Positions 1 through 64,000 of a stretch of 64,000 bases of DNA are shown here, piece after piece. The number at the start of each line of letters is the position of its first letter. Within the stretch, counting starts at the first letter, position 1. Under the pieces are notes generated by a model. That model was not told the origin of the DNA, did not search any database, and was given only the letters and a program-made list of their open reading frames with translations. The stretch covers positions 217 through 64,216 of the forward strand of contig CALVXF010000022.1 of NCBI GenBank assembly GCA_944368875.1, read 5' to 3'. Source of the stretch: an uncultured Bacilli bacterium (GTDB taxonomy: Bacteria > Bacillota_I > Bacilli_A > RF39 > UBA660). A program made the translations under genes and the position numbers.

Positions 1-40
1 ATTCAATTTTTAAAGAACTATACATTATAGTTTTGTTAAA

Positions 41-142
41 TTGGTCACGATAGCACAGAGGGTACACCTGTTCCCATCCCGAACACAGAAGTTAAGCTCT
101 GTTACGCTGAAAATAGTGTAAGCGAAGATAGGAAGTGGCCAA
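41..142 (+). rRNA. rrf: 5S ribosomal RNA (3' end of an rrn operon); boundaries approximate
   Basis: Sequence GGTCACGATAGCACAGAGGGTACACCTGTTCCCATCCCGAACACAGAAGTTAAGCTC matches the universally conserved 5S core (CCCGAACAC..GAAGTTAAGC). The terminal helix TGGTCAC/GTGGCCA pairs. A T-run follows. Confidence 0.75.
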
Positions 143-225
143 TTTTTTTTTGTCTTTTTTTAGTTATCGAAATTAAACAATTGCTATTTAGTTTAATTTT
201 TACTATAATAAAATAGGTGATGTAA

Positions 226-675
226 ATGGAATATAAAGTTAAAACACATAATTTAGAAGAAACAATTGAATTAGCGCAAAACTTTGAGTCTGAAAAATTT
301 CCTAATATGATTATTTGTTTAGATGGCGAATTAGGTGCAGGGAAAACAGTTTTCACTAAGGGAATTGCTCAAGCGCTTGGAATTAAAGACAATATCACTT
401 CTCCAACCTTTACGATTATTAAAGAGTATGAAGGAGAATTACCTCTTTATCATATGGATGTATATCGTTTAGATGGTAATACAGACGGAATTGGAATAGA
501 GGAATATTTTACAAAAGGTGGCGTTGTTGTTATTGAATGGTCTGATACTATTAAAGATATTTTACCTTCAGAACGTCTAGATATTAAAATTAAAGTAGTT
601 GATGAAAATGAACGTCTTTTTATAATCGAACCTCATGGCCAAAAGTATAAAGAATTATGTGAGGTTGTTCTATGA
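226..675 (+). CDS. tsaE: tRNA threonylcarbamoyladenosine biosynthesis protein TsaE (P-loop ATPase YjeE)
   Basis: Walker A GELGAGKT and the SPTF/YHMDVYRL motifs typical of TsaE. It lies in the conserved tsaE-tsaB-rimI-tsaD cluster. Confidence 0.85.
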   Translation: MEYKVKTHNLEETIELAQNFESEKFPNMIICLDGELGAGKTVFTKGIAQALGIKDNITSPTFTIIKEYEGELPLYHMDVYRLDGNTDGIGIEEYFTKGGVVVIEWSDTIKDILPSERLDIKIKVVDENERLFIIEPHGQKYKELCEVVL

Positions 676-1313
676 ATAAGTTATTTATTGATACGGCGAG
701 CACCAAGCGAATTGCAAGTGTTATTACAGATGATAAAATTAAAAGTATTATCGAAGAAGAAAATGGGATTGATCTATCTGTAAGAATGTTACCTATAGTT
801 GAACAAGTATTAAAAGATGCTCAACTTTTACCTACTGATATTGCTGAAATATATGTAATCGATGGACCTGGTTCTTTTACTGGGATTAGAGTTGGTATCA
901 CCATTGCGAAAGTATATGCTTGGGCTTTAAAGAAAAAAATTGTTCCCCTTTCAGAACTTGAACTTCTAGCGACCACACCTTTTAAAGGCAATTTGATTGT
1001 GCCATATATTGATGCAAGACGTGATTATGCATATGCAGCTATTTACGATCAAGATTTAAATATATATATGGAACCATGTCATATTAGCAGAACTAAGTTA
1101 TTAGAAAAACTACCAAAAGATCGTGAAGTTGTTTTTGTCTCTTATGATCATATTCAAACAGATTATCCCGTAATCAAGCCTAATATTGATATTGTTAAGA
1201 TACTAAATAAACATAGAAATGATACAGGGGTTAATCCACATGAGTGTAATCCACATTATTTAAAAATGACTGAAGCTGAAGAAAAGATGCAAAACGGTGT
1301 ATTACATGATTAG
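672..1313 (+). CDS. tsaB: tRNA t6A biosynthesis protein TsaB (YeaZ)
   Basis: Has the N-terminal DTAS..IDGPGSFTGIRVGI motif of inactive Kae1 paralogues. Translationally coupled to tsaE. Confidence 0.8.
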   Translation: MNKLFIDTASTKRIASVITDDKIKSIIEEENGIDLSVRMLPIVEQVLKDAQLLPTDIAEIYVIDGPGSFTGIRVGITIAKVYAWALKKKIVPLSELELLATTPFKGNLIVPYIDARRDYAYAAIYDQDLNIYMEPCHISRTKLLEKLPKDREVVFVSYDHIQTDYPVIKPNIDIVKILNKHRNDTGVNPHECNPHYLKMTEAEEKMQNGVLHD

Positions 1314-1704
1314 AGAAGCAACTAACAGCGATTTGGACTACATTAATGAAATTTTAAAGTATTTTAAACAACCTATAATAAATAAAATTAATAATAAAGT
1401 TTATATTATTGAAGGAATTGGTTTGATTTCCTATCAATATTTATATGATGTAGCTGAACTATATTATCTTTATGTCGAAGAAGCATATAGACATCAAAAA
1501 TATGGTTTAAAGTTATTAAAAAAAATGGAGATAGATTGTTTACAAAAAGGTATAAAAAAGGTTTTTTTAGAAGTGCGTAAAAGTAATCAATCAGCAATAG
1601 ATTTTTATATAAATAATGGATTTAAAGTAATAAAATCGCGTGATAATTATTATCATAATCCAGTTGAAGATGCGCTTATTTTAGAAAAAAAGTTAGGTGA
1701 TTAA
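1297..1704 (+). CDS. rimI: ribosomal-protein-alanine N-acetyltransferase (GNAT)
   Basis: GNAT fold motifs (acetyl-CoA binding R..QKYGLKLL). Sits in the conserved position between tsaB and tsaD. Confidence 0.7.
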
Positions 1705-2710
1705 AGTGAAAGATGTATATATACTAGCTATAGAATCTAGTTGTGATGAAACAAGTGTTTCAATTATTAGAAATGGTTGTGATGAGATTGCAACAGTTGT
1801 ATTATCACAAATGGATATGCATGCCAATTTTGGTGGAGTTGTTCCTGAAGTCGCAAGTCGTATGCATATTGAAAATATTACTATGGTTTTAGAAGAGTGT
1901 CTTAACAAAGCAGATCTTGATATGACAGATATCGACGCTATTGCAGTTACATATGGTCCTGGGTTAATTGGTTCACTATTAATTGGTGTCCAAGCTGCTA
2001 AAACACTTGCTTATCTATATAATAAACCACTTGTTCCTGTTCATCATATTGCTGGCCATATATATGCTAACAATTTAGAAAAACCTCTTAGTTTTCCTTT
2101 AATTGCGTTAGTTGTAAGTGGAGGCCATACAGATTTAATATATATGGAAGAAGATTATTCATTTAAAAGAATTGGTGGCACTTTAGATGATGCAGTAGGT
2201 GAGGCATATGATAAAGTTGCTCGGGTTGTTGGTTTAAGTTATCCTGGCGGACCAATTGTTGATAAAAAGGCCCACGAAGGGAAAAACACATATCATCTAC
2301 CATTACCTTTAAATGATGATTCTTATGATTTTAGTTTTAGTGGAATAAAAAGTGCGGTTATCAATCTTGTACATAATGAAAAACAACGTGGTAATGTGAT
2401 TAATGTGGAAAACTTATGTGCTAGTTTTCAACATAGTGTTGTTGAAATACTAACAAAAAAAACAATGCGTGCTTTAAAAGAATTTGGTGTTAATAATCTC
2501 ATTGTAGCAGGTGGTGTTGCGGCAAACAAAGGTTTACGTGAAAAATTAACTTCATTATGTAGTGAGGAAAACATCAATTTAATTATTCCTAGTATGAAAC
2601 ATTGTACTGATAATGCGGCAATGATAGGAGCAGCTGGCTATTATGCTTATAAATTAGGTCGCAGAGCTAACTTAGATTTGAATGCTAAAGCTAATGATGC
2701 TTTACAATAG
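1697..2710 (+). CDS. tsaD: tRNA N6-adenosine threonylcarbamoyltransferase TsaD (Kae1/Gcp)
   Basis: HIAGHIYAN and VSGGHT metal-binding motifs of the Kae1/TsaD family. Confidence 0.9.
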
Positions 2711-2766
2711 TTTGGCAAAAATCTAATTATCTATGGAAAATATTACCATTTATATTTGTTATATAA

Positions 2767-2798
2767 AAAACTTTAAAGAATACTTTAAAGTTTTTTTA
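2767..2798. terminator. bidirectional rho-independent terminator between tsaD and the convergent ABC permease gene
   Basis: Hairpin AAACTTTAAAG..CTTTAAAGTTT flanked by A/T runs on both strands. Confidence 0.5.
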
Positions 2799-3614
2799 AT
2801 TTTTATTAATAATTTTCTTTTCTAATAAAACAACTAAATAATACATTACACTTGACATGAAAGCTAAAATTACAATCCCACTTATAACTAAATCTAAATT
2901 AAACACTTGTGAACCATATAAGATTAAATAACCCAATCCTTCTTTAGAAACTAAAAATTCACCCATGATTATACCAATAAAAGACATACTAATGCTTACT
3001 TTTAAATTACTTATAATGTTTGAATAATTACTTGGTAAAATCAGATTGAAGAAAATCTGTGTTTTAGAAGCATTGAATGTTTTCAATAGACGAATTTTTA
3101 AAAAATCAACCTCTTTAAAACCTTGATAAATATTAATAATGGTAACAATTACCGAAATTAAAAGAGCCATTAATATAATTGCTTCAATCCCAGCTCCACA
3201 CCATATTATGATAATAGGACCTAAAGCAATTTTGGGAAGACTATTTAATATAGTGAGGTATGGATCAAGAATTTTTGCTAGATTAGTGTTATACCACATA
3301 AGAGAAGCAATGATAATACCTATAATAGTACCCAAGCCAAAACTTATTAAGACTTCATAAAGAGTAACCCAAATGTGGTGATATAAATTGTTTGTTGCAT
3401 GCAAGTTTACAATTGTCTTTACTACTTCTTTAGGACTTGAAAAAATAAAAGGATCGATGATTTTTTTATCTGCAAGAAATTGCCACAACACAATGAAAAA
3501 AACAATAATTAGTAATTGAATACTGATGATGAAAATTTTGTTTTTACGAATGTTTTTTAGATATTGACGATGTTCTTCACTCATTTTTATCAATCTCTTT
3601 CCATATTTTATCAT
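2796..3614 (-). CDS. ABC transporter permease, NitT/TauT (nitrate/sulfonate/bicarbonate-like) family
   Basis: Six predicted TM segments. Has the binding-protein-dependent transport signature region. Overlaps the upstream ATPase gene. Confidence 0.7.
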   Translation of the reverse strand: MIKYGKRLIKMSEEHRQYLKNIRKNKIFIISIQLLIIVFFIVLWQFLADKKIIDPFIFSSPKEVVKTIVNLHATNNLYHHIWVTLYEVLISFGLGTIIGIIIASLMWYNTNLAKILDPYLTILNSLPKIALGPIIIIWCGAGIEAIILMALLISVIVTIINIYQGFKEVDFLKIRLLKTFNASKTQIFFNLILPSNYSNIISNLKVSISMSFIGIIMGEFLVSKEGLGYLILYGSQVFNLDLVISGIVILAFMSSVMYYLVVLLEKKIINKN

Positions 3615-4320
3615 AGTAAATACTGAATTCTTTACATTTGCGATTATTAATTGGTGTAGATGTATCTGTCATATTAATATTGTAAATTGCTTTAACTTTA
3701 CTAGGACGATTAGACAAAATAATAATTCGATTAGACATAGATATAGCTTCAGCAATATCATGTGTTACAATAATTGCACTTTTTTTCTCACTATGAATAA
3801 TTTTGTATACATCATCACTAACACTTAGACGTGATTGATAATCTAGGGCACTAAATGGTTCATCAAAAAGTAATATATCTGGTTTAGTCGCAAGCGTCCT
3901 AATTAAAGCAACTCTTTGGCGCATACCACCTGATAAATTCTGTGGATAACTATATATAAAATCTTTTAAACCATATTTTTTTAGAAGATTGATTACATAT
4001 TTTTTGTTTTCCACAGTTAATTTATTTTGTATTTTTAATCCCAATAGACAGTTATCTAAAATATTTAACCAAGGAAACAAGGCATCGTTTTGTAACATAT
4101 AGCCAAATTTTAAGTTATTTTGATTTATAATTTCGCCATTTGATTTATTTAGTAAGCCAGTTAAACAAGACAAAATGGTACTTTTTCCACAACCAGAAGG
4201 TCCTACAATAGATACAATTTCTCCTTCATTTAAAGAAAAAGATATATCATCAAGCGCAAGAATTTCAGCTTTGGGAGTATGATATATCTTTTTTAAATTA
4301 TTAATTTCTAATATTTTCAT
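3577..4320 (-). CDS. ABC transporter ATP-binding protein
   Basis: Walker A GPSGCGKST, ABC signature LSGGMRQRV and Walker B ILLFDEPFSALD. Confidence 0.85.
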   Translation of the reverse strand: MKILEINNLKKIYHTPKAEILALDDISFSLNEGEIVSIVGPSGCGKSTILSCLTGLLNKSNGEIINQNNLKFGYMLQNDALFPWLNILDNCLLGLKIQNKLTVENKKYVINLLKKYGLKDFIYSYPQNLSGGMRQRVALIRTLATKPDILLFDEPFSALDYQSRLSVSDDVYKIIHSEKKSAIIVTHDIAEAISMSNRIIILSNRPSKVKAIYNINMTDTSTPINNRKCKEFSIYYDKIWKEIDKNE

Positions 4321-5303
4321 GAACTAAAACTTGTATCTACTAAGACTTCATAAGGTATTTTACTATCAAGTTCTCCTGCTTCCATAACAATATCTTGAAT
4401 ATGTTCGAAGTCTTCTTCTTCGATTTTGGTACTTGTAAACCAAGAGTCGCTATCTTTATATCTTTTTATAATTGTTATTAAATCTTCAATATTGGTATCT
4501 GGAAAATATGAAGTAATAGCTTGTGCGATATCTTCTTCACTATTATTATGTACATAATCTAAACCTTTTTGAATAGCTCTTGTGAATTTAGCAATTACAT
4601 CAGGATTTTCATCGATATAACTTTTTTTGGCATTATAAGCAGTGTATGGCACAACACCACCTAATTCCCCTAAAGAAGCAACAACATATCCATATCCCGC
4701 TTTTTCTACTTCTAAAGCTTGTGGTTCAAAAAGATTGACAAAATCCCCATTACCACCGATAAATGAACCAGCCATCGCACTAAACGCTATACTAGTATCA
4801 ATTTCTAAATCTGTCTTAGGATTAATGCCTGCTTGTTTTAAGGCCCATTCAAATGTCATAACAGGCATACCACCTATTCTTCCACCAATTACTTTGTGTC
4901 CTTTTAAATCTTCCAAGGTAAAGTTTTCATATTGTTTTCTGGCTACAATAAAACTACCATCACGTTTTGTCAAAGCTGAAAAGTTTACTAAATAATCTTC
5001 ATAACCACCATTATAAACATAAAGGGTTGCTTCACTTCCACAAAAACCAATTTCTACATCACCACTTAAAACGGCACTTGTAACTTTATCGGCACCACTA
5101 GCTAAGATGATTTCCACATCTAAACCTTCTTCTTCAAAAAAACCTAGACTATGTGCAACATATTGAGGAGCATAAAAAATAGTGTGGGCAACTTCAGCAA
5201 CAGTAATTTTTTGCAAATCATTATTCTTCTTTTTATTAACAACAATAAATATAAGTGCAACAATTAAAAAGAAAAGAATCAAACCATATATAATTTTTTT
5301 CAT
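4317..5303 (-). CDS. ABC transporter substrate-binding protein (NMT1/THI5-like, NitT/TauT family), membrane-anchored
   Basis: N-terminal TM/signal anchor followed by a periplasmic-binding-like fold. Operon order is SBP-ATPase-permease. Confidence 0.65.
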   Translation of the reverse strand: MKKIIYGLILFFLIVALIFIVVNKKKNNDLQKITVAEVAHTIFYAPQYVAHSLGFFEEEGLDVEIILASGADKVTSAVLSGDVEIGFCGSEATLYVYNGGYEDYLVNFSALTKRDGSFIVARKQYENFTLEDLKGHKVIGGRIGGMPVMTFEWALKQAGINPKTDLEIDTSIAFSAMAGSFIGGNGDFVNLFEPQALEVEKAGYGYVVASLGELGGVVPYTAYNAKKSYIDENPDVIAKFTRAIQKGLDYVHNNSEEDIAQAITSYFPDTNIEDLITIIKRYKDSDSWFTSTKIEEEDFEHIQDIVMEAGELDSKIPYEVLVDTSFSS

Positions 5304-5445
5304 TCTTCACATCCTTTTCATGATATTATATGTAACAGCAATCAAGATGTGTTGGTCGTTCGTTTACAGATATTACAATTGACATAAGAAAGAAGATTAT
5401 ATTTCTCTTTTAGGAAATTTATGATATGATTAATGTGGTGATAGA

Positions 5446-7533
5446 ATGAATTTAACTACTTTAAACAATGAACAACTTAAAGCTGTTACCACAACAGAAG
5501 GACCATTACTTGTTTTAGCGGGCGCAGGTAGTGGGAAAACGCGTGTTTTAACTACTAGAATTGCCTATTTAATTGAAGAATTAGGTGTAAGTCCCTATAA
5601 TATTTTAGCTATTACATTTACTAATAAAGCAGCTAAAGAAATGAAAATGCGAATCTTTAATATGTTGGGTTCTGTTGCATATGATATTCAAATATCAACT
5701 TTTCATTCTTTTGGTTTAACAATTATGAAAGAGAACTATGCTTTATTGGGTTATAAACAAAACTTTACTATTTTAGATAGTGATGATACTTTGACTTTGA
5801 TTAAAAAGATTATGAAAGATCTAAACATTGATATCAAAGAATATAATCCTAAAGCTATTAGAAATCATATTAGTGGTGCGAAAAATCAATTGTTGTCACC
5901 TGAGCAATATGAAAATTATGCGAATACTGATTTTGATAGTAAAGTTGTCTTAGTATACCGCATTTATCAAGAACGTTTAAAAGTAAATAATTCTTTAGAT
6001 TTTGATGATCTATTAATGCAACCAATTATTCTATTTAAGAATAATATCGATGTTTTAAAAAAATACCAACAACGTTTTATGTACATTTTAGTAGATGAAT
6101 ATCAAGATACTAATGAAGCACAATATAAAATGATTAAAATGCTTGGAACTAAATATCAAAATGTTTGTGTTGTTGGGGATGAATCACAATCTATTTATAG
6201 TTTTCGTGGTTCTAATTACCGCAATATTTTAAATTTTGAAAAAGACTATCCAAAAGCTGAGGTAATTTTGTTAGAAGAAAACTATCGCTCAACTAAAAAT
6301 ATTTTAAATGCTGCTAATGATGTTATTAAACATAACAAAGAGCGTAAGGATAAAAAATTATGGACTGAAAACGAAGTAGGTGACAAGATAACTTATTATC
6401 GTGCTAGTGATGAAAAAGAAGAAGCATTGTATGTAGATAAGCAAATTAAAGACTTATTATCTAAAGGTGTTAAAGAAAAAGATATAGCTGTTTTATATCG
6501 AACTAATGCTCAATCTAGAAATATAGAAGAAGCATTATTAAGAGATAATATTCCCTATAAAGTAGTTGGTAGTTTTTATTTTTATAATCGTCGTGAAATT
6601 AAAGATTTAATTGCTTATTTAAAAATACTTTATAACACAGATGATGATCTTAATCTTTTGCGAATTATAAATGTTCCTAAAAGAGGAATAGGACTAAAAA
6701 CGATTACGAATCTGCAACAAAAAGCTAATGATTTAGGAGTTAGTTTATATGATGCGATTTCAAGTGGCAAAGAATTAGAATTTAAAAAAACAATCGAAAA
6801 ATTATTGGAGTTAAAAGAAAAAGTAACTTTAACCGAATTAGTTGATCAAATATTAGATATAACAGGGATTCGCGAAGAGTTAAAAAAAGAAAAGTCTATT
6901 GAAGCAGATATTCGTCTAGAAAACTTAGAGGAATTTAAATCGATAACGAAGAATTTTGAAGAACAATTAGGATATGTATCGTTAGAAGAATTTTTAATGG
7001 AAATTAGTCTTGTTTCTGATGTTGAAGAACATAAAAATAATAATGACGTTATTACACTTATGACAGTTCATTCTGCTAAGGGATTAGAATTTGAATATGT
7101 TTTTGTTATAGGTTTAGAAGAAGGTCTTTTTCCACACAATAATTCAATGTTTGAACTTAGTGGCTTAGAAGAAGAAAGACGCCTTTTCTATGTTGCCTTA
7201 ACACGAGCAAAAAAGCGTTTATGGCTTGTCAATGCTCATCACCGAACTCTATTTGGGATGGATAGTTATAATCCTATCAGTCGTTTTATAAATGAAATAA
7301 GTGAAGAATATATTGATAAACTTCAAAATGAAGTTGCTAGTTCAAAAACAAGTATGCAATTTAAAAATATCGATACTAGTGTTACTTACAATGTTGGTGA
7401 TATGGTCAGTCATGATACTTTTGGTAAAGGCGTAGTAGTAAGTGTTGAAAAACAATTATTGACGATTGCTTTTCCACATCCCTATGGTGTTAGAAAAATT
7501 ATTAGTGGTCATAAGAGTATAAGAAAGGATTAG
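5446..7533 (+). CDS. pcrA: ATP-dependent DNA helicase PcrA/UvrD family
   Basis: Superfamily-1 helicase motifs GAGSGKT, DEYQDTN and TVHSAKGLEF. Conserved pcrA-ligA neighbourhood. Confidence 0.9.
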   Translation: MNLTTLNNEQLKAVTTTEGPLLVLAGAGSGKTRVLTTRIAYLIEELGVSPYNILAITFTNKAAKEMKMRIFNMLGSVAYDIQISTFHSFGLTIMKENYALLGYKQNFTILDSDDTLTLIKKIMKDLNIDIKEYNPKAIRNHISGAKNQLLSPEQYENYANTDFDSKVVLVYRIYQERLKVNNSLDFDDLLMQPIILFKNNIDVLKKYQQRFMYILVDEYQDTNEAQYKMIKMLGTKYQNVCVVGDESQSIYSFRGSNYRNILNFEKDYPKAEVILLEENYRSTKNILNAANDVIKHNKERKDKKLWTENEVGDKITYYRASDEKEEALYVDKQIKDLLSKGVKEKDIAVLYRTNAQSRNIEEALLRDNIPYKVVGSFYFYNRREIKDLIAYLKILYNTDDDLNLLRIINVPKRGIGLKTITNLQQKANDLGVSLYDAISSGKELEFKKTIEKLLELKEKVTLTELVDQILDITGIREELKKEKSIEADIRLENLEEFKSITKNFEEQLGYVSLEEFLMEISLVSDVEEHKNNNDVITLMTVHSAKGLEFEYVFVIGLEEGLFPHNNSMFELSGLEEERRLFYVALTRAKKRLWLVNAHHRTLFGMDSYNPISRFINEISEEYIDKLQNEVASSKTSMQFKNIDTSVTYNVGDMVSHDTFGKGVVVSVEKQLLTIAFPHPYGVRKIISGHKSIRKD

Positions 7534-7540
7534 TGATAAA

Positions 7541-7702
7541 ATGGTTTTATTTAATTTATATGATAAAATAACAGAATTAGCTAATGATTTTAAAGACTTT
7601 ATTTTAGATAATGCAAATAATCCATTATTGTGGATCGGTTTATTTTTAGCAGGTTTGTTTATTTTTAAAGCTGTATATTATGCCCTTAATAAAAATCAAT
7701 AA
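7541..7702 (+). CDS. small (about 53 aa) membrane protein, unannotated in the ORF track
   Basis: ATG preceded by GGTGA. Encodes a hydrophobic helix LLWIGLFLAGLFIF. A hairpin plus T-run terminator follows at about 7715..7750. Confidence 0.3.
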   Translation: MVLFNLYDKITELANDFKDFILDNANNPLLWIGLFLAGLFIFKAVYYALNKNQ

Positions 7703-7761
7703 TTATTTAAATAAAAAAGACTTAATTTATACATTAAGGCTTTTTTAATGGTATAATATGA

Positions 7762-9759
<1,998 letters not shown>

Positions 9760-9761
9760 AA

Positions 9762-9787
9762 CGATAAGTCATACTTATCGTTTTATT
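9762..9787. terminator. bidirectional terminator between ligA and the convergent phosphoesterase gene
   Basis: Perfect inverted repeat AACGATAAGT/ACTTATCGTT followed by a T-run. Confidence 0.6.
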
Positions 9788-10635
9788 AATCTATAAAGAT
9801 TAATACTAGGTCTATTAAATAAACGTAGCGCAATATCACTTGTACCTATACCACTTGATATATATAGATCAGTTTCATTAACTTTATAATAATTATCATA
9901 ATATTTTTTCGCTCCATTTGGTAATACTAAAGCCCCAATTAGTGGTAAGCGTATTTGTCCATCATGAGAATGTCCCGCTAAAGCTAAATTGAAACTATAT
10001 GTAACTTCATCTATATAATCTGGTTCATGCATTAGTAAAATTGTATAGTTTGGTTTTGTTTCAAGACTATTTAGATATGATATGATTGGTTCTAATTTAT
10101 CTTTAGCACTAATTGTTCCATGTAAATTAGTACTTAAACCAGCGATAAAAATTGTTTCATTATTTTTACTATAAATAGTGTCATATTTTTCATCTAATAG
10201 ATTAAAACCAGCATTATCCATAATAATAGAATACTCATTTACATTGTAATCATGATTTCCTTTAATTGCGTATTTGCCATAAGTTGCTTGCATTTCTTCA
10301 AAATAATAAGTAATTGTTTCAATCGTTTCACTATCAATAGTTGTATCATCATCAATAAGATCACCCGTAAAAAAGATTAAATCGGGTTTGATACGTTGGA
10401 CTTCCGTTAATAGATCTTCTAAGTCTCTTTCAAATGTTGATTTGCCATAGTGTAGATCACTTATATGAACTATTTTTAAGCCATGGAAATCATTGATGTT
10501 ACTATCTTTTATAACATATTCCTTAGTTGTTAAACCATGTGTAGCAACCTGGTTACTATAGATTAAAAGAATAATTAAAAAGGTCATAATTACTAAAAGA
10601 ATTTTAACAAATTTAAACCATTTTTTATCTTTCAT
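9775..10635 (-). CDS. membrane-anchored calcineurin-like metallophosphoesterase
   Basis: N-terminal TM. Metallophosphatase motifs DLHYG, GDLIDD, GNHD and HEPD. Confidence 0.7.
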   Translation of the reverse strand: MKDKKWFKFVKILLVIMTFLIILLIYSNQVATHGLTTKEYVIKDSNINDFHGLKIVHISDLHYGKSTFERDLEDLLTEVQRIKPDLIFFTGDLIDDDTTIDSETIETITYYFEEMQATYGKYAIKGNHDYNVNEYSIIMDNAGFNLLDEKYDTIYSKNNETIFIAGLSTNLHGTISAKDKLEPIISYLNSLETKPNYTILLMHEPDYIDEVTYSFNLALAGHSHDGQIRLPLIGALVLPNGAKKYYDNYYKVNETDLYISSGIGTSDIALRLFNRPSINLYRLIKR

Positions 10636-10642
10636 CCGTCAC

Positions 10643-11371
10643 CTACATTAATATAGTTACAAGTACTTGTAAGGCCATCATAACACCATTGTGAACAAAA
10701 TGAAGACCTATCGTATTATAAATATTTTTTGATTTTACTAAAATATAAGCAAAGATAAAACCAGGTATTGAATAAGGAATAATATATAAATACTCTAAAA
10801 GAGTAGAACTACCAATAACATGGATTAAACCAAACAATAAACCAGATACTATAATAAATAAATAGTCATTTTTAAATAATTTACGAATAGCTAAACGAAA
10901 TGTTAACTCTTCAACAATAGGAGCATATATCACAGCTGATAAATATATATAAATAGGGGAAACTTCAAAAATTGTATTAATTGCTTCTTCATTAGCCGAT
11001 ATATCTGTTCCAACAATAGAACTTACAATTAGATTAGAAATCATCATTAGACCAAGTAAAACAAACCATAAAGGGAAGTATTTGTTGAAATAAGTGCGAT
11101 GATTTTTCTTAAAATCTTGCCACATTTTTTTCAATGGTTCATGAAAAATAAAAACCATGACAACTAAAGTAAAAGCTTCATAGCCTAGTAGATAGATGAT
11201 TTTTAAGTTCAAATCCATATTATCAATATCAATATTCATGAGTTGTAGTGGTATTAATTGACTAAGCAACATTATCAAATAGAAGATAATTGCACTTAAG
11301 CCTGTAATTACGTCTTTAAAACGATATCTTTTTTCTTCTGAAATGTGATTGTTTTTCATAATAACCTCCAT
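10643..11371 (-). CDS. CPBP family intramembrane metalloprotease (CAAX protease-like)
   Basis: Polytopic membrane protein with the EELTFR, FGLIH and HFVHN motifs of the CPBP/Abi family. Confidence 0.7.
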   Translation of the reverse strand: MEVIMKNNHISEEKRYRFKDVITGLSAIIFYLIMLLSQLIPLQLMNIDIDNMDLNLKIIYLLGYEAFTLVVMVFIFHEPLKKMWQDFKKNHRTYFNKYFPLWFVLLGLMMISNLIVSSIVGTDISANEEAINTIFEVSPIYIYLSAVIYAPIVEELTFRLAIRKLFKNDYLFIIVSGLLFGLIHVIGSSTLLEYLYIIPYSIPGFIFAYILVKSKNIYNTIGLHFVHNGVMMALQVLVTILM

Positions 11372-11510
11372 ATCCTATAAATAATTATACCAAAAAAATA
11401 AGAAATATAATAAAAAAGTATAGAAAAAATAAAAATATGTGTTATAATATACACGTAACAGAACAGTGGGCTTAAAATCCCACTTTTAATTTTAATTGAG
11501 GTGTTGATTT

Positions 11511-11765
11511 ATGGAAATTGAAAAAATTGTAAAACAAGCAATCGAATCAGTAATAATTGAAAATGGTTATATTTTAGATGAAGTGACATATGTAAAAGAA
11601 GGAAGTATTTATTTTTTACGTATTGTTATTGATAAAGAAGGTTTTATTAATTTGGATGATTGTGTTAAAGTAAGTGAATTAATCAATCCCATAATTGATC
11701 AACTAGATTGTCTACAAGAAAATTATATGTTAGACGTATGTTCTAAAGAGAAAGGAAGTTTTTAA
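11511..11765 (+). CDS. rimP: ribosome maturation factor RimP, N-terminal domain only (short form)
   Basis: Sits in the conserved position immediately upstream of nusA. Only 84 aa where RimP is usually about 150 aa. Ends 1 nt before the nusA ATG. Confidence 0.55.
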   Translation: MEIEKIVKQAIESVIIENGYILDEVTYVKEGSIYFLRIVIDKEGFINLDDCVKVSELINPIIDQLDCLQENYMLDVCSKEKGSF

Positions 11766-11766
11766 A

Positions 11767-12969
11767 ATGGCAAGAAAGAAAAAAGAAATTGTCGAAGAAA
11801 AAGGAATGAATCCTAAAGAGTTTAAAAATGCGGTAAATCTTTTATGTAAAGAAAAAGGCATAAGTGAAGATATTATTTATGATGCGATGGAGTTAGCGCT
11901 TACTTCTGCTTATAAGAAAAATTATGCTATTCCTAATGCTCGTGTAGATATTAATAAAGAAACCGGTGAGATAAAAGTATTTTCTTATAAAACAGTTGTT
12001 AAAGATCCCGATGAATATGGATGTATTAATTACGATGAAATAGAAGCTTACTATAGTGAACATGAAGATGAACTAGATAACGAAGATTTTGAAGATATGA
12101 AAGAAATCATGTTTGATCCACGTATGCATTTAACTTTAGAACAAGCACGCAAGATTGCTCCTAATATCGAAATTGGTGAAACAATTGAAGAAGAAGTAAC
12201 ACCTCGTGATTTTGGTCGTGTTGCGGCTTCTACGGCTAAACAAGTTGTTGTTCAAAAAATTAGAGAAGCAGAACGCAATGTCATTGTTGAAGAATTTGGT
12301 GATAAACAAGATGAAATGCTAATTGGTAATGTTGCTATGGAAGATGAAAAAAACTATTACATTGATTTAGGTAGAACGCAAGGAATTTTACCAAAAAGTG
12401 AAATTATTCCAGGTGAGACAATCAAGATGGGTTCAAGTATTAAAGTATATGTTACCAAGGTTGATAATAACAGCAAAGGTTCGCTTATTCTACTTAGCCG
12501 TAAACATTATGGTTTTGTTAAACGTTTATTTGAACTTGAAATACCGGAAATTAATGAAGGAACTATTTTAGTTCATGGTGTAGCTCGTGAAGCAGGTAAT
12601 AGAAGTAAGATTGCTGTTGAATCAATTAATCCAAATGTTGATCCAGTTGGAGCTTGTATTGGCGAAAAAGGAATGCGTATTGCTAATATATTAAAAGAAT
12701 TAGGTCGTGAAAAAATTGATGTTATTCCTTATGATAAAGATCCTGCTAAGTATATCGCTAATGCTTTATCGCCAGCTAAAGATTTAACTATTTTGGTGCT
12801 TGATGAAAATAAAAATGAAGCTATGGCTATTGTTAATGATGAAAACCTATCTTTAGCAATTGGTAAAAAAGGGCTTAATGTTCGTTTAGCCTCACGTTTA
12901 ACTCACTATAAAATCGATGTTAAAACCCAAGCTCAAGCAAGTGAAGCAGGTATTAATATTAGAATGTAG
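11767..12969 (+). CDS. nusA: transcription termination/antitermination factor NusA
   Basis: NusA N-terminal domain, S1 and two KH domains (GACIGEKGMRI). Conserved nusA-ylxR-infB-rbfA order. Confidence 0.92.
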   Translation: MARKKKEIVEEKGMNPKEFKNAVNLLCKEKGISEDIIYDAMELALTSAYKKNYAIPNARVDINKETGEIKVFSYKTVVKDPDEYGCINYDEIEAYYSEHEDELDNEDFEDMKEIMFDPRMHLTLEQARKIAPNIEIGETIEEEVTPRDFGRVAASTAKQVVVQKIREAERNVIVEEFGDKQDEMLIGNVAMEDEKNYYIDLGRTQGILPKSEIIPGETIKMGSSIKVYVTKVDNNSKGSLILLSRKHYGFVKRLFELEIPEINEGTILVHGVAREAGNRSKIAVESINPNVDPVGACIGEKGMRIANILKELGREKIDVIPYDKDPAKYIANALSPAKDLTILVLDENKNEAMAIVNDENLSLAIGKKGLNVRLASRLTHYKIDVKTQAQASEAGINIRM

Positions 12970-12976
12970 GTGAGGT

Positions 12977-13222
12977 ATGAAAAAAATTCCTATGCGTACG
13001 TGTGTCGTAACACGTGAGAAATTTCCTAAAGGAGAACTAATTAGAGTAGTTCGCACACCTGATAATCAAATTATTATTGATTTAACGGGTAAAGCTAATG
13101 GACGTGGAGCTTATTTAAAAAACGATCGTGATGTTATTTTAAAAGCCCAAAAGACAAAAATTTTAGATCGTCATCTAGAGATGAAAGTTCCAGATGCAAT
13201 ATATGAAGAATTATTAAAATAA
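12977..13222 (+). CDS. ylxR: YlxR/DUF448 family protein (putative RNA-binding, nusA operon)
   Basis: Conserved RTCVVTRE..GRGAY motif. Sits between nusA and infB. Confidence 0.8.
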   Translation: MKKIPMRTCVVTREKFPKGELIRVVRTPDNQIIIDLTGKANGRGAYLKNDRDVILKAQKTKILDRHLEMKVPDAIYEELLK

Positions 13223-13237
13223 GAAAGAGGTGATCTT

Positions 13238-15334
13238 ATGATGTCAGTTTCTGAATACGCTTTAGATGTTTCAAAAACACCTGAAGAAATATTGAAACTA
13301 GCTATATCTTTAGGCTTTGATGTAAAAGATGTAGATGATTTATTAGATGATTATATGATTACAGAACTTGATAGTGCAATATCATCAGGTAACAATTTAG
13401 AAGAAGTTATTGAAGAAGAAATTGCTCTTTTTGAGGAAAATATTTCCAAAGAGGAAAATGTTAAAGAAAAATATAAGACTAATAATTCTAATAAAAAGAA
13501 AAACATTTCTAGTAATAAAAAAGATTTGGCTAATCGTAAAAAAGAAATGTATAAAAACAAAACTAAATTACAATCAAATACTACCAAACAAGATAATATC
13601 GTTTTATATAGTGAAGGTATGACAATAGGTGATTTTGCTAAAGAATTAAATGTTTCTCCAGCTGAAGTCATTAAAAAGTTATTTATGTTAGGAGTTATGT
13701 CTAACATAAACAATACTATTTCGCTAGAAAATGCTGAACTTATTTGCTTAGATTATAACAAAGAATTAAAACGCAAAGAAAAAGCAGATGTTACTAATTT
13801 TGAGGAATATGAAGTAATTGATAATCCTGAAGATTTAGTTTCTAGACCTCCAGTTGTTACAATTATGGGTCATGTCGATCATGGTAAAACAACCCTTCTA
13901 GATACTATTCGTAAAACTAATGTTGTATCAACAGAAGCAGGTGGAATTACTCAAGCAATTAGTGCTTATCAAGTCATTTATAATGATTCACCTATTACTT
14001 TTATTGATACCCCAGGTCATGCAGCTTTTACTGAGATGCGTGCTCGTGGTGCTCAAATAACAGATATCGTTATTATTATAGTTGCAGCTGATGATGGGGT
14101 TATGCCACAGACAATGGAAGCTGTTGATCATGCCAAAGCAGCTGGTGTACCAATCATTGTAGCTATTAACAAAATGGATAAACCTGGAGCTAATCCAGAA
14201 CGCATTATGGCTGATTTATCAGAAATGGGTCTTACTCCTGAAGAGTGGGGTGGAGACACTTTATATAATAAAATTGTAGCTCAAACAGGTGAAGGAATTA
14301 ATGAATTATTAGAAAATATCCTACTTGTTGCTTCAATGCAAGAACTAAAAGCAAATCCTAAACGTTATGCAATGGGAACTGTTGTTGAAGCTAGACTAGA
14401 TAAGCATTTAGGACCAGTAACTACAATTCTAATCCAAAACGGAACACTTCGTTTAGGAGACCCTATCGTTATAGGACATTCCTATGGTAAAGTTCGAACA
14501 ATGCGTAATGATAAAGGCGAAGAGATTATGGAAGCTAAACCATCTCTTCCGGTTGAAATTACAGGTATCAACGATGTTCCAATTGCTGGTGATAAATTTA
14601 TGGCTTTTGAAACCGAAAAAGAAGCACGTAGTATTGGTGAGACAAGAAAAACCCAAGCTCGTCTAAAAGAAAATGCAGGGGTTGGAATTGTCACCTTAGA
14701 TGCTTTATTCAGTAAAATTCAAGAAGGCGTAAAAGAAATCAATGTAATTGTTAAAGCAGATGTCAATGGTTCTAGTGAAGCTGTTAAAAATGCTTTAGAA
14801 AAAATCGAAGTTGAAGGGGTTAAAGTCAAAGTTATTCGTAGTAGTGTTGGAGCAATTACGGAAAGCGATATCGTTTTAGCAAAAGCTTCTAATGCTATTA
14901 TTATTGCTTTTAACATTCGACCAAATAACACAATTAAAGAACGCGCCAAAGAAGATGGTGTGGAAATAAGACCATATAATATTATTTATAAAGCTGTTGA
15001 AGAAATGGAACAAGCGATGAGAGGTATGTTAGATCCCGTTTATGAAGAAAAAGTAATTGGAGAAGCTGAAGTTCGTCAATTATTTAAATTTTCTAAAGTT
15101 GGTGTAATCGCTGGTTCTTATGTTACTAATGGTATTATTAAAAATAATGCTAAAGCACGTTTAATTCGTGAAGGTGTAGTTGTATATGATGGTAATATAG
15201 GTTCATTACAACGCGAAAAAGATGCTGTTAAAGAAGTTAAAAAAGGTCTTGAATGTGGTATTACAATTGAAAATTTTGCAGATATCAAAGTAGGCGATAT
15301 AATCGAAGCCTATGAGATGGTTGAAGTTAAATAA
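13238..15334 (+). CDS. infB: translation initiation factor IF-2
   Basis: G-domain motifs [14 protein letters not shown] and NKMD. K-rich low-complexity N-terminus. Confidence 0.95.
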
Positions 15335-15344
15335 CAGATATATG

Positions 15345-15373
15345 TAAAGTGTTGCACATGCAACACTTTTTTG
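15345..15373 (+). terminator. rho-independent terminator after infB
   Basis: Palindrome GTGTTGCA-cat-TGCAACAC followed by TTTTTT. Confidence 0.6.
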
Positions 15374-15418
15374 ATAAGGAATATGCTATAATTAGTGGTA
15401 ACGATAGGAGGAAATAAG

Positions 15419-17644
15419 ATGACAGAATGGAAAAATTTTAAAGAAGGAAAATGGTGTAGTGAAGTCGATGTTCGCGATTTTATTATGCATAATTATAAAG
15501 AATATACGGGAGATGATTCTTTTTTAACTAAAACAACTGAAAAGACTAATCGTGTTTGGGCAAAATGTCTAGATTTATTAAAAGAAGAATTAAAAAAAGG
15601 TGTTTTAGATATCGATGTAGATCATATATCGGGTATTGATAATTATGAACCGGGATATATTGATAAAGATAATGAAGTAATTGTTGGGCTTCAAACTGAT
15701 GCACCTTTAAAAAGAATTGTAAATCCTTATGGTGGTATTAGAATGGTTTATGCTTCATTAAAAGCATATGGCTATGAATTAAATAAAGATATTGATAGTA
15801 AATTTAATGAATATCGTAAAACACATAATCAAGGGGTTTTTGATGTCTACACAGACCAAATAAGAAAAGCTCGTCATGTAGGTTTGATTACAGGCTTACC
15901 TGATGCTTATGGTCGTGGTCGTATTATTGGGGATTATCGTCGTGTTGCTCTATACGGGATAGATTTCTTGATGGCTGAAAAGAAAAAAGAATGGGATCAA
16001 CCAGTTGCTTGTATGGATGAAGACACTATTCGTTTACGTGAAGAGATGTCAGAACAATATCGTGCTTTAGAAAAAATTAAAAAAATGGCACTTCGCTATG
16101 GCTATGATATATCTAAACCAGCCAAAGATGCTCGTGAAGCTGTCCAATGGCTATATTTTGGTTATTTGGCAGCCATTAAAGAAAACAATGGTGCGGCTAT
16201 GAGTTTAGGGAGAACTTCAACTTTCTTAGATATCTATATCGAAAGAGATTTAGAAGAAGGAAAAATAACAGAACAAGAAGCTCAAGAATTAATTGATCAA
16301 TTTGTTATTAAATTACGTATGGCTCGTCACTTGCGAACACCAGAATATGATGAATTATTCTCAGGTGATCCAACCTGGGTAACAGAAGCAATTGGTGGTA
16401 TGACAGAAGATGGTAAATCTTTAGTAACTAAAAACTCTTTCCGTTTTCTTCATACTTTAACTAATCTTGATTCTGCACCAGAACCAAATATGACAGTCTT
16501 ATGGAGTCAAAATTTACCAGAAAACTTCAAAAAATACTGTGCCAAAATGAGTATCGCAACAGATTCTATTCAATATGAAAACGATGATGTTATGCGTCCT
16601 CTTTATGGTGATGATTATGCTATCGCATGTTGTGTTTCTGCCATGCGTGTAGGCCGTGATATGCAATTTTTTGGAGCTCGTTGTAATCTTGCTAAAGCTT
16701 TACTTTATGCTATTAACGGGGGTATTGATGAAATTAAAGGTGATCATGTTATCGATGGTTTTGATATCATGAAAGATGAAATTCTAGATTATGATAAAGT
16801 TAAAAATAGTTATTATCAAATGCTAGAAAAAGTAGCAAGTATTTATGTTGATGCTATGAATATCATTCATTATATGCATGATAAATATGCTTATGAAGCA
16901 AGCCAATTAGCGCTACATGATACGCATATTCGCCGTCTTATGGCTTTTGGGGTAGCAGGCTTATCTGTTGCTGTTGATTCTCTATCAGCAATCAAATACG
17001 CTAAAGTAAAACCAATTCGTAATGAAGAAGGAATCGCTATTGATTTTGAAATCGAAGGTGATTATCCAAAATATGGTAATGATGATGATCGTGTTGATAG
17101 TATTGCCGTAGAATTATTAGATAAATTCTATAGTGAATTATGCAAACATCCACTTTATCGTCAAGCTAAACATACTTTATCTGTTTTAACAATTACTTCA
17201 AATGTGGTCTATGGTTCTAAGACAGGATCTACTCCTGATGGAAGAAAAGCTGGTGTTCCTTTCGCACCCGGGGCTAATCCAATGCATGAAAGAGATTTGA
17301 GTGGAGCTTTAGCTAGTCTAAACTCGGTTGCTAAATTAAAATATAAAGATTGTTGTCAAGATGGTATTTCTAATACTTTCTCAATTATTCCTGATGCTCT
17401 AGGTAAAGATGATACTTCAAGAGTTAATAATTTAGTTAATCTTTTAGACGGATACTTTGTACAAGGAGCTCATCATCTAAATGTCAATGTTTTAACTCGT
17501 GAAACATTAATCGATGCTATGAATAACCCTGAAAAATATCCATTACTAACAATTCGTGTCTCTGGCTATGCTGTTCGTTTTAATCGTTTAACTAGAAAAC
17601 AACAAGAAGAAGTTATTGCTCGTACTTTCCATGGTAAAATGTAA
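15419..17644 (+). CDS. pflB: formate C-acetyltransferase (pyruvate formate-lyase)
   Basis: Glycyl radical motif RVSGYAV near the C-terminus. Active site CC (AIACCVSAM). Start chosen at MTEWKNF after an AGGAGG RBS. Confidence 0.92.
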
Positions 17645-18339
17645 TGCAAGGAAGTATTAATTCAATTGAAACCCTTGGCCTTTTAGATGGTCCAGGTATT
17701 AGAGTTGTTGTTTTCTTAAATGGCTGTCAATTGCGTTGTTTATACTGCCATAATCCTGAGATGTTAAATATGAAAAAAAATAATATGAGTGTCTCTGAAC
17801 TAGTTAGTAAAATAAAACGTTATCAACCATATTTTAAAAATAATGGAGGCGTTACTTTTTCTGGTGGCGAACCACTGTTACAATCAAAATTTTTACTAGA
17901 AGTATGTAAAGAATTAAAAAAAGACCATATTCATATTGCCCTAGATACTGCTGGTGTAGGATATGATTATGATGAACTATTAGATTACATTGATTTAGTT
18001 ATCTTTGATATTAAAGCTTTAGAACAAGATAAGTATCAACAATTAGTAAAACACGATATTAAAGATTCATTAGTATTTTTAGATAAATGTCAAAAAAGAA
18101 ATATACCGATGTGGCTTCGCCAAGTTATAGTGCCAGGAATTAATGATACAGAAGAATATATTTTAGAATTAAAAGAATTTATTCGTAAACTAAAAAATAT
18201 TGAAAAAGTAGAATTGCTTCCATATCACAATATGGCGATATCTAAATATCGTAAATTAGGAATACCTTATCCATTAGAAAATACTCCTCAAATGGATAAA
18301 GAAAGATGTAAAGAATTAGAACAATTATTAGTAAAATAA
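17644..18339 (+). CDS. pflA: pyruvate formate-lyase activating enzyme (radical SAM)
   Basis: CxxxCxxC radical SAM motif (CQLRCLYCHN). Translationally coupled to pflB. Confidence 0.9.
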   Translation: MQGSINSIETLGLLDGPGIRVVVFLNGCQLRCLYCHNPEMLNMKKNNMSVSELVSKIKRYQPYFKNNGGVTFSGGEPLLQSKFLLEVCKELKKDHIHIALDTAGVGYDYDELLDYIDLVIFDIKALEQDKYQQLVKHDIKDSLVFLDKCQKRNIPMWLRQVIVPGINDTEEYILELKEFIRKLKNIEKVELLPYHNMAISKYRKLGIPYPLENTPQMDKERCKELEQLLVK

Positions 18340-18376
18340 ATATATTCATGGTATACTAATATTAGAGGTGAAATCC

Positions 18377-18718
18377 ATGAGTATTAAAACAGAAAGAATA
18401 GGCGATATGTTAATTAGCGAAATAAGTTATATTATCGCTACTGAAGTAAAAAATAAAGATATCAACTTTGTAACAATTACTGATGTGAAAGTTACCAATG
18501 ATTTAAGTTATGCAAAAGTTTATTTTACTGTATTAGATGATACAAAAAAAGAAACTACTTTAAAAGCCTTAAAAAGTGCAAAAGGTTTTATTCGTAGCAT
18601 GTTACATGATCGGGTAGATATCAGATATATTCCTGAGTTGGAGTTTGTGTATGATGAATCAATTGCCTATGGTAAGAAAATCGAAAATATCATCGAAGAA
18701 TTACACGAAGAAAAATAA
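18377..18718 (+). CDS. rbfA: ribosome-binding factor A
   Basis: RbfA KH-like fold motifs. Start at MSIKTERI after a GAGGTG RBS; the track start at 18368 is a GTG inside the RBS. Confidence 0.85.
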   Translation: MSIKTERIGDMLISEISYIIATEVKNKDINFVTITDVKVTNDLSYAKVYFTVLDDTKKETTLKALKSAKGFIRSMLHDRVDIRYIPELEFVYDESIAYGKKIENIIEELHEEK

Positions 18719-18719
18719 T

Positions 18720-18960
18720 TGACTAAAAACTAGGGATATGTTAAACTATACTTGTTATTGAATGCGGAAGACTATTTAAAATATCAATTGGTAATTAGAA
18801 AGTTAGTGGTTGATGCAAACTAATCAAGATTGATATGGAAATTACATAGTTGGAGTTCAAACGTTACTTGCGTTAAAAGGAAAAGATATCGTCACGATAA
18901 ATTAAGGTGGTACCGCGGTTTTCGCCCTTAGCTTATAGTGACGTTTTTTATTTATAAGGA
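18720..18960 (+). promoter_or_regulatory. T-box riboswitch leader (presumably Tyr-specific) with promoter and terminator/antiterminator, controlling tyrS
   Basis: TTGACT-17-TAAACT promoter at 18720..18748. Conserved T-box sequence AATTAAGGTGGTACCGCGG at about 18901..18919. Terminator stem GTCACGATA..TATAGTGAC followed by a T-run. Confidence 0.8.
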
Positions 18961-18969
18961 GGAGATTAT

Positions 18970-20196
18970 ATGACATTGTTTGAAGAACTTACATGGCGTG
19001 GTTTAGTTCAAGATATTAGTGATCCAGAACTGATTGAAAAATTAAATAAAGGAGGATTAACTTTTTACATTGGTACTGATCCTACTGCTGATTCTATGCA
19101 TATCGGACATTATTCATCATTTTTAATTTCGAAAAGACTAGCTCGTGCTGGACATCATCCGATATTATTAGTAGGAGGAGCAACTGGTTTAATAGGTGAT
19201 CCAAAACCTACTTCTGAAAGACCGATGATTTCTAAAGAAGAAGTAGAACACAATTTTCAAGGATTAAAAGCCCAAGCAGAAAAAATATTTGGCTTTGAAG
19301 TTGTCAATAATTTTGATTGGACAAAAGATATTAATGTTATTGATTTTTTAAGAGATTACGGAAAGTATTTTAATATCAACTATATGCTTGCTAAAGATAA
19401 AGTAAAATCACGCTTAGAAAGTGGTATTACTTATGCTGAGTTTTCATATATGATTTTACAAGCTTTAGATTTTATGCATTTATATGAAACTAGAAATTGT
19501 ACTTTACAAGTAGCAGGTTCTGATCAATGGGGAAATATTACTTCTGGAATTGAATTAGTAAAAAAGAAACTAGGTAAAACAGTTTATGGAATGGTTATGC
19601 CATTAGTAACTGATTCCAATGGTGTTAAATTTGGTAAAACAGAAGGTAATGCACTATGGCTTGATAAAAATAAAACTTCTAGTTATGAGTTATATCAATA
19701 TTTGCTTAATCTAGAAGATTCTATGATTATTGAATATTTAAAGAAATTAACCTTTTTATCAAAAGATGAAATTGAAACATTAGAAAAACAAAACAGCGAA
19801 CATCCTGAGTTAAGAGAAGCCCATAAAGCTTTAGCACGCGAAATTATTACTGATCTACATGGTATTTCAGAATATCATAAAGCTGTTAAAATAAGTGAAG
19901 TCTTATTTAGTGGTGATATTAAAAAACTTGATTTAACAGAAATAGAAGAAGGATTTAAAGATGTTCCTAACTTTTCTATTAGTACCGAAGAAAATATTAT
20001 TGATTTTTTAGTTAATAATCAAATATGTTCTTCTAAAAGAGAAGCTCGTGAATTTGTAAGTACGGGTTCGATTACAGTTAATGGTGATAAAATAACGGAT
20101 GTAGAATATGTTGTTAGAAAAAAAGATGCGATTGAAAATAAAGTAGTTATCGTTCGTCGTGGTAAGAAAAAATACTATTTAGGTAAGTTTGATTAA
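18970..20196 (+). CDS. tyrS: tyrosine--tRNA ligase
   Basis: Class I HIGH (HIGH at residue about 45) and KFGKT (KMSKS-type) motifs. C-terminal S4 domain. Confidence 0.92.
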   Translation: MTLFEELTWRGLVQDISDPELIEKLNKGGLTFYIGTDPTADSMHIGHYSSFLISKRLARAGHHPILLVGGATGLIGDPKPTSERPMISKEEVEHNFQGLKAQAEKIFGFEVVNNFDWTKDINVIDFLRDYGKYFNINYMLAKDKVKSRLESGITYAEFSYMILQALDFMHLYETRNCTLQVAGSDQWGNITSGIELVKKKLGKTVYGMVMPLVTDSNGVKFGKTEGNALWLDKNKTSSYELYQYLLNLEDSMIIEYLKKLTFLSKDEIETLEKQNSEHPELREAHKALAREIITDLHGISEYHKAVKISEVLFSGDIKKLDLTEIEEGFKDVPNFSISTEENIIDFLVNNQICSSKREAREFVSTGSITVNGDKITDVEYVVRKKDAIENKVVIVRRGKKKYYLGKFD

Positions 20197-20202
20197 AAAA
20201 AA

Positions 20203-20226
20203 GATTTCCTTGGGAAATCTTTTCTT
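20203..20226. terminator. bidirectional terminator between tyrS and convergent rpsD
   Basis: Inverted repeat AAGATTTCC/GGAAATCTT flanked by A and T runs. Confidence 0.55.
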
Positions 20227-20227
20227 A

Positions 20228-20830
20228 TTATCTATTGTAGAATTCAACGATTAATGATTCATTAATTTCTGGATTTAATTCACCACGTTCAGGATATCTA
20301 ACATAAGTACCAGCTTTATTAGCATCATCATAAGTAACAAATTCAACACGTTTATTTTTAGCTTCTAAAGCTGCTAGAATAGCTGGATGTTCTTTAGAAC
20401 TTTCTTTAACAGCGATTACATCACCTGGTTTACAACGATAAGATGGAATATTAACTTTTTTACCATTAACAGTAATATGTCCATGATTAACTAATTGTCT
20501 AGCACCATTACGTGTAGTCGCAAATCCTAAACGATAAACTAAATTATCTAGACGACTTTCAAGTAATTTTAATAAATCTTCACCATGTACACCTTTTAAT
20601 TTACCAGCTTCAACGAAAGTTTTGTGGAATTGTTTTTCATTTAAACCATACATAAATCTAACTTTTTGTTTTTCTTGTAATTGAATACCATAGTTAGATA
20701 ATTTCTTTCCACGATCTTTTCCGTGTGCACCTGGAGCAAAAGGTTTACGAGCTAATTCTTTACCAGTTTCACTTGTAGAGAAGTTTAATCTTCTAGCTTT
20801 ACGATATTGTGGTCCAGTATATCTTGCCAT
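20228..20830 (-). CDS. rpsD: 30S ribosomal protein S4
   Basis: The MARYTGP..RRL N-terminus and S4 RNA-binding domain are unmistakable. Confidence 0.95.
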   Translation of the reverse strand: MARYTGPQYRKARRLNFSTSETGKELARKPFAPGAHGKDRGKKLSNYGIQLQEKQKVRFMYGLNEKQFHKTFVEAGKLKGVHGEDLLKLLESRLDNLVYRLGFATTRNGARQLVNHGHITVNGKKVNIPSYRCKPGDVIAVKESSKEHPAILAALEAKNKRVEFVTYDDANKAGTYVRYPERGELNPEINESLIVEFYNR

Positions 20831-21000
20831 ATTTTACCTCCTTCATATATTACAAATACGATTGAGGTTACTCGTCAAATAATAGGGTGTTTGTTTAAGT
20901 ATCTTCGCTTCGCAGCCTAGTTTTAAGTTACTAATATCCCTTGCGGTAACAAACACGTTATTAAATTCGAATAACGCTGCTTCACATTCGCACTATTAAT
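20831..21000 (-). promoter_or_regulatory. rpsD 5' leader (possible S4 autoregulatory structure) and promoter region
   Basis: Non-coding region of about 170 nt with GC-richer structured segments upstream of rpsD. S4 autoregulates via its leader in Firmicutes. This is inferred, not verified. Confidence 0.3.
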
Positions 21001-21126
21001 TATATATGCTAACCCTTATAAAGTCAACACAAAAATAAAAAACATCATTAAAAAAACGTACTAATTTAAAAAAACTAGAGATATTTGTCTAAATATGTGA
21101 TAAAATTAAAATACGAGGTGACATTA

Positions 21127-22845
21127 ATGAATAAAATAATACTTGTAATGACGACATTATTTTTACTGGCTGCCATCTTAATTGTTGCTGTATTGAATAT
21201 AATTCAAGGACATAAAAATAAAAAAATTAAAAAACGTCTTGAACAATTGGAAATTGAAAAAAATAAAATTGATAGTGCTCCTATCATGCCTGAATTATCT
21301 AAAATAGAAGCTTTTCTAAAAAATGAAAAAATAGAGATTTTATATAATGACTGGAAAAATCGTCTAAATGAAATAAAAAACACAGAAATACCAAAAATAA
21401 CAGATATGCTTTTAGATGCTGATTATTCTGTTTCAAAAATGGATTACAAAAATGCTTTATATAAGATTGCTAAATTAGAAATGCAATTATATAAGGTAAG
21501 ACAAAGTACTGATGAACTTTTAGATGAAATAAAAGAAATAACAACTAGCGAAGAACGCAATAGAGCAATTATAACTAAATTAAAGGCTAATTATCGTGAA
21601 TTATATCAAAAATATAATGATTCTAAAAGTGAATATGGTGATGTTGCCAATTCTGTTAATCTTCAATTTGAAAACATCGCTAAACGTTTTGAAGACTTCG
21701 AACGTGTAATGGAAAATAATGAATATACAGAAGTTACGGCTATTATTAAAGCAATTGATGAGATGTTAAAGCATATGACTGTTGTTGTTGAAGAAGTACC
21801 AGTTATTATTTTGATGGCAGATAGTATTTTGCCAAAAAGAATCAAAGAAGCAAGTGAAACTTATTCAGCAATGCTTAAATCAGGTTATCCACTAGATTAT
21901 TTAAATGTAGAGTACAATATCAATGAAGCTAATAAAAAAATTAGTGATATAAAAGATCGCGCAAAGGTTCTAAATCTTGAAGATAGTTTATTTGAACTTA
22001 AAATACTATTAGAATATTTTGATGGCCTATTCAATGATTTTGAAAAAGAAAAAAATGAACGAAAAGCTTATGAAGATGCAAGTTCAGCATTCAAAATAAG
22101 ATTAGAAAAAATGCAAAATCTTTTGAAAGATATTTTTAAACAAATCGATGACATTAAAACAGTTTATAATTTATCACCTGATGATATGCAGTTATTAAAC
22201 GAAGTAAACACTCAGATGCAAATACTGAGTGATGATTATAAAACTCTAATTGATCATACTGGTAATAATACTTTTGCATTTTCTAAATTGACAAAAGAAA
22301 TTGAGTTATTAGTTAATCGTTTAATTCTTTTAGAAGATAAATTAGATACTTCTTTAAATGTTATTGGTTCAATGAAAGAAGATGAAGTTCGTGCTCGTCA
22401 ACAACTTGAAGAAATTAAAAGTATTTTAAAAGATGCAAAACATAAAATACGGGAGTATAATTTCCCTGTAATTCCTCAGACTTATTATGTTGAACTTAAT
22501 GAAGCTAACGAAGCAATAAAAGAAATAGTTAAAGAATTAGACAAAAAACCAATTACTATTAGTGTTTTAAATACCCGTGTTGATACAGCTCGTGATTTAG
22601 TCTTAAAACTATATAGTCGAACTAAAGACTTAATTAAAACTGCTCGTTTTTCTGAAATGGCTATTGTCTATGGTAATCGTTATCGTTCTAGTTATGAGGA
22701 GATTGATAAACATCTAAATTCTTCTGAAGTATTATTTAATCGTGGCGAATATACTAAGTCTTTAGAATTAACGATAAATGTTTTAAATCGTCTAGAACCA
22801 GGTATATACGATAAATTAACAAGATTATATCAAGAACAAAAGTAA
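21127..22845 (+). CDS. ezrA: septation ring formation regulator EzrA
   Basis: Single N-terminal TM followed by a long coiled-coil of about 560 aa. Conserved ezrA...thiI neighbourhood. Start at MNKIIL after a GAGGTG RBS. Confidence 0.8.
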   Translation: MNKIILVMTTLFLLAAILIVAVLNIIQGHKNKKIKKRLEQLEIEKNKIDSAPIMPELSKIEAFLKNEKIEILYNDWKNRLNEIKNTEIPKITDMLLDADYSVSKMDYKNALYKIAKLEMQLYKVRQSTDELLDEIKEITTSEERNRAIITKLKANYRELYQKYNDSKSEYGDVANSVNLQFENIAKRFEDFERVMENNEYTEVTAIIKAIDEMLKHMTVVVEEVPVIILMADSILPKRIKEASETYSAMLKSGYPLDYLNVEYNINEANKKISDIKDRAKVLNLEDSLFELKILLEYFDGLFNDFEKEKNERKAYEDASSAFKIRLEKMQNLLKDIFKQIDDIKTVYNLSPDDMQLLNEVNTQMQILSDDYKTLIDHTGNNTFAFSKLTKEIELLVNRLILLEDKLDTSLNVIGSMKEDEVRARQQLEEIKSILKDAKHKIREYNFPVIPQTYYVELNEANEAIKEIVKELDKKPITISVLNTRVDTARDLVLKLYSRTKDLIKTARFSEMAIVYGNRYRSSYEEIDKHLNSSEVLFNRGEYTKSLELTINVLNRLEPGIYDKLTRLYQEQK

Positions 22846-22866
22846 TACGACGTATTACTTTTTTTC
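22842..22866 (+). terminator. terminator after ezrA
   Basis: GTAATACG/CGTATTAC hairpin followed by a T-run. Confidence 0.5.
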
Positions 22867-22903
22867 AAATTATGGTATAATATCCTAGTTTGGAGGAGAA
22901 AAT

Positions 22904-24076
22904 ATGGATAAATTAATTTTAATTAAATATGGCGAATTGACAACTAAAAAGAAAAACCGCAAAACATTTATCAAAACTTTAAAAAACAATATTCTTAAAT
23001 TAGGAGGCAATAATATTACCGAAATTTGTGACATGTATGATCGCATGTATATCAAAACTAGTAATCCTATTTTGTTAGTTGAACAATTAAAGACCATTTT
23101 TGGAATCCATAGTATAGTTATTTGTCATAAAACGGAAACTGATATAGCAAGCATAAAACAGTTAATTATGAATATACTAAAAGAAAAAGAATTTAAAACA
23201 TTTAAAGTTGAAACCAAGCGTAGTTATAAGCAATTTCCACAAACAAGCATGGAAGTATCACGACATTTAGGTGGTTTTATTCTTAAAAATTTTATATCTA
23301 AAGTCGATGTCCATAATCCTGAATTGATAGTGTTTGTAGAAATTCACAAAGACTATACTTATGTTTATACAGATGAAATAAAAGGCTTAGGAGGATATCC
23401 AGTAGGAATACAAGGAAAAGGGCTTTTAATGTTAAGTGGTGGTATTGATTCACCTGTTTCAGGTTATTTAGCTTTAAAACGTGGGGTGGATTTAGAATGT
23501 CTATATTTTGAATCACCACCTCATACTAGTATAGAGGCTAAAAATAAAGTTTTAAAACTTGCTGATACAATAAATAAATATTCAGGCAATATCAAAGTTC
23601 ACATTGTCCCTTTTACTCGTCTTCAAGAAGAAATATATAAAAATGTTGACCCTAGTTATATCATTACAATTATGCGTCGCATGATGTATAGAATAGCTAC
23701 AATAGTTGCCAAAAAAAATAATTGTAAAGTTATTATTAATGGTGAATCAATAGGTCAAGTAGCAAGTCAAACTTTAACAAGTATGATTGCTATTAATAGT
23801 GTAACCAATTATCCTATAATTAGACCTGTTGCGTGTTTAGATAAGCTAGAAATAATTGACATAGCGAAAAAAATTGGAACGTATGAAACAAGTATTTTGC
23901 CTTTTGAAGATTGTTGTACAATCTTTTTACCAGATCATCCTATTATTAATCCCAATTTAAAACGTTGTGAAGAGATGGAACAAACATTTGATTATGAAAA
24001 ATTAATTGAAGAATGTGTTTCTAATATCGAAACAATTAAAAAATTAGAACCTGATAAATTTAGTGAATTACTATAA
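22904..24076 (+). CDS. thiI: tRNA 4-thiouridine(8) synthase ThiI
   Basis: THUMP domain and PP-loop SGGIDSPV. Preceded by an extended -10 TGGTATAAT at 22873..22881. Confidence 0.9.
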   Translation: MDKLILIKYGELTTKKKNRKTFIKTLKNNILKLGGNNITEICDMYDRMYIKTSNPILLVEQLKTIFGIHSIVICHKTETDIASIKQLIMNILKEKEFKTFKVETKRSYKQFPQTSMEVSRHLGGFILKNFISKVDVHNPELIVFVEIHKDYTYVYTDEIKGLGGYPVGIQGKGLLMLSGGIDSPVSGYLALKRGVDLECLYFESPPHTSIEAKNKVLKLADTINKYSGNIKVHIVPFTRLQEEIYKNVDPSYIITIMRRMMYRIATIVAKKNNCKVIINGESIGQVASQTLTSMIAINSVTNYPIIRPVACLDKLEIIDIAKKIGTYETSILPFEDCCTIFLPDHPIINPNLKRCEEMEQTFDYEKLIEECVSNIETIKKLEPDKFSELL

Positions 24077-24135
24077 TTTTCCAGTATTAATTAAAAACTT
24101 TCGGACATGCTATAAATGTACGGAGGTGAAAACAA

Positions 24136-24335
24136 TGGAAAACAACAAATTCGTTGTAAACGGTGCAAAACAAGCTATCGAACAAATGAAATATGAAATT
24201 GCTAATGAATTAGGAGTTAAAATGGGACCTGATGCTACAAGCAAAGCAAACGGACGTGTTGGTGGTGAAATCACTAAACGTTTAGTTAAAATGGGTGAAC
24301 AAAACTTAGGTGGAACTCATTATCAATCAAAATAA
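24136..24335 (+). CDS. small acid-soluble spore protein, alpha/beta type
   Basis: The [10 protein letters not shown] and GGEITKRLV motifs are diagnostic of alpha/beta SASPs. Own RBS GGAGGTG. Terminator hairpin AGATGG..CCATCT plus T-run at 24318..24347. Confidence 0.88.
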
Positions 24336-24420
24336 AGATGGTTATCCATCTTTTTTTGGTACTAATTACCACTAATAATAATTTTAATTGTGCCAATAAT
24401 ATAAATAAGGTGGTGAGATG

Positions 24421-24610
24421 TATGAATAACAAATTAAACGTTGCTGGATCTAAACAAGTTTTAGATACAATGAAATACGAAATCGCACGTGAACTAGGTG
24501 TTACATTAGGACCAGATACAACAAGTAGAGCTAATGGAACAGTTGGTGGCGAAATGACAAAAAGATTAGTAAATCTTGGTATGCAATCTATAAACGCTAA
24601 AAACTTTTAA
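24421..24610 (+). CDS. small acid-soluble spore protein, alpha/beta type (second tandem copy)
   Basis: [10 protein letters not shown] and [22 protein letters not shown]. Terminator AAGCATCATATGATGCTT plus T-run. Confidence 0.88.
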
Positions 24611-24705
24611 TCATAAGCATCATATGATGCTTTTTTTAATTAAAAAAAGATATTGTAATTTTAAAAAAAATCCTCTATAATAATATTAGAGAATAGGGGT
24701 GCTTT

Positions 24706-25404
24706 ATGGAAAATACAAAGAAGACTTTTTCACTTAATAACTTAGAAGTTAGATTATTTATTTCACGAATGCTATTTGGTTTATTAGCTGTATTTGGGAT
24801 TGTATTTATAATTATAGGCTTAGTTGCGATAATTAATGATATGGATATTAAAAATCGTTATGATAAAATAACTGGAACTGCTATTTCCAATATGGAAAAT
24901 AGTGATGGCTTATATATAACTACTTATGCTTATACATATAAAGATCAGACATATACAGTACAATCTGATTATGCTATTTTAGAAGAAACTGAAACAGGCA
25001 CAGAGCGTGTTATATATGTTAATCCTGATAATCCTAGTTTAGCTATTGTTAACACATTTAACGAAAATGTTTTCTTACTTGTTATTGGAGCGATGATGTT
25101 AGTAATTCCACTAGCATTATATATGATAGATTCCGATAGTCAAAAAGATGATAAAAATGCTTTGTTAAAAGCAATTTTAGTTGTTGTTTGTGGTATTTTA
25201 TTTTATATAGTATCAGGTATGCTAGTAAAATCATATATTCCAAGTATTATTTGGATTTATAGTCCGCTATTAGTAATAATGCCAATAATTTTTATCTTAA
25301 TGGGTATTTATGCTATTACTAAAGTTTTAATAATTAAAAAACAGGAAGATGAGAAAAAGAAACATCCTTTCCGTAATTTATTTAAAGTAAGAAAGAAAAA
25401 ATAA
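24706..25404 (+). CDS. hypothetical membrane protein (DUF3592-like)
   Basis: TM - beta-rich ectodomain - 3 TM architecture. No catalytic motifs recognised. Bidirectional terminator at 25406..25433. Confidence 0.5.
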   Translation: MENTKKTFSLNNLEVRLFISRMLFGLLAVFGIVFIIIGLVAIINDMDIKNRYDKITGTAISNMENSDGLYITTYAYTYKDQTYTVQSDYAILEETETGTERVIYVNPDNPSLAIVNTFNENVFLLVIGAMMLVIPLALYMIDSDSQKDDKNALLKAILVVVCGILFYIVSGMLVKSYIPSIIWIYSPLLVIMPIIFILMGIYAITKVLIIKKQEDEKKKHPFRNLFKVRKKK

Positions 25405-25434
25405 ACACCAAAAAAGGTGTTTTTTTTACTTGAA

Positions 25435-26016
25435 TTATTTATTTTCTGGATCTAATATAGCATCCACAATTCCATATTCTAAAGCTTGTTTGCTATCCAT
25501 AAAATTATCACGATCAGTATCTTTTATTATTTGTTTTAAAGGCTGACCAGTGTTTTTAGATAATATATTATTTAATTTATCACGTAATTTTAAAATACGT
25601 TCAGCTGCTATTTTGATATCAGTTGCTTGTCCTTCCGCACCACCTAATGGTTGATGAATCATAACCTCACCATTTGGTAAAATATACCTCTTACCTTTAT
25701 ATCCACTACTTAGTAGAAAAGCTGCCATGCTCGCTGCCATCCCAACGCAAATAGTCGCAACTTTGCTTTTTACCATATTCATTGTGTCATAAATAGCCAT
25801 CCCAGCTGTAACACTTCCTCCAGGGGAATTAATATAAATATTTATGTCATCATGATTAAGGGAATCCAAATATAATAATTCACCTACAACTATATTGGCA
25901 TTTTGATCGTTAATTTCGCCGCTTATTAAAATGATTCGGTCTTTTAATAGTCTTGAGTATAAATCATAAACGCGTTCTCCATTACTACTTTTTTCAATAA
26001 CACTAGGTATAAGCAT
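25435..26016 (-). CDS. clpP: ATP-dependent Clp protease proteolytic subunit
   Basis: Catalytic triad context [14 protein letters not shown] and overall ClpP signature. Confidence 0.95.
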
Positions 26017-26123
26017 AAAATTCCTCCTAAGATTATAATAGTCACTTCATGCCAAAAATATTCCATTAATTTTTATTTTCAATTTATTTAATAAATGTTA
26101 TAATAATAAACATAGGTGATTAG

Positions 26124-26837
26124 ATGAAGTATAAAGTTCTTATTGATAATTTTGAAGGCCCTTTAGATTTGCTTTTGCATTTAATTAAACAAAGTGATAT
26201 ATCTATAGTTGATATTAATATTGAAGAAATTACAAAACAATATTTAGATTATATTAATGCGATGGAAAATTTAAATCTCAATATTGCCAGTGAATATTTA
26301 GTGCTGGCTGCTGAGTTAATTGAAATGAAATCACAAATTTTACTTCCAAATCCTAAAAAGGAAAATGATGAATTTGAAGAAGATCCAAGAATACAACTTA
26401 TTAATCGCTTATTGGAATATGAAAAATATAAAAACAAGACTTCTGTATTTTCAAAAATGCAAGAAGAAAGACATATGCTTCATACAAGATTACCTTATGA
26501 TATGACTAATTATATAGATGAAGAACTTAATTTAGAAGATTTAACTTTAACTAATTTAATGCAAGCGTTATCTAATTTTTTAGAACGTAAAGAATTAGAA
26601 CAGCCACTCAATACTAAAATAACATCTAAAGAATACAGTGTACATAAACGCAGTGAAGAAATAAGAAAAATCATTAACCAAAAGCGAAAAATTACTTTTC
26701 ATGATTTATTTACAAGTTTTCAAAAGGACTATATAATTGTTACATTTTTAGCTATTCTTGAGTTAGCAAAAAAACAAGAGATTAAACTTGAACAAAGTAA
26801 TAATTTTAAAGAAATATATTTATTGGCAAAGGAGTAA
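26124..26837 (+). CDS. scpA: segregation and condensation protein A
   Basis: N-terminal FEGPLDLLLHLI kleisin motif. Followed by scpB. Confidence 0.85.
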   Translation: MKYKVLIDNFEGPLDLLLHLIKQSDISIVDINIEEITKQYLDYINAMENLNLNIASEYLVLAAELIEMKSQILLPNPKKENDEFEEDPRIQLINRLLEYEKYKNKTSVFSKMQEERHMLHTRLPYDMTNYIDEELNLEDLTLTNLMQALSNFLERKELEQPLNTKITSKEYSVHKRSEEIRKIINQKRKITFHDLFTSFQKDYIIVTFLAILELAKKQEIKLEQSNNFKEIYLLAKE

Positions 26838-26839
26838 TT

Positions 26840-27400
26840 ATGGATAAACAAGGAATTTTAGAAGGCTTATTATTTGTATCAGGAAGTGATGGAATTACTT
26901 TAGCTAAATTAGAAGAAGTATTAGAATTAAAACAAGAAGAAGTTTTAAAATTAATTGATGATTTAAAAGAAGTCTATAGTAGTAGTAAACATGGTATTGA
27001 TATTCAATATTTAGGTAATACTTATAAACTTACAACTAAAAGTGAACACAAAGATTTTTACAAACAGTTAGTATTAGATGAAAATAGTAATCTTTTAGGA
27101 CAATCAGCTTTAGAAACACTAGCAATTATTGCCTATAATGAACCTATAACAAGAGGGCATATAAATGAAATTCGTGGGGTTGATTCTTCTTATATAATTC
27201 GCAAATTAGTCTTGAAAAAACTAGTTGAAGAAGCAGGGCGTTCTGATCTTCCGGGAAGACCTATGTTATATAAAACAACGGATCAATTTTTAGATTATTT
27301 TGGATTAAAGTCAAAAGATGATTTACCAAAATTAGAAGCAACAGATGAAACAGATGAAGAAATAGAACTTTTTAATTCAAAATATAGTGAAATATTATAA
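26840..27400 (+). CDS. scpB: segregation and condensation protein B
   Basis: Tandem winged-helix ScpB motifs (LEGLLFVSG, LEALAIIAYNEPITR). Confidence 0.85.
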   Translation: MDKQGILEGLLFVSGSDGITLAKLEEVLELKQEEVLKLIDDLKEVYSSSKHGIDIQYLGNTYKLTTKSEHKDFYKQLVLDENSNLLGQSALETLAIIAYNEPITRGHINEIRGVDSSYIIRKLVLKKLVEEAGRSDLPGRPMLYKTTDQFLDYFGLKSKDDLPKLEATDETDEEIELFNSKYSEIL

Positions 27401-27423
27401 CAATTGTGTTATAATTATCACAT

Positions 27424-27509
27424 GCCGACCTGGCGGAATGGTAGACGCAGTGGATTCAAAATCCACCGATAGAGATATCATAAGGGTTCAAGTCCCTTGG
27501 TCGGTACCA
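27424..27509 (+). tRNA. tRNA-Leu (anticodon CAA), with encoded CCA
   Basis: Acceptor stem GCCGACC/GGTCGGT. Anticodon loop TTCAAAA. Long variable arm. T-loop GGTTCAAGTCC. Terminal ACCA. Confidence 0.9.
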
Positions 27510-27627
27510 TTATTAAAACTAACTCGCTTTATGTCTAATATCGAAGACATTTAATTTATGCGAGTTTTTTTAGTGCAATTTTCGCCATTATATAGTATAA
27601 TGATTATGATAATAGGAGGTTGATAGT

Positions 27628-29250
27628 GTGATTTTAAGAAAGCCTTATGCCTTTTTAATTAAGAATTTTAAAAAGATTCATGCAGTCATGGCTTTGATTT
27701 TGCTATATTTAGTTTATAAGTCTAGTAATCTTATGAGTTTTTTAAATGAATATGTAACTGATCAACCTAGTTATGTAGGAACAGAGATAACAGATACTTT
27801 ATTTAATACTTGGATGTTTTTATTACCTGTTTTAATTATTTTGGCATCTATTGTAGTTATTGTATTGATGGTTAATAAACAAAAACCATATAGATTTTAT
27901 TTTATCAATATTGTTTCTTCTATTTTTGTTATTGTCTATTATGCCTATGCTTTGAATGTTATAGGTGATTTGGAGTTGCGTTTAGTTGATATCCGTATTA
28001 TGCGGGCAGTTCGTGATTTGATTGTTGTTGTTTATGCATCACAACTAATTTCTACAATTGTTACTTTTGCTCGTGCAACTGGATTTAATATTAAACAGTT
28101 TGACTTTGGTAAAGACTTAAAAGAAATGGAAATTAAAGAAAGCGACCGTGAAGAGTTTGAAGTAGAACTAAATGTTGATACTGATAAAGCTAAGCGTAAA
28201 GCACGAAGGACGTTTCGTTTTTCACGTTATTATTATTTAGAAAATCGTTTGATAATTAATGGTGTAGTAGCTATTACATTTGTGATAGTTTGTTTTTCTT
28301 TGTTTATGAATAGTTTCGTTTATAACAAGACATATTCATCTAGTGAATATTTTAATACTAGAGATTTTACAATGCGGATTGAAGATGCTTATGTAACAAC
28401 TAAAGATAGCAAAAATAACATTATTACTGATGAAAATCATAGTTTAGTTGTCTTGCGTGTTAAAATAAAAAAACGCTATCAAAATAGTGATGACATAGAA
28501 TTGGATGTGGCAAAAACTGCCTTAAAGTTAGGTGATACGCGCTATTATCCAATTATGACTTATCGTGATAAATTAACTGATATTGGTACTTCATATGAAT
28601 ACCAAATTATAACAGATGAATATGAATATTATCTATTAACTTATCAAGTAGAAACAGTTAAATTAGATAGCAAAACTAAAGAATTCAATTATGTTGAAAA
28701 TATGGTGTTTACAAAAAGAGGCATTAACCCCAATATTATCCATATAGCTTTGAATTTTAAAAATTTAGATAGTGATATTGAAGCGAAAAACTATAACTTA
28801 GAAGAGGAAGTATCTTTTGATGAAAGTATTTTAAAAGAATCAAAACTTACTGTTTCTAGTGTCGAAATAAATAATACTTTTAAAAATACATATCAATACT
28901 GCAGTACTAGTAATACATGTTATGATATGGTTGAATACTTAAAACCTAGCGTAAATAGTAATTATGATAAAACCCTTATTAAGTTTAGTTATCAATTAAT
29001 TAAAGATGAAACACTAACAACAAATACCATCAATAATTTGTATAATTTATTAAATGCATATGCAACAATCGAATATAAAATAGATGGTGTAGTTAAAAGG
29101 CAAACATCAGGTTTTGGTCAAGTCGTACCAACCAAAACCAAAGAAGATAATGTTGCATACATTGAAGTTGTTGATGAAGTTGCAAAAGCAAATGGAATAA
29201 ACTTGATATTAAAAGTAAGAAATAGTGAATATATTATCAAATTAAAGTAG
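27628..29250 (+). CDS. polytopic membrane protein with large C-terminal extracytoplasmic domain (first gene of the island)
   Basis: GTG start 8 nt after AGGAGG. About 5 TM helices followed by a soluble domain of about 310 aa. No recognisable family. Confidence 0.55.
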   Translation: MILRKPYAFLIKNFKKIHAVMALILLYLVYKSSNLMSFLNEYVTDQPSYVGTEITDTLFNTWMFLLPVLIILASIVVIVLMVNKQKPYRFYFINIVSSIFVIVYYAYALNVIGDLELRLVDIRIMRAVRDLIVVVYASQLISTIVTFARATGFNIKQFDFGKDLKEMEIKESDREEFEVELNVDTDKAKRKARRTFRFSRYYYLENRLIINGVVAITFVIVCFSLFMNSFVYNKTYSSSEYFNTRDFTMRIEDAYVTTKDSKNNIITDENHSLVVLRVKIKKRYQNSDDIELDVAKTALKLGDTRYYPIMTYRDKLTDIGTSYEYQIITDEYEYYLLTYQVETVKLDSKTKEFNYVENMVFTKRGINPNIIHIALNFKNLDSDIEAKNYNLEEEVSFDESILKESKLTVSSVEINNTFKNTYQYCSTSNTCYDMVEYLKPSVNSNYDKTLIKFSYQLIKDETLTTNTINNLYNLLNAYATIEYKIDGVVKRQTSGFGQVVPTKTKEDNVAYIEVVDEVAKANGINLILKVRNSEYIIKLK

Positions 29251-29297
29251 AAAATATAATAAATGTATGTTATAATTATAAAGTGGAGGATGGTAAG

Positions 29298-29957
29298 ATG
29301 AAAAGACTATTATTTATAATGGCTCTAGTATTTTTGCTATTCCCATTGAAAGTAGAAGCTACTTGGTATTGTGATTATAAAGATTTAGCTGAACTTAAAG
29401 CAATTGCTACTAATATTAAGTATATTTATGATTATCGTATTGAAAGTGACAAAGCTCTTTTTACAATTACTCTTACTAATATTTATAAAGAGTTTTATGT
29501 TTATGATGTTAAAAATAATAAATATTACTATCCTGATCAAAATAAAGATATAAGTGAAATCACAATCGATGGATATCAAAGTGGAATTTCTTATAATTTC
29601 GTTATTTACACAACACGTGAAAAATGTGAAGAAGAAACTGTTTATTCCTTTTATGTGACGTTACCAACTTATAACAAGTATTATCTTGATCCCTTGTGTG
29701 AAGGATATGAAAATTATAGTTTGTGTCAGAAATGGAATAATTTGGGAAATATGAGTTATGAAGAATTTAAAGATGATATGCAAGCCTATATAGATTCTTT
29801 AAAAGAACAGGAAGAAGCAAAAGAAGAGGATGATTTTTCGATATATTGGCTTTTAGAATTTTATTTAAAATATTATATGTATATTTTACCTAGTTTAATA
29901 GGAATATTATTAGTAACAATCTATGTGATATCTAAAAAAGATGATATCAAGTTTTAA
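29298..29957 (+). CDS. secreted/C-terminally anchored Cys-containing protein
   Basis: Signal peptide MKRLLFIMALVFLLFPLKVEA after a GGAGG RBS. C-terminal TM anchor. Conserved Cys residues. Confidence 0.5.
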   Translation: MKRLLFIMALVFLLFPLKVEATWYCDYKDLAELKAIATNIKYIYDYRIESDKALFTITLTNIYKEFYVYDVKNNKYYYPDQNKDISEITIDGYQSGISYNFVIYTTREKCEEETVYSFYVTLPTYNKYYLDPLCEGYENYSLCQKWNNLGNMSYEEFKDDMQAYIDSLKEQEEAKEEDDFSIYWLLEFYLKYYMYILPSLIGILLVTIYVISKKDDIKF

Positions 29958-29969
29958 AGGAAGTGAAAC

Positions 29970-32666
29970 ATGAAGAAATTGAAAGTAATTATAAAAAGAC
30001 ATTGGTATTTTCATTTTATGCTTTTAGCTATGTCAACACTTTGCTTGTCACTACATTTTGATAGTGTTAATGCGATGATGGTTTCTAATGGCCAATTAGC
30101 AGGTTCTGGTCTACCAGGAAGCAGCACTAGTACAGAAAAGTCACTTTATACAGCGACATTAAATAAAGGCGAATTTTTAGCTAAAACACCATTTACCTAT
30201 TTCCGTAGTAGTAATATGGCCCATTGGACAATTAACGGGGAAACAGCTTTTTGTATCGATGTTTATATCGATTATAATAAAAACATGAGTTTATATCGTC
30301 ATTCGCTTTATGAAGAATTTACTTTTTTTGAAGCAATTACAGTAAAACGGATTTTAAACTATGTTGACCTTCATAAAAGTGAAGATAACTCTATTTATGC
30401 GATTGCCCAAGCTTTAGTTTGGGGTATTCGAGAAAATGTTGGCGTTGATTTGCTTTTAAAAAGTGAAGCAACGAGGGACTTAGCTTATCAAGCTTATGCA
30501 GCGTATCGTGGCTTTGTACAAAAAAATGGCGAATACCCAGACATGGGGCCTGAAGAAAAAGCATATGTTGATAATGTATTAGCAGGTATGTGTGTTTCAA
30601 GTGCTGCTGGGACTTTCTATGTATATTATTCAGCTTGTGGTAATGAGTCTGATGAATGGCAACGCTATGTTACAAAAGCGCCAGGGACTTTATGTATTGG
30701 AGCTGAATGTGAGATAGATTGTGGTGAAGAAGGAGAAGGATGTAATAATACGCCAACTGTAAGTCTTGGTGGCAAGTGTGAAGGTGGAAGTTTCTTTGAT
30801 GATACTAACAATTGGGAATGTATTCAAGGAGACAGTCAATTTAAAGATACTTCGATTGCTGGTGAAAATAATCCTTATTGTACTTTCTTCTGTCGGGAAA
30901 CAGTTAATTTTAATTTTCCAGCTAGTAATTTCACTTTTTATGGAGGACAATATTTTACGATCGGTTCATCGGTAGCTGGTAATACATGGGGACCTATTTC
31001 CGTTTATGGTATTCGTAATTGCCGTAGTTATTATAAGGAAAATTCTGGTGATACTAATTATATACCAGGTATTGATTGGACACAATTTTTAGCCGATATT
31101 AAAAGCGATAACAATGCTATTAAAGCGGCTTATAATAAATGGAAAACAGCTCAAGGAGAGTTAGAGGCTTTAAAGAAGGCCAAAAAATATGTTACTAGAA
31201 AGGATTGTAATCCTTCTAATAATTTAAAACTAGAGATTGAAGATGAAGATTTAGATAAAGTTGAATGCGAATGCGCTAATGGTGGAACTTATCTTCCTGG
31301 AGCAAATAAATGCTTTGCTATTGTAAATTGGACAATTAGTATGGAAGAACCAGAAAGTTGTAGCTATGAAAAATATAAAGATATTACCTTACTATATGAA
31401 AATAATAAGTGGTATGTCACTAGAGATTCTCTAGAGTACTGGTATCCAACACAATCTAGTACGCAAGTAAATGCTGATGGTAATAAATTTTATCCACGAG
31501 TTTTTTATGAATATAATGCTAATTTGCATACTTATGGTAAGTGTGTAGCTTCTAGTAGTTCTTATAGTATAGATAAAGAAATTAGTAATAAACAAAAAGA
31601 AGTTAATAGTTTGTATAATGCTTATCGTAGCTTAACTGATAAAAGTCAGGCTAAGATTAATAATATTAAGGCTTGCGCGGGATCAACTGCTAAGTATAAT
31701 TTAAATCCTGTTATTACTTATAGATATGATGATTCTGAGTTTTTCAAATCTGGAACTTTAACTTCATCGGGATCAAGTTCTAGTGTTTCAAAGCAGACAA
31801 CGAATAAAGAAGCTGGAGAGATTAGTTATTCTTTATTAACTTGTACCAATGATGGTGGTTGTAAAACAAAAAGTTATACAATTACAGGATTGAAATTAAA
31901 AAATGTTACATCTAATGAGATAACTATTACAAGTCGTTCGACTTATACTTTAGGCAATACAGGGTATCGTTATGCTCTTAAAAGTAGAGGACAAGTTATT
32001 GGCTCAGTCAATGATGAGTTAAAGGGGGCTTATGTTGATTTAGGCGATGATGTCATTCCTTTAAGTTATACTTTGAAGACAGGATATTATAATATTGTTC
32101 TAAATTATTCTAATATTGGACATAATGGATATTTTGATAAATATGTTTCGCAAATAGGTGGTAATACAGAATATGTTTGTCCATTTTATTTAAAGAATGA
32201 TATTTTAGGGTTTGAAGATGACCCAAATGATCCAGATTATTCTAAAACTGGCCCTATTGGTTTAGATATCATTTATCGTCCTATTCAATTGGGAGAACAA
32301 GATGTTGCTTTTCCTAGTATAGATGGTGATGGTAGAAAGCCTGGCTCTAATTGGATTGGGACAACTTCTACTGGGCAAAGCTATGTTGATGCATATATTA
32401 CTTATAATCGAGGAGTTGATGATTATGAAGTTTATGATTTAGAACCCTTATACACGATAGAAATGACGCCAACTGTAATTAAAAAAATTCGAGAATACAA
32501 TAAAAATGTTGGCGATTATAATGATTTTAATTTAACGTGCACAAACGGTAAACAATGTTATAGTTCATTCATTCATTCTGAATTTGACGAATATATAGGT
32601 GGTAGTTGTGGTGATTCAGGAAGTGGTGAATTTAACTCTTGTGTGACTAGTGGAGGTGGCAGTTAG
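29970..32666 (+). CDS. large (898 aa) secreted cysteine-rich protein, candidate adhesin / filament-associated protein
   Basis: N-terminal signal sequence. About 30 Cys in paired patterns (CEIDCGEEGEGC, VECECANGG). No LPXTG motif. Stop overlaps the next gene's GTG start. Confidence 0.55.
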   Translation: MKKLKVIIKRHWYFHFMLLAMSTLCLSLHFDSVNAMMVSNGQLAGSGLPGSSTSTEKSLYTATLNKGEFLAKTPFTYFRSSNMAHWTINGETAFCIDVYIDYNKNMSLYRHSLYEEFTFFEAITVKRILNYVDLHKSEDNSIYAIAQALVWGIRENVGVDLLLKSEATRDLAYQAYAAYRGFVQKNGEYPDMGPEEKAYVDNVLAGMCVSSAAGTFYVYYSACGNESDEWQRYVTKAPGTLCIGAECEIDCGEEGEGCNNTPTVSLGGKCEGGSFFDDTNNWECIQGDSQFKDTSIAGENNPYCTFFCRETVNFNFPASNFTFYGGQYFTIGSSVAGNTWGPISVYGIRNCRSYYKENSGDTNYIPGIDWTQFLADIKSDNNAIKAAYNKWKTAQGELEALKKAKKYVTRKDCNPSNNLKLEIEDEDLDKVECECANGGTYLPGANKCFAIVNWTISMEEPESCSYEKYKDITLLYENNKWYVTRDSLEYWYPTQSSTQVNADGNKFYPRVFYEYNANLHTYGKCVASSSSYSIDKEISNKQKEVNSLYNAYRSLTDKSQAKINNIKACAGSTAKYNLNPVITYRYDDSEFFKSGTLTSSGSSSSVSKQTTNKEAGEISYSLLTCTNDGGCKTKSYTITGLKLKNVTSNEITITSRSTYTLGNTGYRYALKSRGQVIGSVNDELKGAYVDLGDDVIPLSYTLKTGYYNIVLNYSNIGHNGYFDKYVSQIGGNTEYVCPFYLKNDILGFEDDPNDPDYSKTGPIGLDIIYRPIQLGEQDVAFPSIDGDGRKPGSNWIGTTSTGQSYVDAYITYNRGVDDYEVYDLEPLYTIEMTPTVIKKIREYNKNVGDYNDFNLTCTNGKQCYSSFIHSEFDEYIGGSCGDSGSGEFNSCVTSGGGS

Positions 32667-33067
32667 TGAAGGAATCCTTTTGGGGTGTGTTTATTGTAGG
32701 TTTAGGTGTTACAGCAATTGCTTTTATTTATCTTTTTCAAAATATAACTAGTACAGACGAACACAATTATAATATTCTCAAAGAAACAACCGAAGCGGCG
32801 ATGATTGATGCTTTTGATTTAGCTAGTTATCGTTATGATGGAACAATCAGAATTGATAGAGAGAAGTTTGTGGAAAACTTTTATCGTCGTTTTGCTGAAA
32901 ATGCTAGTTTATCTAGAACATATTATATAGATATATATGATGTTAATGAGGAACCACCAAAAGTAAGTATAAAAGTTTCAAGTACTGAAAAATCAAATAT
33001 TACAGATGATGTGATGGAATTTGATATAGTAAATCAATTAGATGCTATATTAGAAGTTCCATATTAG
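32666..33067 (+). CDS. small N-terminally anchored extracytoplasmic protein
   Basis: GTG start overlapping the upstream stop. Single N-terminal TM followed by a domain of about 100 aa. Confidence 0.45.
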   Translation: MKESFWGVFIVGLGVTAIAFIYLFQNITSTDEHNYNILKETTEAAMIDAFDLASYRYDGTIRIDREKFVENFYRRFAENASLSRTYYIDIYDVNEEPPKVSIKVSSTEKSNITDDVMEFDIVNQLDAILEVPY

Positions 33068-33082
33068 AAAGGATAAAAAAAT

Positions 33083-33901
33083 ATGAATATAGTAACAAGT
33101 ATTACAAGATTTTTAAAAAATAAGAATATTGTCACAATCATGGGGGTTGTTGCGGTTGTGGCTATTTTGTATTTTGGTTATAACTATCAAATAAATCAAC
33201 AAACAAGCCCTATTTCTATTCCGGTTGCAAAAGAAACTATTCAACCGGGGACTTTAATAACTAGTGATATGATAACTTCTATTAGTATTCCTAGAATGGG
33301 AGTTTCTAGTAATGTTATTAGAAGTGCTAGTAGTATTGTTGGTAAATACACCAATTATAATACAGTGATACCAGCAGGATCAATGTTTTATACTGATGTT
33401 GTAATTGATCGCGAAGATTTACCTAATTCTTCTTTTACACAAGTTAAAGAAGGTGATGTCGTTTTTAATTTAAATGTTACGACTGAATCAACTTATGGTA
33501 ATTCTATTTTTCCAGGAGATTACATCGATATTTATATGAAAGCTGAAGATGATTCAGGTCAAATCATGGTAGGTAAGTTAGTTGAAAATATCGAAGTTTT
33601 AGCTTTAAAAGATTCTTCAGGACAAAATGTTTTTGAAGATAGTAGTGAAAGTAGATCACCTGCTTATATGATTTTTGGAGTTTCTTCAGAAATTCATATA
33701 TTACTTCGTAAAGCTCTTTATATGAGTGATTATAGTGTTGAACTTATTCCAGTCCCACATGGTGGTGAAATATTAGAAGAAGGAGAAACGCGTGTTAGTT
33801 CAACATATTTAAAAGAATTTATCAATTCTAAGACAGTTAATCTTCCAGTTGAAGATGACACTACTGTTGAAGAAGACAATTCTAATACAGAAGGAGAATA
33901 A
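33083..33901 (+). CDS. CpaB/RcpC-like (SAF domain) pilus assembly protein
   Basis: N-terminal TM followed by a SAF-like segment IPVAKETIQPGTLITSDMIT..IPR and a beta-rich domain. Sits immediately upstream of the TadA-like ATPase, as in Tad loci. Confidence 0.45.
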   Translation: MNIVTSITRFLKNKNIVTIMGVVAVVAILYFGYNYQINQQTSPISIPVAKETIQPGTLITSDMITSISIPRMGVSSNVIRSASSIVGKYTNYNTVIPAGSMFYTDVVIDREDLPNSSFTQVKEGDVVFNLNVTTESTYGNSIFPGDYIDIYMKAEDDSGQIMVGKLVENIEVLALKDSSGQNVFEDSSESRSPAYMIFGVSSEIHILLRKALYMSDYSVELIPVPHGGEILEEGETRVSSTYLKEFINSKTVNLPVEDDTTVEEDNSNTEGE

Positions 33902-33903
33902 TT

Positions 33904-35142
33904 ATGAGTGATAATATATTCTCACAAATGGATTTTGGATATTTTAAAGAATATTTAAATAATGATGATGTTACAGATATTTCTTATGATAATAATGGAC
34001 AAATACATTTAAAGACTTTATCTCAAGGTATTATAAGGGTAGAAAATCCAAATATAACTAATGCAGTTGTTGAAAAACTTGCATTTCAATGTGCGAATGC
34101 TATGGGGAAATCTTTCAATATGGCTTATCCTATGCTGGATGCTGAGAGTGCTGAATTACGTATGAATTTTATTCATGATTCAATTGCGCGAAATGGTATA
34201 GCCTTGGTTATTCGTAAAACACCTGCTAAAATACGACTTGAAAAAGACAAAATTATTGCTGATAAATATATTACTTTGGGAATTCATGATTTTCTAATCA
34301 AATGTATCGAAGGACATTGTAACATTATTGTATGTGGTGAAACCGGTTCAGGTAAAACAGAATTCGTTAAATATCTAGGTTCAAAAATTAAAGAAAACGA
34401 AAAAATTATAACGATTGAGGATACATTGGAACTCCATCTTGATAAAATATTTCCACATCGTGATATTGTTGCTTTGAAGACTAATAATATTGCTACATAC
34501 TCAGACATTTTAGTGGCTTGTATGCGTCAAAACCCTAAATGGATATTACTTTCCGAAGTGCGTAGTGCTGAAGCTGTCATGGCTGTTCGTAACTCTATTT
34601 CATCAGGGCATTATATTTTATCAACAATCCATGCTGACAAAGCTAGTAGTATTCCAAATCGTATGTATAGTTTGTTGGAAACTAATCAAGATATTGATCA
34701 ATTTCTAAAATCAATCTATCGTTATATTCAATTAGGAATATATATTCGTGGTTACCAAAGTCGAGAAACAGGCAAATTTGTTCGTGAAATAGCTGAAGTT
34801 ACAGAATTTTATGTAACCGAAGATAATGAAGCAAAGTATAATGTCATCTATAAAAAAGATTTATTTGGGAATGTTGTTAACAATGATCCTAGTAAATATT
34901 TGATTGAATATTTATCCGCTCAAGGAGTTCAATTGCCTGATGAAATGGTTGATCGTGCCCAAAATAAAAAAGATTCTGAAATTGGTGTTAGTGCTAATAC
35001 AACAATCGAAAAACCAAATGTTAAAAAAGTTACGCCAGTTGGTCCAACGAATAACCCGATTCCTACGAGTGTTAAAACAACTCAAAATCCAATTGGGGCA
35101 ATGCCCAATACAGCTAATGGAACCGTAAGTTCTAATACATAA
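33904..35142 (+). CDS. TadA/CpaF (VirB11-superfamily) secretion ATPase with P/T-rich C-terminal tail
   Basis: Walker A GETGSGKTE, the IITIEDTLEL motif, Walker B/His-box region RQNPKWILLSEVRSAEA, and HYILSTIHA. Confidence 0.75.
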   Translation: MSDNIFSQMDFGYFKEYLNNDDVTDISYDNNGQIHLKTLSQGIIRVENPNITNAVVEKLAFQCANAMGKSFNMAYPMLDAESAELRMNFIHDSIARNGIALVIRKTPAKIRLEKDKIIADKYITLGIHDFLIKCIEGHCNIIVCGETGSGKTEFVKYLGSKIKENEKIITIEDTLELHLDKIFPHRDIVALKTNNIATYSDILVACMRQNPKWILLSEVRSAEAVMAVRNSISSGHYILSTIHADKASSIPNRMYSLLETNQDIDQFLKSIYRYIQLGIYIRGYQSRETGKFVREIAEVTEFYVTEDNEAKYNVIYKKDLFGNVVNNDPSKYLIEYLSAQGVQLPDEMVDRAQNKKDSEIGVSANTTIEKPNVKKVTPVGPTNNPIPTSVKTTQNPIGAMPNTANGTVSSNT

Positions 35143-35154
35143 GGGAGGTGTAAT

Positions 35155-36057
35155 ATGGAATTACTAATGTTTTTGTTCATCGCTTTTATTATAGTATTTG
35201 TAATTGTTTATCGTTTAAACAACGGGCAAAACGTTTATAAATATATAATCGATACGGGAACTAATATTTATAATAAATATGCACCATATTCTTTTAAATC
35301 AGTTCGTGAAAAAGTAAAAGATTTGGGTCAAGAATACACACCTAGACAATATACAATTCAAATTATTACATTTGCAGCTGGAGCAGCAATAGTATCATAT
35401 TTATATTTCTATAGCATTATTACTTCTGTTATTTATTCTCTTATAGCAATATCTATAATTCCATATTTAACATATTTGCGTTGCAAGAGAATTTATAGTG
35501 AGTTTTTGTTTGAACAAGTTCAGGTTTACACAACTAATGTTATTATGGAATTTGCTACAACTCAAAGTTTCGTTAAAGCTTTAGAAGGTGTATATGAATC
35601 CGGTGTTCTTGAAGATCCAATCAAAACCGATGTTAAAGAGATGATTGATATGGCTTATGCCAATGGGACAATTGATCAATCTTTAGAATATATGAATGCT
35701 AAATATGATTATTATATTGTGCGCAATATGCATCAATTATTTTTACAAATTACTAATGAAGGAACTAGGGATAGCGGTGAGTCTTTGGAAAACATGTCAA
35801 TGGATATTGATATGTTAGTAGAAAATGTTTATCGCGACCGAATGGATAGAGCATCATTCCATAAAAAGTTTTTACAATTTGGTATAGTTTTATATTTGAT
35901 GGTCATGCTTGTTCAATTTCTTTTAGGTGTTGAAACTTATATTGAAATGTTAGATAACATTTTTGTTCAATTATTACTTCATGGTATAGTCATAGTAAAT
36001 ACATATTTCTTGTTGAACGGGGAAAAATATTATAATGAGAATGTAGGTGCTGAATAA
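35155..36057 (+). CDS. TadB-like (T2SSF/GspF-family) inner-membrane platform protein
   Basis: Topology is TM, two TM, cytoplasmic helical domain of about 130 aa, two C-terminal TM. Follows the TadA-like ATPase directly. Confidence 0.5.
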   Translation: MELLMFLFIAFIIVFVIVYRLNNGQNVYKYIIDTGTNIYNKYAPYSFKSVREKVKDLGQEYTPRQYTIQIITFAAGAAIVSYLYFYSIITSVIYSLIAISIIPYLTYLRCKRIYSEFLFEQVQVYTTNVIMEFATTQSFVKALEGVYESGVLEDPIKTDVKEMIDMAYANGTIDQSLEYMNAKYDYYIVRNMHQLFLQITNEGTRDSGESLENMSMDIDMLVENVYRDRMDRASFHKKFLQFGIVLYLMVMLVQFLLGVETYIEMLDNIFVQLLLHGIVIVNTYFLLNGEKYYNENVGAE

Positions 36058-36841
36058 TATGATATTTATTATTATATGTGCTATTATTTTGTTTGTCATG
36101 TTTTATAATAAAATGATAGATCAAAACAAATTTATTCAAGAAACAGAACCATATTTTCGCTTTTTAATGGAAGATGATTATGAATTCTTATTGCATATTA
36201 AGTATGGCGCTGATGTTGATGTCAATAAAATGTTTGGTATTAGAGTAAGAAATGGAATTGTTGTAATTGTAGTTATTATGTTTTATTTCCTTTCTAATTT
36301 AAATTTTATTAGTATATTATTTTCTTTTATCGTAGGATTTATAGTTTTTAAATCATCATATACAAAGTTGAATAGATATTATAAAAACAATTTACACAAT
36401 ATTAATTTAATGTTGCCTTATTATTTAAAAAGTTTGGAAATATTAATTCAACATTACACAGTTCCTGTTGCTTTATCTAAATCAATAGAAACTGCTCCTG
36501 ATATGTTTAAATCAGGTTTGCGTAAATTGTGTGAAAAAATTGAAGCTGGGGATTCTAGCGTTGATCCTTATATGGATTTTGCAAAAGAATACCCTGTTCG
36601 TGATTCGATGCGTATGATGCGTCTTTTATATCGTTTAGGTCTTGGTAGTCAAGAAAATAAACAAGAACAATTAATGATGTTTTCAAGAACTGTTTCAACA
36701 TTGCAAAACAAAAGTCGTGAACAAAAGTATAAAGAGCGTTTAGAAAAAATGGAACAAAAAACAATGATGATGCTTATGTGTACTGGTGGGGGTATTTTGT
36801 TTTTGATGTTGTTGTCAATGATGATGTTAATGAATTTATAA
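36047..36841 (+). CDS. TadC-like (T2SSF-family) platform protein, paralogue of the upstream gene
   Basis: Same TM/cytoplasmic-domain architecture as the preceding gene. Overlaps it by 11 nt. Confidence 0.5.
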   Translation: MLNNMIFIIICAIILFVMFYNKMIDQNKFIQETEPYFRFLMEDDYEFLLHIKYGADVDVNKMFGIRVRNGIVVIVVIMFYFLSNLNFISILFSFIVGFIVFKSSYTKLNRYYKNNLHNINLMLPYYLKSLEILIQHYTVPVALSKSIETAPDMFKSGLRKLCEKIEAGDSSVDPYMDFAKEYPVRDSMRMMRLLYRLGLGSQENKQEQLMMFSRTVSTLQNKSREQKYKERLEKMEQKTMMMLMCTGGGILFLMLLSMMMLMNL

Positions 36842-36842
36842 T

Positions 36843-36874
36843 TATTGCTAAAGAAATAAAAAGGTGTTATAATT
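36843..36874 (+). promoter_or_regulatory. sigma-A-type promoter with extended -10 (TTGCTA-17-TGTTATAAT) driving the small pilin-like gene
   Basis: Read directly from the sequence at 36845..36874. Confidence 0.5.
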
Positions 36875-36899
36875 AAGAAAAGATAGGATGGTGAAATAA

Positions 36900-37076
36900 T
36901 GAAAGAAGCTGCTGGAGAAGCAAATTTAACTGTAGTTGCAATTATTTTAATTGCTGTAATTGCTGCCGTTGTTACACCAATTATTAATAATGCTATGCAA
37001 ACTACAAGCGATCGTTCTGACTGCTTGAATAGAGGTTGTAATTGGGATACAAGTTCCAATTCATGTGATTGCTAAT
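36900..37076 (+). CDS. 58-aa Flp/pilin-like peptide with hydrophobic helix and 4-Cys C-terminal tail (not in ORF track)
   Basis: Sequence MKEAAGEANLTVVAIILIAVIAAVVTPIINNAMQTTSDRSDCLNRGCNWDTSSNSCDC. Strong promoter and RBS GGATGGTGA. Position matches flp in tadZABC-flp-tadEF loci. Confidence 0.5.
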
Positions 37077-37106
37077 AAATATATTTAACAAAAGGAGAAG
37101 GTTATA

Positions 37107-37340
37107 ATGAAAAGTAATAAAAGTATGGGAGAAAAAATATTTACCTGTTTTTTGGTTACTGTCATTATAGCCTTGTTATTCTTTCTAGTACTTTATATTT
37201 TGCAACAAACATGTCTTAATGATTGTTGCAAAGAGGCAGGAGGTATGAGTGTTAAGGATGGTGTGTGTGTTGATGTCAATGGAGACCGCATATCATCTAG
37301 TTCTTCATGCCATGATTCTTGTGAGTTTTGGAGGTGGTAG
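37107..37340 (+). CDS. small TM protein with Cys-rich extracytoplasmic tail
   Basis: Single TM helix followed by CLNDCCKEAGG...CVDV...CHDSCEF. Same architecture as the upstream peptide. Start may be the internal MGEKIF. Confidence 0.4.
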   Translation: MKSNKSMGEKIFTCFLVTVIIALLFFLVLYILQQTCLNDCCKEAGGMSVKDGVCVDVNGDRISSSSSCHDSCEFWRW

Positions 37341-37343
37341 TCT

Positions 37344-37802
37344 ATGAGTCAAAGTGTTGGTAGTGTTGCTTTATATAACATTGTTATAGTTTTTTTAGTC
37401 ATTGTATTTGCTTTTTTAGCCGCTACTATTAGTTACTCAAAGGCTTTTCGCGTTAATAGTCGAATTATTTTTGCTATTGAAAAGTATGAGGGTTATAATC
37501 AACTTTCTGCTGACCAAATTGAAGATGTGTTAGAGACTTTAGGTTATACACAAGATAAAAACTTTACTTGTCCAACACGAACTGAAAATGGTCAAAAATA
37601 TGATCCAATTACAAGAATATATAATAATTATGCTTATTGTATTTATTTGTTTCAAGAAGATGCAAGACACTATACTTATGGTGTTCAAACATATTTATAT
37701 GTTGACTTGCCATTTGTACAAGATGTTTTTAAATTGCCAATATATACTAAAACAGAAAGAATATTTTATTTTCATTCTGATGATGATAAGATTGAACCTT
37801 AA
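37344..37802 (+). CDS. N-terminally anchored pseudopilin-like protein (paralogue A)
   Basis: N-terminal hydrophobic segment followed by YSKAFRV...IEKY...TCPTRT...YCIY motifs shared with the next gene. Confidence 0.45.
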   Translation: MSQSVGSVALYNIVIVFLVIVFAFLAATISYSKAFRVNSRIIFAIEKYEGYNQLSADQIEDVLETLGYTQDKNFTCPTRTENGQKYDPITRIYNNYAYCIYLFQEDARHYTYGVQTYLYVDLPFVQDVFKLPIYTKTERIFYFHSDDDKIEP

Positions 37803-37828
37803 TGGTTTTTCAATAGGTAGGAGGAAAT

Positions 37829-38341
37829 ATGAAAGAGTCTATAGCTAATAGTTATATTTTTATGATTATAATTACTTTTATAATTATTATTATGCTTGTA
37901 TTTTTAAGTTCTCTTGCTTATTCAAAAGCTTTTAAAGTTAAAAATAAAATAATTGATTTAATTGAAAAATATGATGATGGTTATGAGCCTAATAAACAAA
38001 CACTTGATGCACAAATAGAAGAAGTATTAAAAGATATAGGCTATCGGATGAGCAACAATCATACTTGTCCAACACGAACATCAAAAAACGGAAGTGCTTT
38101 AACTGCTATTAATACACAAACAAATTATCGTTATTGTATATATAAAGAAGTACAAGGACGAGGTGTGCAATATTATGTTATTGCATATATGTATTTTGAT
38201 ATACCTGTCATCAATGAATATTTAGAATTTCCTTTATCAGGGCAAACTAAAGTGTTCTATGAAACTGTTGATAATCATCATAAATGTAATACTGATTCTG
38301 ATTGTGGTAATTTGAAATGTGTCGATAACAAGTGTATATAG
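37829..38341 (+). CDS. N-terminally anchored pseudopilin-like protein (paralogue B) with knottin-like Cys-rich C-terminus
   Basis: Shares YSKAFKV, IEKY, TCPTRT and YCIY with the upstream gene. C-terminal CNTDSDCGNLKCVDNKC. Confidence 0.45.
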   Translation: MKESIANSYIFMIIITFIIIIMLVFLSSLAYSKAFKVKNKIIDLIEKYDDGYEPNKQTLDAQIEEVLKDIGYRMSNNHTCPTRTSKNGSALTAINTQTNYRYCIYKEVQGRGVQYYVIAYMYFDIPVINEYLEFPLSGQTKVFYETVDNHHKCNTDSDCGNLKCVDNKCI

Positions 38342-38356
38342 AAGAGGGGTAAAATC

Positions 38357-39346
38357 ATGAATGTTATAATTGCTAATCGCTATGGTGCGATGTTACAATC
38401 ATTGGAAATCGAAGTTATTAAAAGATTAGATGGTGAATTCACAGTTGAAGAGATAATTAATCAGTTTCAAAATTTCTTTTATCAAAGAATGATTTTAGAT
38501 ATCACAGCGATAAAAGATTATAAAGATATCAAGAATTTACAAAAATTATCTATTTCTCTAGATATGGATAAAGTGATATTACTATTAGATGATTCACCAG
38601 ATAGTTCATCTAGTGAATACCTATCCAAACTAATTTCAATGGGTATCTATAATTTTACTAAAAATATTGAGGGGATAGTTTATTTATATAATAATCCTAA
38701 TAGTTATCGTGATGTTGCGCAATATCATCAATTAGATAGTATTAAAGAAGTAGTTGTTGAGAAATTTGGACCTAGTTCTGGAACCAAAATTATTGGTATT
38801 AAAAATGTTAATCAAAGTGCAGGAGCTACGACTTTTACTTATATGATGAAAAAACAATTAAGCAAAAATTATAGTGTTGTCGCAATCGAAGTAGACAAAC
38901 GAGATTTTATGTATTTCCGTGATAAAAACATGGTGTCGACAGCAACTCAAGATTTAGGAAATACTTTGGCTAAATATAATGGTAATGATGTTATTCTTGT
39001 TGACATGAATAATAGTGGTGTTGCTGAAGGAATGTGCCACGAAACTATTTACTTACTTGAACCTTCGACAATTAAATTAAATAAATTAATGTTGAGTAAT
39101 CGTAAGATCTTTAGTGAATTAAAAGAAAAGCATATTGTTTTAAACCAAAGCCTTTTGTCTCCTAAAGATGTATTAGCTTTTGAATACGAAGCGAAGACTA
39201 AAATCTTTTATAATATGCCACCACTTGATGAACGTGAAAAAGACATAGAAGCAATGGATCCTTTTTTAATGAAAATGGGTTTTGAACGTCAATCGAATGG
39301 TGAAAATGAGAAAAAGAAAAATATTTTAGGTTTATTTAACATATAA
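38357..39346 (+). CDS. TadZ/CpaE-like pseudo-ATPase (receiver-like N-domain + MinD/ParA-like domain with lysine-less Walker A)
   Basis: KIIGIKNVNQSAGATTFT aligns to the MinD-type KGGVGKTT P-loop, but K is replaced by A. Followed by a VILVDMNN-type Walker B region. Confidence 0.4.
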   Translation: MNVIIANRYGAMLQSLEIEVIKRLDGEFTVEEIINQFQNFFYQRMILDITAIKDYKDIKNLQKLSISLDMDKVILLLDDSPDSSSSEYLSKLISMGIYNFTKNIEGIVYLYNNPNSYRDVAQYHQLDSIKEVVVEKFGPSSGTKIIGIKNVNQSAGATTFTYMMKKQLSKNYSVVAIEVDKRDFMYFRDKNMVSTATQDLGNTLAKYNGNDVILVDMNNSGVAEGMCHETIYLLEPSTIKLNKLMLSNRKIFSELKEKHIVLNQSLLSPKDVLAFEYEAKTKIFYNMPPLDEREKDIEAMDPFLMKMGFERQSNGENEKKKNILGLFNI

Positions 39347-39349
39347 TAA

Positions 39350-39378
39350 GTTGACAAATACTTATAAATAAAGTAAAA
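39350..39378 (+). promoter_or_regulatory. canonical sigma-A promoter TTGACA-17-TAAAAT
   Basis: TTGACAaatacttataaataaagTAAAAT read directly. Drives the 116-aa two-TM protein. Confidence 0.55.
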
Positions 39379-39404
39379 TTAAATTAACAAATGGAGGTAA
39401 TTAT

Positions 39405-39755
39405 ATGTTTATTTTAGATACTGTTTCTTGTGGAGGAATTACAGGCATTCCAGAAATGTTACCAAACTTAGTTAGCATAGGTTATAATATTATTAAAATA
39501 TTTGTTCCAATTGCTTTGATTTTATTTGGTATGTGGGATTTAGGGAAAGCAGTTATGCAACAAAAAGAAGACGATATTAAGAAAGGACAAAAAACTTTCA
39601 TTCAACGTGTTATAGCAGCTGTAATAGTATTCCTAGTTTTCTCAATTGTTCAATTAGTATTTGGTCTATTAGCTTCAGCTAGTGGCGATGATTCAGAAAA
39701 CATCATGGACTGTGTTAATTGCTTTTTAGATAGTAGTAAATGTAGTGCTGACTAA
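39405..39755 (+). CDS. small two-TM protein with Cys-rich C-terminus; VirB2/TrbC-like pilin candidate
   Basis: Two hydrophobic helices separated by a charged loop. C-terminal CVNCFLDSSKCS. Own strong promoter. Followed by a terminator. Confidence 0.4.
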   Translation: MFILDTVSCGGITGIPEMLPNLVSIGYNIIKIFVPIALILFGMWDLGKAVMQQKEDDIKKGQKTFIQRVIAAVIVFLVFSIVQLVFGLLASASGDDSENIMDCVNCFLDSSKCSAD

Positions 39756-39762
39756 TTATAAA

Positions 39763-39796
39763 AATATAGAATAATATCTTTATTCTATATTTTTTT
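39763..39796 (+). terminator. rho-independent terminator
   Basis: ATAGAATAA..TTATTCTAT hairpin followed by TTTTTTTT. A -10 TATAAT follows at about 39803. Confidence 0.55.
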
Positions 39797-39829
39797 TGTG
39801 CTATAATTATAGTAGTTTATTGCGCTCAT

Positions 39830-41314
39830 TTGAGGAGAGATGTTATGAAAAAAACAAAAATATTAAACTGTTTAATATTTACATTATTTTTTATGTTTTC
39901 CACTATATTCAGTACAATGGAAGCAAAAGCATTAATGAACAAATCTAGTGTTGAAATTGTAGGAGGAATAGTTTATCGTGGTACTCATAATGACGGGACA
40001 AATTATACTATTACTATTAATTCAGCCAAGCGTGAAACTAAAATTCAACAACCTGGATATAATTACATTTTTACTTTTGATGTAACTATAAATAATCCTG
40101 TAAATGATAATTTGACTATAACTTATACCATTCAAAGAAATGATGCAAATAAATTAGCAAATAATTCTAATTCATTGCTGTGGACAGACTATTTTAGATA
40201 TATTGTTATGAATAAGAATGGAGAATATTCTATCACGAGTAGTAAACCAAATTCAGACGATTATCCCCTTATTGCCGAAATATCTAATCAAAGTTCAGTA
40301 ATGAAATTCGAAAACGATTTTATGTATTGCTCTGGTGATTTGGTTAAAGCAGGTGATAAAACCAATAAATTACCATATCAAGTTTGTGTTAAAAGGGTAC
40401 ATGGTGATTATTTCTTAATCAAAAAAGAAAATGGTACTGAAACAGCATTTGATTATCAAAATGCATATTCAGGAAATTGGAATGATGAAGATACATATAA
40501 AGGGAATAGTTATGTTAAGCCAATGCAATTTTATTTCAATCCTGATACTTCTGGGATATTTGACACTGAAGGTTTATATGTTTATTTTTATAAACAACAA
40601 ACAGGATTTAATCCTGATAGCAATTGGCAAGACTATTATGTTTCAGGATTAGATTTAACGGATGAAGAATATCAAGAAAATACAGCCCTTGAATTGGAAG
40701 AAGAGCTTAATACACAATATTTAGATTTAGGTAAATGTTTAATTAATAATGGTATTAATTCTAAATATCAGACGCAATGTGATACTTATTTAACTAATAG
40801 AACACCTATTGCAGGTATGACAGAAGAAGAGTTGGAAAATCTAAATATTTCAAATTATGCTAAATGTGTTTTGGAAAAAGAAAATAGTATTTTTATGGAT
40901 GATATAAATACTTATTGTTCTAGTGAATATCAAAATTTATCAGCTGAAAAAGACAGTTTAAAAGATTATGTTCAAAGCACGGGCAATGAAGAATTAATGA
41001 ATAAGTATGCGATTGAATATGGTTTCGATTTTAATTTTGAGATTACAGATGGTTGTGCTTCTTTAGGAAGTTTAATGGGCATTATCAAAGATATTTATAA
41101 TCTTATTTTTTACATTTTGTGTGCTGTTTTAGCAGTTATTACAATGTTTGATTATGCTAAAGCGGTTGTGGATAATGAAGAATTTAAAAACTTTAAAAAA
41201 GCTCATAAACATTTTGCTGTTAGAATAGCCGTTGTTGCAATTGTATGGCTTTTACCTAGTCTAGTTGAATTTATATTTAATTTAATTGGTTTAGGTGAAT
41301 ATTTCTGTTGGTAA
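39830..41314 (+). CDS. secreted Cys-containing protein with two C-terminal TM helices
   Basis: Signal peptide. Ectodomain of about 400 aa. C-terminal double TM anchor. Confidence 0.5.
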   Translation: MRRDVMKKTKILNCLIFTLFFMFSTIFSTMEAKALMNKSSVEIVGGIVYRGTHNDGTNYTITINSAKRETKIQQPGYNYIFTFDVTINNPVNDNLTITYTIQRNDANKLANNSNSLLWTDYFRYIVMNKNGEYSITSSKPNSDDYPLIAEISNQSSVMKFENDFMYCSGDLVKAGDKTNKLPYQVCVKRVHGDYFLIKKENGTETAFDYQNAYSGNWNDEDTYKGNSYVKPMQFYFNPDTSGIFDTEGLYVYFYKQQTGFNPDSNWQDYYVSGLDLTDEEYQENTALELEEELNTQYLDLGKCLINNGINSKYQTQCDTYLTNRTPIAGMTEEELENLNISNYAKCVLEKENSIFMDDINTYCSSEYQNLSAEKDSLKDYVQSTGNEELMNKYAIEYGFDFNFEITDGCASLGSLMGIIKDIYNLIFYILCAVLAVITMFDYAKAVVDNEEFKNFKKAHKHFAVRIAVVAIVWLLPSLVEFIFNLIGLGEYFCW

Positions 41315-41364
41315 AATTAAAGATGATTTTTAAACTTAACGTAAAATTAAAGGAGGTGGTCTGA

Positions 41365-50939: not shown

Positions 50940-52238
50940 ATGGAACAACAAGGATATGTTGATGAACATGGTGAAGTTATCAAATCCAAGGATTATCGTA
51001 AGAAATTAATTTTTATTGGTATCGGCGTAGGTTTAATTATCATTTTAACGATTATAATTATGATTGCGGTTAATATTTCACGTAATAAAAAATGTAATAG
51101 TATCGAAGATAGTTTTGCTGACGAAGTTTTAAAATATGCTGAAGATAATGATTTATTGCCAGATGCTTTAAGTGAAAGTGTTGAAATAAATGCATCAGAT
51201 TTATTAGATAATGGTTATTTGCAAGAAGGATTTACTTTCGATGAACAAACTTGTGGTGGTAAAGCTAAAATAACTTATGTTGATGGTGAATATGTTGTAA
51301 CTGTTGATGTTACTAATTGTGATAGATGTAGTGCTTCTTCAAGATATAGTGAGTGGAGCGATTGGCAAGAAAAATTGCCAAATAAACAAATTGTCGATGT
51401 TGAAGTGCGATATAATTATGTTGAAAAAACAACAAACTATACTGAATGGACAAATTATTATACACCTAAACAATTAACTAATAATCCAATTACTGATTAT
51501 ACTGATGATCGTTTTGTGACTATAAGTAAAGATGCTAAAAATATCGAAATTGTATCAGAGAATTTAACTTATTATCGTTATCGTGATAAGAGATGGAAAT
51601 TTTATCGCAATAATAATGCAGATTATTCAGATTTTTCTTCTGTTCAACCAAGTGGATATGCCAACAAAGATACAAGTACATCTCGTACAACAGAATGGAG
51701 TGAATGGAGTGTTAATGCACCTGAAGAAGCTTCATATCGTCGTATAGAAACGAAAACCGGATATCGTTGGTATTATGAAGAAGGTAAAGAGAAGATTTAT
51801 TATAATGGAGGTCAATATTTACCTGAAGCACCTGATGATAAATATACTGAAAGAGATAAAGATGATAAGGCAACTATTTATCGTTATCGTGATACTGAAT
51901 GGCGTTGGTATAACGGTGAAAAAAGAGGATATAGTTCATTCATGTCTGAAGCTACATCTACATACAAATACAAAGATGAAGGATTAGTAAGCTATAGCAA
52001 TTATTCTAGTTGGTCTACTACTTCTAAAGTAGATAGTTCAAATGATAATTATCGTGAAGAAGAAACTGAAATTCGAACACGTTATCGTTTGAAATATGAT
52101 TTATATTCTTATAATTTATTAAGCGAATCAGTATTGAAAGAGGGCTTTGCTAGTGCTACTGGAATGAGCTTAGAAGAAGTTTTAAATAATTCATCTTATG
52201 CTGTAGTTTTTGAATATAGATATAGATATAAAAAGTAA
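50940..52238 (+). CDS. membrane-anchored surface protein with aromatic W/Y-rich repeats
   Basis: N-terminal TM. Repeated YRYRD.(R/E)W(K/R)(F/W)Y and (S/T)EWS(D/E)W motifs. Start at MEQQGY after an AGGAG RBS. Confidence 0.5.
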   Translation: MEQQGYVDEHGEVIKSKDYRKKLIFIGIGVGLIIILTIIIMIAVNISRNKKCNSIEDSFADEVLKYAEDNDLLPDALSESVEINASDLLDNGYLQEGFTFDEQTCGGKAKITYVDGEYVVTVDVTNCDRCSASSRYSEWSDWQEKLPNKQIVDVEVRYNYVEKTTNYTEWTNYYTPKQLTNNPITDYTDDRFVTISKDAKNIEIVSENLTYYRYRDKRWKFYRNNNADYSDFSSVQPSGYANKDTSTSRTTEWSEWSVNAPEEASYRRIETKTGYRWYYEEGKEKIYYNGGQYLPEAPDDKYTERDKDDKATIYRYRDTEWRWYNGEKRGYSSFMSEATSTYKYKDEGLVSYSNYSSWSTTSKVDSSNDNYREEETEIRTRYRLKYDLYSYNLLSESVLKEGFASATGMSLEEVLNNSSYAVVFEYRYRYKK

Positions 52239-52289
52239 AGTGATACTTTACTTTTTTTTAATAAAGCTTTATAATTATATATAGAATAG

Positions 52290-52883
52290 GTGATGCTAAT
52301 GCAGGTAATTGCTGATTTTGTAAATTCTTTAGTTGAAACTATTCAGTCAGGAAACATGGTTATTTCTATTTTACTAGGACTAGGGATTGTCATTTTAGAA
52401 TCAATTTTTCCCGTTTTACCTTTAGCTTTATTCATTGCTACTAATGTATTAGTTTTTGGTAATGTGCTAGGATTTGGTCTATCTTGGGTGGGAACTATTA
52501 TTGGATGTGTTCTATCTTTTATGGCTTTTCGTAAAGGATTCAGCAGACTTCTCTATCGCCATATTGATACTAGTAAAATAGGACAAGATGTTATGGAAAG
52601 TATTAGTAATCTTAGTTTCCCCAATTTAGTTTTAATTACCGCACTACCTTTTACACCAGCTTTCTTAGTTAATATAGTGTGTGGTTTATCTAAAATGACA
52701 TTTAAAAAATATTTTATAGCTATGTTGATTGCTAAAGTATCAATAGTTTACTTTTGGGGCTATGTGGGAACAACTTTTGTTGAAAGTCTAACAGATATAG
52801 TTGCTCTTATTAAACTGGGTATAATCTTACTAATTACTTATATCGTTTCTTATTTTGTCTGCAAAAAATATAACATCAACTAG
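52290..52883 (+). CDS. DedA/TVP38/TMEM64 family membrane protein
   Basis: Characteristic re-entrant helix region VLPLALFIATNVLVFG, with about 5 TM. Confidence 0.6.
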   Translation: MMLMQVIADFVNSLVETIQSGNMVISILLGLGIVILESIFPVLPLALFIATNVLVFGNVLGFGLSWVGTIIGCVLSFMAFRKGFSRLLYRHIDTSKIGQDVMESISNLSFPNLVLITALPFTPAFLVNIVCGLSKMTFKKYFIAMLIAKVSIVYFWGYVGTTFVESLTDIVALIKLGIILLITYIVSYFVCKKYNIN

Positions 52884-52892
52884 GAGGTAGAT

Positions 52893-53969
52893 ATGGAATA
52901 TATAATTATTGGACTTCTAGTTTTAATTTTAATACTAGTTGTCATTTCTCTATATAAAAATATTAATGAATCTAATATCACGGAACGACTAGGAAAGTTA
53001 GAAACAACTGTTGTAAAGGAAATAGGACTTTTCAAAAGTGAATTTGCCAAAGAATTAAATGGTGATTTTAATAATTTAAATGAAAAAATTGAGGCCCGTT
53101 TACGTTTGATAAATGATCGTGTAAACGAAAGATTAGATGAAAATTTTGAAAAAACTAATAAAACTTTTACCAATGTTTTAGAAAGATTGAGTAAGATTGA
53201 CGAAGCTCAAAAAAAGATCGATGGTCTATCAACAGAAATTATTAGTCTACAAAATGTTTTGACTGATAAAAAAAGTCGCGGTATTTTTGGCGAAGTTAAT
53301 TTAAGACACATTATGAGTAGTGTTTTTGGTGAAAAAAATGATGAGATATATCGTTTACAATATACTTTTCCTAATGGTGTTATAGCTGATTGTGTTTTAT
53401 TTACGCCTGAACCTTTAGGAACGATTGCTATTGATTCAAAATTCCCTTTAGAAAATTACCGCAATATGGTAGATAAATCAAAAGATGATATGAATCGAGC
53501 CATGGCTTTAAAAGCATTTAAAAGTGATATGAAAAAACACATTGATGCGATTAGCAGCAAGTATATTATTCCTGGGATAACAAGTGATCAAGCAATTTTG
53601 TTTTTGCCAGCAGAAGCAATTTTTGCTGAATTGAATGCATATCATTCTGATATCATCGAATATGCTTATAAAAAACGTGTTTGGATAACTAGTCCCACTA
53701 CTTTAATTAGTACACTTACAACGATTGAAGTTATTATAAAAAATATGGAAAGAGATAAGTATGCAACGATTATTCATCAAGAGTTAAAACTTTTAGATGA
53801 AGAATTCCGTCGTTATAAAGAAAGATGGGATAAGTTATCACGTAGCATTGATACTGTTAGTCGTGATGTTAAAGAATTACATACGACTGGTGAAAAAATT
53901 ACTAAAAGATTTAATTCTATTAATCAAGTAGAAGTTGAAAAAATTAAAGGAGGAGATTTAGATGACTGA
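52893..53969 (+). CDS. rmuC: DNA recombination protein RmuC
   Basis: N-terminal TM followed by a coiled coil. Conserved IDSKFPLENY and FLPAEAIF motifs of the RmuC family. Confidence 0.75.
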   Translation: MEYIIIGLLVLILILVVISLYKNINESNITERLGKLETTVVKEIGLFKSEFAKELNGDFNNLNEKIEARLRLINDRVNERLDENFEKTNKTFTNVLERLSKIDEAQKKIDGLSTEIISLQNVLTDKKSRGIFGEVNLRHIMSSVFGEKNDEIYRLQYTFPNGVIADCVLFTPEPLGTIAIDSKFPLENYRNMVDKSKDDMNRAMALKAFKSDMKKHIDAISSKYIIPGITSDQAILFLPAEAIFAELNAYHSDIIEYAYKKRVWITSPTTLISTLTTIEVIIKNMERDKYATIIHQELKLLDEEFRRYKERWDKLSRSIDTVSRDVKELHTTGEKITKRFNSINQVEVEKIKGGDLDD

Positions 53970-54288
53970 GGAAGAATTAAAAAGATTACAAAAAGAAAGA
54001 GAAGAGTTGCAAATTGGAGATAATTTAGGTAAATTTGTAAATGATCCTAAAATACCAAATCCCCAAGCTGAAATGTTAAAAAATTCGAGTGACCCATATG
54101 TTCAAAGTCTATTTGGAGAACAAGTTAAAGATGAAGGTTTAACGCTTAATGATCCGAAGAAAAAAGTATTAAAACAACCAAATCATCATCATAGCAATAG
54201 TGCATTTACTGATATGTGGTTTCTAGGAATTTTAACTTTAATTTTAGAACCTCTAATGATTTTTTTGGTATATCTATTTATTAAGTAG
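53962..54288 (+). CDS. hypothetical tail-anchored small protein
   Basis: Soluble charged N-region followed by a C-terminal TM. Overlaps the rmuC end. Terminator GTAGG..CCTAC plus T-run at 54286..54308. Confidence 0.4.
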   Translation: MTEEELKRLQKEREELQIGDNLGKFVNDPKIPNPQAEMLKNSSDPYVQSLFGEQVKDEGLTLNDPKKKVLKQPNHHHSNSAFTDMWFLGILTLILEPLMIFLVYLFIK

Positions 54289-54378
54289 GCGAAACCTACT
54301 TTTTTTGTTGTAAATATATGTAAAAATGATATCTTTTTATAGATATTTGTTTTATAATTAAAATAGAGGTGTAGTAGT

Positions 54379-56487
54379 ATGCAAGAAAAAATTTTAGCCA
54401 TTTTAAAAAAAGAACAAAAAGCACTATCTGCTCAAGAAATATATGATTTACTTGAACTAAATAGTGTTGATGATTTAAAAAACCTATTAAAAGAATTGCA
54501 AGTATTAGAAGAAAATTTACAAATATATCGTACTAAAAAAGACAACTATATGTTATTTACAAATAGTCATTTAAAATTAGGTAAAATGATTGCCAATAAA
54601 AAAGGTTTTGGTTTTGTCGATATTGAAGGTGATGAAGATGTTTTTATTGCTCCTTCAAATATTAATGGTGCGATTCATGGTGATCAAGTAGTTGTTGAAA
54701 TCACATCTAAAAAAGGTATGGATTTAGAAGGTCGTATTGTCAGGGTTGTAAATCGCGATTTAAAACAACTAGTTGGGGAATACTATACTAAAGATGGTAT
54801 GGGCTATATTAAATTAGATGATGAAAAAGTTAAACTGTTGGTTTCGATTAAACTTGAAAATAGTTTAGGCGCGATGGATGGCCATAAAGTTTTAGTAAAA
54901 ATCGGCAATAAAATTAAAGATAACAATTATGAAGGAGAAGTTGTACGTATTTTAGGCCATAAAAATGACCCAGGTGTTGATATCTTAAGTATTGTTGCTA
55001 AATATGGAATAAATGATACTTTTAGTGAAAAAGTAATGGATGAAGTAGAAGTCTTACCAAATGAAGTTAGTTTAGAAGAAATAAAAGATCGTAAAGATTT
55101 ACGTGACCATATGATTTTTACAATTGATGGTGATGATACTAAAGATATTGATGATGCGATAGAATTAAATAAATTAGAAAATGGCAATTATCTTTTGGGT
55201 GTGCATATTGCTGATGTAAGTTATTATGTTAAAGAAAATACGGAAATTGATAAAGAAGCGTATGACCGTGGTACAAGTGTTTATCTAGCTGATCGTGTTA
55301 TACCGATGTTGCCACATAAATTATCTAACGGAATATGTTCCTTAAATCCCAATGTTGATCGTCTTTCTGTATCATGTGTTATGGAAATAAATAATAAAGG
55401 AGATATTTTAAAAGCAGAAATTTTTCCTAGTGTTATAAAATCTAGAAAACAGATGACTTATAAAAATGTCAATAGTATTTTAGAACAAAATATTATTCCT
55501 GAAGGATATGAAGAATATGCGGATAAATTAAAAGAAATGCATGCATTAGCGCATATTTTAAGAGAGAACAAAATGCGTCGTGGATATATTGATTTTGATA
55601 TTGATGAATCTAAAATAATTGTTAATGAAGACGGTAAAGCTATTGATGTTGTACTTCGCAATCGTGGTGAAGGTGAAAAATTAATTGAAGATTTCATGAT
55701 TGCGGCCAATGAAGCTGTAGCTACCTACATATATATGATGGATCTACCATTTGTCTATCGTGTTCATGGCAAACCAGATGAAGAGAAAATAACTAATTTT
55801 ATTAAATTTATCGGCATGTTAGGCTATCGTGTTAGTACTAGAATTAATGATATAACTCCTAAAGCAATGCAAAAAATATTAGAGGAATTAAATGATAAAA
55901 AAGAATTTCATATTTTATCTAAGTTATTACTTAGAAGTATGCAAAAAGCTGTCTATGATCCAACAAATATAGGGCATTTTGGGATTGCTAGTAAATGCTA
56001 TACTCATTTTACTTCGCCAATTAGAAGATATCCGGATACTACAGTTCATCGCTTACTTAGAACCTATTTATTTGAAAATAAAATGGGGGTGGATACTATT
56101 CGATATTGGGAACAAAAACTACCTTTTTTAACAGAACATGCTTCCAATAAAGAAAGAGATTCGATTGAATGTGAACGCGAAGTAGATGACATGAAAAAAG
56201 CAGAATATATGATGGACCATATAGGTGATAGATATACTGGAATTATTAGTAGTGTTTTAACATTTGGTTTTTTTGTTGAACTACCAAATTTAGTTGAAGG
56301 TCTTGTTCGCATTGATGATTTACCAGGCAATAGTAGATATATTTATGATGAGACAACTTTCTCAATAAGGAGTAATCAAGATAAACGTGGTTATCGTTTA
56401 GGAGATGAAGTTAATGTTATTGTAAAAGATGCTAATAAAGCAAATAAAACAGTTGATTTTATTATTGATACTAAAGAAGAAAAATAA
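54379..56487 (+). CDS. rnr: ribonuclease R (RNB-family 3'-5' exoribonuclease), copy 1
   Basis: Winged-helix N-terminus, cold-shock domains, RNB catalytic motifs ([29 protein letters not shown]) and C-terminal S1 with a K-rich tail. Confidence 0.85.
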   Translation: MQEKILAILKKEQKALSAQEIYDLLELNSVDDLKNLLKELQVLEENLQIYRTKKDNYMLFTNSHLKLGKMIANKKGFGFVDIEGDEDVFIAPSNINGAIHGDQVVVEITSKKGMDLEGRIVRVVNRDLKQLVGEYYTKDGMGYIKLDDEKVKLLVSIKLENSLGAMDGHKVLVKIGNKIKDNNYEGEVVRILGHKNDPGVDILSIVAKYGINDTFSEKVMDEVEVLPNEVSLEEIKDRKDLRDHMIFTIDGDDTKDIDDAIELNKLENGNYLLGVHIADVSYYVKENTEIDKEAYDRGTSVYLADRVIPMLPHKLSNGICSLNPNVDRLSVSCVMEINNKGDILKAEIFPSVIKSRKQMTYKNVNSILEQNIIPEGYEEYADKLKEMHALAHILRENKMRRGYIDFDIDESKIIVNEDGKAIDVVLRNRGEGEKLIEDFMIAANEAVATYIYMMDLPFVYRVHGKPDEEKITNFIKFIGMLGYRVSTRINDITPKAMQKILEELNDKKEFHILSKLLLRSMQKAVYDPTNIGHFGIASKCYTHFTSPIRRYPDTTVHRLLRTYLFENKMGVDTIRYWEQKLPFLTEHASNKERDSIECEREVDDMKKAEYMMDHIGDRYTGIISSVLTFGFFVELPNLVEGLVRIDDLPGNSRYIYDETTFSIRSNQDKRGYRLGDEVNVIVKDANKANKTVDFIIDTKEEK

Positions 56488-56561
56488 TCTTCTTTTTTTC
56501 TTGTTTTTGCTAGTAATTAATAATGTTTTATTTTATAATATATATGTGAGAGGGAATATAT

Positions 56562-58715
56562 ATGGAAAACATTTGTGGAAAAATCATAAAAATACTTAAT
56601 AAAAAGGGGATTGTAACAACTAAACAACTATATGATAACTTAAGAGTCGCTAGTGTTGATACTATATCTTTTAAAGATTTAAATGATGCTCTAGCAATTT
56701 TAGAAAGAGAGTTTAAAATTGTTTTAACACGTGATGGTTATTATGAATTATTAGAAACAAAAAACAAAAAAGTAGGGCGCCTTTTAATGCATGAGAAAGG
56801 ATATGGCTTTGTTTCTTTAGAAGATGGCAATGATATTTTTATACCAGCTAATAAATTACATAATTGTATTCATAATGACATTGTTTTAGTTAGAACTAAA
56901 GAATGCAATGGTAAATGTGAAGGTATTATTGAAAAACGCCTAGCACGTAATCAAGATATATTAGTTGGGGAAGTTAAAATTATTGATGGTAAAGAATATG
57001 TGATACCTGATAATCAAAAATATAAAATCAAGGTCCAATTTGTAAATCCTGGCAATATTGTACCAGGGCATAAAGTTACTTTTAAATTATCTGGTGAAGT
57101 ACATGAAGATATTCTAACTGGTAAAATAGAAGAAGTAATTGGTCATAAAAATGAACCAGGGGTAGATATTTTAAGTGTTATCAAAGAATACAATGTTCCT
57201 GTTGAATTTTCCGAAGAAGCTTTAAAAGAACTTCAAAATATTCCTATGAGTGTTACAGAAGACGAGATTAATGATCGCCTTGATTTACGCGATAAATTAA
57301 TTTTTACTATAGATGGTGATGATACCAAAGATATCGATGATGCAATATCGTTGGAAATAAAAGATAATGGTAATTATTTGCTAGGTGGACATATTGCTGA
57401 TGTTAGCTATTATGTAAGACCTGGTAGTGAACTTGATAAAGAAGCTAGGGCAAGAGGAACAAGCAATTATTTAGCTGATAGGGTGATACCTATGTTACCA
57501 CCGGAATTATCTAATGGGATATGTTCCCTAAACCCAAATGTTGATCGTTTAGCATTATCATTTTTTATCGAAATTGCTAAAAATGGTGAAATTGTTGATT
57601 TTGATATTGCTGAATCAGTTATACGTTCTAGAAAACAGATGACTTATAAAAATGTTAATAGTATTTTAGAACAAAATATTATTCCCAAGGGATATGAAGA
57701 ATATGTTCCTATTTTAAAACAAATGCAAGAATTAGCGCATATTTTAAGAGAAAAAAGAGAAATTAATGGCAATTTAGATTTTGATATCGATGAAGTAAAA
57801 ATCAAAGTTGATGAAAAAGGTAAAGCAGTTGGAATTGGTCCAAGACAACGAGGTGAAGGTGAAAAATTAATTGAGGATTTTATGATTGCGATAAATGAAG
57901 GAACAGCTGAATATGCTAGCAATCTTGATCTTCCATTTATATATCGTGTTCATGGTTTACCTCGTCAAGAAAAAGTAGAACAAATTATTCATAAACTAGC
58001 TGGTTTAGAATATGATGCGTTAAAAATATTACGCTCTAATTGTATAAAACATCCTAAAGAGATGCAAAAATTATTAGATGATTTAAAAAAACGAAATGAT
58101 TCTAAAGTAGTTCTATCGCATGTTTTACGTTCAGTAAAAAAAGCAGAGTATTCTGATGAAAACACTGGACATTTCGCTTTGGCTTCAAAAGCATATTCCC
58201 ATCTAACTTCACCAATTAGAAGATATCCTGATTTAGAAAATCATCGTATTTTAAAAAGTATTGTCATATATAATCATTATGAATATGAAGTTATTCAAAA
58301 AATAACAAGAGAAGTATCGGAGTTAGCGCCTTATCTTTCAGGCCGTGAAAAAATCGCTCAAGATTTAGAACGTGAAGTTGACAAAATGAAAATGGCAGAA
58401 TATATGAAATCTTTTATAGGTCAAGAGTTTGATGGTTTGATTTCAGATATTTTACCTAAAGGTCTTTATGTTCAATTGCCTAATTTAGTTGAAGGACGTA
58501 TCAATTTAGACGGACATAATGGTAAAATTATTTTCAACAATGAGACTTATACTTTATCTGATTTAAATCGTGGATTAATATATAAATTGGGGATGCCTGT
58601 CAAAGTAAAATTAATTGAAGCCTCAAAAGAAAGACATACAATTGATTTCGAACTAGTTGATGATAAGCCAAAAGTAAAGGAGTTAAAACATGGAAATTCT
58701 AAACAAAAAGGCTAA
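56562..58715 (+). CDS. ribonuclease R / RNase II-family paralogue, copy 2
   Basis: Same domain series and RNB motifs as copy 1. A 24-aa stretch [20 protein letters not shown] is identical to the one in copy 1. Confidence 0.85.
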
Positions 58716-59127
58716 TTATGACTATAATATAGAAGATACTATCGAAGCAGGTATTGTTTTAGTTGGAACAGAAATTAAAGCTATTAGAGAAGGACGTGCT
58801 AATTTAAAAGATAGTTATGCAATTGTTAAAAATAATGAAGTATACTTACTTAATATGCACATTAGTCAATATAAAGAAGGCAATCAATTTAACCATGATG
58901 AAAAAAGAACACGAAAATTATTACTTCATAAAAAAGAAATTAAAAAGTTACAAAACAAATTAGAAATAGAAGGTTATACTTTAGTACCTTTAAAATTATA
59001 TTTTATTAAAAATAGAGCCAAAATATTATTAGGAGTTGCTAAGGGTAAGAAAAATTATGATAAAAGGGAGACTATAAAAAAACGTGATGAAATGCGTGAA
59101 GCTCGTAAAATGTTAAAAGGGAATTGA
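58690..59127 (+). CDS. smpB: SsrA-binding protein SmpB
   Basis: Conserved NKKA.YDY..E..EAGIVL.GTEIK N-terminus. Conserved rnr-smpB linkage. Confidence 0.9.
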
Positions 59128-61085
59128 TTTATATGGTAGAGAGATTTAAGTATTTTATTAAAATATTTTTATGTTTATTTTTAAGTTATTTTTTTATTGA
59201 AATGGTCTTTAAAATTATAACATTTAAAAATATTTTAGAGTGGTCAGTTTTAAGAATACTAGTTTTTAATTTTAGTAGTAGTTTACTAATAAGTTTTATT
59301 TTGTCCTTTTTCAAAGAAAAAGTTGTTAAAATCATTATTTTGGTATTAGTATTATTCAGTGGAATATATGCCATTACTGAGATGGGATTTAATAATTTTA
59401 TGGGCAATTATATGTCTTTTAATGCAGCTGGTGATGGTATAGGACGTGTAAGCGAATATGTTTTAGAATTTATTCGTTATATTAGATTAGAATATTATCT
59501 ATGCTTAATTCCTTTTATCATCTTGTTGATTATATTCATTAAAAAGAAAAACATTTTAACATATACAAAATATGATTATAAACAAAGAGCTTTTCTAGCT
59601 GTTATTATTGTTTTTGCTTATCTATTAGGTTATGGAACATTAATATTTCCATTTATGCAAAATCCCAATCAAATAAAATCTAATTTAAAACTTTACTATG
59701 AACCAACTTTATTAGAATTGTCTTTAAGACAGTTTGGAACAAATAAGTTTTTGAGTAGAGATTTAGTTTATATGATTTTACCTCATAATAATGAAAGCGA
59801 AATCATTATTGAAGAAGAAGAAAAACAAGAAGAGATCATTGAAGAAGAAAGTAATATTAGAGAAATAGATGATAGTAAATGGCAAGAATTAATGAATAGT
59901 GAAACAGATGAAAGTATTAAACAATTAGATGAGTTCTATATGTCACAAAACATTACTTCTAAAAATGCATATACCGGTATTTTTGAAAATAAAAATCTTA
60001 TTCTTATCATGATTGAAGCTTTTGATACTATTGCTATAAATGAAGAGGTTGCCCCAACTTTATATAAGATGGCAACCGAAGGATTTTATTTTGATAATTA
60101 CTATACACCAAAATATAGTTGTACAACCGGAGAAAGTGAATATATCGGTTTAACTTCTATAATTCCATCTGCGACTGTTTGTACACCTAATACTTATCGT
60201 AATAATACATATACAGATACGATTTTTAATCTATTTAATAATAAAGGTTATTATAGTTCATCATATCACAATTGGAACGATCAATACTATAATCGTACAG
60301 TTCTCCATCAAAATATGGGTTCTGATAAATTTTATGATGTTGAAGATTTAGAAATTAAAATTATCCAAGGATGGCAAAGTGATTATGATTTAATGGTAAA
60401 AGCCATGCCACATTTTATTAATCAAGATAAGTTTTTTACTTTCATAGTAACTTCAAGTATGCATTTTCCATATGATGTTGATAGTACTGTTGTTAGACGT
60501 AACTGGGATAAAGTTAAAAATTTGAATTATAGTACTAAGATAAAAAGATATTTAGCTAAAGTAGCTGAATTGGATAAAGGTTTAGAATATCTCTTAGCTG
60601 AATTACAAAATCAAAATAAATTAGATGATACTGTAATTGTTTTATTTGGAGATCACCATCCTTTAAAAATGGGATTATCTGAATTAAACAATGCTTCAAC
60701 TTTTAATCGTTATGAAGGTTTCAATGAAGATCGCTTACCATTTATTATTTATAATTCTAAAACTAAAGGTGAAGTAATAAGCACAACATCATCAACATTT
60801 GATATTTTGCCAACATTAGCCAACATGTTTAATTTAGACTATGATCCAAGACTTTATGTCGGAAAAGATATCTTCAGTGATGATGAAAAGATCGTTATTT
60901 TTACTAATGGTTCTTGGGCTACTGATAAGGCTTTATATTTCTCTAGTACCAGTAAGTATGAAGCTTTACAAGATGGTGTTACAGAAGAATATATAAATAG
61001 TATTAATACTAAAGTTAGTAATTGGTTTACAGTCTCAGATTTAACTTTACGAAAAGATTATTTTAAATATCGTGGTGAAAGATAA
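59124..61085 (+). CDS. LTA synthase family protein (polytopic membrane domain + extracellular sulfatase-like domain)
   Basis: Five N-terminal TM helices followed by an alkaline-phosphatase-superfamily domain. The track start is TTG overlapping the smpB stop; the alternative ATG at 59133 follows an AAGGGA RBS. Confidence 0.7.
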
Positions 61086-61089
61086 AAAT

Positions 61090-61112
61090 AAAGAGCATTT
61101 GCTCTTTATTTT
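61090..61112. terminator. bidirectional terminator between the LtaS-family gene and the convergent M23 peptidase gene
   Basis: AAAGAGCA..TGCTCTTT hairpin flanked by A/T runs. Confidence 0.55.
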
Positions 61113-61894
61113 ATTGTCAAAACTTGACCTGGTTTAATTAGATTTGGATTACTACCAATTATTTTTTTATTGTCTTCATAAATAATTTGCCATGTAGTAT
61201 TAAACTTTTTAGCAATCCTACTTAAGGTGTCACCTTTAACAACTGTATAAGTTTTAACATTTGCATTTGTACTAATATTTTCCTTAGCTACCCATCCTAG
61301 TTTATCAATATGATATGGTTTTGTTCCTTTTAAATTGATGATGGTAATAATTCCTTCGTGATTGACTAAAGTCTTACCAGCTTTACCGCCATAACTATTA
61401 CTATACAAAGTGCCATTGACAACTACTTTATCGCCAACTTTAAAACTTACATCAGATGTTTCTTCTTCATATGTTTCAGCAAAAACTTCAGGATCGACAT
61501 ATTCTTTTTTATTTAAATCATATATTGCTAAATGTAGATGAATACCAGTGGCTAAACCTGTTTTACCAGTATAGCCAATAATAGTATTATTATCGACTTG
61601 TTGATTTTTGGATACTTTAATACTGTCTAAATGATAATGGGACATATTCACGTTTAGACGGGGATAATTAATTACTACAAATTTTGCTCCAGCTTGGTCT
61701 GTTCCAAGATTGACAATAGTTCCTTTTTCTAATGCATATTGTGGAAGTTTTTTGCCATCAGTTCCATAATCTGTACCATTATGGAATGTAGGTGTAGTAA
61801 CACCATTTACAACAATACTACTGCGATCACCAAAATTGCTTGTAATATAGTGTTTGGATCCTTTAAAGATTTTCTCCGTTATTTTGCTCATCAT
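61106..61894 (-). CDS. M23 family peptidoglycan endopeptidase with C-terminal LysM domain (endolysin-like)
   Basis: M23 motifs HYHLD and GIHLHLAIYD. LysM YTVVKGDTLSRIAKKF..IKPGQVLTI. The start is ambiguous among the three ATGs downstream of the GGAGGTG RBS; the track gives 61906. Confidence 0.75.
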   Translation of the reverse strand: MMSKITEKIFKGSKHYITSNFGDRSSIVVNGVTTPTFHNGTDYGTDGKKLPQYALEKGTIVNLGTDQAGAKFVVINYPRLNVNMSHYHLDSIKVSKNQQVDNNTIIGYTGKTGLATGIHLHLAIYDLNKKEYVDPEVFAETYEEETSDVSFKVGDKVVVNGTLYSNSYGGKAGKTLVNHEGIITIINLKGTKPYHIDKLGWVAKENISTNANVKTYTVVKGDTLSRIAKKFNTTWQIIYEDNKKIIGSNPNLIKPGQVLTIK

Positions 61895-62285
61895 CATCAC
61901 CTCCATTATCTTTTTTAAATTTTTGAAGTAGTTCTATTAGAACAGTAGGTATTTTTATTCCCATTTCTTTCCAGTTTTGTAAAATATTTAAAACATGATT
62001 AAATACAAACAAATAGATAACAACACCTCTTACCATTCCATTACTATTCATAAATTTATCTAGCATGAAAGAAATAGACACAATGATTAAATATCCCAAT
62101 TTAACAATAATTACTTTAACACCATCCATTAGATTAAATTGTTTCTGATATATTGCTTTGGCAACTTTAGTTATAAGATCTAAAAGCATAACCATTAATA
62201 ACATTTGTAAAGCATTATCTAAACCACCTAAATAGTAGATAACACTAGTAATAAAAGAACATAGTATAAAAACTACAATACTCAT
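61863..62285 (-). CDS. phage-type holin (LL-H/toxin-secretion holin family-like)
   Basis: Three TM helices. The MLLMVMLLDLITKV motif is typical of the holin_4 family. Start at MSIVVF after an AGGAGG RBS. Overlaps the downstream hydrolase gene. Confidence 0.55.
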   Translation of the reverse strand: MSIVVFILCSFITSVIYYLGGLDNALQMLLMVMLLDLITKVAKAIYQKQFNLMDGVKVIIVKLGYLIIVSISFMLDKFMNSNGMVRGVVIYLFVFNHVLNILQNWKEMGIKIPTVLIELLQKFKKDNGGDDDEQNNGENL

Positions 62286-62344
62286 AATGCCTCCTTTCAC
62301 TTTATTATATGGAGGTATAAAAAAAGATTATGTGCCGCCATAAT

Positions 62345-64000: not shown

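Follow-up and report, generated by a model that had tools for sequence, protein, structure and literature searches.

The closest described relative of the locus analyzed here is the conjugation operon of the Bacillus subtilis plasmid pLS20. Gene 34 of this plasmid encodes the adhesin TIEpLS20, which is needed for conjugation in liquid, is inactivated by a C68S substitution, and has no LPXTG motif (PMC8092201). It starts with a signal peptide at its N terminus, after which comes a thioester domain (TED) with an xFCID-type Cys motif; the protein contains one Cys only, and an isopeptide stalk of the CnaB type is predicted. Its gene lies directly upstream of a DUF5411-like gene and a CpaF/VirB11 ATPase gene. 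Downstream are genes for two membrane proteins and for pseudopilin-like and very small pilin-like proteins, and the operon also encodes VirD4, VirB6, a VirB3-like protein, and a protein of ~190 aa together with VirB4.

The signal peptide, the TED with its Cys motif, the lack of LPXTG, and this gene arrangement recur in a gene cluster on a 64-kb stretch of DNA from an uncultured Bacilli bacterium (the window). The stalk of its 898-aa adhesin differs, with ~25 further Cys and no CnaB domain detected. Pilins and pseudopilins encoded on pLS20-type plasmids contain no Cys, unlike those of the cluster. The cluster also differs from pLS20 in being chromosomal, with no relaxase or replication genes nearby, in the position of VirD4 (the final gene here and ahead of VirB6 in the plasmids), and in its extra 540-aa, 224-aa, CpaB-like, and VirB2-like proteins. 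Judged by its encoded proteins, the block is related to the conjugation/pilus operons of the pLS20 type in Gram-positive bacteria but lies in a chromosome, a relationship missed by the sequence-only reading of this DNA.

We consider it likely that the region encodes the exposed parts of a pLS20-type contact/type IV secretion (T4SS) apparatus with a thioester adhesin, the Cys of which are most likely in intramolecular disulfides. The apparatus would serve cell-to-cell contact and presumably DNA transfer. It would join a Tad-like pilus module to a Gram-positive T4SS, as a fixed chromosomal locus of an anaerobic, uncultured lineage of gut Bacilli.

Gene content and relation to conjugation and pilus operons

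The machine parts of the cluster (Table 1) are the adhesin, DUF5411, a CpaF/VirB11 ATPase, pilin-like proteins, VirB6, VirB3, VirB4, and VirD4, in a gene order that matches pBatNRS213 and NZ_CP079739. The link to pLS20-type plasmids was first reached only via the ATPase, which is 35% identical (E 4e-46) to the VirB11-like ATPase of the pLS20 family and has FlaI, GspE2, and CpaF as its best PDB matches. The DUF5411 protein resembles the 126-aa protein encoded directly upstream of the ATPase in pBatNRS213 (29% identity, E 7e-5); a tblastn search of the plasmids with DUF5411 gave no match. VirB4 (E 5e-30) and VirD4 (E 3e-48) also match pBatNRS213, where an equivalent pair consists of a 192-aa protein and VirB4. 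In NCBIfam, VirB4 matched NF045975, the Mycoplasma-ICE VirB4. A hairpin lies after the last stop codon of the type IV secretion genes.

Table 1. Features of the cluster, with positions in the window
Feature	Position	Strand	Description
540-aa polytopic membrane protein	27628..29250	+	First cluster gene; large C-terminal ectodomain; 2 ectodomain Cys, C425 and C431 (C-x5-C)
224-aa protein	29283..29957	+	Signal peptide, ectodomain with 4 Cys (30, 115, 139, 148), membrane anchor at C terminus
898-aa Sec-secreted adhesin	29970..32666	+	Signal peptide 1-35; TED ~58-241; Cys-scaffolded stalk and conserved C-terminal domain ~242-898; 26 mature Cys
Thioester domain, residues 58-241	30141..30692	+	Predicted thioester Cys95 and Gln231; helix motif AQ147ALVW151
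Predicted thioester Cys95 codon	30252-30254	+	In AFCID
Predicted thioester Gln231 codon	30660-30662	+	In WQRYV
DUF5411 protein (133 aa)	32666..33067	+	N-terminal membrane helix; pseudopilin-like; 0 Cys; PF17424 E 3e-53
CpaB/RcpC-like protein (272 aa)	33083..33901	+	N-terminal anchor; 0 Cys; PF16976 30.2 bits (cut-off 28.8); SAF domain
CpaF/VirB11/FlaI-type secretion ATPase (412 aa)	33904..35142	+	Cytoplasmic; PF00437 E 2e-27
Two polytopic membrane proteins	35155..36841	+	300 aa (35155-36057) and 264 aa (36047-36841); assigned by position and hydropathy only
58-aa pilin-like protein	36899..37075	+	Conserved N terminus MKEAAGEANLTVVAIIL..., then short 4-Cys tail
77-aa second pilin-like protein	37107..37340	+	6 Cys in 45-aa tail
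Two paralogous pseudopilin-like proteins	37344..38341	+	152 aa (37344-37802) and 170 aa (37829-38341); N-terminal helix, 2 invariant Cys each
329-aa conserved cytoplasmic protein	38357..39346	+	1 Cys; kept in 21 loci at 46-92% identity
116-aa VirB2-like protein	39405..39755	+	Two membrane helices; Cys at both outward ends: C9; C103, C106, C113
494-aa protein	39830..41314	+	Signal peptide, ~390-aa ectodomain with 7 Cys, C-terminal VirB2-like two-helix module, C-terminal Cys
Type IV secretion genes	41365..50535	+	TrbL/VirB6-like (610 aa), TcpE/VirB3-like (109 aa), 190-aa protein and 594-aa VirB4, CHAP cell-wall hydrolase (552 aa), 219-aa bitopic protein, VirD4/TraG coupling protein (760 aa); Pfam matches

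Several cluster proteins are placed by position or by weaker matches. The 300-aa and 264-aa membrane proteins occupy the position of TadB/TadC and of the two post-ATPase membrane proteins in pLS20-type operons; they had no Pfam (including T2SSF), NCBIfam, or PDB sequence match. The labels TadZ, TadB, and TadC that had been tried for cluster proteins found no sequence support and were withdrawn. In 27 related loci, the place of the 540-aa protein is taken by a homologue, and searches of Pfam, NCBIfam, and PDB with this protein found no match; the 329-aa protein had no family or PDB match. PDB sequence searches with the 898-, 494-, 224-, 540-, 329-, and 300-aa proteins gave nothing meaningful. 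Weak matches to PF18895 (T4SS_pilin) were obtained for the 116-aa protein (E 0.003), of which related loci have 1-4 copies, and for residues 414-475 of the 494-aa protein. A homologue of the 77-aa protein was found in L006, the closest locus, and in no other.

The cluster has four elements in common with Tad (type IVc) pili and with a CpaF/PilC/DUF5411 operon that Miller et al. (2022) predicted for gut Clostridia: an ATPase of the CpaF/FlaI type, a CpaB/RcpC-like protein, DUF5411, and short pilins that begin with a hydrophobic helix. The pairing of a CpaF/TadA-type ATPase with CpaB/RcpC that marks Tad systems is present, with the PF16976 match barely above its cut-off. The pilin N terminus (MKEAAGEANLTVV...) has no Flp G/XXXXEY processing motif and no Flp_Fap match, and scanned window ORFs of at least 100 aa included no TadV/CpaA prepilin peptidase (A24). 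Unlike in Tad systems, the pilus-like genes here are physically fused to a T4SS. The putative identification of a pilus rests on the ATPase, the CpaB match, and gene position.

The relaxase-less chromosomal MPF_FATA-like T4SS of Patescibacteria, with arrays of VirB2-like (PF18895) genes (10.1101/2025.01.22.634366), share with the cluster a chromosomal site, the absence of a nearby relaxase, one to four copies of VirB2-like genes, and a host genome that is probably reduced. They belong to another phylum, whereas the cluster here keeps its coupling protein and has a pLS20-type adhesin and ATPase module.

The 898-aa adhesin and its predicted thioester domain

TEDs have been defined by three motifs (PMC4450167), and each has a counterpart in the 898-aa protein. 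The Cys motif ([YFL]C-hydrophobic-hydrophilic, in a beta strand) appears as A-F-C95-I-D, with a model strand at 91-95. The central helical motif (TQxx-hydrophobic-W) appears as A-Q147-A-L-V-W151, with Ala for Thr, in a helix at 140-154. The Gln motif (hydrophobic-Q-hydrophilic-hydrophobic-hydrophobic, ~130-150 residues past the Cys) appears as W-Q231-R-Y-V, with YQRLM and LQRLS at the corresponding place in the pLS20-family and Paraclostridium TEDs. Residues C95, Q147, W151, and Q231 are invariant in 22/22 TED-bearing relatives.

An AlphaFold model from the single adhesin sequence reached a pLDDT of only 31, and we used an AF2 model built from an alignment instead (pLDDT 76.8). Based on this model, the domain has the TED fold, with a Foldseek probability of 0.99 to SaTIE-TED. 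In profile-profile comparison (hhalign), Tie of pBatNRS213 and the TED from Paraclostridium matched it at 92% (E 6e-7). The 898-aa protein had no match in Pfam or NCBIfam at E up to 0.1, TED models included, and at the sequence level it is tied to known TEDs only by profile-profile comparison. No CnaA/CnaB isopeptide or ester domains were detected after the TED, and sequence and hydropathy revealed neither an LPXTG motif nor a membrane anchor (C terminus ...NSCVTSGGGS). The protein thus differs from class I/II TED proteins (SfbI, Cpa, CpTIE, SaTIE, BaTIE, EfmTIE86): it goes unrecognized by the Pfam/NCBIfam TED models, it is not sortase anchored, and its TED is followed by a Cys-rich scaffold rather than isopeptide/ester domains.

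These motifs and the modeled fold indicate that the 898-aa protein is a thioester-domain adhesin, in which we infer that a thioester forms. C95 is most likely the thioester warhead and not a disulfide partner, a role that had escaped the sequence-only reading. The Cys95-Gln231 internal thioester would attack an amine on a presumed target surface and so create a covalent link between cell and target; in pLS20, mating pairs form with the help of the homologous adhesin.

The adhesin belongs to a large family. A word-indexed homologue search returned 2 matches with the single adhesin and the query alone with a 21-sequence alignment, so that an unindexed HMMER search was needed; among 1.84 billion representatives, this recovered at least 538 clusters (50% identity). 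Family members have 20-60 Cys, and the full-length proteins among the best 150 matches have a median of 31 (range, 2.1-5.4% of residues). A large family without a Pfam model would thereby receive its first assignment, as adhesins of conjugation-type apparatuses, some with a covalent thioester head.

Cysteine content and conservation

Firmicutes are the textbook example of bacteria that keep Cys out of their exported proteins. The sequence-only reading started from this premise, which carries less weight in anaerobes: the share of exported proteins without Cys is 70% in aerobic Firmicutes but only 33% in anaerobic ones (PMC2823432). The host here is probably a strict anaerobe; a pyruvate formate-lyase gene is present, and the relatives are gut-type MAGs.

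The enrichment reported for the exposed parts of the cluster is real. With topology assigned by hand from hydropathy, Cys make up 2.01% of the extracytoplasmic segments of the cluster (71/3530 residues), compared with 0.54% in its cytoplasmic proteins (12/2207; Fisher p 2e-6), 0.23% in exported proteins of the window outside the cluster (3/1311; p 4e-7), and 0.74% in all other window proteins (78/10477; p 3e-9). When the 898-aa protein is left out, the extracytoplasmic value is still 1.69% (p 2e-5). Exported proteins sampled outside the cluster numbered 11, 4 in the window and 7 in the flanks of related loci, the latter with 0.46% Cys.

The 898-aa protein, said to carry about 30 Cys, is indeed Cys-rich, but the exact number for its ORF is 27, of which 26 follow the signal peptide (3.0%). 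The motifs quoted from it were all recovered: CEIDCGEEGEGC (C247, C251, C258), VECECANGG (C433, C435), and CTNDGGC (C625, C631). Likewise, the motif quoted from the 170-aa protein, CNTDSDCGNLKCVDNKC, corresponds to C153, C159, C164, and C169, an additional C-terminal 4-Cys knot. Per ORF, Cys total 4 in the 224-aa, 4 in the 58-aa, 7 in the 77-aa, 6 in the 170-aa, 4 in the 116-aa, and 10 in the 494-aa protein. The description of the enrichment as systematic applies to most exposed parts and fails for three, since the ectodomains of the DUF5411, CpaB-like, and 219-aa proteins have no Cys at all. The extracytoplasmic parts of the cluster contain 2, 4, 26, 0, 0, 4, 6, 2, 6, 4, 8, 5, 0, and 4 Cys; the sole odd number belongs to the CHAP hydrolase, an enzyme with a Cys in its catalytic site.

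The same Cys pattern was found in 31 syntenic loci of uncultured gut Bacilli MAGs and is thus not peculiar to this genome. Cys columns are near-invariant in families that are only 25-45% identical, and every related locus has a large protein with 24-51 Cys at the adhesin position. In the adhesin itself, 20/26 mature Cys positions retain Cys in 90% or more of 80 relatives that are 22-42% identical, with a mean column identity of 11%. Invariant Cys number 4 in the 224-aa family and 2 in each of the 152-aa and 170-aa families. By column, Cys is present in 26/26, 25/26, 26/26, and 26/26 homologues of the 224-aa protein (28-43% identity, with one close relative at 72%), in 23/24 and 24/24 for C76/C99 of the 152-aa protein, and in 24/24 and 24/24 for C80/C103 of the 170-aa protein. 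The C103 column of the 116-aa VirB2-like protein is Cys in 18/18, and 14 of the 20 homologues of the 58-aa pilin-like protein have 4 Cys, typically CC..C..C. The plasmid homologues from Bacillus and Paraclostridium have 0-1 mature Cys, and the Cys-richness therefore belongs to this lineage.

Probable disulfides, alternative explanations, and origin of the cluster

The number of mature Cys in the adhesin family depends on the TED. It is odd in 16/19 TED-bearing relatives and even in 92/131 relatives without a TED (Fisher p 8e-6, for sequences that are not phylogenetically independent), which fits one thioester Cys plus paired Cys. The adhesin of the window is one of the three TED-bearing exceptions, as its 26 mature Cys include C95 and leave 25. 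A simple parity test over 21 species loci gave 6 even and 15 odd counts, seemingly against disulfides; the thioester Cys resolves this contradiction only partly, as most of the 15 carry no TED motif. Cys spacing is likewise nonrandom, with CxC (z -5.2) and CxxC (z -3.4) depleted and C-x3..x10-C enriched (z up to 11). In the adhesin, beta hairpins are predicted between the members of two conserved pairs, C625/C631 and C857/C863, which is suggestive only.

Disulfide-stabilized surface structures in the cluster thus have indirect but strong support from sequence comparison, and they were one half of an earlier suggestion that offered metal binding as the other. Metal sites of the Zn or Fe-S type on the surface proteins would account for the many closely spaced Cys and would suit the lack of a thiol oxidase in the window. 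We regard them as very improbable: depletion of CxxC argues against metal sites, as does that of CxC, His content is only 1.1%, the location is extracellular, and the switch between odd and even counts with the TED is expected for pairing and not for metal clusters. It is also improbable that high Cys content is a general trait of exported proteins in this anaerobic lineage, with nothing special about the cluster. The weaker exclusion of Cys in anaerobic Firmicutes (PMC2823432) speaks for such a trait, as do some flank proteins (in L007 and L008) with exactly 2 conserved ectodomain Cys and a 435-aa membrane protein outside the cluster with 4 Cys, but exported proteins outside the cluster, a small sample, have 0.23% (window) and 0.46% (related flanks) against 2-5% inside.

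The proposal that the whole block is of horizontal origin finds no support here if a recent event is meant. A recently acquired integrative conjugative element, with Cys-rich proteins that mirror the composition of a foreign donor, would agree with the homology to plasmid conjugation operons, with the start of the block beside tRNA-Leu (tRNA-Gln in L010), and with cluster neighborhoods that differ between sublineages. We nevertheless think it unlikely. No integrase, relaxase, replication gene, or att repeat was found anywhere in the 64-kb window, where the end of tRNA-Leu, looked for as a repeated att site, did not recur, and the GC content of the cluster equals that of its flanks. The cluster has a common scpA-scpB-tRNA-Leu junction in genomes with ScpA/B only 53-72% identical, and its proteins diverge in step with ScpA/B. 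Horizontal origin does not in any case explain the Cys, since the plasmid-borne relatives are Cys-free.

Returning to disulfides, we infer that the conserved Cys of the adhesin stalk and C-terminal domain most likely form intramolecular pairs, and the same would apply to the pilin tails and to the pseudopilin-like, VirB2-like, and 224-aa proteins. In the adhesin, they would take over the mechanical and protease-protecting role of the isopeptide (CnaB) domains of ordinary Gram-positive thioester adhesins. A stalk held by disulfides, as this one seems to be, is unusual for this group of bacteria. The cluster is an exception to Cys exclusion, a complete Firmicute surface machine with 2-5% conserved Cys whose plasmid relatives in Bacillus and Paraclostridium have none, and together they offer a natural comparison of two routes to toughening, disulfides and isopeptides.

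By analogy, F-like T4SS work alike, in that numerous conserved Cys underlie both the adhesin for mating pairs and the assembly proteins (TraN, with ~20 conserved Cys, TraH, and TraU, dependent on thioredoxin-fold TrbB/TraF; PMC7555446); no sequence or fold relation is expected. Those proteins act in a Gram-negative periplasm, whereas a monoderm surface is involved here, and F plasmids bring their own disulfide isomerase, none of which was seen in this cluster. No DsbA/BdbD, DsbB/VKOR, or other thiol oxidase is encoded within the 64-kb window, and this counts against the disulfide reading in a host that is probably a strict anaerobe; with no obvious Dsb system nearby, disulfides on the surface of this gut bacterium would need an oxidant. 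A membrane-anchored DUF6568 thioredoxin-like protein (in L033 and L034) was considered as a built-in oxidoreductase and rejected, as it has no CxxC and the L034 copy has no mature Cys.

A further reading, which we put forward as doubtful, is that a pLS20-type machine was domesticated into a permanent relaxase-less contact organelle (pilus, T4SS, and covalent adhesin) with a switch of its exposed parts from isopeptide or Cys-free architecture to a dense disulfide scaffold, lineage-wide in uncultured gut Bacilli with probably reduced genomes. If so, strictly anaerobic Firmicutes would possess an unrecognized capacity for oxidative folding, and the organelle would serve to attach the cell to a host or a partner and not to transfer plasmids, a role also proposed in Patescibacteria. 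Gram-positive T4SS are generally said to lack pili; in this Gram-positive T4SS operon, pilin-like and VirB2-like genes stand together.

Operon identity and the secreted adhesin

As its principal new finding, the analysis shows that the co-directional block is, judged by gene content and homology, a pLS20-type pilus/T4SS operon with a predicted divergent thioester-domain (TED) adhesin. Pfam matches comprise DUF5411, CpaB/RcpC-like, a T2SSE-family ATPase, TrbL/VirB6, TcpE/VirB3-like, VirB4, CHAP, and a VirD4/TraG coupling protein, with weak matches to T4SS_pilin (VirB2-like). The closest solved structures to the ATPase are FlaI, GspE2, and CpaF, and tblastn of the ATPase against plasmids matched pLS20-family Bacillus plasmids and one Paraclostridium plasmid. 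The operons annotated on these plasmids share the architecture of the block, apart from the position of VirD4. A gene for a thioester adhesin, Tie, is followed by those for a DUF5411-like small protein (29% identity, E 7e-5), the CpaF/VirB11 ATPase (35% identity, E 4e-46), and a pair of membrane proteins; then come one pseudopilin-like protein, 47-aa pilin-like proteins in duplicate, VirD4 (E 3e-48; last in the block), an extended VirB6, a protein of VirB3-like type, and VirB4 (E 5e-30) preceded by a ~190-aa protein. In gut Clostridia, a CpaF, PilC, and DUF5411 operon was predicted to be a secretion-related system (PMC9523054).

The VirB4 region of the window holds 190-aa and 594-aa ORFs, the former matching the Mycoplasma ICE VirB4 model NF045975. 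A frameshift-split VirB4 was rejected, as the equivalent pair (~192 and 631 aa) is conserved in the pLS20-family and Paraclostridium plasmids; two genes are thus the normal arrangement of the family.

The 898-aa secreted adhesin is a divergent TED protein with a predicted thioester. All three TED-defining motifs (PMC4450167) are present in the correct order and predicted secondary structure: AFC95ID in a strand, AQ147ALVW151 in a helix, and WQ231RYV. Across the 22 relatives with the same head, the N-terminal domain has no invariant residues other than C95, Q147, W151, and Q231, and profile-profile comparison aligned the Cys motif with those of Tie from the pLS20 family and of the Paraclostridium TED (probability 92%, E 6e-7). 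AlphaFold2 gave a usable model with an 80-sequence alignment (pLDDT 76.8, pTM 0.62), compared with pLDDT 31 from the single sequence. The protein lacks LPXTG, as does TIEpLS20, which is required for efficient conjugation in liquid and is inactivated by C68S (PMC8092201). A Cys-scaffolded stalk replaces the isopeptide domains of known thioester adhesins. TED motifs occur in only 16 to 22 of ~160 family members examined; the N-terminal head is variable, and the conserved part is the Cys scaffold and C-terminal domain.

Features of the window and of related syntenic loci from other genomes (L handles, own coordinates)
Feature	Position	Description
scpA/scpB	end at 27400	last housekeeping genes before block
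tRNA-Leu(caa)	27424-27509	after scpA/scpB
Co-directional block	27628-50535	
VirB4 region, 190-aa ORF	43486-44058	
VirB4 region, 594-aa ORF	44058-45842	
Rhodanese, 96 aa	50582-50872	single-domain (PF00581), active-site Cys; directly after coupling-protein gene and hairpin
435-aa membrane-anchored protein	50931-52238	just outside cluster; 4 ectodomain Cys, including CDRC; repeated Y-R-Y-R-D...W-type motifs
RNase R paralogues	54379-56487, 56562-58715	tandem, full-length (RNB/CSD2/S1), directly upstream of smpB
Phage-type holin family protein (PF05105), M23 peptidase/LysM protein	61106-62300 (-)	adjoining
Membrane-anchored flank protein	L007:579-1199, L008:637-1227	housekeeping side; exactly 2 conserved Cys, at both ectodomain ends
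DUF6568 protein	L033:4707-5240, L034:3318-3806	membrane-anchored, weak thioredoxin-like match; inside or adjoining cluster in two divergent loci
DUF5411 fusion	L034:5981-9655	in frame with ~1090-aa extracellular region, 48 Cys (simple ORF calling)
VirB2-like arrays	L001:18211-19562, L026, L027, L029	3-4 divergent PF18895-type genes, 3-8 Cys each
YfhO-family membrane glycosyltransferase	L010:10125-12521, also L013	PF09586, E 1e-127; directly after pilin gene
GT-C-like protein	L022:18672-19811	polytopic; directly after pilin gene

Cysteine content and its conservation

The sequence-only reading had described a systematic Cys enrichment of the secreted and membrane-anchored proteins. Its counts were essentially correct (4, 4, 7, 6, 4, and 10 Cys in the 224-, 58-, 77-, 170-, 116-, and 494-aa ORFs), and all the motifs it quoted were found; its "about 30" for the 898-aa ORF became 27, of which 26 follow the signal peptide. 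With topology set by hand from hydropathy, comparison between compartments confirmed the enrichment against exported proteins elsewhere in the window, and it persisted (1.69%) when the 898-aa protein was left out. "Systematic" applies to most ectodomains and not to those of the DUF5411, CpaB-like, and 219-aa proteins, which have 0 Cys. The Cys number is even in every cluster ectodomain except that of the CHAP hydrolase, an enzyme with a catalytic Cys. The sequence-only reading took exoproteins of Firmicutes to be usually Cys-poor, which is true mainly of aerobic members: 70% of their exported proteins lack Cys, versus 33% in anaerobic ones (PMC2823432); the host here is probably an anaerobe, given a pyruvate formate-lyase gene and gut-MAG relatives.

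Cys content by compartment (Fisher p against the cluster's extracytoplasmic parts)
Compartment	Cys/residues	Percent	p
Cluster, extracytoplasmic parts	71/3530	2.01	reference
Cluster, cytoplasmic proteins	12/2207	0.54	2e-6
Exported proteins elsewhere in window	3/1311	0.23	4e-7
All other window proteins	78/10477	0.74	3e-9

Cys-richness is a family trait, not peculiar to one genome. A word-indexed database held almost no relatives of the 898-aa protein, and through one weak match a syntenic locus from a metagenome was reached, whose Cys pattern is the same. A scan with the DUF5411 gene, each species being represented by one genome, gave 31 loci with a common gene order; nearly all are from the guts of humans, rabbits, and ruminants, with titles naming uncultured Bacilli, Tenericutes, or Firmicutes. 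Directly upstream of DUF5411, the 20 loci with a full-length BLAST match encode a large secreted protein (600 to 1240 aa, 24 to 51 Cys), three of the most divergent loci have a large, unalignable Cys-rich ORF, and the remainder are truncated or have no long ORF. Searching 1.84 billion representatives with unindexed HMMER gave 538 clusters at 50% identity; full-length proteins among the best 150 matches have 20 to 60 mature Cys (median 31; 2.1 to 5.4%). In the 80-sequence alignment (22 to 42% identity to the window protein, mean column identity 11%), 90% or more of the sequences have Cys at 20 of the 26 mature Cys positions. Four Cys columns are conserved in 25 to 26 of 26 sequences of the 224-aa family, the 152-aa and 170-aa families have two invariant Cys each, and the pilin usually has 4 in related loci; cytoplasmic and membrane-embedded machinery proteins have 0 to 2, and the ATPase 5 to 8.

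The enrichment characterizes the gut-Bacilli form of the machine. Unlike the block, the pLS20-family and Paraclostridium versions have Cys-free exported components: Tie (778 aa) has no Cys but that of the thioester, one of the two Cys in the Paraclostridium TED protein belongs to the signal peptide, and Cys is absent from the DUF5411-like, pilin-like, and pseudopilin-like proteins. Because Paraclostridium is an anaerobe, anaerobiosis alone does not account for the enrichment.

The L034 fusion, if real, points to a physical link within the apparatus between the Cys-rich adhesin and the DUF5411 pseudopilin-like protein; alternatively, it may have arisen as an artefact of MAG assembly.

Disulfides and metal sites

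The Cys clusters had been read as disulfide-stabilised or metal-binding surface structures. Metal sites are not supported: CxC (z -5.2) and CxxC (z -3.4) are depleted, C-x3 to C-x10 loops are enriched (z up to 11), and His content is 1.1%, unlike zinc or iron-sulfur sites. These spacings, Cys conservation, and a parity switch with the TED indirectly but well support the prediction that the conserved Cys form disulfides. A first parity test, with 6 even and 15 odd counts among 21 species loci, had seemingly argued against disulfides. Mature Cys are odd in 16 of 19 TED-bearing members and even in 92 of 131 without a TED (Fisher p 8e-6, for sequences that are not phylogenetically independent), as expected from one thioester Cys plus paired Cys. 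The thioester Cys explains part of the odd counts in the first test; most of the 15 odd loci have no TED motif and belong to the 39 odd members without a TED, so it does not explain their odd counts. The window adhesin, with 26 mature Cys including C95, is an exception.

A Cys-scaffolded apparatus poses the question of oxidative folding at the surface of an anaerobic Firmicute. The closest functional analogy is with F-like T4SS, whose Cys-rich TraN, TraH, and TraU depend on TrbB/TraF (PMC7555446). The suggested check for DsbA/VKOR-like oxidoreductases covered the 64-kb window, where no thioredoxin-fold, DsbB, or VKOR genes were seen. The DUF6568 protein was rejected as a thioredoxin-type oxidoreductase, as it lacks CxxC. 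The L007/L008 flank protein is a hint that this lineage may use disulfides beyond the apparatus as well.

Origin of the block and neighboring genes

The suggested horizontal origin of the whole block is not supported as a recent event. The window yielded no integrase, relaxase, replication gene, or att repeat, and GC in the block equals that of its flanks (the Firmicute DNA of the window is low in GC, ~29%). The scpA-scpB-tRNA-Leu-cluster junction recurs in L006 to L008, and inverted scpBA adjoins the cluster in L020, L022, L023, and L029, although ScpA/B identities are only 50 to 72%; cluster proteins diverge in step with flanking housekeeping proteins. Ancient mobility is likely, since the cluster has different neighbors in other sub-lineages (tRNA-Gln, ThrRS, or an ABC transporter), and the block clearly derives ultimately from a conjugative element. 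Patescibacteria have chromosomal T4SS with VirB2-like arrays and no relaxase, for which roles other than conjugation were proposed (10.1101/2025.01.22.634366); by analogy, the block may likewise serve a non-conjugation function. The VirB2-like arrays of L001, L026, L027, and L029 resemble those pilin arrays.

Housekeeping genes resume at the rhodanese and continue with a VTT-domain protein, RmuC, two RNase R genes, and SmpB. A family match was searched for the 435-aa protein, and none was found. The holin and M23/LysM genes may form a pair for lysis or for remodelling of the cell wall. In related loci, glycosyltransferase genes directly after the pilin gene hint at pilin glycosylation in some members; an N-L-T sequon is present in the pilin N terminus.

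Follow-up and report, generated by a model that had tools for sequence, protein, structure and literature searches.

Pili of the Flp/Tad kind (type IVc), described from Caulobacter (CpaF/PilA), Aggregatibacter (flp-tad) and Bifidobacterium breve (tadZABC-flp-tadEF), are among the closest described counterparts of the locus analysed here. In both, the subunit is small (~50-90 aa) and its leader, with Gly as the last residue, precedes a hydrophobic helix; both also have CpaB, one CpaF-type ATPase and a pair of polytopic TadB/C-like proteins, and the two pseudopilin-like genes found directly downstream of the small gene in our locus occupy the TadE/F position. On the contrary, our locus lacks the G/XXXXEY motif, has an invariant, non-basic leader of 6 residues where Flp leaders are usually longer and basic, a tail predicted to be stapled by disulfides, no match to Pfam Flp_Fap, TadE or T2SSF, no linked TadV and an extra pilin-like component of the DUF5411 family, and the whole module lies within a T4SS cluster. 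The peptidase gene tadV of B. breve is presumably unlinked to its tad locus.

Type IV pilus gene sets coupled to a conjugative T4SS are known for the thin pilus of IncI1 R64 and for the PAPI-1 pilus, which are assumed either to bring cells into contact or to be indispensable for transfer (PMC12857230). These are type IVb pili of diderm hosts, with PilS/PilV-type pilins of ~150-450 aa and a dedicated peptidase, PilU, whereas the system in our window (the whole 64-kb stretch of DNA that was analysed) is Tad-like, belongs to a monoderm and would have a subunit of ~52 aa. In reviews, the Gram-negative R64 and PAPI-1 are the only hybrids of T4SS and type IV pilus, and Gram-positive conjugation systems are presented as having no pili, with adhesins instead (PMC12857230, PMC12102498).

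Among uncultured bacteria, the divergent Tad-like cluster of TANB77 gut Clostridia resembles ours in having CpaB, TadZ/CpaE, TadA and TadB/C, conserved across that lineage; its recognition relied mainly on structure and topology, and several pilin-like proteins with an N-terminal TM follow (PMC11680825). As far as its description goes, it differs in a fused TadC-TadB, a 640-aa ATPase, pilin-like proteins of 143-621 aa and the absence of both a Flp-sized peptide and an adjacent T4SS. The T4SSs of Patescibacteria are, like ours, chromosomal and of monoderm type, occur in uncultured bacteria with reduced genomes, usually lack a relaxase and have pilin-like genes alongside; unlike ours, they carry arrays of VirB2-like pilins, their type IV pilus is encoded separately and they belong to a different phylum (PMC12102498).

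The CpaF/VirB11 modules of conjugative plasmids from Firmicutes were also compared (pXO1, pBMB53, a B. cereus FDAARGOS_802 plasmid, pAW63/pXO2, E. faecium p32 and a Paraclostridium plasmid). They share with the window a surface giant, DUF5411, CpaB, (an AAA_31 ATPase), a T2SSE ATPase and the polytopic pair, the latter aligned between window and plasmid modules at 96-97% hhalign probability, as well as small single-TM ORFs and further small TM proteins beside Tcp/VirB4/VirD4 genes. In the modules of B. cereus-group plasmids, tandem ORFs at the same position have Flp-type leaders (…NESG/MHNLFV, …SENG/MLIALAV), also without E5/Y6. The small plasmid ORFs differ from the window peptide in their N-termini, which are long Flp-like leaders or of another kind (MLDQNTDR…), and in lacking the Cys tail; relaxases are present on the plasmids and absent from the window cluster. 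These modules have been described only as 'VirB11 plus hypotheticals' (PMC1196294, PMC9673590), and literature searches on DUF5411, DUF4320, Tad in Gram-positive conjugation, pXO1 Flp and pLS20 VirB11/pilin returned only VirB11 labels and the mention of an 'uncharacterised secretion-related operon' (PMC9523054). A Tad-type pilus within a conjugation-like secretion cluster, as proposed here for uncultured low-GC gut Firmicutes, is not known to have been described for Gram-positive bacteria.

Sequence features and conservation of the 58-aa ORF

The peptide (MKEAAGEANLTVVAIILIAVIAAVVTPIINNAMQTTSDRSDCLNRGCNWDTSSNSCDC, translated from the window) begins with MKEAAGEANLTVV and ends with CDC (Table 1). 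Its leader of 6 aa (MKEAAG) is followed by an invariant hydrophobic helix and then by a variable tail, whose Cys are at positions 42, 47, 56 and 58. Its hydrophobic maximum, calculated with a 19-aa window, spans residues 11-29 of what is a single hydrophobic segment, and Glu stands at +1 after Gly6. The sequence-only reading had described this leader, helix and four-Cys tail, together with a TTGCTA-17-extended -10 promoter and a good RBS, all of which were found again. It had also called the ORF unannotated, which holds with respect to its 60-aa ORF threshold and not otherwise: the exact protein is already called, without a name, in the NCBI, ENA and Logan gene sets.

The promoter scan gave 10/12 matches with the TG present. 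Promoter-like sites were, however, as many in 8 kb (51) as expected from shuffled sequences (55), so that the match alone is no better than chance and its significance comes from conservation across loci: of 80 distinct related loci, at least 67 have a TGnTAnAAT box 34-44 nt before the ATG. A strong RBS-like motif precedes the small gene in all 80.

Table 1. Features of the locus in the window, with positions counted from the first nucleotide of the window.
Feature	Position	Strand	Details
Three conserved upstream genes	27628..32666	+	540 aa multi-TM; 224 aa; 898 aa Cys-rich secreted giant
DUF5411 protein, 133 aa, candidate minor pilin	32666..33067	+	leader MKESFWG, then TM helix
CpaB/RcpC-like pilus assembly protein	33083..33901	+	SAF and RcpC domains
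T2SSE-superfamily hexameric ATPase, CpaF/VirB11 family, TadA position	33904..35142	+	Pfam T2SSE, E=2e-27
300-aa polytopic membrane protein, predicted diverged T2SSF/TadB-like platform protein	35155..36057	+	hhalign chain
264-aa polytopic membrane protein, TadC position	36047..36841	+	hhalign to Bacillus plasmid counterparts
Extended -10 sigma-70-type promoter dedicated to the 58-aa gene	36845..36873	+	-35 TTGCTA (36845-36850), 17-nt spacer with TGt at its end, -10 TATAAT (36868-36873); TGtTATAAT
RBS	36886..36894	+	GGATGGTGA; family consensus AGGTGGTGA
Candidate major pilin, 58 aa	36899..37075	+	ATG 36899, stop at 37075
Second small peptide, 77 aa	37107..37340	+	MKSNKSMG/EKIFTCFLV…CCKEAGG…C; lineage-specific
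152-aa candidate minor pilin	37344..37802	+	family leader consensus MRESIG
170-aa paralogue of the 152-aa protein	37829..38341	+	family leader MKEAIG; MKESIA in the window
329-aa conserved protein, TadZ position	38357..39346	+	in 82 loci, median 61% identity
T4SS gene set	39405..50535	+	Pfam matches and synteny
T4SS set, first genes		+	116-aa two-TM protein (39405), 494 aa, VirB6/TrbL (41365), 109 aa
T4SS set, middle genes		+	TraC-like (43486), VirB4-like ATPase (44058), CHAP hydrolase (45862)
T4SS set, last genes		+	219-aa lipoprotein, VirD4/TraG coupling protein (48253)

The 58-aa ORF is a real and widely conserved gene, not a chance ORF. Homologues numbered 766 (E<=0.01, 90% clustering), forming 355 clusters at 50% identity, and the gene was present in 258 species-level genomes, all of them uncultured MAGs labelled Bacilli or "Mollicutes". 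Over the first 27 codons, the minor-allele fractions at codon positions 1, 2 and 3 were 0.065, 0.048 and 0.346, respectively, third positions thus varying 5-7 times more, and the gene is under purifying selection. Non-coding homologous loci had been named beforehand as the finding that would speak against the ORF; those examined are coding, as indicated by the homologues, the third-position excess and the fixed RBS and synteny. A DNA search of the 6.8-kb module against plasmids gave no match.

Within the family, whose members are mostly 50-89 aa long, the N-terminal 27 residues are invariant and the tail is variable, with C42, G46, W49 and C56 conserved; judged by sequence, an invariant N-terminus joined to a variable tail resembles the conservation pattern of pilins. 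At the putative junction of leader and mature peptide, -1 is G in 81/83 members, +1 is E and +5 is T in all 83, +6 is V and -2 is A, S or T (MKEA[AST]G). Cys counts in the tails are even in 317/324 members, and members carry 2, 4 or 6 Cys, of which just two are invariant; this pattern is compatible with a tail simply stapled by disulfides and gives no support to the 'Cys-knot' that had been suggested for the peptide. In related loci, identity was ~74-78% for the machinery, 63% for the 58-aa peptide and 30-45% for the predicted exposed proteins, a gradient that speaks for the pilus reading.

A leader shared with candidate minor pilins

In a set of 2345 ORFs, the motif M-[KR]-E-[AS]-x-(W)-G, immediately followed by ~20 hydrophobic residues, was confined to the families of the 58-aa peptide, of the DUF5411 protein (Pfam PF17424, E=3e-53) and of the 152-aa and 170-aa proteins, its -1 residue being strictly G, A or S (G 46, A 17, S 2 in the DUF5411 family; G 37, A 21, S 10 in the 170-aa family). 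One candidate major and several candidate minor pilins with a common signal were thus found in one locus. A protein neighbouring the 58-aa peptide gave a structure model that is predicted to be pilin-shaped; comparison of the model of the 152-aa protein with PDB by Foldseek gave no significant match. The leader of the 58-aa peptide is unusually short, has a net charge of about zero and does not vary, features that are not typical of prepilins and speak against a pilin.

Machinery genes and the surrounding cluster

The CpaB-like protein matched Pfam RcpC with 30.2 bits (cutoff 28.8) and TIGR03177 cpaB with E=2e-11, below the cutoff of that model. Besides its T2SSE match, the ATPase aligned over residues 5-300, i.e. 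nearly full length, with FlaI (1e-17), afGspE and CpaF (both 3e-16) in PDB and with VirB11 over the core only, as for assembly ATPases of the PilB/GspE/TadA/FlaI clade. By NCBIfam scores it is equidistant from VirB11, TrbB, TadA and FlaI with the top score for VirB11 (119 bits), so that, on sequence grounds, it is ambiguous between CpaF and VirB11. That these scores do not separate the ATPase from VirB11 or TrbB counts against the pilin reading; its plasmid homologues have been called VirB11 (PMC1196294, PMC9673590).

The 300-aa polytopic protein had no direct Pfam or PDB match, its homologue search retrieved only close relatives (>=74% identity) without Pfam labels, and its AF2 model was unusable (pLDDT 55, pTM 0.25). 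It aligned by hhalign (97.0%, E=1e-10) with a Bacillus profile containing a PGAP-annotated T2SSF protein, and this anchor itself matches Pfam T2SSF at E=1.8e-4 with 21.9 bits, below the cutoff of 25.2; the T2SSF homology is, therefore, a transitive chain with a sub-cutoff anchor, a further point against a pilus. The 264-aa protein, with no direct T2SSF match in Pfam and 0 matches in the PDB profile search, aligned at 96.1% with the Bacillus plasmid counterparts that come after the T2SSF gene. No paralogy was detected between the 300-aa and 264-aa families (hhalign 11%), and neither aligned with E. coli HofC. The 329-aa protein gave no Pfam or PDB match, and hhalign against AAA_31 TadZ-like proteins was not significant (5%).

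Upstream, the three conserved genes are kept in 54-63 loci at ~33% identity, a relative in one related locus carries DUF8193, and their products probably serve the cluster as surface or adhesin components. Downstream lies a conjugation-type T4SS gene set. The order of the genes in the cluster is kept in all long related loci, with the small gene always behind the ATPase and the two polytopic genes. The flp position in a tadABC-flp-tadEF-type order, which the sequence-only reading had assigned to this gene, was thereby upheld, and homologous small ORFs near TadA homologues of relatives, for which it had proposed a search, were found; in treating the genes as a stand-alone tad locus it had missed both the T4SS embedding and the CpaF/VirB11 ambiguity. 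No relaxase or integrase was found in the window cluster and no att-type direct repeats of the tRNA-Leu end were detected, so the block was not called an ICE. A CHAP hydrolase, SASPs and EzrA are encoded in the window, which indicates a monoderm organism with a wall.

Comparison with pilin families and search for a peptidase

The peptide has the size of Flp, i.e. 58 aa with one N-terminal hydrophobic helix, and its gene directly follows the ATPase and two polytopic genes and precedes two pilin-like paralogues, as in tad loci, where the TadB/C-like identity of the polytopic genes rests on the transitive hhalign chain. The N-terminus also resembles a class III signal peptide, MKEAAG/EANLTVVAIILIAVIAAVVTP, with a small residue at -1 followed by a hydrophobic stretch. 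On the contrary, neither the window peptide (E<=0.1) nor six homologues (E<=1) matched Pfam Flp_Fap (PF04964), NCBIfam and PDB sequence searches gave no pilin-family match, and hhalign of the family against the Bacillus Flp-like ORFs was not significant (15.7%).

The G/XXXXEY motif (Glu5, Tyr6) is absent from the family, in line with the non-canonical processing motif already proposed for the window peptide. The Glu at +5 typical of type IV pilins is replaced by T in 83/83 members and by Y, F or G in the candidate minor pilins. E5 is also missing from archaeal pilins and from some minor pilins. Of the archaeal FlaFind-type signal, G at -1 is present and K/R at -2 is absent (A, S or T). The peptide is not a canonical Flp.

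The claimed lack of a TadV gene was likewise confirmed: no Peptidase_A24 match was obtained in Pfam for any ORF >=90 aa of the window, the GxGDxK motif is absent from every frame of it, and no A24 prepilin peptidase was present in the gene lists of related loci or found by motif in 1.4 Mb of these loci.

Other identities were tried for the peptide. VirB2/TrbC pilins were rejected on account of the single hydrophobic segment and the missing Pfam match; in the VirB2-like position sits the 116-aa two-TM gene, whose family gave 2% in hhalign against the E. faecium TrbC/VirB2 protein. Pfam LrgB and Trefoil matches, sub-threshold or at threshold and spanning the TM helix, were considered spurious, and so was a match of one homologue to the defensin-like PF25052 (AtDEF-like), of 25.1 bits against a cutoff of 25 and again across the TM helix; the window peptide and five other homologues did not match this family.

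Taken as originally put forward, the pilin-like reading stands in part. In its favour are the invariant N-terminus, the conservation of the gene, the shared leader, the pilin-shaped model of the neighbour, the CpaB, ATPase and platform-like flanks, the gene order, the Flp-type leaders in Bacillus and the peptide's own promoter; against it are the missing pilin-family match, the lack of Glu5/Tyr6, the non-significant alignment to Bacillus Flp-like ORFs and the lack of an A24 peptidase in the window and related loci.

Proposed function and alternative explanations

We consider it fairly probable that the ORF encodes, as an analogue of Flp, the major subunit of a divergent Tad/type IVc-like pilus and that the genes for this pilus form part of a conjugation-type T4SS cluster on the chromosome; cleavage of the peptide and its assembly into a filament are inferred. 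The strong extended -10 promoter, whose conservation was observed, may provide the subunit in excess over the machinery genes. The prepilin would insert N-in/C-out, with the Cys tail outside the membrane and disulfide-bonded, since Cys counts are even. The leader MKEAxG (6 residues) would be cut off behind Gly6 by a prepilin-type peptidase whose gene lies at another place in the genome, and the DUF5411, 152-aa and 170-aa proteins, having the same leader, might be co-processed as minor pilins. By analogy with Tad, the CpaF/VirB11-family ATPase, the TadB/TadC-like pair and CpaB would pull subunits out of the membrane, and these would polymerise via the invariant helix (EANLTVVAIILIGVIAAVVTP), leaving the variable tail on the fibre surface. 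Genetic linkage suggests that the pilus, the adjacent T4SS and the large surface proteins may make or stabilise cell-cell contact in the fashion of R64/PAPI-1.

The main competitor, which we regard as rather unlikely, is a bitopic membrane protein that does not polymerise. It would belong to the monoderm T4SS or to the complex of its VirB11-like ATPase as a subunit with a structural or regulatory role, such as that of a small anchor or stator-like part. In that case the shared 'leader' would be an uncleaved cytoplasmic N-terminus docking onto ATPase or platform. This would agree with the VirB11 maximum of the ATPase in NCBIfam (119 bits) and the VirB11 names of its plasmid homologues (PMC1196294, PMC9673590). 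It would also agree with the lack of a linked peptidase and of E5, with a cluster that is a T4SS and with the invariance of MKEAxG, as expected for part of a mature protein. However, CpaB/RcpC and T2SSF-like partners are present here, and to our knowledge VirB11-containing T4SSs do not have them. Moreover, the strictly small -1 residue in four families is required by a cleavage site and unneeded for docking, the separate strong promoter suggests a stoichiometric excess typical of fibre subunits, and the pilin-like neighbour model, together with the Flp-type leaders at the same position in Bacillus modules, points to a pilin.

Improbable, in our judgement, is a pilin-like subunit of a short pseudopilus or piston (T2SS/Com-like) in place of an extended pilus, i.e. 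a wall-spanning device integral to the T4SS that opens or scaffolds its channel, or takes up or exports DNA. All evidence for pilin character applies to it equally. It would also suit the close integration of the module into the T4SS cluster, seen in every locus, and the walled monoderm cell, and, with no relaxase or integrase, the function may not be classical conjugation. Sequence does not separate a short from a long fibre; the fast-evolving tail, however, suggests environmental exposure or immune/phage pressure, as would sooner be expected for long surface fibres.

A secreted or membrane-tethered Cys-rich effector co-regulated with transfer genes (bacteriocin, pheromone, defensin-like peptide or exclusion factor), with the hydrophobic stretch as export signal, is very improbable. 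The Cys-rich variable tail, the strong independent promoter and the one homologue touching PF25052 would suit such a peptide, but the hydrophobic N-terminus and not the Cys tail is most conserved, the opposite of a signal peptide followed by an active peptide. In addition, no signal-peptidase I site, double-glycine leader or, in the window peptide, defensin match was found, the leader is common to three larger structural proteins, and synteny is fixed inside a machinery operon. A chance ORF or non-coding spacer, to which the shortness of 58 aa, the AT-rich DNA and the shuffle-level frequency of promoter-like sites might point, is already refuted by the 766 homologues, the occurrence in 258 species, the third-position excess and the conserved RBS and synteny, and its probability is negligible.

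Implications of a Tad-like module in a monoderm T4SS

Going beyond the favoured pilus reading, we propose, as a tentative and rather doubtful joint reading, that the peptide represents a new class of type IV-filament subunit, with an invariant MKEAxG/EANLTVV, no Glu5 and a disulfide-stapled variable tail, processed by an unlinked or non-A24 peptidase; that the Tad-derived motor is an integral, co-evolving part of the monoderm T4SS; and that the relaxase-less chromosomal version was co-opted in this uncultured ~1.5-Mb Bacilli lineage for a function common to the whole lineage, for instance cell-cell attachment, DNA uptake or effector delivery. As the modules occur on pXO1-, pXO2/pAW63-, Enterococcus- and Clostridia-type plasmids, many Gram-positive conjugation machines would then build type IV-like pili or pseudopili, contrary to the textbook adhesins-only view.

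The locus is of interest as a Tad-like module, with a candidate major and three co-signalled candidate minor subunits, hard-wired into a monoderm T4SS cluster whose conservation extends to at least 258 species of uncultured Firmicutes from gut and digester, and with homologous modules on medically and industrially important plasmids (the pXO1, pXO2 and pAW63 families, Enterococcus, Listeria). If the peptide is a fibre subunit, it would give an experimental handle on the way in which Gram-positive donors locate recipients and keep hold of them, and it would be an abundant, fast-evolving surface antigen of a common uncultured gut lineage. The new pilin signature would be useful for genome annotation, because the family is unnamed and often below ORF-calling thresholds.

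A second small peptide

The 77-aa peptide had no blastp counterpart in 86 loci, and its cluster counts 5 members. Against the pilin profile, it aligned in register by hhalign (32% probability, E=5e-4), and, judging from this alignment, it is possibly a divergent pilin paralogue.

Results

The 58-aa gene lies within a co-directional block extending from ~27.6 to 52.2 kb of the window, and all the sequence features ascribed to its ORF by the sequence-only reading were found exactly in place. Residues 11-29 of the product form a hydrophobic core and cysteines occupy positions 42, 47, 56 and 58.

Features of the window. Single numbers are start positions; the arrow follows the residue at -1.
Feature	Position	Detail	N-terminal consensus across loci	Residue at -1
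EzrA gene	21085			
Tandem SASP genes	24063-24335, 24338-24610 (+)	Pfam SASP, E=6e-19 and 2e-17		
Tad-like + T4SS block	27424-52238			
Surface or membrane protein, 540 aa	27628			
Surface or membrane protein, 224 aa	29283			
Surface or membrane protein, 898 aa	29970-32666 (+)	Secreted		
DUF5411	32666		MKESFWG↓VFVVG	G 46, A 17, S 2
CpaB/RcpC	33083			
T2SSE ATPase	33904			
Polytopic protein, 300 aa	35155			
Polytopic protein, 264 aa	36047			
-35	36845-36850	TTGCTA, then 17-nt spacer ending in TGt		
-10	36868-36873	TATAAT, extended by TGt		
RBS	36886-36894	GGATGGTGA		
58-aa peptide gene	36899-37075 (+)	58 codons, ATG start; product MKEAAGEANLTVVAIILIAVIAAVVTPIINNAMQTTSDRSDCLNRGCNWDTSSNSCDC	MKEAAG↓EANLT	G 81, S 2
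Second small peptide, 77 aa	37107-37340 (+)	Own RBS; MKSNKSMG↓EKIFTCFLVTVIIALLFF…CCKEAGG…C		
N-terminal-TM protein, 152 aa	37344	Paralogue of 170 aa	MRESIG↓SVFLY	G 77, S 1
N-terminal-TM protein, 170 aa	37829	Paralogue of 152 aa	MKEAIG↓NAFIF	G 37, A 21, S 10
329-aa protein	38357			
Two-TM protein, 116 aa	39405-39755 (+)			
TrbL/VirB6	41365			
TraC-like protein	43486			
VirB4-like ATPase	44058			
CHAP hydrolase	45862			
VirD4/TraG coupling protein	48253			
RNase R/RNB-family genes (702, 717 aa)	54379-56487, 56562-58715 (+)			
Phage_holin_4_1, then M23 peptidase with LysM	61106-62300 (-)			

In this DNA of 29% GC the promoter match alone means little, because promoter-like sites are as common in shuffled sequence (51 per 8 kb observed, 55 expected). 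It is rescued by conservation: at least 67 of 80 distinct related loci have a TGnTAnAAT extended -10 placed 34-44 nt 5' of the start codon, with TGTTATACT variants besides, and none of the 80 lacks a AGGTGGTGA-type RBS. The gene is separately promoted.

Homologues of the peptide number 766 at E<=0.01 among 90%-identity clusters, the family forming 355 clusters at 50% identity, and a pattern scan of species-representative genomes retrieved relatives in 258 species, all of them uncultured MAGs labelled Bacilli, Bacillales, Mollicutes, Tenericutes or Mycoplasmatota (a few submitter labels are evidently wrong). Two carrier genomes are closed chromosomes of ~1.52 Mb. Over the first 27 codons of the family, variation at codon positions 1/2/3 was 0.065/0.048/0.346, a clear mark of translation under purifying selection; a chance ORF is an unlikely explanation, and the ORF is a real, conserved gene. 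The homologous small ORFs for which a search near TadA homologues had been suggested are widely present in related genomes, and the ORF is coding. It had been called unannotated, which holds solely with respect to the 60-aa threshold then applied, because the exact protein is already called, nameless, in the NCBI, ENA and Logan gene sets.

The N-terminus of the family, MKEA[A/S/T]GEANLTV[V/I]AIILI…TP, is essentially invariant, while past residue ~30 composition and length vary (mostly 50-89 aa), only C42, G46, W49 and C56 being conserved. The cysteine count is 2, 4 or 6 in 317/324 sequences, the even numbers suggesting disulfides and thus an extracytoplasmic tail. Type IV pilins classically show such conservation, with an N-terminal helix that does not vary and a C-terminus that is variable and disulfide-stapled. 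The 58-aa peptide, the 152-aa and 170-aa proteins and DUF5411, four families encoded in the same locus, share a short N-terminus that ends in a small residue directly followed by ~20 hydrophobic residues, a leader motif found in no other ORF family among 2345 ORFs of related loci. The major and minor prepilins of a type IV filament system look like this, a common leader with G/A at -1 being carried both by a small, abundant protein and by a number of larger proteins.

All of the long related loci preserve the gene order between DUF5411 and VirB4. When 86 loci are compared, the cytoplasmic and membrane machinery shows high identity (ATPase 74%, 300 aa 74%, 264 aa 72%, VirB4 78%), the 58-aa peptide is intermediate at 63%, and the proteins presumed to be exposed have low values, ~40% for those of 152 and 170 aa and ~33% for the large ones.

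As for the assembly machinery, the CpaB/RcpC protein scores above the Pfam cutoff. The T2SSE ATPase aligns nearly full length with FlaI, archaeal GspE and CpaF, and with VirB11 structures over the P-loop core alone; on the contrary, VirB11 ranks highest by NCBIfam (119 bits, followed by TrbB 96, 'TadA family conjugal transfer-associated ATPase' 93 and FlaI 88, all below cutoffs), hence the label 'CpaF/VirB11 family'. The main rival explanation, in which the 58-aa peptide would stay uncleaved as a bitopic part of a VirB11-type sub-assembly of the T4SS, is in keeping with this ranking, and we regard it as a minor possibility. The 300-aa and 264-aa proteins gave no direct Pfam or PDB match. The 300-aa family matched a profile of three Bacillus plasmid proteins (97.0% probability, E=1e-10, 230 columns) that are mutually related (E=1e-30 to 1e-57); one is labelled T2SSF family by NCBI, T2SSF being its sole Pfam candidate (E=1.8e-4, 21.9 bits, cutoff 25.2), and another reaches T2SSF at E=0.009. 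The 264-aa family matched the genes that come after those Bacillus T2SSF genes (96.1%). Both would be tied to platform proteins through this transitive chain.

Among the other neighbours, the 77-aa ORF has no counterpart in 86 related loci and aligns in register but weakly with the pilin family profile (32% probability, E=5e-4); perhaps it is a diverged, lineage-specific copy of a pilin. The 116-aa protein consists of two hydrophobic helices, a conserved charged loop between them (…GMLDLGKAVMAQKEDEIKKGQ…) and a Cys-containing tail. Its gene occupies the position of an annotated TrbC/VirB2 protein on an E. faecium plasmid, hhalign between the two being not significant; topology and position suggest that it may have a VirB2-like role. 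The Cys-, Tyr- and Trp-rich 898-aa protein, without Pfam match and always immediately 5' of DUF5411, is probably the adhesin of the system. Its relative in the related locus L001 carries DUF8193, and the proteins that correspond to it on the plasmids are surface proteins of the thioester, SpaA-like or β-propeller kind.

The same architecture was found on B. thuringiensis pBMB53, B. anthracis pXO1 (cpaB annotated by NCBI), a B. cereus plasmid with RcpC/CpaB, AAA_31, ATPase, T2SSF and DUF4320 genes, and conjugative plasmids of Paraclostridium and E. faecium. By tblastn the ATPase matched 946 plasmids, including 538 of Bacillus, 45 of Listeria and 31 of Enterococcus, nearly half of them typed conjugative. 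The published gene table of pAW63/pXO2 follows the same pattern, with 'VirB11' CDS 22 and then CDSs of 278, 250, 121, 84 and 100 aa (PMC1196294). In the Bacillus modules, tandem ORFs directly 3' of the TadC-like gene, the exact position of the 58-aa peptide, carry typical Flp-type leaders (…KKWLLNEKSQVTNESG↓MHNLFVIMLIIG and …KNWLKNEDSQLSSENG↓MLIALAVIIVLV), and they too are missing Glu5/Tyr6. They resemble the 58-aa family in their position, their size, their topology and the short xxNLxV stretch past the Gly, and in nothing more (hhalign 15.7%, not significant). On pXO1 (L090, 9038-9950 and 9950-10432), the TadC-like gene is missing from the gene table and its translation appears split over two frames, so that it has probably become a pseudogene through a frameshift. 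After it come, in tandem, a pair of almost identical Flp-like ORFs of 67 and 68 aa that bear no annotation beyond hypothetical. The CpaF/VirB11 modules of the conjugative Paraclostridium plasmid L088 (11235-11638, tandem duplicate) and of E. faecium p32 (L089, 5978-6130) encode 47-50 aa single-TM peptides starting MLDQNTDR(A)SW…, another unnamed small-peptide family that could provide a fibre subunit.

Discussion

The explanation we favour, as reasonably probable, is that a divergent Tad-like pilus or pseudopilus would have the 58-aa peptide as its major subunit and DUF5411 and the 152-aa and 170-aa proteins as putative minor ones, and that the Tad-like apparatus would be functionally coupled to the monoderm T4SS. 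That the peptide is cleaved after Gly6, forms a filament and cooperates with the T4SS is in each case inferred. An effector peptide is an unlikely alternative.

The peptide appears to act like a type IV/Flp pilin, yet neither the motif nor the profile that defines the family fits it. The earlier remark that it departs from the canonical Flp motif was borne out, +1 being E and +5 T in all members of the family, and no pilin-family profile matched. Unlike that of canonical Flp, the leader comprises just six residues with a net charge close to zero, and its own sequence does not vary. The reported lack of TadV also stands: no A24 prepilin peptidase was detected among all window ORFs >=90 aa or by motif search, and none was seen in the related loci or in the plasmid loci of the same architecture. 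The peptidase is the main gap in the pilin reading. There is precedent for an unlinked peptidase: in Bifidobacterium breve tadV lies away from the tad locus, and in Firmicutes ComC could act as prepilin peptidase.

A Tad module within a Gram-positive-type T4SS is a genomic context undescribed as such. The plasmid ATPase is called VirB11 in the literature, where a pilus is not discussed (PMC1196294, PMC9673590); an NLP-based study flagged a CpaF, GspF, DUF5411 operon of gut Clostridia as related to secretion and uncharacterised (PMC9523054); and recent T4SS reviews name type IV pilus and T4SS hybrids for R64 and PAPI-1 alone and describe Gram-positive systems as without pilins (PMC12857230, PMC12102498).

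The block begins directly after tRNA-Leu(CAA). Housekeeping genes flank it: to its left are ScpA/B and tRNA-Leu, and to its right VTT, RmuC, two RNase R genes and SmpB. No recognisable relaxase, integrase, att-like repeat of the tRNA end or GC shift relative to the flanks was found for it, which argues for a system resident on the chromosome, or for an element immobilised long ago, rather than for an evident ICE. In this it resembles the chromosomal, relaxase-less T4SS reported for Patescibacteria. The two closed 1.5-Mb chromosomes both have the locus within ~70-120 kb of coordinate 1 (L032, OZ007022.1 70.5-90.7 kb; L081, OZ007038.1 98.5-118.7 kb); should coordinate 1 be close to the origin, this placement would echo the origin-proximal T4SS noted for Patescibacteria.

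Elsewhere in the window, the surroundings of the phage-type holin and M23 peptidase pair are chromosomal and show no further phage genes, and two adjacent full-length RNase R/RNB-family paralogues are located directly 5' of smpB. The window also holds two tandem α/β-type small acid-soluble spore protein genes and an EzrA gene; the source organism is probably a spore-forming, walled Firmicute, with relatives deposited as Mollicutes, Tenericutes or Mycoplasmatota.

Follow-up and report, generated by a model that had tools for sequence, protein, structure and literature searches.

A TadZ/CpaE-like protein with a remodeled P-loop, encoded in a Tad-like/type IV secretion hybrid locus of uncultured gut Bacilli

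A gene at positions 38357-39346 of the window, the 64-kb stretch of DNA from an uncultured Bacilli bacterium that was analyzed here, probably (with a probability of roughly 0.6) encodes a cytoplasmic organizer subunit of the TadZ/CpaE type, belonging to a chromosomal machine that combines a Tad-like pilus with a type IV secretion system (T4SS) of the Gram-positive/mycoplasma type. This and all other features described below are on the forward strand. What is new is that the TadZ architecture is kept by a large family missed by Pfam and NCBIfam, in which the P-loop lysines and the glycine pair have been replaced by a tightly conserved motif. To our knowledge, no core part of Tad pili is less well understood than TadZ/CpaE, and the importance of its nucleotide site is still debated.

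The list of open reading frames and the translation give a complete reading frame of 329 aa plus a stop codon, with an ATG start, and a ribosome-binding site (GAGGGG, 38344-38349) could be read from the sequence 8 nt upstream of the ATG. This is a real gene, the N-terminus of which (MNVI) is kept in homologues. More than 6800 homologues were found, none of which bears a name; the family forms 573 clusters at 50% identity and is present in at least 569 species-representative genomes. Roughly 180 matches of the cluster search were weak (E between 1e-10 and 1e-3). This widespread conservation (569 genomes, 573 clusters), together with the strong conservation of the P-loop described below, indicates that the motifs of the protein are more than chance. 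Searches of Pfam and NCBIfam, and of the PDB by phmmer with the single protein, yielded no annotation, the best matches in these direct searches being noise (ribosomal L24, SHMT, PaaA-like_N), and no account of either the family or the locus was found in the literature.

An AlphaFold2 model of the protein (pLDDT 90) consists of a receiver-like N-terminal domain, a variable linker, and a domain with the ParA/MinD fold, and the sole two-domain match in the PDB was E. rectale TadZ (3FKQ). Both results bear out the TadZ-like two-domain build that a preliminary description of this DNA had proposed. That description had named in advance a structure prediction devoid of a ParA/MinD fold as the outcome that would count against it; the fold is present, and the proposal survives. 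Its N-terminal receiver-like domain of about 120 aa corresponds to residues 1-114 of the model (38357-38698), a five-unit alpha/beta domain. D48, located where strand 3 ends, is invariant (100% conserved), and N7, T50, Y98, and N99 are close to invariant. As judged from the model and the alignment, D48 is the only element of a response-regulator pocket present: the acidic pair is absent after strand 1, where N7 is found instead, position 78 is variable, and N99 occupies the place of the lysine after strand 5. A REC fold whose phospho-acceptor pocket is incomplete is the kind of atypical receiver found at the N-terminus of TadZ/CpaE.

The interdomain linker (residues 115-141, 38699-38779) has a low pLDDT and is poorly conserved, with a consensus frequency of 0.31; in relatives of 400-520 aa, two-stretch matches show that approximately 100-200 additional residues separate the two domains. 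It leads into a compact ParA/MinD-fold domain of the SIMIBI P-loop NTPase type (residues 142-310, 38780-39286), the C-terminal fold expected of TadZ/CpaE. The protein closes with a tail ending EKKKNILGLFNI (residues 311-329, 39287-39343), in which a basic cluster is followed by a short hydrophobic helix (314-326, pLDDT 56-67). This tail is a candidate membrane-targeting helix of the MinD/CpaE type, and a C-terminal amphipathic helix has been predicted for CpaE (PMC13170226). Nearly all close homologues (117 of 120) have the tail motif, against 26 of 78 distant ones; the hydrophobic moment of the tail is unremarkable and uninformative as a test.

The most unusual feature of the protein is its Walker A region. 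KIIGIKNVNQSAGATT spans the strand, loop, and helix of the P-loop, which in the model comprise residues 144-150, 151-156, and 157-168, respectively. The remodeled motif itself, KIIGIKNVNQSAGATTFT (residues 144-161, 38786-38839), was assigned from the family alignment, the model, and its register against 3EA0 and Ralstonia TadZ. An ungapped alignment with PDB entry 3EA0 (FGFVSAKGGDGGS) places N152 at the position of the signature lysine, Q153-S154 at Gly-Gly, G156 at Gly, A157 at the Walker lysine, and T158 at Thr/Ser. The same register was obtained in an ungapped alignment with what we take to be the sequence of E. coli MinD, and by hhalign against Ralstonia TadZ, in a match that was not significant (E=0.12, single sequence). 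Across the family, the consensus is (I/V)IG-x-(K/R)-N-h-T-x-H-A-G-(A/S)-T-(T/S); the loop of the protein itself reads N-V-N-Q-S-A-G-A-T-T, with N152 and S154 in place of the T and H of most relatives. Position 151, that of the first Walker glycine, holds V, I, or L, and the two lysine places hold N/T (152) and A/S/T (157). None of the aligned full-length family representatives has a lysine at either of these places, or a KGG, so that the family does not carry the deviant Walker A motif KGGxGK[ST] with its signature and catalytic lysines. Neither does the protein carry the Walker-A-like motif that, along with an atypical receiver domain, is described for TadZ (consensus K/RGGxGxS/T; bioRxiv 10.64898/2026.07.08.737194): K/R-G-G occurs in no relative examined, and only the G-x-[ST] end survives.

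At the same time, residues 145-162 are the most conserved segment of the protein, with a mean consensus frequency of 0.73 versus 0.48 overall, and this stretch ranks 2 among 312 windows of 18 residues. The equivalent of strand 2 and Walker A'/switch I, VVAIEVDKRDF (residues 174-184, 38876-38908), was identified by alignment and by its positional match to HVLAVDIS of 3EA0; within it, E178 never varies, position 180 holds either D or N, and D183 reaches 94% conservation. The Walker B-like strand VILVDMNN (residues 212-219, 38990-39013), assigned from the alignment and the model, terminates as a modeled strand (212-216) in D216, which is invariant, while N218 is 99% conserved. The family thus appears to possess the acidic residues of MinD/ParA at Walker A' and Walker B, an equivalence that is positional (model strands and the ungapped 3EA0 alignment), and its equivalents of the Mg site (T158, E178, and D216) vary little or not at all.

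Both segments quoted in the preliminary description, KIIGIKNVNQSAGATTFT and VILVDMNN, therefore lie at the P-loop and Walker B places of the model, but its wording needs to be adjusted. The Walker A was called degenerate, which is correct in that the lysines and Gly-Gly are gone; the loop is not decaying, however, being the best conserved part of the protein, with T158, E178, and D216 (near-)invariant. It was also called an extreme version of TadZ on account of a lysine-to-alanine change. The protein is indeed atypical even for TadZ, but that change is usual there, as the GK[ST] lysine is also absent from Ralstonia TadZ (GARPGVGTTT) and 3EA0 (AKGGDGGS). Rather, the oddity is the extra loss of K/R and Gly-Gly.

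Because the cis lysine and the trans signature lysine are both absent, the protein almost certainly lacks canonical deviant-Walker-A ATP hydrolysis, as far as can be read from its sequence. We lean slightly towards the view that canonical nucleotide binding has been lost as well. The strong conservation of the loop and the (near-)invariance of T158, E178, and D216 suggest that the loop is likely to be a functional site for a ligand or a partner. A nucleotide, or some other phosphate ligand, might bind in the conserved pocket (T158, E178, and D216, with N150, T152, and H154 in most relatives) as a static dimerization cofactor; alternatively, the pocket may now be a protein interface only.

A genuine nucleotide-dependent switch is possible, though rather unlikely. 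In such a switch, the rebuilt P-loop would bind ATP-Mg (or GTP, or a cyclic dinucleotide), held by backbone amides, T158, E178, and D216, plus side chains specific to the family (N150, T152, H154, K149, and K181), and binding would drive dimerization as in E. rectale TadZ and BcsQ; the label "pseudo-ATPase" used in the preliminary description would then be wrong as to binding. Dead sites normally drift, while here no stretch is better conserved than the loop, and the Mg-site equivalents do not vary. In addition, lysine-less proteins of both the TadZ type (3FKQ, PMC13170226) and the BcsQ type (6YBB) have been deposited with ATP: E. rectale TadZ bound ATP for dimerization (PMC13170226), and BcsQ is ATP-bound in the BcsRQ-ATP entry 6YBB. 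These known lysine-less relatives retain the signature K/R and Gly-Gly, however, both of which are gone in all relatives of the protein that were examined. Moreover, neither canonical place holds a positive side chain, and the first Walker glycine has given way to a residue that is beta-branched or aliphatic (V, I, or L at 151).

Sequence methods show no link to TadZ, so that kinship is argued from the predicted fold, the two-domain architecture, and the neighboring genes. None of the sequence methods applied to the family detected TadZ, CpaE, ParA, or MinD. Pfam and NCBIfam gave no match of the protein to TadZ_N (PF16968), AAA_31, or CbiA, and a Pfam scan of 59 relatives returned a weak AAA_31 match for 2 of them (E=0.01). 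Searching the PDB by hmmsearch with profiles of 18 and 59 sequences found nothing. Comparison by hhalign with a 28-sequence CpaE alignment was not significant (E=0.19), the only region paired being the VILVDMNN strand, opposite FDLQVVDLGG. TadZ proteins are themselves very divergent: Ralstonia TadZ, a reference located via plasmid tad loci, matched only 3EA0, the TadZ N-domain 4LDA, and FleN chains at E<=0.01. Two further plasmid proteins were unsuitable as TadZ references, namely a C. botulinum AAA ATPase, which has a normal GKT and no receiver domain, and a Rhizobium "pilus assembly protein", which had no family match. The membership of TadZ/CpaE claimed in the preliminary description is consequently upheld by fold, architecture, and neighboring genes (CpaB/RcpC, CpaF/VirB11 ATPase, pilin-like), but not at the sequence level.

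With these neighbors the gene forms one closely packed string, all in the same orientation. Upstream of it are genes encoding a CpaB/RcpC-like SAF protein (33083-33901; Pfam RcpC, 30.2 bits against a cut-off of 28.8; TIGR03177 CpaB, E=1.9e-11) and a secretion ATPase of the CpaF/VirB11 family (33904-35142; T2SSE, E=1.7e-27), the presumed partner of the TadZ-like protein. The ATPase also matched the VirB11, TrbB, and TadA models, in each case under the cut-off of the model, with VirB11 and TrbB slightly ahead of TadA. Two hydrophobic, apparently multi-pass membrane proteins (35155-36841) follow in the TadB/TadC place, a label that is positional only; they occupy the same place as genes 38 and 39 of pLS20. 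No family was found for them in Pfam or NCBIfam, and BLASTP did not support a TadB/TadC identity, showing no similarity to the T2SS-F proteins of a Clostridium tad locus. Directly 5' of the gene, translations revealed four short proteins (58, 77, 152, and 170 aa; 36899-38341) with a hydrophobic N-terminal segment, which are candidates for a Flp-type pilin and pseudopilins. Family searches (Pfam, NCBIfam) found nothing for these four; those of 152 and 170 aa are kept in 77 of 80 related loci.

On the 3' side lies a type IV secretion module (39405-50535), assigned by Pfam, NCBIfam, and synteny. It encodes a T4SS-pilin-like protein, a 494-aa protein, a TrbL/VirB6-like protein, a split VirB4, a CHAP hydrolase, and a VirD4 coupling protein, with NCBIfam matches to Mbov_0397 VirB4, MMCAP2_0566, and the CD1115 VirD4 family. 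Gene order around the TadZ-like gene is conserved in 80 loci of different species, and also around a divergent relative of 516 aa. The locus is chromosomal, with housekeeping genes on its flanks, and no relaxase was found in the 64-kb window. As expected for TadZ/CpaE, the gene is part of a Tad-type locus with a CpaF/TadA-family ATPase, though one without detectable TadB/TadC homology; the host machine is a Tad-like/type IV secretion hybrid and not a classical tad locus. It is kept across many small-genome, uncultured gut bacteria of Bacilli/Mollicutes-like affiliation.

Among known systems, TadZ/CpaE proteins (3FKQ; C. crescentus CpaE; the ATPase domain 3EA0; the CpaE2 N-domain 4MYR) resemble the protein in having an atypical receiver followed by a ParA/MinD fold, in lacking the lysine at the GK[ST] place, in being encoded beside a CpaB/RcpC protein, a CpaF-family ATPase, and pilin-like genes, and in a possible C-terminal membrane helix. 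The protein differs from them in that the signature K/R and Gly-Gly are swapped for N-h-T-x-H-A-G-A/S-T, in that Pfam TadZ_N, AAA_31, and CbiA matches are missing (hhalign against CpaE, E=0.19), and in that its locus is fused with a type IV secretion system. In tad loci, tadZ usually precedes the ATPase gene, whereas here the gene comes after the pseudopilin-like genes.

BcsQ, a regulator of cellulose secretion, also has a Walker A without the canonical lysine (RGGVGTT). It acts as an organizer of an envelope secretion machine and not as a motor, as the protein described here would; unlike the latter, BcsQ (6YAR, 6YBB) has no receiver domain, keeps Arg-Gly-Gly, has been deposited with ATP, and has BcsR and BcsE as partners, for which no counterparts were identified here. 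MinD, FlhG, and FleN share the acidic residues at Walker A' and Walker B (E178 and D216 in the protein) and a C-terminal tail with a basic cluster and then a hydrophobic segment. In contrast to these, the protein lacks KGGxGK[ST] and has an extra N-terminal receiver-like domain, and no partners of the MinE/MinC type were identified in the 64-kb window.

By analogy with CpaE, which has been modeled as six dimers ringing the CpaF motor (PMC13170226), the organizer would dock at the membrane via its basic-hydrophobic C-terminal tail, while its receiver-like domain would serve self-association and contacts with partners. In this way, it would recruit or position the CpaF/VirB11-family ATPase and the pilus/secretion platform. 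The failure of sequence methods to detect TadZ or CpaE, the position of the gene after the pseudopilin-like genes, the undetected T2SS-F homology, the ATPase leaning slightly towards VirB11/TrbB, and the tail, which about two thirds of distant relatives lack and whose hydrophobic moment is unremarkable, were counted against an organizer. We also consider, as a more doubtful reading, that the protein is a ParA/MinD-fold hub without any nucleotide chemistry. Its pockets (N150, T152, H154, G156, T158, E178, and D216 in one domain; N7, D48, T50, and N99 in the other) would bind some other ligand or partner, coupling the Tad-like pilus motor to a chromosomally fixed T4SS. If so, the machine could belong to the core genome instead of being a mobile conjugation element, and could serve DNA uptake or contact with the host or with neighboring cells.

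The position of the gene at the junction of pilin-like and T4SS genes would also fit a ParA-like adaptor that serves the T4SS half and not the pilus, guiding either substrate or the ATPases VirD4 and VirB4 to the channel, much as the ParA-like VirC1 of Agrobacterium recruits the relaxosome. The adjoining ATPase scores best against the VirB11 and TrbB models, and its closest plasmid relatives are in pLS20-type conjugation operons. Gene order in the locus matches pLS20 genes 34-54, and conjugation systems of the pLS20 family and of mycoplasma ICEs, considered for context only, likewise encode an ATPase, VirB6-like, VirB4, and VirD4 proteins, and small membrane proteins. However, the plasmid systems have no homologue of the TadZ-like protein: tblastn against 72,556 plasmids returned nothing at E<=1, and pLS20 gene 47, whose 361-aa product is cytosolic and of unknown function, was considered as a plasmid counterpart but rejected, its homologue being unrelated. 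The locus also carries the Tad-specific CpaB/RcpC, a type of gene that is not annotated in the two plasmid loci inspected. An architecture of receiver plus ParA domain is typical of TadZ/CpaE and not of VirC1, and in this chromosomal locus, flanked by housekeeping genes, no relaxase to recruit was found within the 64-kb window. We consider such an adaptor improbable. It is least credible of all that the protein only resembles TadZ and is in fact a response regulator capable of phosphorylation, or else an unrelated enzyme with a Rossmann-like fold (dethiobiotin synthetase, CobQ-type): D48 is 100% conserved at the phospho-acceptor place, but N7 replaces the acidic pair and N99 the conserved lysine, no histidine kinase was identified among the scanned open reading frames of the window, enzyme matches rank under those to ParA/MinD, and the neighbors are wholly pilus and secretion genes.

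The family would supply a name and a testable role for "hypothetical" proteins in hundreds of gut metagenome-assembled genomes, and it constitutes a natural experiment in what the ParA/MinD scaffold is capable of without canonical ATP chemistry. The gene also marks a conserved and so far undescribed locus, a Tad-like/type IV secretion hybrid, in gut bacteria with reduced genomes, and the hybrid machine may matter for attachment or DNA exchange by these uncultured organisms.

The target gene was found exactly where the preliminary description had placed it (38357-39346, + strand). It encodes 329 aa from an ATG start, with a GAGGGG ribosome-binding site 8 nt 5' of the ATG, and the opposite strand carries many stop codons throughout. 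Among 5.8 billion proteins searched, more than 6800 homologues were found (E ≤ 1e-3), and none of them had a Pfam domain or a name beyond "hypothetical". When 1.84 billion cluster representatives were searched exhaustively with an HMM, 573 family clusters at 50% identity were recovered, and a scan of species-representative genomes showed that the family is encoded in at least 569 genomes. The hosts are gut and rumen metagenome-assembled genomes, labeled Bacilli, Tenericutes, Mollicutes, Acholeplasma sp. CAG:878, or Candidatus Fimihabitans (classified as Mycoplasmatota incertae sedis), which we infer to represent GTDB order RF39. The gene is real and widespread.

AlphaFold2 modeled the target with a pLDDT of 76.6 from an 18-sequence alignment, and with a pLDDT of 90.3 and a pTM of 0.63 from a 59-sequence alignment (31-92% identity). 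The model consists of a five-unit alpha/beta domain (residues 1-114), a linker of low confidence and little conservation (115-141), and a second alpha/beta domain (142-310), which begins with a strand (144-150), a loop (151-156), and a helix (157-168). Its fold matches were ParA of TP228 (5U1G, 13.3), BcsQ (13.2), ParA 3CWQ (13.1), the Chlorobium "ParA family ATPase" 3EA0 (12.6), MinD (12.4), Eubacterium rectale TadZ 3FKQ (12.0, 180 residues aligned), and FleN (12.0). Structure prediction, which had been proposed as the check on a MinD/ParA fold, thus recovered that fold, as well as the claimed N-terminal receiver-like domain. Relatives of 400-520 aa (P0127, P0172, P0192, P0200, and P0219) have approximately 100-200 additional residues separating the receiver-like domain from the ParA-like one, and one member of alignment A2 gave HAD-hydrolase Pfam matches, possibly through fusion or mis-assembly.

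Searches of Pfam, NCBIfam, and the PDB with the single target sequence or with profiles found no relative, and 59 family members gave nothing in Pfam beyond two AAA_31 matches at E=0.01. Comparison of the family with a 28-sequence Burkholderiales CpaE/TadZ alignment by hhalign was not significant (E=0.19), and only the Walker B strand and the next strand were aligned. TadZ proteins are themselves mutually very divergent: a bona fide Ralstonia TadZ, searched against the PDB at E ≤ 0.01, had no matches other than 3EA0 (its best), the N-domain of TadZ (4LDA), and chains of FleN. The missing sequence match therefore weakens the kinship of the target to TadZ, without excluding it. The target differs from TadZ/CpaE on two criteria, as it has neither a sequence-profile match nor the published K/RGGxGxS/T motif (bioRxiv 10.64898/2026.07.08.737194). 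In the predicted model it is built like TadZ/CpaE; by analogy, it would also work like these proteins.

The P-loop register was taken from an ungapped alignment of the target, KIIGIKNVNQSAGATTFT (residues 144-161), with 3EA0 (FGFVSAKGGDGGS) and with Escherichia coli MinD. An identical register was obtained by hhalign against the Ralstonia TadZ (VLAILGARPGVGTTTL), but at E=0.12. In this register, the first Walker Gly is replaced by V151, the signature Lys by N152, Gly-Gly by Q153-S154, and the Walker Lys by A157, while the remaining Gly (G156) and the Mg-binding Thr/Ser (T158) are kept. The loop consensus of about 80 full-length cluster representatives is (I/V)IG-x-(K/R)-N-h-T-x-H-A-G-(A/S/T)-T-(T/S); the target departs from it at residues 152 and 154, with N and S in place of the T and H found in most members. 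No representative has a lysine at the signature or Walker Lys position, or K-G-G. Residues 145-162 have a mean consensus frequency of 0.73 (0.48 overall), ranking second among 312 18-residue windows. The P-loop of the family is not eroding. The description of a degenerate, lysine-less Walker A holds for the replaced residues, but degenerate should not be taken to mean decaying, and its headline change, Lys to Ala, is already normal for TadZ.

The target combines a two-domain architecture with a remodelled pocket. E178, the positional equivalent of Walker A'/switch I, is invariant, position 180 is D or N, and T158 is conserved at 95%. The Walker-B-like VILVDMNN is indeed present (residues 212-219), and its D216, the Walker B equivalent, is invariant. 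Canonical deviant-Walker-A catalysis requires a cis lysine and a trans signature lysine; as both are absent, ATP hydrolysis by the target is very unlikely. Lysine-less TadZ and BcsQ bind ATP, yet retain K/R-G-G, whereas in the target family the Mg-site residues alone survive, joined by conserved N, T, and H residues of its own. We estimate a probability of roughly 55% that canonical nucleotide binding was lost in the family; retained, non-canonical binding is a serious possibility. Among the main rival readings of the target, a retained nucleotide switch is rather doubtful.

The target lies at the junction of the Tad-like pilus module and the Gram-positive/mycoplasma-ICE-type type IV secretion (T4SS) module of the hybrid locus (27628-50535, approximately 23 kb), whose genes are all co-oriented and closely spaced. 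Two proteins without assigned function (540 and 224 aa) are followed by an 898-aa Cys-rich putative surface protein (29970-32666) that has no Pfam or NCBIfam match and sits where pLS20 encodes its thioester adhesin Tie. A DUF5411 protein (32666-33067; Pfam E=3e-53), kept in 54 of 80 related loci, corresponds in position to pLS20 gene 36 and directly precedes the CpaB-like gene, which links this domain of unknown function to a pilus/secretion machine. Next are the CpaB/RcpC SAF protein (above the Pfam RcpC cut-off; E=1.9e-11 for TIGR03177), a CpaF/VirB11-family ATPase, and two hydrophobic, apparently multi-pass membrane proteins (35155-36841) in the TadB/TadC position; these showed no T2SS-F homology in Pfam, NCBIfam, or BLASTP, and match the uncharacterised pLS20 genes 38 and 39 in position and size. 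Just 5' of the target are four short proteins, each with a hydrophobic stretch at its N-terminus. One, a 58-aa ORF (36899-37075, start MKEAAGEANLTVVAIILIAVIAAVV) below the usual 60-aa listing threshold, looks by its sequence like a Flp-type prepilin, with a short leader, Gly, a hydrophobic helix, and a Cys-rich C-terminus. The hybrid locus contained no recognisable prepilin peptidase. The 898-aa protein and several pilin-like proteins (37107-37340, 37829-38341) are unusually Cys-rich, with CxxC-like clusters.

Just 3' of the target are a T4SS-pilin-like protein, a 494-aa protein, a TrbL/VirB6-like protein (MMCAP2_0566 family), and a mycoplasma-ICE-type VirB4, encoded by two ORFs (43486-44058, 190 aa; 44058-45842, 594 aa) that cover positions 98-276 and 295-889 of the mycoplasma VirB4 model (Mbov_0397 family). 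This split is conserved: both pieces occur in about 50 related loci, and L088 has ORFs of 198 and 594 aa. As listed, the 190-aa ORF overlaps the 3' end of ORF 43218-43547. A CHAP hydrolase and a VirD4 of the CD1115 family close the locus.

This gene order is kept in 80 loci of different species, and also surrounds a divergent 516-aa relative of the target. Housekeeping genes flank the locus 5' (PcrA, LigA, NusA, IF-2, PFL, TyrRS, EzrA, ThiI, ScpA/B) and 3' (RmuC, two RNase R paralogues, a sulfatase-family protein), and the window yielded neither a relaxase nor an integrase; the locus may be a domesticated core-genome machine. The tandem RNase R (RNB-domain) paralogues adjoin (54379-56487, 56562-58715), the second without a detectable S1 domain. 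The nearest plasmid relatives of the hybrid-locus ATPase are found in pLS20-type Gram-positive conjugation operons of similar gene order. These plasmids contain no relative of the target, and pLS20 gene 47, considered as its counterpart, is unrelated. Despite the junction position, a ParA-like adaptor on the T4SS side is improbable.

In the receiver-like domain, D48, at the phospho-acceptor position at the end of strand 3, is invariant, while N7 replaces the acidic pair after strand 1 and N99 the lysine after strand 5, both nearly invariantly. The domain is an atypical receiver, its pocket conserved but non-canonical. That the target is a true response regulator is highly improbable, as is an unrelated enzyme. 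In the C-terminal sequence, EKKKNILGLFNI, a basic cluster precedes a short hydrophobic helix, an arrangement that resembles the membrane-targeting sequence of MinD. This motif occurs in 117 of 120 close relatives, versus only 26 of 78 distant ones, and the hydrophobic moment of the tail is unremarkable. The tail, also similar to the amphipathic C-terminal helix predicted for CpaE (PMC13170226), is only suggestive as a candidate membrane-targeting helix.

An in situ model of CpaE places six dimers around the CpaF hexamer, with inner-membrane binding predicted through the C-terminal helix (PMC13170226). By analogy, the target would be an organiser close to the membrane, bringing in the secretion ATPase and the platform of the hybrid machine, and its receiver-like domain would provide protein-protein contacts. 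What is new is a deviant Walker A signature that is wholly lost, with a strongly conserved replacement motif, in a family that is large yet anonymous. Its home is a Tad-like/T4SS hybrid on the chromosome that is conserved throughout a lineage of gut bacteria with reduced genomes, and this locus as a whole is arguably of more interest than the detail of the P-loop.

Follow-up and report, generated by a model that had tools for sequence, protein, structure and literature searches.

In a 64,000-nucleotide stretch of DNA from an uncultured Bacilli bacterium (contig CALVXF010000022.1; the window), a gene for a 116-aa protein is placed between a Tad-like pilus module and the genes of a type IV secretion system (T4SS). 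To which of the two machines, if to either, does its product belong, and what part does it play there? An earlier note had named the protein a candidate VirB2-like pilin or major subunit, and this was supported by its similarity to the Pfam family PF18895, by its T4SS gene context and topology, by the arrays in which its relatives occur and by a conserved promoter and terminator. We consider it likely that a chromosomal, Gram-positive-type (MPF-FATA-like) T4SS has this product as its major VirB2-type pilin-like subunit, and that this system is linked genetically to a Tad-like pilus in its hosts, uncultured gut Bacilli/Mycoplasmatota with small genomes. The hosts are presumably RF39-like gut Bacilli with genomes of ~1.5 Mb. 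Coordinates of all the features are given in Table 1.

Table 1. Features of the locus, in order along the window
Feature	Position	Strand	Basis or remarks
Tad-like pilus module (RcpC/CpaB-like, TadA ATPase, TadB-/TadC-like, Flp-like 58- and 77-aa, two TadE-like, TadZ-like 329-aa)	33083..39346	+	gene order, sequence reading
Flp-like candidates (58- and 77-aa ORFs)	36899..37340
Promoter P1: -35 TTGACA (39351..39356), 17-nt spacer, -10 TAAAAT (39374..39379)	39351..39379	+	site scan; conservation
Shine-Dalgarno GGAGG	39394..39398	+	6 nt 5' of ATG; SD-like motif in most homologous loci
CDS, 116 aa, VirB2-like pilin module	39405..39755	+	ATG start
Putative intrinsic terminator/attenuator: 13-bp A/T-rich stem, 5-nt loop, T-run	39762..39798 (hairpin 39762..39792)	+	folding; conservation
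Putative promoter P2: extended -10 TGCTATAAT	39799..39807	+	directly 3' of terminator
Paralog, 489 aa from ATG 39845 (494 aa from TTG 39830)	39845..41314	+	hypervariable head outside the cell, preceded by a signal peptide and followed by a C-terminal pilin module (aa 404-488)
VirB6/TrbL-like polytopic membrane protein, 610 aa	41365..43197	+	PF19597 TrbL_4, 32 bits; NF045848 MMCAP2_0566 family
VirB3-like (TcpE/PrgI-like), 109 aa	43218..43547	+	PF12648 weak; PF26592 PrgI_like weak
VirB4 ATPase, split: 190-aa N-terminal part (43486..44058) and 594-aa ATPase part (44058..45842)	43486..45842	+	NF045975
VirB1-like hydrolase of the cell wall, 552 aa	45862..47520	+	CHAP domain
VirD4-type coupling protein (T4CP), 760 aa	48253..50535	+	PF02534, E 2e-58; NF045973 CD1115 family above cut-off

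Topology and cysteines of the 116-aa protein

The hydropathy profile, which was read without a dedicated topology predictor, has two peaks (residues 21-51 and 63-95), and the two hydrophobic helices of the earlier description were found at ~22-43 and 69-91. The protein consists of an N-tail (1-21) with C9, TM1 (22-43), a charged loop (44-68), TM2 (69-91) and a C-tail (92-116), the last being Cys-rich as had been described (C103-x2-C106...C113). AF2 folds the single chain into a long hairpin. The small homologs range from 100 to 145 aa in length, and the 116-aa protein itself falls inside the 50-150 aa range of VirB2-like pilins.

The loop carries 6 K/R, while the two tails have 0 and 1 K/R against 2 and 6 D/E. 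The net charge of the loop was +2 in 46/46 aligned sequences and the tails were acidic. Among 235 homologs with an aligned N-side Cys, a signal peptide directly precedes the module in 19, and in 57 the module follows both a signal peptide and an additional domain. As the module of such homologs comes after a Sec signal peptide or a secreted head, and given this distribution of charges, we infer that both tails are extracellular (N-out/C-out). Two TM helices, this orientation and a positively charged loop make up the VirB2/TrbC-like topology that was to be checked. The loop is the most conserved part (0.81), followed by the TM helices (0.63-0.67) and the tails (0.33-0.47); low conservation of the tails fits with their exposure at the surface. 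A lipoprotein signal (TVSC, residues 6-9) was ruled out, with only 8 residues before the Cys and no basic or hydrophobic leader.

Of 268 homologs, 235 have kept C9 and 263 have kept C103. The number of extracytoplasmic cysteines is even (1+1 or 1+3) in 144/149 small homologs, and a paralog of 34% identity retains the flanking pair as C404 and C488. On account of this near-invariance and parity of the Cys number, the C9/C103 pair probably staples the two tails by a disulfide. Extracellular disulfides in a strict anaerobe require an oxidant, which counts against such a reading.

Promoter and terminator motifs around the gene

The promoter P1, located in the 58-nt gap 3' of the 329-aa gene, had been described as a perfect TTGACA-17-TAAAAT. 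A promoter motif is present there, and it is near-consensus rather than perfect (11/12 matches). Promoter- and terminator-like motifs are common in DNA of 29% GC, and the region had 126 promoter-like sites as against 124 expected from shuffles, that is, no excess. As such sites are equally frequent in shuffled DNA, a lone P1 site proves nothing. Upstream of the pilin homologs, a match of at least 11/12 was observed in 49/77 distinct loci, almost always in the form TTGACA-17-TAxxAT ending ~24 nt before the ATG. The corresponding value was 1.2% for 1677 random 130-nt windows from the same loci and 0% upstream of the tadA, virB4, T4CP and 329-aa genes. Because of this conservation across homologous loci, we take P1 as real.

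The gene's own terminator, also claimed earlier, was found as an AT-rich hairpin with a T-run. Its dG is -10.3 kcal/mol, and its 60-nt context reaches -14 kcal/mol (z = -5.1 relative to shuffles). With fewer than 3 G-C pairs, it escaped the terminator scanner. A hairpin with dG <= -6 and a T-run within 80 nt of the stop codon occurs in 34/79 loci, compared to 17/838 random windows (~20-fold enrichment). This energy filter was adopted for terminators; a looser criterion was uninformative (69/78 vs 311/838). The motif of P2 is conserved as well, with a TGnTATAAT-type sequence following the pilin gene in 51/78 loci vs 162/1679 control windows, and P2 presumably drives the remaining T4SS genes. 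The regulatory function of this promoter-terminator-promoter arrangement is a prediction from motifs and their conservation. A search of the locus against Rfam returned no RNA family.

Relationship to known pilin families

The 116-aa protein matched Pfam PF18895 (T4SS_pilin) with 18 bits (E 0.003), residues 27-85 being aligned to positions 13-71 of 71; this is under the gathering threshold of 26.6 bits. Among 46 homologs, 23 matched the same model at E <= 0.01 (best 2.7e-8), and a precomputed PF18895 call exists for 3 homologs. On the strength of these matches we would class the family as a diverged sister or sub-family of PF18895, from which it differs by additional N- and C-tails with an invariant Cys pair and by a longer, very conserved loop. 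One of the 46 homologs matched PF16943 CagC, in Pfam merely a "Cag T4SS protein", which we take to be the VirB2 counterpart of Helicobacter pylori.

In the Pfam search the 116-aa protein had no match to PF04956 (TrbC/VirB2) at E <= 1. NF045849 (Mbov_0395 family, pilin-like protein of Mycoplasma ICEs) did not match it and matched only 1/46 homologs (E 0.009); with the other NCBIfam models, both the protein and its homologs gave only chance TM matches. In hhalign, the A1 profile aligned with mature Agrobacterium tumefaciens VirB2 (sequence checked against PDB 8cue and 8exh) at a probability of 0.3% and with pCF10 PrgF at 0.2%, neither being significant, and the same profile found no solved pilin among PDB sequences. 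Fold searches were dominated by generic helical hairpins, so structure does not discriminate. No homolog of the 116-aa protein was detected in PLSDB plasmids by tblastn.

The T4SS module, the Tad module and their chromosomal setting

The genes downstream form a Gram-positive-type, MPF-FATA-like T4SS module with the 116-aa gene at its head. The VirB6-like gene starts 1.6 kb and VirB4 4.6 kb downstream of it. The two parts of VirB4 align to positions 98-276 and 295-889 of NF045975 (VirB4 of Mycoplasma ICEs; E 4e-105), and a lipoprotein gene is placed between the CHAP hydrolase and the T4CP. VirB4 was found within 10 kb downstream of the pilin gene in 54 of the 58 loci with enough flank. The first gene after the 116-aa gene encodes the paralog, which is 34% identical to residues 27-90 of the small protein (E 2e-9) and has only 2 homologs in a 5.8-billion-protein database.

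Upstream lies the Tad-like module, in which the TadB/C, Flp, TadE and TadZ labels derive from sequence and gene order, without a significant profile match. The 116-aa protein itself is not a Flp/Tad pilin; such short prepilins have a class III leader (G/xxxxEY-type site) and one hydrophobic helix at the N-terminus, whereas it has two TM helices and lacks the leader. In most loci the Tad module is found together with the pilin gene. Phylogenetic profiling cannot assign the gene to Tad or to the T4SS, because it always travels with both.

The gene had been taken for a monocistronic unit inside an island. The conserved promoter and terminator of its own agree with the former part of this statement; the island is not seen, as GC is uniform (~29%) and housekeeping genes lie on its flanks. 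No relaxase was detected at the locus and no integrase match was obtained. It is a conserved chromosomal locus rather than an island. We compared ~77 species-level loci out of 175 matching stretches in species-representative genome assemblies, and the position of the pilin gene is fixed across them. The number of module-bearing ORFs per locus ranges from 1 to 8 (arrays). The family comprises 9630 representative clusters, many of them fused to secreted heads; those representative entries that were listed with two matched stretches have a single module each.

Weighing the alternative assignments

Would the protein be a T4SS part of VirB2 ancestry that never leaves the membrane, either as a translocon or as a short stub around VirB6, with the Tad pilus providing the extracellular reach? 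A conjugative pilus has never been seen on a Gram-positive cell (bioRxiv 10.64898/2025.12.18.695078), the locus already has a complete Tad-like filament system, and the most conserved part, the cytoplasmic loop, would fit docking inside the cell. A stoichiometric part of a channel, however, would explain less well than a high-copy, surface-exposed polymer why the gene has a conserved strong promoter and terminator of its own and why paralogs with exposed, hypervariable heads form arrays of 1-8. We regard this possibility as unlikely, though it is the most serious of the alternatives.

A membership in the Tad module, as an accessory membrane protein of the pilus or as a minimal prepilin-peptidase-like protein, is suggested by the location of the gene directly 3' of the TadZ-like gene, by co-occurrence with Tad genes in most loci and by a conserved FGMxDLGK that loosely recalls the GxGD(V/I)K of A24 peptidases; moreover, an A24 prepilin peptidase was not found in the window, where the motif G.[GAS]D[VILAFM]K is absent from every ORF. 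An identity as such a peptidase (TadV/PilD) was rejected, since PF01478 (Peptidase_A24) remained unmatched at E <= 1 and since these enzymes are multi-pass membrane proteins with two catalytic Asp, as against no more than two TM helices and a single invariant Asp here. Arrays and secreted-domain fusions make no sense for a peptidase, PF18895 matches recur in the family, the own promoter sets the gene apart from the Tad genes, and a paralog is inserted between it and VirB6. This makes a Tad role very improbable. We give slightly less credence still to an unrelated small membrane protein lying by chance between the modules, such as a holin, an immunity protein or a Cys-rich bacteriocin-like peptide. 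Small size, two TM helices, a Cys-rich tail and monocistronic signals would suit it, and weak, chance-level matches to holin and other TM families were obtained; against it are the fixed position in ~77 species-level loci, the 9630 clusters with their many secreted heads, the paralogous module in the very next gene, and the fact that lysis or bacteriocin-processing genes were not found nearby. A major VirB2-type pilin-like subunit of the T4SS therefore remains our preferred reading.

Comparison with known systems

Until 2025, Gram-positive T4SSs were considered to lack VirB2-type pilins (PMC4027160; PMC12857230), the exceptions being those of Patescibacteria (PMC12102498) and the plasmid-encoded PrgF (bioRxiv 10.64898/2025.12.18.695078). 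PrgF of the Enterococcus faecalis plasmid pCF10 is an essential VirB2-like protein and the first one experimentally supported in a Gram-positive T4SS (bioRxiv 10.64898/2025.12.18.695078). It is PrgF, and not the PrgA-type proteins proposed earlier, that is the relevant comparator. Both proteins are of the 50-150 aa class, with two TM helices, a charged cytoplasmic loop that includes acidic residues, and no signal peptide. The gene order is collinear with prgF(B2)-prgG-prgH(B6)-prgI(B3)-prgJ(B4)-prgK of pCF10, with the pilin just upstream. PrgF differs in being 75 aa long, almost without tails and without Cys, and no sequence similarity to it was detectable. It is plasmid-borne with a relaxase, whereas the gene described here is chromosomal with no relaxase nearby.

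The T4SSs of Patescibacteria/CPR offer a further parallel: they too belong to small-genome monoderms, are chromosomal and mostly relaxase-less, and are of MPF-FATA ancestry (PMC12102498; PMC12857230). Arrays of divergent pilin paralogs near virB4 number 2-11 there and 1-8 here (PMC12102498), PF18895 is used for their VirB2-like pilins also, and in both cases the T4SS is accompanied by a type IV filament system. That partner is a type IVa pilus in Patescibacteria and a Tad-like pilus here, in the phylum Bacilli/Mycoplasmatota; the likeness to CPR is one of description.

With Agrobacterium VirB2 (T-pilin) and RP4 TrbC (PDB 8cue, 8exh), the 116-aa protein shares a two-helix hairpin with the termini outside and a positive loop. 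VirB2 and TrbC differ in their long cleaved leader peptides and short loop; at ~25 residues, the loop here exceeds those of VirB2 and PrgF. The termini would in both cases be joined covalently, by a peptide bond in VirB2/TrbC and by the probable disulfide here. The cyclising peptide bond of VirB2/TrbC is made by a dedicated enzyme. As for the ICEs of Mycoplasma, the VirB6 and VirB4 found here match the NF045848 (MMCAP2_0566) and NF045975 (Mbov_0397) families best, and the ICE order, as judged from locus-tag numbers, is that observed here, with a pilin-like gene (NF045849, Mbov_0395/MMCAP2_0565) followed by VirB6-like and VirB4. ICE hallmarks are missing from this locus, which has no integrase or relaxase match and a conserved chromosomal position. 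The archaeal Ced/conjugative pilin of Pyrobaculum calidifontis (PDB 8dft) is likewise among the closest known systems.

A proposed model for the probable major subunit and its significance

We propose the following course of events. The gene would be transcribed separately from P1, a strong sigma-A-type promoter, with a stop or attenuation at its own terminator and a restart from P2 for the genes of the machine, and the subunit would therefore be made in large excess. The product would enter the membrane as a hairpin of two helices, with the short acidic tails outside and the +2 loop in the cytoplasm, and a C9-C103 disulfide would tie the N-tail to the C-tail, achieving without a peptide bond what head-to-tail cyclisation does in T-pilin and TrbC. 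If VirB2 and PrgF are a guide, VirB4 may then extract the subunits pooled in the membrane and stack them on a VirB6 platform, giving rise to a tube through the cell wall whose lumen would be lined by the charged loop. More speculatively, the 489-aa paralog could co-assemble as a minor, surface-displaying subunit.

A bolder proposal, which we put forward only tentatively, is that the gene encodes the major subunit of a fixed, chromosomal, relaxase-less Tad-plus-T4SS 'contact apparatus', made of disulfide-stapled pilins and pilin-anchored hypervariable heads, and that this would be the Firmicute counterpart of the essential T4SS/pilin array of Patescibacteria. If true, such an apparatus would mark abundant gut bacteria as dependent on other cells, in an epibiotic or parasitic manner or through exchange of chromosomal DNA.

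The preferred reading would add a large family to the VirB2-type pilins of Gram-positive bacteria, in a new setting, namely a vertically inherited chromosomal T4SS joined to a Tad pilus. It also offers handles beyond those of the plasmid PrgF. The invariant Cys pair predicts an N-to-C staple, the natural fusions to signal peptides and head domains fix the topology, for which plasmid PrgF provides no such handle, and the conserved promoter-terminator-promoter arrangement, again without a counterpart there, predicts an excess of subunit. If the system is non-conjugative, its role would bear on the lifestyle of these uncultured hosts and could aid in bringing them into culture.

Regulatory signals around the 116-aa gene

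The 116-aa ORF has no further in-frame start codon upstream and lies in a gene-dense, co-oriented cluster, with gaps of 58 nt on its 5' and 89 nt on its 3' side. An earlier note had described it as a stand-alone, strongly promoted gene with a perfect consensus promoter and a terminator of its own. The TTGACA-17-TAAAAT promoter upstream of the gene (P1) was indeed present, but it is near-consensus and not perfect. P1 on its own is not beyond chance, because promoter-like sites are equally frequent in shuffled sequence (126 observed in this region of 29% GC vs 124 expected); sites scoring 11/12 numbered only six in the whole window, both strands included. The terminator was confirmed as an A/T-rich hairpin with a T-run. 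The hairpin has a dG of -10.3 kcal/mol, and its 60-nt context gave -14 kcal/mol vs -4.6 +/- 1.9 for the shuffles (z = -5.1). It had been overlooked by the scanner, which requires three G-C pairs.

We compared homologous loci from other genomes: 4 with an identical protein, 6 of distant homologs and 77 from species-representative genomes. A P1-type match of at least 11/12 was observed upstream of the homologous gene in 49 of the 77 distinct loci (12/12 in 15), nearly always as TTGACA, 17 nt and TAxxAT, with 22-26 nt between its end and the ATG. Of 1677 windows of 130 nt drawn at random from these loci, only 1.2% reached 11/12. Such a match never occurred within 130 nt 5' of the tadA, virB4, coupling protein (T4CP) and TadZ-like 329-aa genes, and it occurred in 2% for the VirB6 and DUF5411 genes. 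A hairpin (dG <= -6) with a T-run, at most 80 nt from the stop codon, was present in 34/79 loci vs 17/838 random windows; the stem sequence varies from locus to locus. Downstream of the pilin gene, a TGnTATAAT-type second promoter (P2) was observed in 51/78 loci vs 162/1679 controls. In these 51 loci, as in the window, its extended -10 element lies immediately next to the terminator's T-run, and this T-tract may also serve P2 as an upstream A/T-rich element. The recurrence of P1, small gene, terminator and P2 bears out the stand-alone, strongly promoted character of the gene, and argues that the arrangement is a conserved regulatory design. Within the 23-kb locus, a strong promoter is conserved at only one other gene, the Flp-like 58-aa gene in the Tad module (at least 10/12 in 54/64 homologous loci, with a TG-extended -10). 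Both products are presumed to be filament subunits.

Features of the locus and its flanks (+, forward strand)
Feature	Coordinates	Strand	Details
Upstream flank			5S rRNA, TsaD, PcrA/UvrD, LigA, NusA, IF-2, PFL, TyrS, EzrA, ThiI, ScpA/ScpB, tRNA
5S rRNA gene	40..144		at window start
tRNA gene	27424..27506		between scpB and locus start
Tad-like pilus module			DUF5411, RcpC/CpaB-like, T2SSE ATPase, TadB- and TadC-like; Flp-like 58- and 77-aa genes, two TadE-like, TadZ-like 329-aa protein
Promoter of Flp-like gene	36845..36873	+	TG-extended, TTGCTA-17-TATAAT
Flp-like 58-aa gene	36899..37075	+	
P1, -35	39351..39356	+	TTGACA, in 5' gap; 17-nt spacer; 11/12 matches with -10
P1, -10	39374..39379	+	TAAAAT
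Shine-Dalgarno	39394..39398	+	GGAGG, 6 nt 5' of ATG
116-aa CDS	39405..39755	+	ATG start
Terminator	39762..39792	+	13-bp A/T-rich hairpin, then T-run; in 3' gap
P2, extended -10	39799..39807	+	TGCTATAAT, directly 3' of T-run
Start of next gene	39845	+	GAGGAG, then ATG; 3' of P2
489-aa paralog	39845..41314	+	second module copy; signal peptide, head, pilin module
VirB6/TrbL-like			after 489-aa paralog; PF19597; NF045848
VirB3-like (TcpE/PrgI-like)			after VirB6
VirB4, split	43486..45842	+	190-aa and 594-aa ORFs; positions 98-276 and 295-889 of NF045975
CHAP hydrolase, then lipoprotein			after VirB4
VirD4-type coupling protein			after lipoprotein; NF045973, above cut-off
Rhodanese, single-domain	50582..50872		directly 3' of T4CP gene
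RNase R-like tandem paralogs	54379..58715		702 and 717 aa; RNB, CSD2, OB_RNB domains in each
Downstream flank			rhodanese, DedA, RmuC, two RNase R paralogs, LTA-synthase-like sulfatase

Relationship to the T4SS pilin family

The 116-aa protein matched Pfam PF18895 (T4SS_pilin) with 18 bits, below the cut-off of 26.6 bits; its residues 27-85 align to positions 13-71 of the 71-position profile. When 46 homologs were scanned singly, PF18895 was matched at E <= 0.01 by 23 of them (top 2.7e-8) and PF16943 CagC by one; the remaining matches fell in assorted TM families. For three homologs a PF18895 assignment had already been precomputed. Judged from the single-protein and family-wide scores, PF18895 membership is borderline for this protein and real for its family. 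In Patescibacteria, VirB2-like pilins were detected with the profiles PF18895 and PF04956 (PMC12102498). Searching 1.84 billion representatives with the family profile, we obtained 9630 clusters at E <= 1e-3, of which 5272 also reached E <= 1e-10; in many clusters the module is C-terminal in proteins of 200-580 aa. The family profile gave no significant match to solved pilins, and neither did profile comparisons with mature A. tumefaciens VirB2 (sequence verified) and with pCF10 PrgF. The proposed kinship to classical VirB2 is therefore based on the PF18895 bridge, topology and context, without direct similarity.

We ran the family HMM against every ORF of the loci. Each locus has 1-8 module-bearing ORFs (one in 17 loci, two in 43, three or more in 30), placed between the TadZ-like gene and VirB6 and comprising a mixture of short, signal-peptide and head-plus-module fusion forms. 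Similar 'VirB2 arrays', with 2-11 divergent pilins, are described in Patescibacteria (PMC12102498). In the 489-aa paralog the head, with three likely Cys pairs, is hypervariable. Among 5.8 billion proteins it had only two homologs; one is 98% identical, and the similarity of the other lies mostly in the C-terminal module. The module subtype of the paralog (ending ...GLGEYFCW), unlike the head, is conserved. The fusions agree with the outward-pointing termini of all solved conjugative pili (bioRxiv 10.64898/2025.12.18.695078). An N-terminally fused head would be surface-displayed.

Topology and cysteines

The two hydrophobic helices claimed earlier were recovered as hydropathy segments at about 22-43 and 69-91. 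The loop between them (44-68) has 6 K/R and 4 D/E, the N-tail (1-21) 0 and 2, and the C-tail (92-116) 1 and 6. The loop has a net charge of +2 in 46/46 aligned homologs and the tails are acidic, which by the positive-inside rule places the loop in the cytoplasm and both tails outside. Conservation in these homologs falls from the loop (0.81) through the helices (0.63-0.67) and N-tail (0.47) to the C-tail (0.33). Among 235 homologs with the aligned N-side Cys, 145 start alike (Cys after about 8 residues, MF[IL]L...). In 19 a typical Sec signal peptide directly precedes this Cys, and in 57 a signal peptide and an extra domain, often Cys- or Ser/Thr-rich, stand before it. From the signal-peptide and domain-fused forms, the N-tail of the module is therefore extracytoplasmic. 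In an AF2 model built on the 46-sequence alignment, a long hairpin (helices 18-51 and 55-92, pLDDT about 90 there) is accompanied by a small beta-hairpin at the N-terminus and a short helix at the C-terminus, and residue 115 takes part in a beta-bridge. In this model the N-terminal strands are the sole possible partner of the modelled bridge, at low tail confidence (56-70).

The C-terminus is Cys-rich as claimed (C103, C106, C113); the informative feature is the C9/C103 pair rather than this richness. C9 is found in 235/268 homologs, the remainder being mostly alignment truncations, and C103 in 263/268. Among 149 small homologs, 98 have one extracytoplasmic Cys in the N-tail and three in the C-tail, 43 have one in each, and the total is even in 144. 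In the one-plus-one class, only N-tail-to-C-tail pairing is possible within the molecule. The flanking pair is retained as C404 and C488 in the 34%-identical module that ends the 489-aa protein. We infer a disulfide staple, C9-C103, joining the two external tails. T-pilin and TrbC are cyclised head-to-tail, and the predicted staple would be a functional parallel by different chemistry.

The small secreted Tad-module proteins (window 36899..38341) all have Cys-rich tails: the 58-aa protein ends ...CLNRGCNWDTSSNSCDC, the 77-aa protein has 6 Cys and the 170-aa protein ends ...CNTDSDCGNLKCVDNKCI. The whole apparatus looks disulfide-rich, though the host is presumably a gut anaerobe.

A fixed chromosomal locus

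The Tad-like and T4SS modules lie on one strand between housekeeping genes. The TadB/C, Flp, TadE and TadZ labels were assigned from sequence and gene order, with no significant profile match; the TadZ-like protein has a degenerate P-loop. Neither Pfam nor motif searches detected an A24 prepilin peptidase (TadV/PilD) in or near the Tad-like module (window 27628..39346). Five proteins in or bordering the locus had no family match (540, 224, 898, 219 and 435 aa); the first three, large proteins, lie at its head.

The T4SS module begins with the 116-aa gene and the 489-aa paralog, and its order equals that of pCF10 prgF-prgG-prgH(B6)-prgI(B3)-prgJ(B4)-prgK(B1)...pcfC. The split VirB4 best matched the Mycoplasma-ICE family NF045975 (E 4e-105), and the two-gene arrangement (TraC-like plus P-loop_TraG) was also observed in five homologous loci, one of which shares the rhodanese position. 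VirB4 lies within 10 kb downstream of the pilin gene in 54/58 loci with sufficient flank; TadA lies upstream in 53/64, and the 329-aa gene is present in 71/77. ScpB and rhodanese recur at the locus edges where 10-kb flanks extend that far, and tblastn found the rhodanese gene in 7 loci. This synteny is old. Median identity among loci is far higher for VirB4 (78%) and TadA (74%) than for the pilin (52%) and VirB6 (34%).

The gene had earlier been placed inside an island. The housekeeping genes on both flanks, the old synteny and the absence of a homolog of the 116-aa protein from PLSDB plasmids argue instead for a fixed chromosomal locus, and GC is flat at about 29% across the window. None of the scanned ORFs, which comprised most of those in the window with 90 aa or more, matched a relaxase or integrase family. 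The tRNA gene at the locus start could be a trace of an old integration site.

The host genomes, which we take to belong to GTDB order RF39 and neighbours, are recorded as uncultured gut MAGs titled Bacilli, Mycoplasmatota, Tenericutes, Firmicutes CAG:884 or Candidatus Faecisoma; one locus lies on a complete 1.49-Mb chromosome. Eight loci and others come from records titled 'uncultured Muribaculaceae bacterium' or 'Roseburia sp.'; carrying this Bacilli-type locus, these are probably mislabelled or contaminated bins.

DISCUSSION

The 116-aa protein is probably a VirB2-type T4SS subunit, given the conserved signals around its ORF, the borderline match of its module to PF18895, the fusions that define the topology, the Cys counts and the synteny. 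If so, an extended filament and a short conduit are about evenly balanced. That it is instead a membrane-resident part of the translocon, never polymerising outward, we consider unlikely. A Tad accessory protein or minimal peptidase is highly improbable, because the protein lacks an A24 signature, has only two TM helices, and its gene is found in arrays and fusions. The fixed synteny and large family size make an unrelated holin, immunity or bacteriocin-like protein more improbable still.

As a VirB2-type subunit, the protein would be expressed monocistronically at high level from P1, while the terminator would limit read-through and P2 would restart transcription of the machine genes. It would enter the membrane as a hairpin with both termini outside and no cleaved leader, and the C9-C103 staple would form between its tails. 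As proposed for VirB2 and PrgF, VirB4 would dislocate subunits from the membrane pool, and polymerisation on VirB6 would give a wall-spanning tube, its lumen lined by the +2 loop. Head-bearing paralogs might join the assembly as minor subunits.

Guglielmini et al. (2014) did not find pilin homologs in MPF-FATA (PMC4027160). According to a 2025 nomenclature review, VirB2 and VirB5 are absent from Gram-positive T4SSs except in Patescibacteria, called unique among monoderms in conjugative-pilus potential (PMC12857230). A December 2025 preprint showed pCF10 PrgF to be an essential VirB2-like protein and predicted that most conjugative plasmids of Gram-positives encode one (bioRxiv 10.64898/2025.12.18.695078); VirB2-like pilins of Gram-positives are thus already, if recently, known. 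The literature searched, a part of all journals, held no description of the present family, its setting, predicted Cys staple or head fusions. The setting is chromosomal and Tad-coupled, with no relaxase detected, in small-genome gut Bacilli. Based on the failure to detect a relaxase and on analogy, the system may be read as a counterpart, in Firmicutes, of the contact apparatus of Patescibacteria; if true, this would be far more significant than the single gene itself.

Follow-up and report, generated by a model that had tools for sequence, protein, structure and literature searches.

RNase R is linked with ribosome quality control and trans-translation, and in E. coli the K/R-rich C-terminal extension of the enzyme mediates its association with SmpB, tmRNA and the ribosome. 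Ectopic conversion between duplicated bacterial genes is also a known process, as in the concerted evolution of tufA and tufB. In Bacillus and Streptococcus the RNase R gene belongs to an rnr-smpB(-ssrA) operon (PMC12320835), and a second enzyme of the RNB family is normally absent from Firmicutes (PMC8406268). In the reduced genome of Mycoplasma genitalium, a multifunctional RNase R is the only exoribonuclease (PMC4014445), while in the E. coli enzyme residues 487-545 form a tri-helix unwinding wedge (PMC5714204). The literature searched contained no description of bacterial RNase R genes that are duplicated or in tandem, which is not proof of absence.

The window, that is, the whole stretch of 64,000 nt analysed here, contains two head-to-tail, full-length RNase R genes ahead of smpB, placed exactly as an earlier note on this DNA had described them. 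The upstream gene, rnrA, and the downstream gene, rnrB, are referred to as copies A and B, and the representatives found in the window as A_win and B_win; suffixes such as L001 denote the copies of related genomes. Coordinates are collected in Table 1. The 3' end of B overlaps smpB by 26 nt, and the same kind of overlapping junction joins rnr to smpB in single-copy relatives (e.g. L010). A separate transcription unit, rnrA-rnrB-smpB, probably begins after the hairpin that lies 3' of the upstream ORF. A consensus scan detected no terminator-like sites between A, B and smpB, and the spacer between A and B contains no promoter-like site at a 9-of-12 threshold; the three genes may be transcribed together. 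Since the promoter scan produced 34 matches, against 37 expected from shuffled sequence and hence no excess, no promoter is claimed.

Table 1. Features of the rnrA-rnrB-smpB locus (positions in the window)
Feature	Position	Strand	Remarks
Terminator-like hairpin followed by T-run	54283-54301	+	3' of upstream 108-aa ORF; consensus scan only
rnrA (copy A)	54379-56487	+	702 aa, intact ORF; predicted canonical RNase R, conservative copy
Main patch in A (putative donor side)	55441-55499	+	59 nt, 1 mismatch to B; putative minimal converted core 55450-55491
GEGEK block (13 residues) in A	55666-55704	+	B equivalent 57852-57890; 39 nt, 2 mismatches
A-B spacer	56488-56561	+	74 nt, AT-rich; RBS-like GAGAGGG 5' of B start codon
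rnrB (copy B)	56562-58715	+	717 aa, intact ORF; predicted divergent RNase R paralogue
Main patch in B (putative recipient side)	57627-57685	+	equivalent of A 55441-55499
Possible second micro-patch in B	57741-57752	+	ATT TTA AGA GAA; A equivalent 55555-55566
Tri-helix wedge homologue in B	57954-58139	+	A equivalent 55768-55944; mapped by sequence alignment only
smpB	58690-59127	+	145 aa; PF01668, 200 bits

Both products score above the curated cutoff (597.85 bits) of the RNase R equivalog model TIGR02063, A with 810.9 and B with 658.5 bits, in keeping with their earlier description as tandem RNase R-family paralogues. The idea, advanced at the same time, of a split between an RNase R and an RNase II-like enzyme is contradicted by the RNase II models TIGR02062 and NF003455, which give 204 and 237 bits for A and 199 and 233 bits for B, far below the respective curated cutoffs of 641.9 and 542 bits. 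All four Pfam domains of the OB_RNB (CSD1)-CSD2-RNB-S1 architecture are found in A and in B, the S1 domain of the latter being marginal (22.6 bits versus a cutoff of 22). A_win, B_win and B_L001 all carry catalytic motif I, a 10-residue stretch with the four Asp of DxxxxxDxDD, and motif IV, which contains the SPIRRY Arg (TSPIRRYPD). Among PDB entries, A matches RNase R from B. subtilis (8cdu) with 693 bits; the M. genitalium enzyme (PDB 7dcy) was also matched, and the series of A orthologues is deep (87, 81, 73 and 71% identity). Judged by sequence, A is an ordinary canonical RNase R orthologue, and B a lineage-restricted paralogue of RNase R type, not RNase II-like. Over their whole length the two genes share 47% of amino acids and 60% of nucleotides, and their N-termini and C-terminal tails are diverged, as had been noticed.

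B-type genes are found only in the species of the window, in L001/L008, in L002 and in L088/L089, and wherever one occurs the gene order is rmuC-ORF108-rnrA-rnrB-smpB. In a search of 5.8 billion proteins, B had only three relatives (P0121, P0122 and P0123), everything else being at most 49% identical. Tandem RNB pairs of any kind are present in 11 of 80 related species (about 14%), the remaining 69 having a single rnr beside smpB; the duplicated pair is therefore unusual, as the earlier note supposed, in agreement with the Firmicutes norm (PMC8406268). RNase R may have been duplicated repeatedly in these reduced-genome gut bacteria, in at least 4-5 lineages, and in tandem pairs the more basic C-terminal tail is always that of the extra copy. 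Recurrence in this fraction of species, together with the consistent asymmetry in tail charge, suggests selection and not accident. A 602-aa protein encoded between rnr and smpB in L003, considered as a degenerate B, proved to be an unrelated membrane protein.

The two copies evolve at different rates. At equal dS, dN/dS is about 0.09 for A (range 0.07-0.10) and about 0.23 for B (range 0.13-0.24), values which point to a B that is functional but under relaxed constraint; in one sister lineage B is frameshifted. Divergence is concentrated in the accessory domains and in the wedge, where B is only about 30-35% identical to A. The wedge segment, present in both copies, is among the most diverged, with 17 of 59 residues identical between A and B, and in B it features a 3-residue insertion and a dN/dS of 0.47. 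After the S1 domain, A ends in an acidic tail (IIDTKEEK, net charge -1) with no K/R-rich extension. The tail of B comprises 21 residues, 6 of them Lys, with a net charge of +2; the extension of the E. coli enzyme is much longer. The very end of B, TIDFELV, resembles the TIDFEVV of single-copy relatives.

Against this background of divergence, a tract of about 120 nt had been reported as almost identical in the two genes. In the proper register, where A 55441 pairs with B 57627 (offset 2186), pairwise alignment does reveal a local tract of high identity, shorter than claimed: 59 nt consist of two exact 29-nt runs around a single mismatch, while the 120 nt originally quoted contain 13 mismatches (89% identity). 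The 25-residue peptide encoded there is indeed common to A and B. The tract corresponds to residues 355-380 of A_win and the wedge to residues 464-522, so that a location of the tract within the wedge is ruled out. The GEGEK block is nearly identical at the DNA level, as had also been remarked, but equally similar in non-cognate pairs (over the 35 nt of 55669-55703, A_L001 and B_win differ at no more than 1 site); its identity thus reflects constraint and is not a sign of conversion or homogenisation. The antisense ORFs of the two tracts do look alike, a trivial by-product of similarity on the sense strand, and they are not tenable as genes, as the antisense frame of most orthologues contains 1-7 stop codons.

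Constraint accounts for much of the main tract as well. All A orthologues conserve its motif, as do B_L001 and B_L088, codon homozygosity per amino acid reaches 0.75-0.88 for K, N, E, Q, Y, D and F, and non-cognate A and B genes share exact runs as long as 41 nt at the catalytic motif. As far as can be read from the sequences, most of the tract similarity, and all of that in the GEGEK block, is due to purifying selection combined with AT-biased codon usage.

For part of the tract, the best explanation is probably a short-patch gene conversion from A to B, without gene-wide homogenisation. The patch in question is 40-59 nt long, with perhaps about 12 nt more, and not 120 nt, and it does not include the GEGEK block. 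Over a 57-nt core a single site separates A_win from B_win, while the orthologous pairs A_win/A_L001 and B_win/B_L001 differ at 6 and 10; in the segment starting at 55435 the corresponding figures are 4, 7 and 10. Between 55450 and 55491, all of the approximately 6 departures of B_win from both other B lineages match A_win: B_L001 and B_L088 have CAA, AAA (Lys), GAA (Glu) and GAA/GGA, and in their place B_win has the A_win codons CAG, AGT (Ser), CAA (Gln) and AAT (Asn). The rare codon CAG is, at this site, unique to A_win and B_win. B-type states flank the patch on both sides (CGT at 57624-57626, CCC AAG from 57684). In the micro-patch, B_win again agrees with A (Ile, AGA, Glu), both other B lineages having CTT, CGT and AAA. 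One A_win-specific codon within the main patch, GTC, is absent from B, which speaks against conversion.

The direction of the transfer is suggested by 82 orthologues, in which Lys, Glu and Lys are ancestral, while Ser366, Gln370 and Glu396 are derived within the A_win subclade, position 396 having changed from Lys to Glu. Outside this subclade, the derived Ser, Gln and Glu are found in B_win only. Polarity was set by A-family outgroups; the sole outgroup B copy, that of L002, is cut by a contig end at residue 320, just 5' of the tract. A search for a further outgroup with the C-terminal half of B returned a list filled by A-type fragments, which did not include B itself.

All-site triplet tests, somewhat anti-conservative given that one non-cognate control in the independent tandem clade L045/L058/L067/L024 reaches P=0.003, gave P=0.0004 for B_win/A_win, 0.006 for B_L001/A_L001 and 0.0002 for B_L088/A_L088, the best donor being the cognate A in each of the three lineages. 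No cognate-specific triplet signal was seen in the L045/L058/L067/L024 clade. When codons were redrawn from the usage of this genome on a fixed amino-acid alignment, a 59-nt stretch with no more than 1 mismatch had a gene-wide P of about 4e-4, under a null which is lenient in view of the long exact runs of non-cognate pairs at the catalytic motif. Among 11 A/B pairings, only the cognate pair of the window reaches 59 nt, the others ranging from 24 to 50. A permutation of the longest run in the manner of Sawyer and GENECONV was discarded as a decisive test: its all-site signal appears in cognate and non-cognate pairs alike, and is therefore confounded by constraint. Nor is there any indication of gene-wide concerted evolution: quartet sites supporting orthology number 378, those supporting concerted evolution 26 and control sites 21, at odds with the notion of a pair kept partly homogenised in general.

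The main alternative, to which we would give something like a third of the weight of conversion, is that nothing was copied, and that purifying selection and extreme codon bias preserved in B_win ancestral A-like states from which the stem of B_L001 and B_L088 diverged. The conservation of the motif in every A orthologue and in the other B copies, the codon homozygosity and the long non-cognate runs described above all fit this reading, as do several tract differences of B_L001 that are specific to it. Tests restricted to third positions, where synonymous sites are saturated (pS about 0.5), are also not significant (P=0.08-0.5). The absence of conversion would, however, require three reversions on the stem of B_L001 and B_L088, to exactly the family-ancestral Lys, Glu and Lys, and a synonymous change from CAA to the rare codon CAG arising in parallel in A_win and B_win. 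Moreover, B_win is overall the most A-divergent of the B copies, and is nearly unchanged in just these 57 nt, where 10-11 sites distinguish the other B copies from A_win. Both the outcome of the codon-usage null and the cognate-specific signals in three lineages would be left unexplained.

It is improbable that B is instead a distant RNase R acquired horizontally and inserted between rnr and smpB, with family-level conservation as the source of the similarity in the core. B is roughly equidistant (44-49% identity) from all A-type proteins of the clade, its own neighbour included, and falls on a long branch outside the A clade in a neighbour-joining tree, as a foreign gene might; yet fast evolution would give this placement, and none of the 5.8 billion proteins searched is a closer relative. 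The ancestral 26-nt overlap with smpB and a TIDFE[LV]V ending like that of single-copy genes have been kept, and in other tandem pairs the phylogeny of the extra copies follows that of their A partners, the pattern to be expected if a gene is duplicated locally and one copy then accelerates. An assembly or binning artefact, with chimeric joining of the paralogues, may be set aside almost entirely: the source of the window is indeed a metagenome-assembled genome, and de Bruijn assemblers can be misled by paralogues, but three more assemblies, made independently from different samples, match the DNA of B without a single difference in 2154 nt, the protein sequence of the tract is the same in seven cluster members from separate assemblies (one with a single R-to-K change), and B-specific sequence on both sides within 60 nt would demand a double switch shorter than typical k-mers.

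The history that we consider likely as a whole, from duplication through the acceleration of B to the short A-to-B conversion, may be outlined as follows. A small group of low-GC gut bacteria, uncultured and labelled Bacilli or Mycoplasmatota-like, would descend from an ancestor in which rnr was duplicated in situ, in tandem, ahead of smpB. The upstream copy would have remained a canonical, slowly evolving RNase R, and the downstream one would have retained the ancestral overlapping junction with smpB. The B protein would then have evolved about 2.5 times faster, above all in its HTH, CSD1, S1 and unwinding wedge, keeping the catalytic core and gaining a short basic tail. After the split from the sister species, 40-59 nt of A would have been copied into B by gene conversion through homologous recombination, perhaps together with another patch of some 12 nt; only the conserved core would have offered enough local identity for such an event.

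A putative functional split of some kind between A and B is plausible. One specific version, which we put forward only as a speculation with the odds well against it, is that RNase R functions were partitioned after repeated duplication, A with its acidic tail serving bulk and structured-RNA decay, and B acting as a dedicated nuclease associated with the ribosome or trans-translation. The traits of the fast-evolving copy to which such a partition appeals are the basic tail, the remodelled wedge, CSD1 and S1, and, in this window, a putative translational coupling to smpB. Under the same partition, occasional micro-conversion from A would keep the catalytic core of B intact. The pair ahead of smpB, one member conserved and the other altered precisely in its RNA-handling modules and tail, constitutes a natural experiment on the parts of RNase R which set substrate choice and association with the ribosome and SmpB. 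The patch, for its part, would illustrate ectopic conversion between paralogues about 40% diverged, where conserved motifs provide local identity. Current understanding is unchanged; annotation is refined, as both genes would otherwise be just "ribonuclease R".

Compared with tufA and tufB, the rnr pair would share non-reciprocal copying, and shows paralogues closer than orthologues over a limited tract. In contrast, A and B are about 40% diverged in DNA and not homogenised, and the patches are at most about 60 nt, confined to the most conserved core. With bacterial RNase R (rnr/vacB) the locus has in common the CSD1-CSD2-RNB-S1 architecture, the DxxxxxDxDD and SPIRRY motifs and smpB directly downstream, the difference being the presence of two tandem copies. 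Both proteins, of about 700 aa, lack the long K/R-rich extension that RNase R possesses in E. coli and B. subtilis, and only B carries a short basic tail. M. genitalium belongs to a related low-GC, reduced-genome lineage; Mollicutes have one specialised copy, whereas here the gene is duplicated. The RNase II/RNase R pair of E. coli and Proteobacteria likewise consists of two RNB-family 3'-5' exoribonucleases, presumably with different substrate ranges (PMC12320835, PMC8406268), but the tandem pair described here is young and lineage-specific, and B is no RNase II orthologue. The wedge, shortened in RNase II (PMC5714204), is longer in B than in A. Seen beside these systems, the locus is a tidy example of known processes, and not a new kind of system.

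The two head-to-tail genes, the upstream rnrA (A) and the downstream rnrB (B), both encode bona fide members of the RNase R family. Both products show the OB_RNB-CSD2-RNB-S1 architecture, exceed the 598-bit cutoff of the NCBI RNase R equivalog model (811 bits for A, 658 for B) and feature intact catalytic motifs, [10 protein letters not shown] and TSPIRRYPD; the solved structures closest to A are those of B. subtilis (8cdu, 693 bits) and, next, E. coli RNase R (5xgu). An RNase II-like reading of the pair, put forward in the earlier note, fails at this level, both proteins scoring far below the RNase II cutoffs. Between the two genes lies an AT-rich spacer of 74 nt, in a window of 29% GC; rmuC and a conserved 108-aa ORF precede the pair. 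A scan of the locus detected no terminator-like sites between A, B and smpB, and the three genes are probably co-transcribed. ORFs of 98-108 aa, syntenic to the 108-aa one, are found in the related loci L001, L002, L005, L006 and L088; the 435-aa ORF also has syntenic counterparts in relatives (431-433 aa, no Pfam hit on record).

Coordinates of rnrA, rnrB and other features in the window
Feature	Position	Strand	Description
5S rRNA	40-144		very start of the window
tRNA	27424-27506		lone
435-aa ORF	50931-52238		N-terminal membrane segment, repeated YRYRD..W / Y..W..W motifs
108-aa ORF	53962-54288		8-nt overlap with rmuC end, no Pfam hit
Terminator-like hairpin	54283-54301		after the 108-aa ORF
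rnrA (A)	54379-56487	+	intact ORF, 702 aa
A tail	56464-56487		
rnrB (B)	56562-58715	+	intact ORF, 717 aa
B tail	58653-58715		
smpB	58690-59127	+	shares 26 nt with B 3' end

A belongs to a deep series of orthologues (87, 81, 73 and about 70% identity), chiefly MAG proteins, some of them carrying the label 'Bacilli bacterium'. In a collection of 5.8 billion proteins, the only other relatives of B are P0122 (73%) and P0123, all remaining matches being A-type, with at most 49% identity. The rmuC-ORF108-rnrA-rnrB-smpB layout is identical in a sister MAG, uncultured Bacilli bacterium BRZ_KF__bin17 (L001/L008); the 81% species (L002) also carries B, ending at residue 320 with the contig. In a third B lineage (L088/L089) a 34-nt frameshifting deletion, present in identical form in two independent samples, reduces the gene to a 491-aa ORF plus another of 148 aa that contains S1; the loss of frame in this lineage shows B to be, to that extent, dispensable. 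The broken copies (L088:4149-6253 and L089:1003-3098) show 1 mismatch in 2096 nt; the deletion maps to the wedge region, and the sequence downstream of it is still about 84% identical to B of L001, the gene being either recently pseudogenised or split.

At the rnrB position, L005/L023 carry a far more diverged RNB gene (34% identity), and L003 and L006 none. The former (L005:8180-10303, corresponding to L023:6159-8291) and another RNB paralogue found between rnrA and smpB, L085:6102-8252, are about 34% identical to both A and the window B, with DGKDSKDFDD or DGDSSKDFDD as motif I. They cluster in the NJ tree, their partner A copies not being close relatives, which could reflect long-branch attraction or transfer. 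Where the window has rnrB, rnr and smpB are separated in L003 (8203-11149) by a PGA_cap (PF09587) gene along with one for a 602-aa polytopic membrane protein, and in L006 (8210-9334) by a PGA_cap gene; insertions or rearrangements appear to recur at the rnr-smpB junction.

The pair had been described as unusual, and the count in related genomes agrees: two adjacent RNB genes occur in just 11 of 80 loci, from species representatives of related gut MAGs (L008, L023, L024, L032, L033, L035, L045, L058, L063, L067 and L085). Of the 11 pairs, 7 have the divergent copy upstream of the canonical gene and 4 have it downstream. In the NJ tree the extra copies, all long-branched, lie outside the canonical clade and form several groups; the branching of one group repeats that of its partner A copies. 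The pattern points to several independent local duplications with subsequent acceleration, long-branch artefacts being possible. In the upstream copies of L024, L032, L033, L045, L058, L063 and L067, motif IV is TSPIRR[A/S/G]GD, not the near-universal TSPIRRYPD, and HFAL..S.CQVTSP replaces HFG....YTHFTSP; active-site geometry may be altered in these copies.

Within the window pair, A is conservative and B fast-evolving, with its catalytic motifs intact. Between species dS is equal (about 0.83 for A, 0.86 for B), while dN/dS lies at 0.07-0.10 in A and at 0.13-0.24 in B. B is accordingly functional, and purifying selection still clearly acts on it, although in relaxed form. Its most relaxed parts are the segment homologous to the wedge (0.47), CSD1 (0.33) and S1 (0.31). 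Identical residues between A and B amount to 199/328 in the RNB domain, 20/59 in the HTH, 19/55 in CSD1, 25/72 in CSD2, 17/59 in the wedge and 27/77 in S1. The tri-helix unwinding wedge spans residues 487-545 of E. coli RNase R (PMC5714204), which map by alignment to residues 464-522 of A.

The tail following S1 is more basic in the extra copy than in its canonical partner in all 12 of 12 tandem pairs, with net charges of 0 to +6 and 0 to -5, respectively; single-copy relatives range from -4 to +5. Extra-copy tails are short and Lys/Arg-rich, and differ in charge from all A copies (Mann-Whitney P=1e-5, over only about 4-5 independent groups). In E. coli, a K/R-rich tail mediates association with SmpB, tmRNA and the ribosome (PMC12320835). 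The sites at which B diverged, together with its tail, suggest that A and B may be functionally split.

By codon-aware alignment, A and B share 47% amino-acid and 60% nucleotide identity overall. Divergence is not uniform along the genes: nucleotide identity stays at 70-77% across a broad plateau, the RNB core, and peaks at 55444-55560. Of the 120 nt previously reported as almost identical, a 59-nt portion is truly so (55441-55499 versus 57627-57685, 1 mismatch), the full stretch having 13 mismatches (89% identity). Near-identity does hold for the GEGEK block ([13 protein letters not shown]), with 2 mismatches in 39 nt. Similar antisense ORFs do overlie these tracts, but are a by-product of sense-strand similarity, the frame being broken by 1-7 stops in most orthologues.

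Constraint accounts for much of the tract identity. All close A orthologues keep the motif S[RK][24 protein letters not shown], as do the other B copies for the most part, and the tract uses the commonest codons for K, N, E, Q and Y. In the GEGEK block, A and B copies from different genomes (non-cognate) are as similar as the window pair, so that the conversion proposed earlier finds no support there. Nor does the suggestion that the pair is kept partly homogenised hold at the scale of the gene: 378 sites support orthology, against 26 'concerted' and 21 control sites.

Short-patch conversion from A to B nonetheless probably occurred within the first tract. When synonymous codons were redrawn from the codon usage of the window, the protein alignment being fixed, the probability of a 59-nt stretch with at most one mismatch anywhere in the gene came to about 4e-4. 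The null errs on the lenient side, since exact runs in non-cognate pairs extend to 41 nt, the longest lying at the catalytic Asp motif. Of the 11 A/B pairings compared, none but the cognate pair of the window attains 59 nt. Over the 57-nt core, A and B of the window differ at 1 position, the A copies of window and L001 at 6, and the B copies at 10. When the three B lineages are aligned, with no outgroup B covering the tract, B of the window departs from both others within 55450-55491 at CAG, AGT, CAA and AAT (about 6 nucleotides), and every such state equals A; B-type states flank the patch on both sides (CGT at 55438, CCC AAG from 55498). The CAG codon is found in the window A and B only. Judged from 82 A-type orthologues, Lys, Glu and Lys are ancestral at the diagnostic positions, and B of L001 and L088 has exactly these residues; the window B instead shares Ser, Gln and Glu, derived states of the subclade to which the window A belongs. 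The same mosaic behaviour recurs over about 12 nt at 55555-55566, a second patch.

A 3SEQ-like triplet test with permutation (B as child and major parent, A as donor) favoured cognate donors: window B against B of L088, patch 55473-55564, P=0.0004 (non-cognate weaker, P=0.11 with A of L002); B of L001 against B of L088, 55263-55368, P=0.006 (non-cognate 0.39-0.88); B of L088 against B of L001, 55493-55523, P=0.0002 (non-cognate 0.01-0.05). The test is somewhat liberal, a non-cognate control reaching P=0.003 in an independent tandem clade, where no cognate signal was detected. Tests of conversion restricted to third positions gave P=0.08-0.5, and are low in power, since synonymous sites are saturated under AT bias (pS about 0.5 in every comparison); run-length permutations are confounded by constraint. 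Constraint alone, with no conversion, is a rather unlikely account of the tract. An assembly chimera is excluded by identical B DNA in three further independent assemblies.

The pair would derive from local duplication: B keeps the ancestral 26-nt smpB overlap, also found in single-copy relatives such as L010, and its TIDFE[LV]V ending resembles theirs. Paralogues are well known to undergo ectopic conversion; in this pair, the conserved RNB core would provide the few segments similar enough for a RecA-type heteroduplex to form, which may lead to occasional micro-conversions.

Operons of the rnr-smpB(-ssrA) type are known in Bacillus and Streptococcus (PMC12320835). The window differs from the rnr-smpB-ssrA arrangement of B. 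subtilis, no tmRNA gene (ssrA) being detected across its 64 kb. A second RNB enzyme is absent from Firmicutes such as S. aureus (PMC8406268), and Mollicutes have a single multifunctional RNase R (PMC4014445). The literature searched contained no description of tandem RNase R paralogues; recurrent duplication and the asymmetry in tail charge are the most promising leads.
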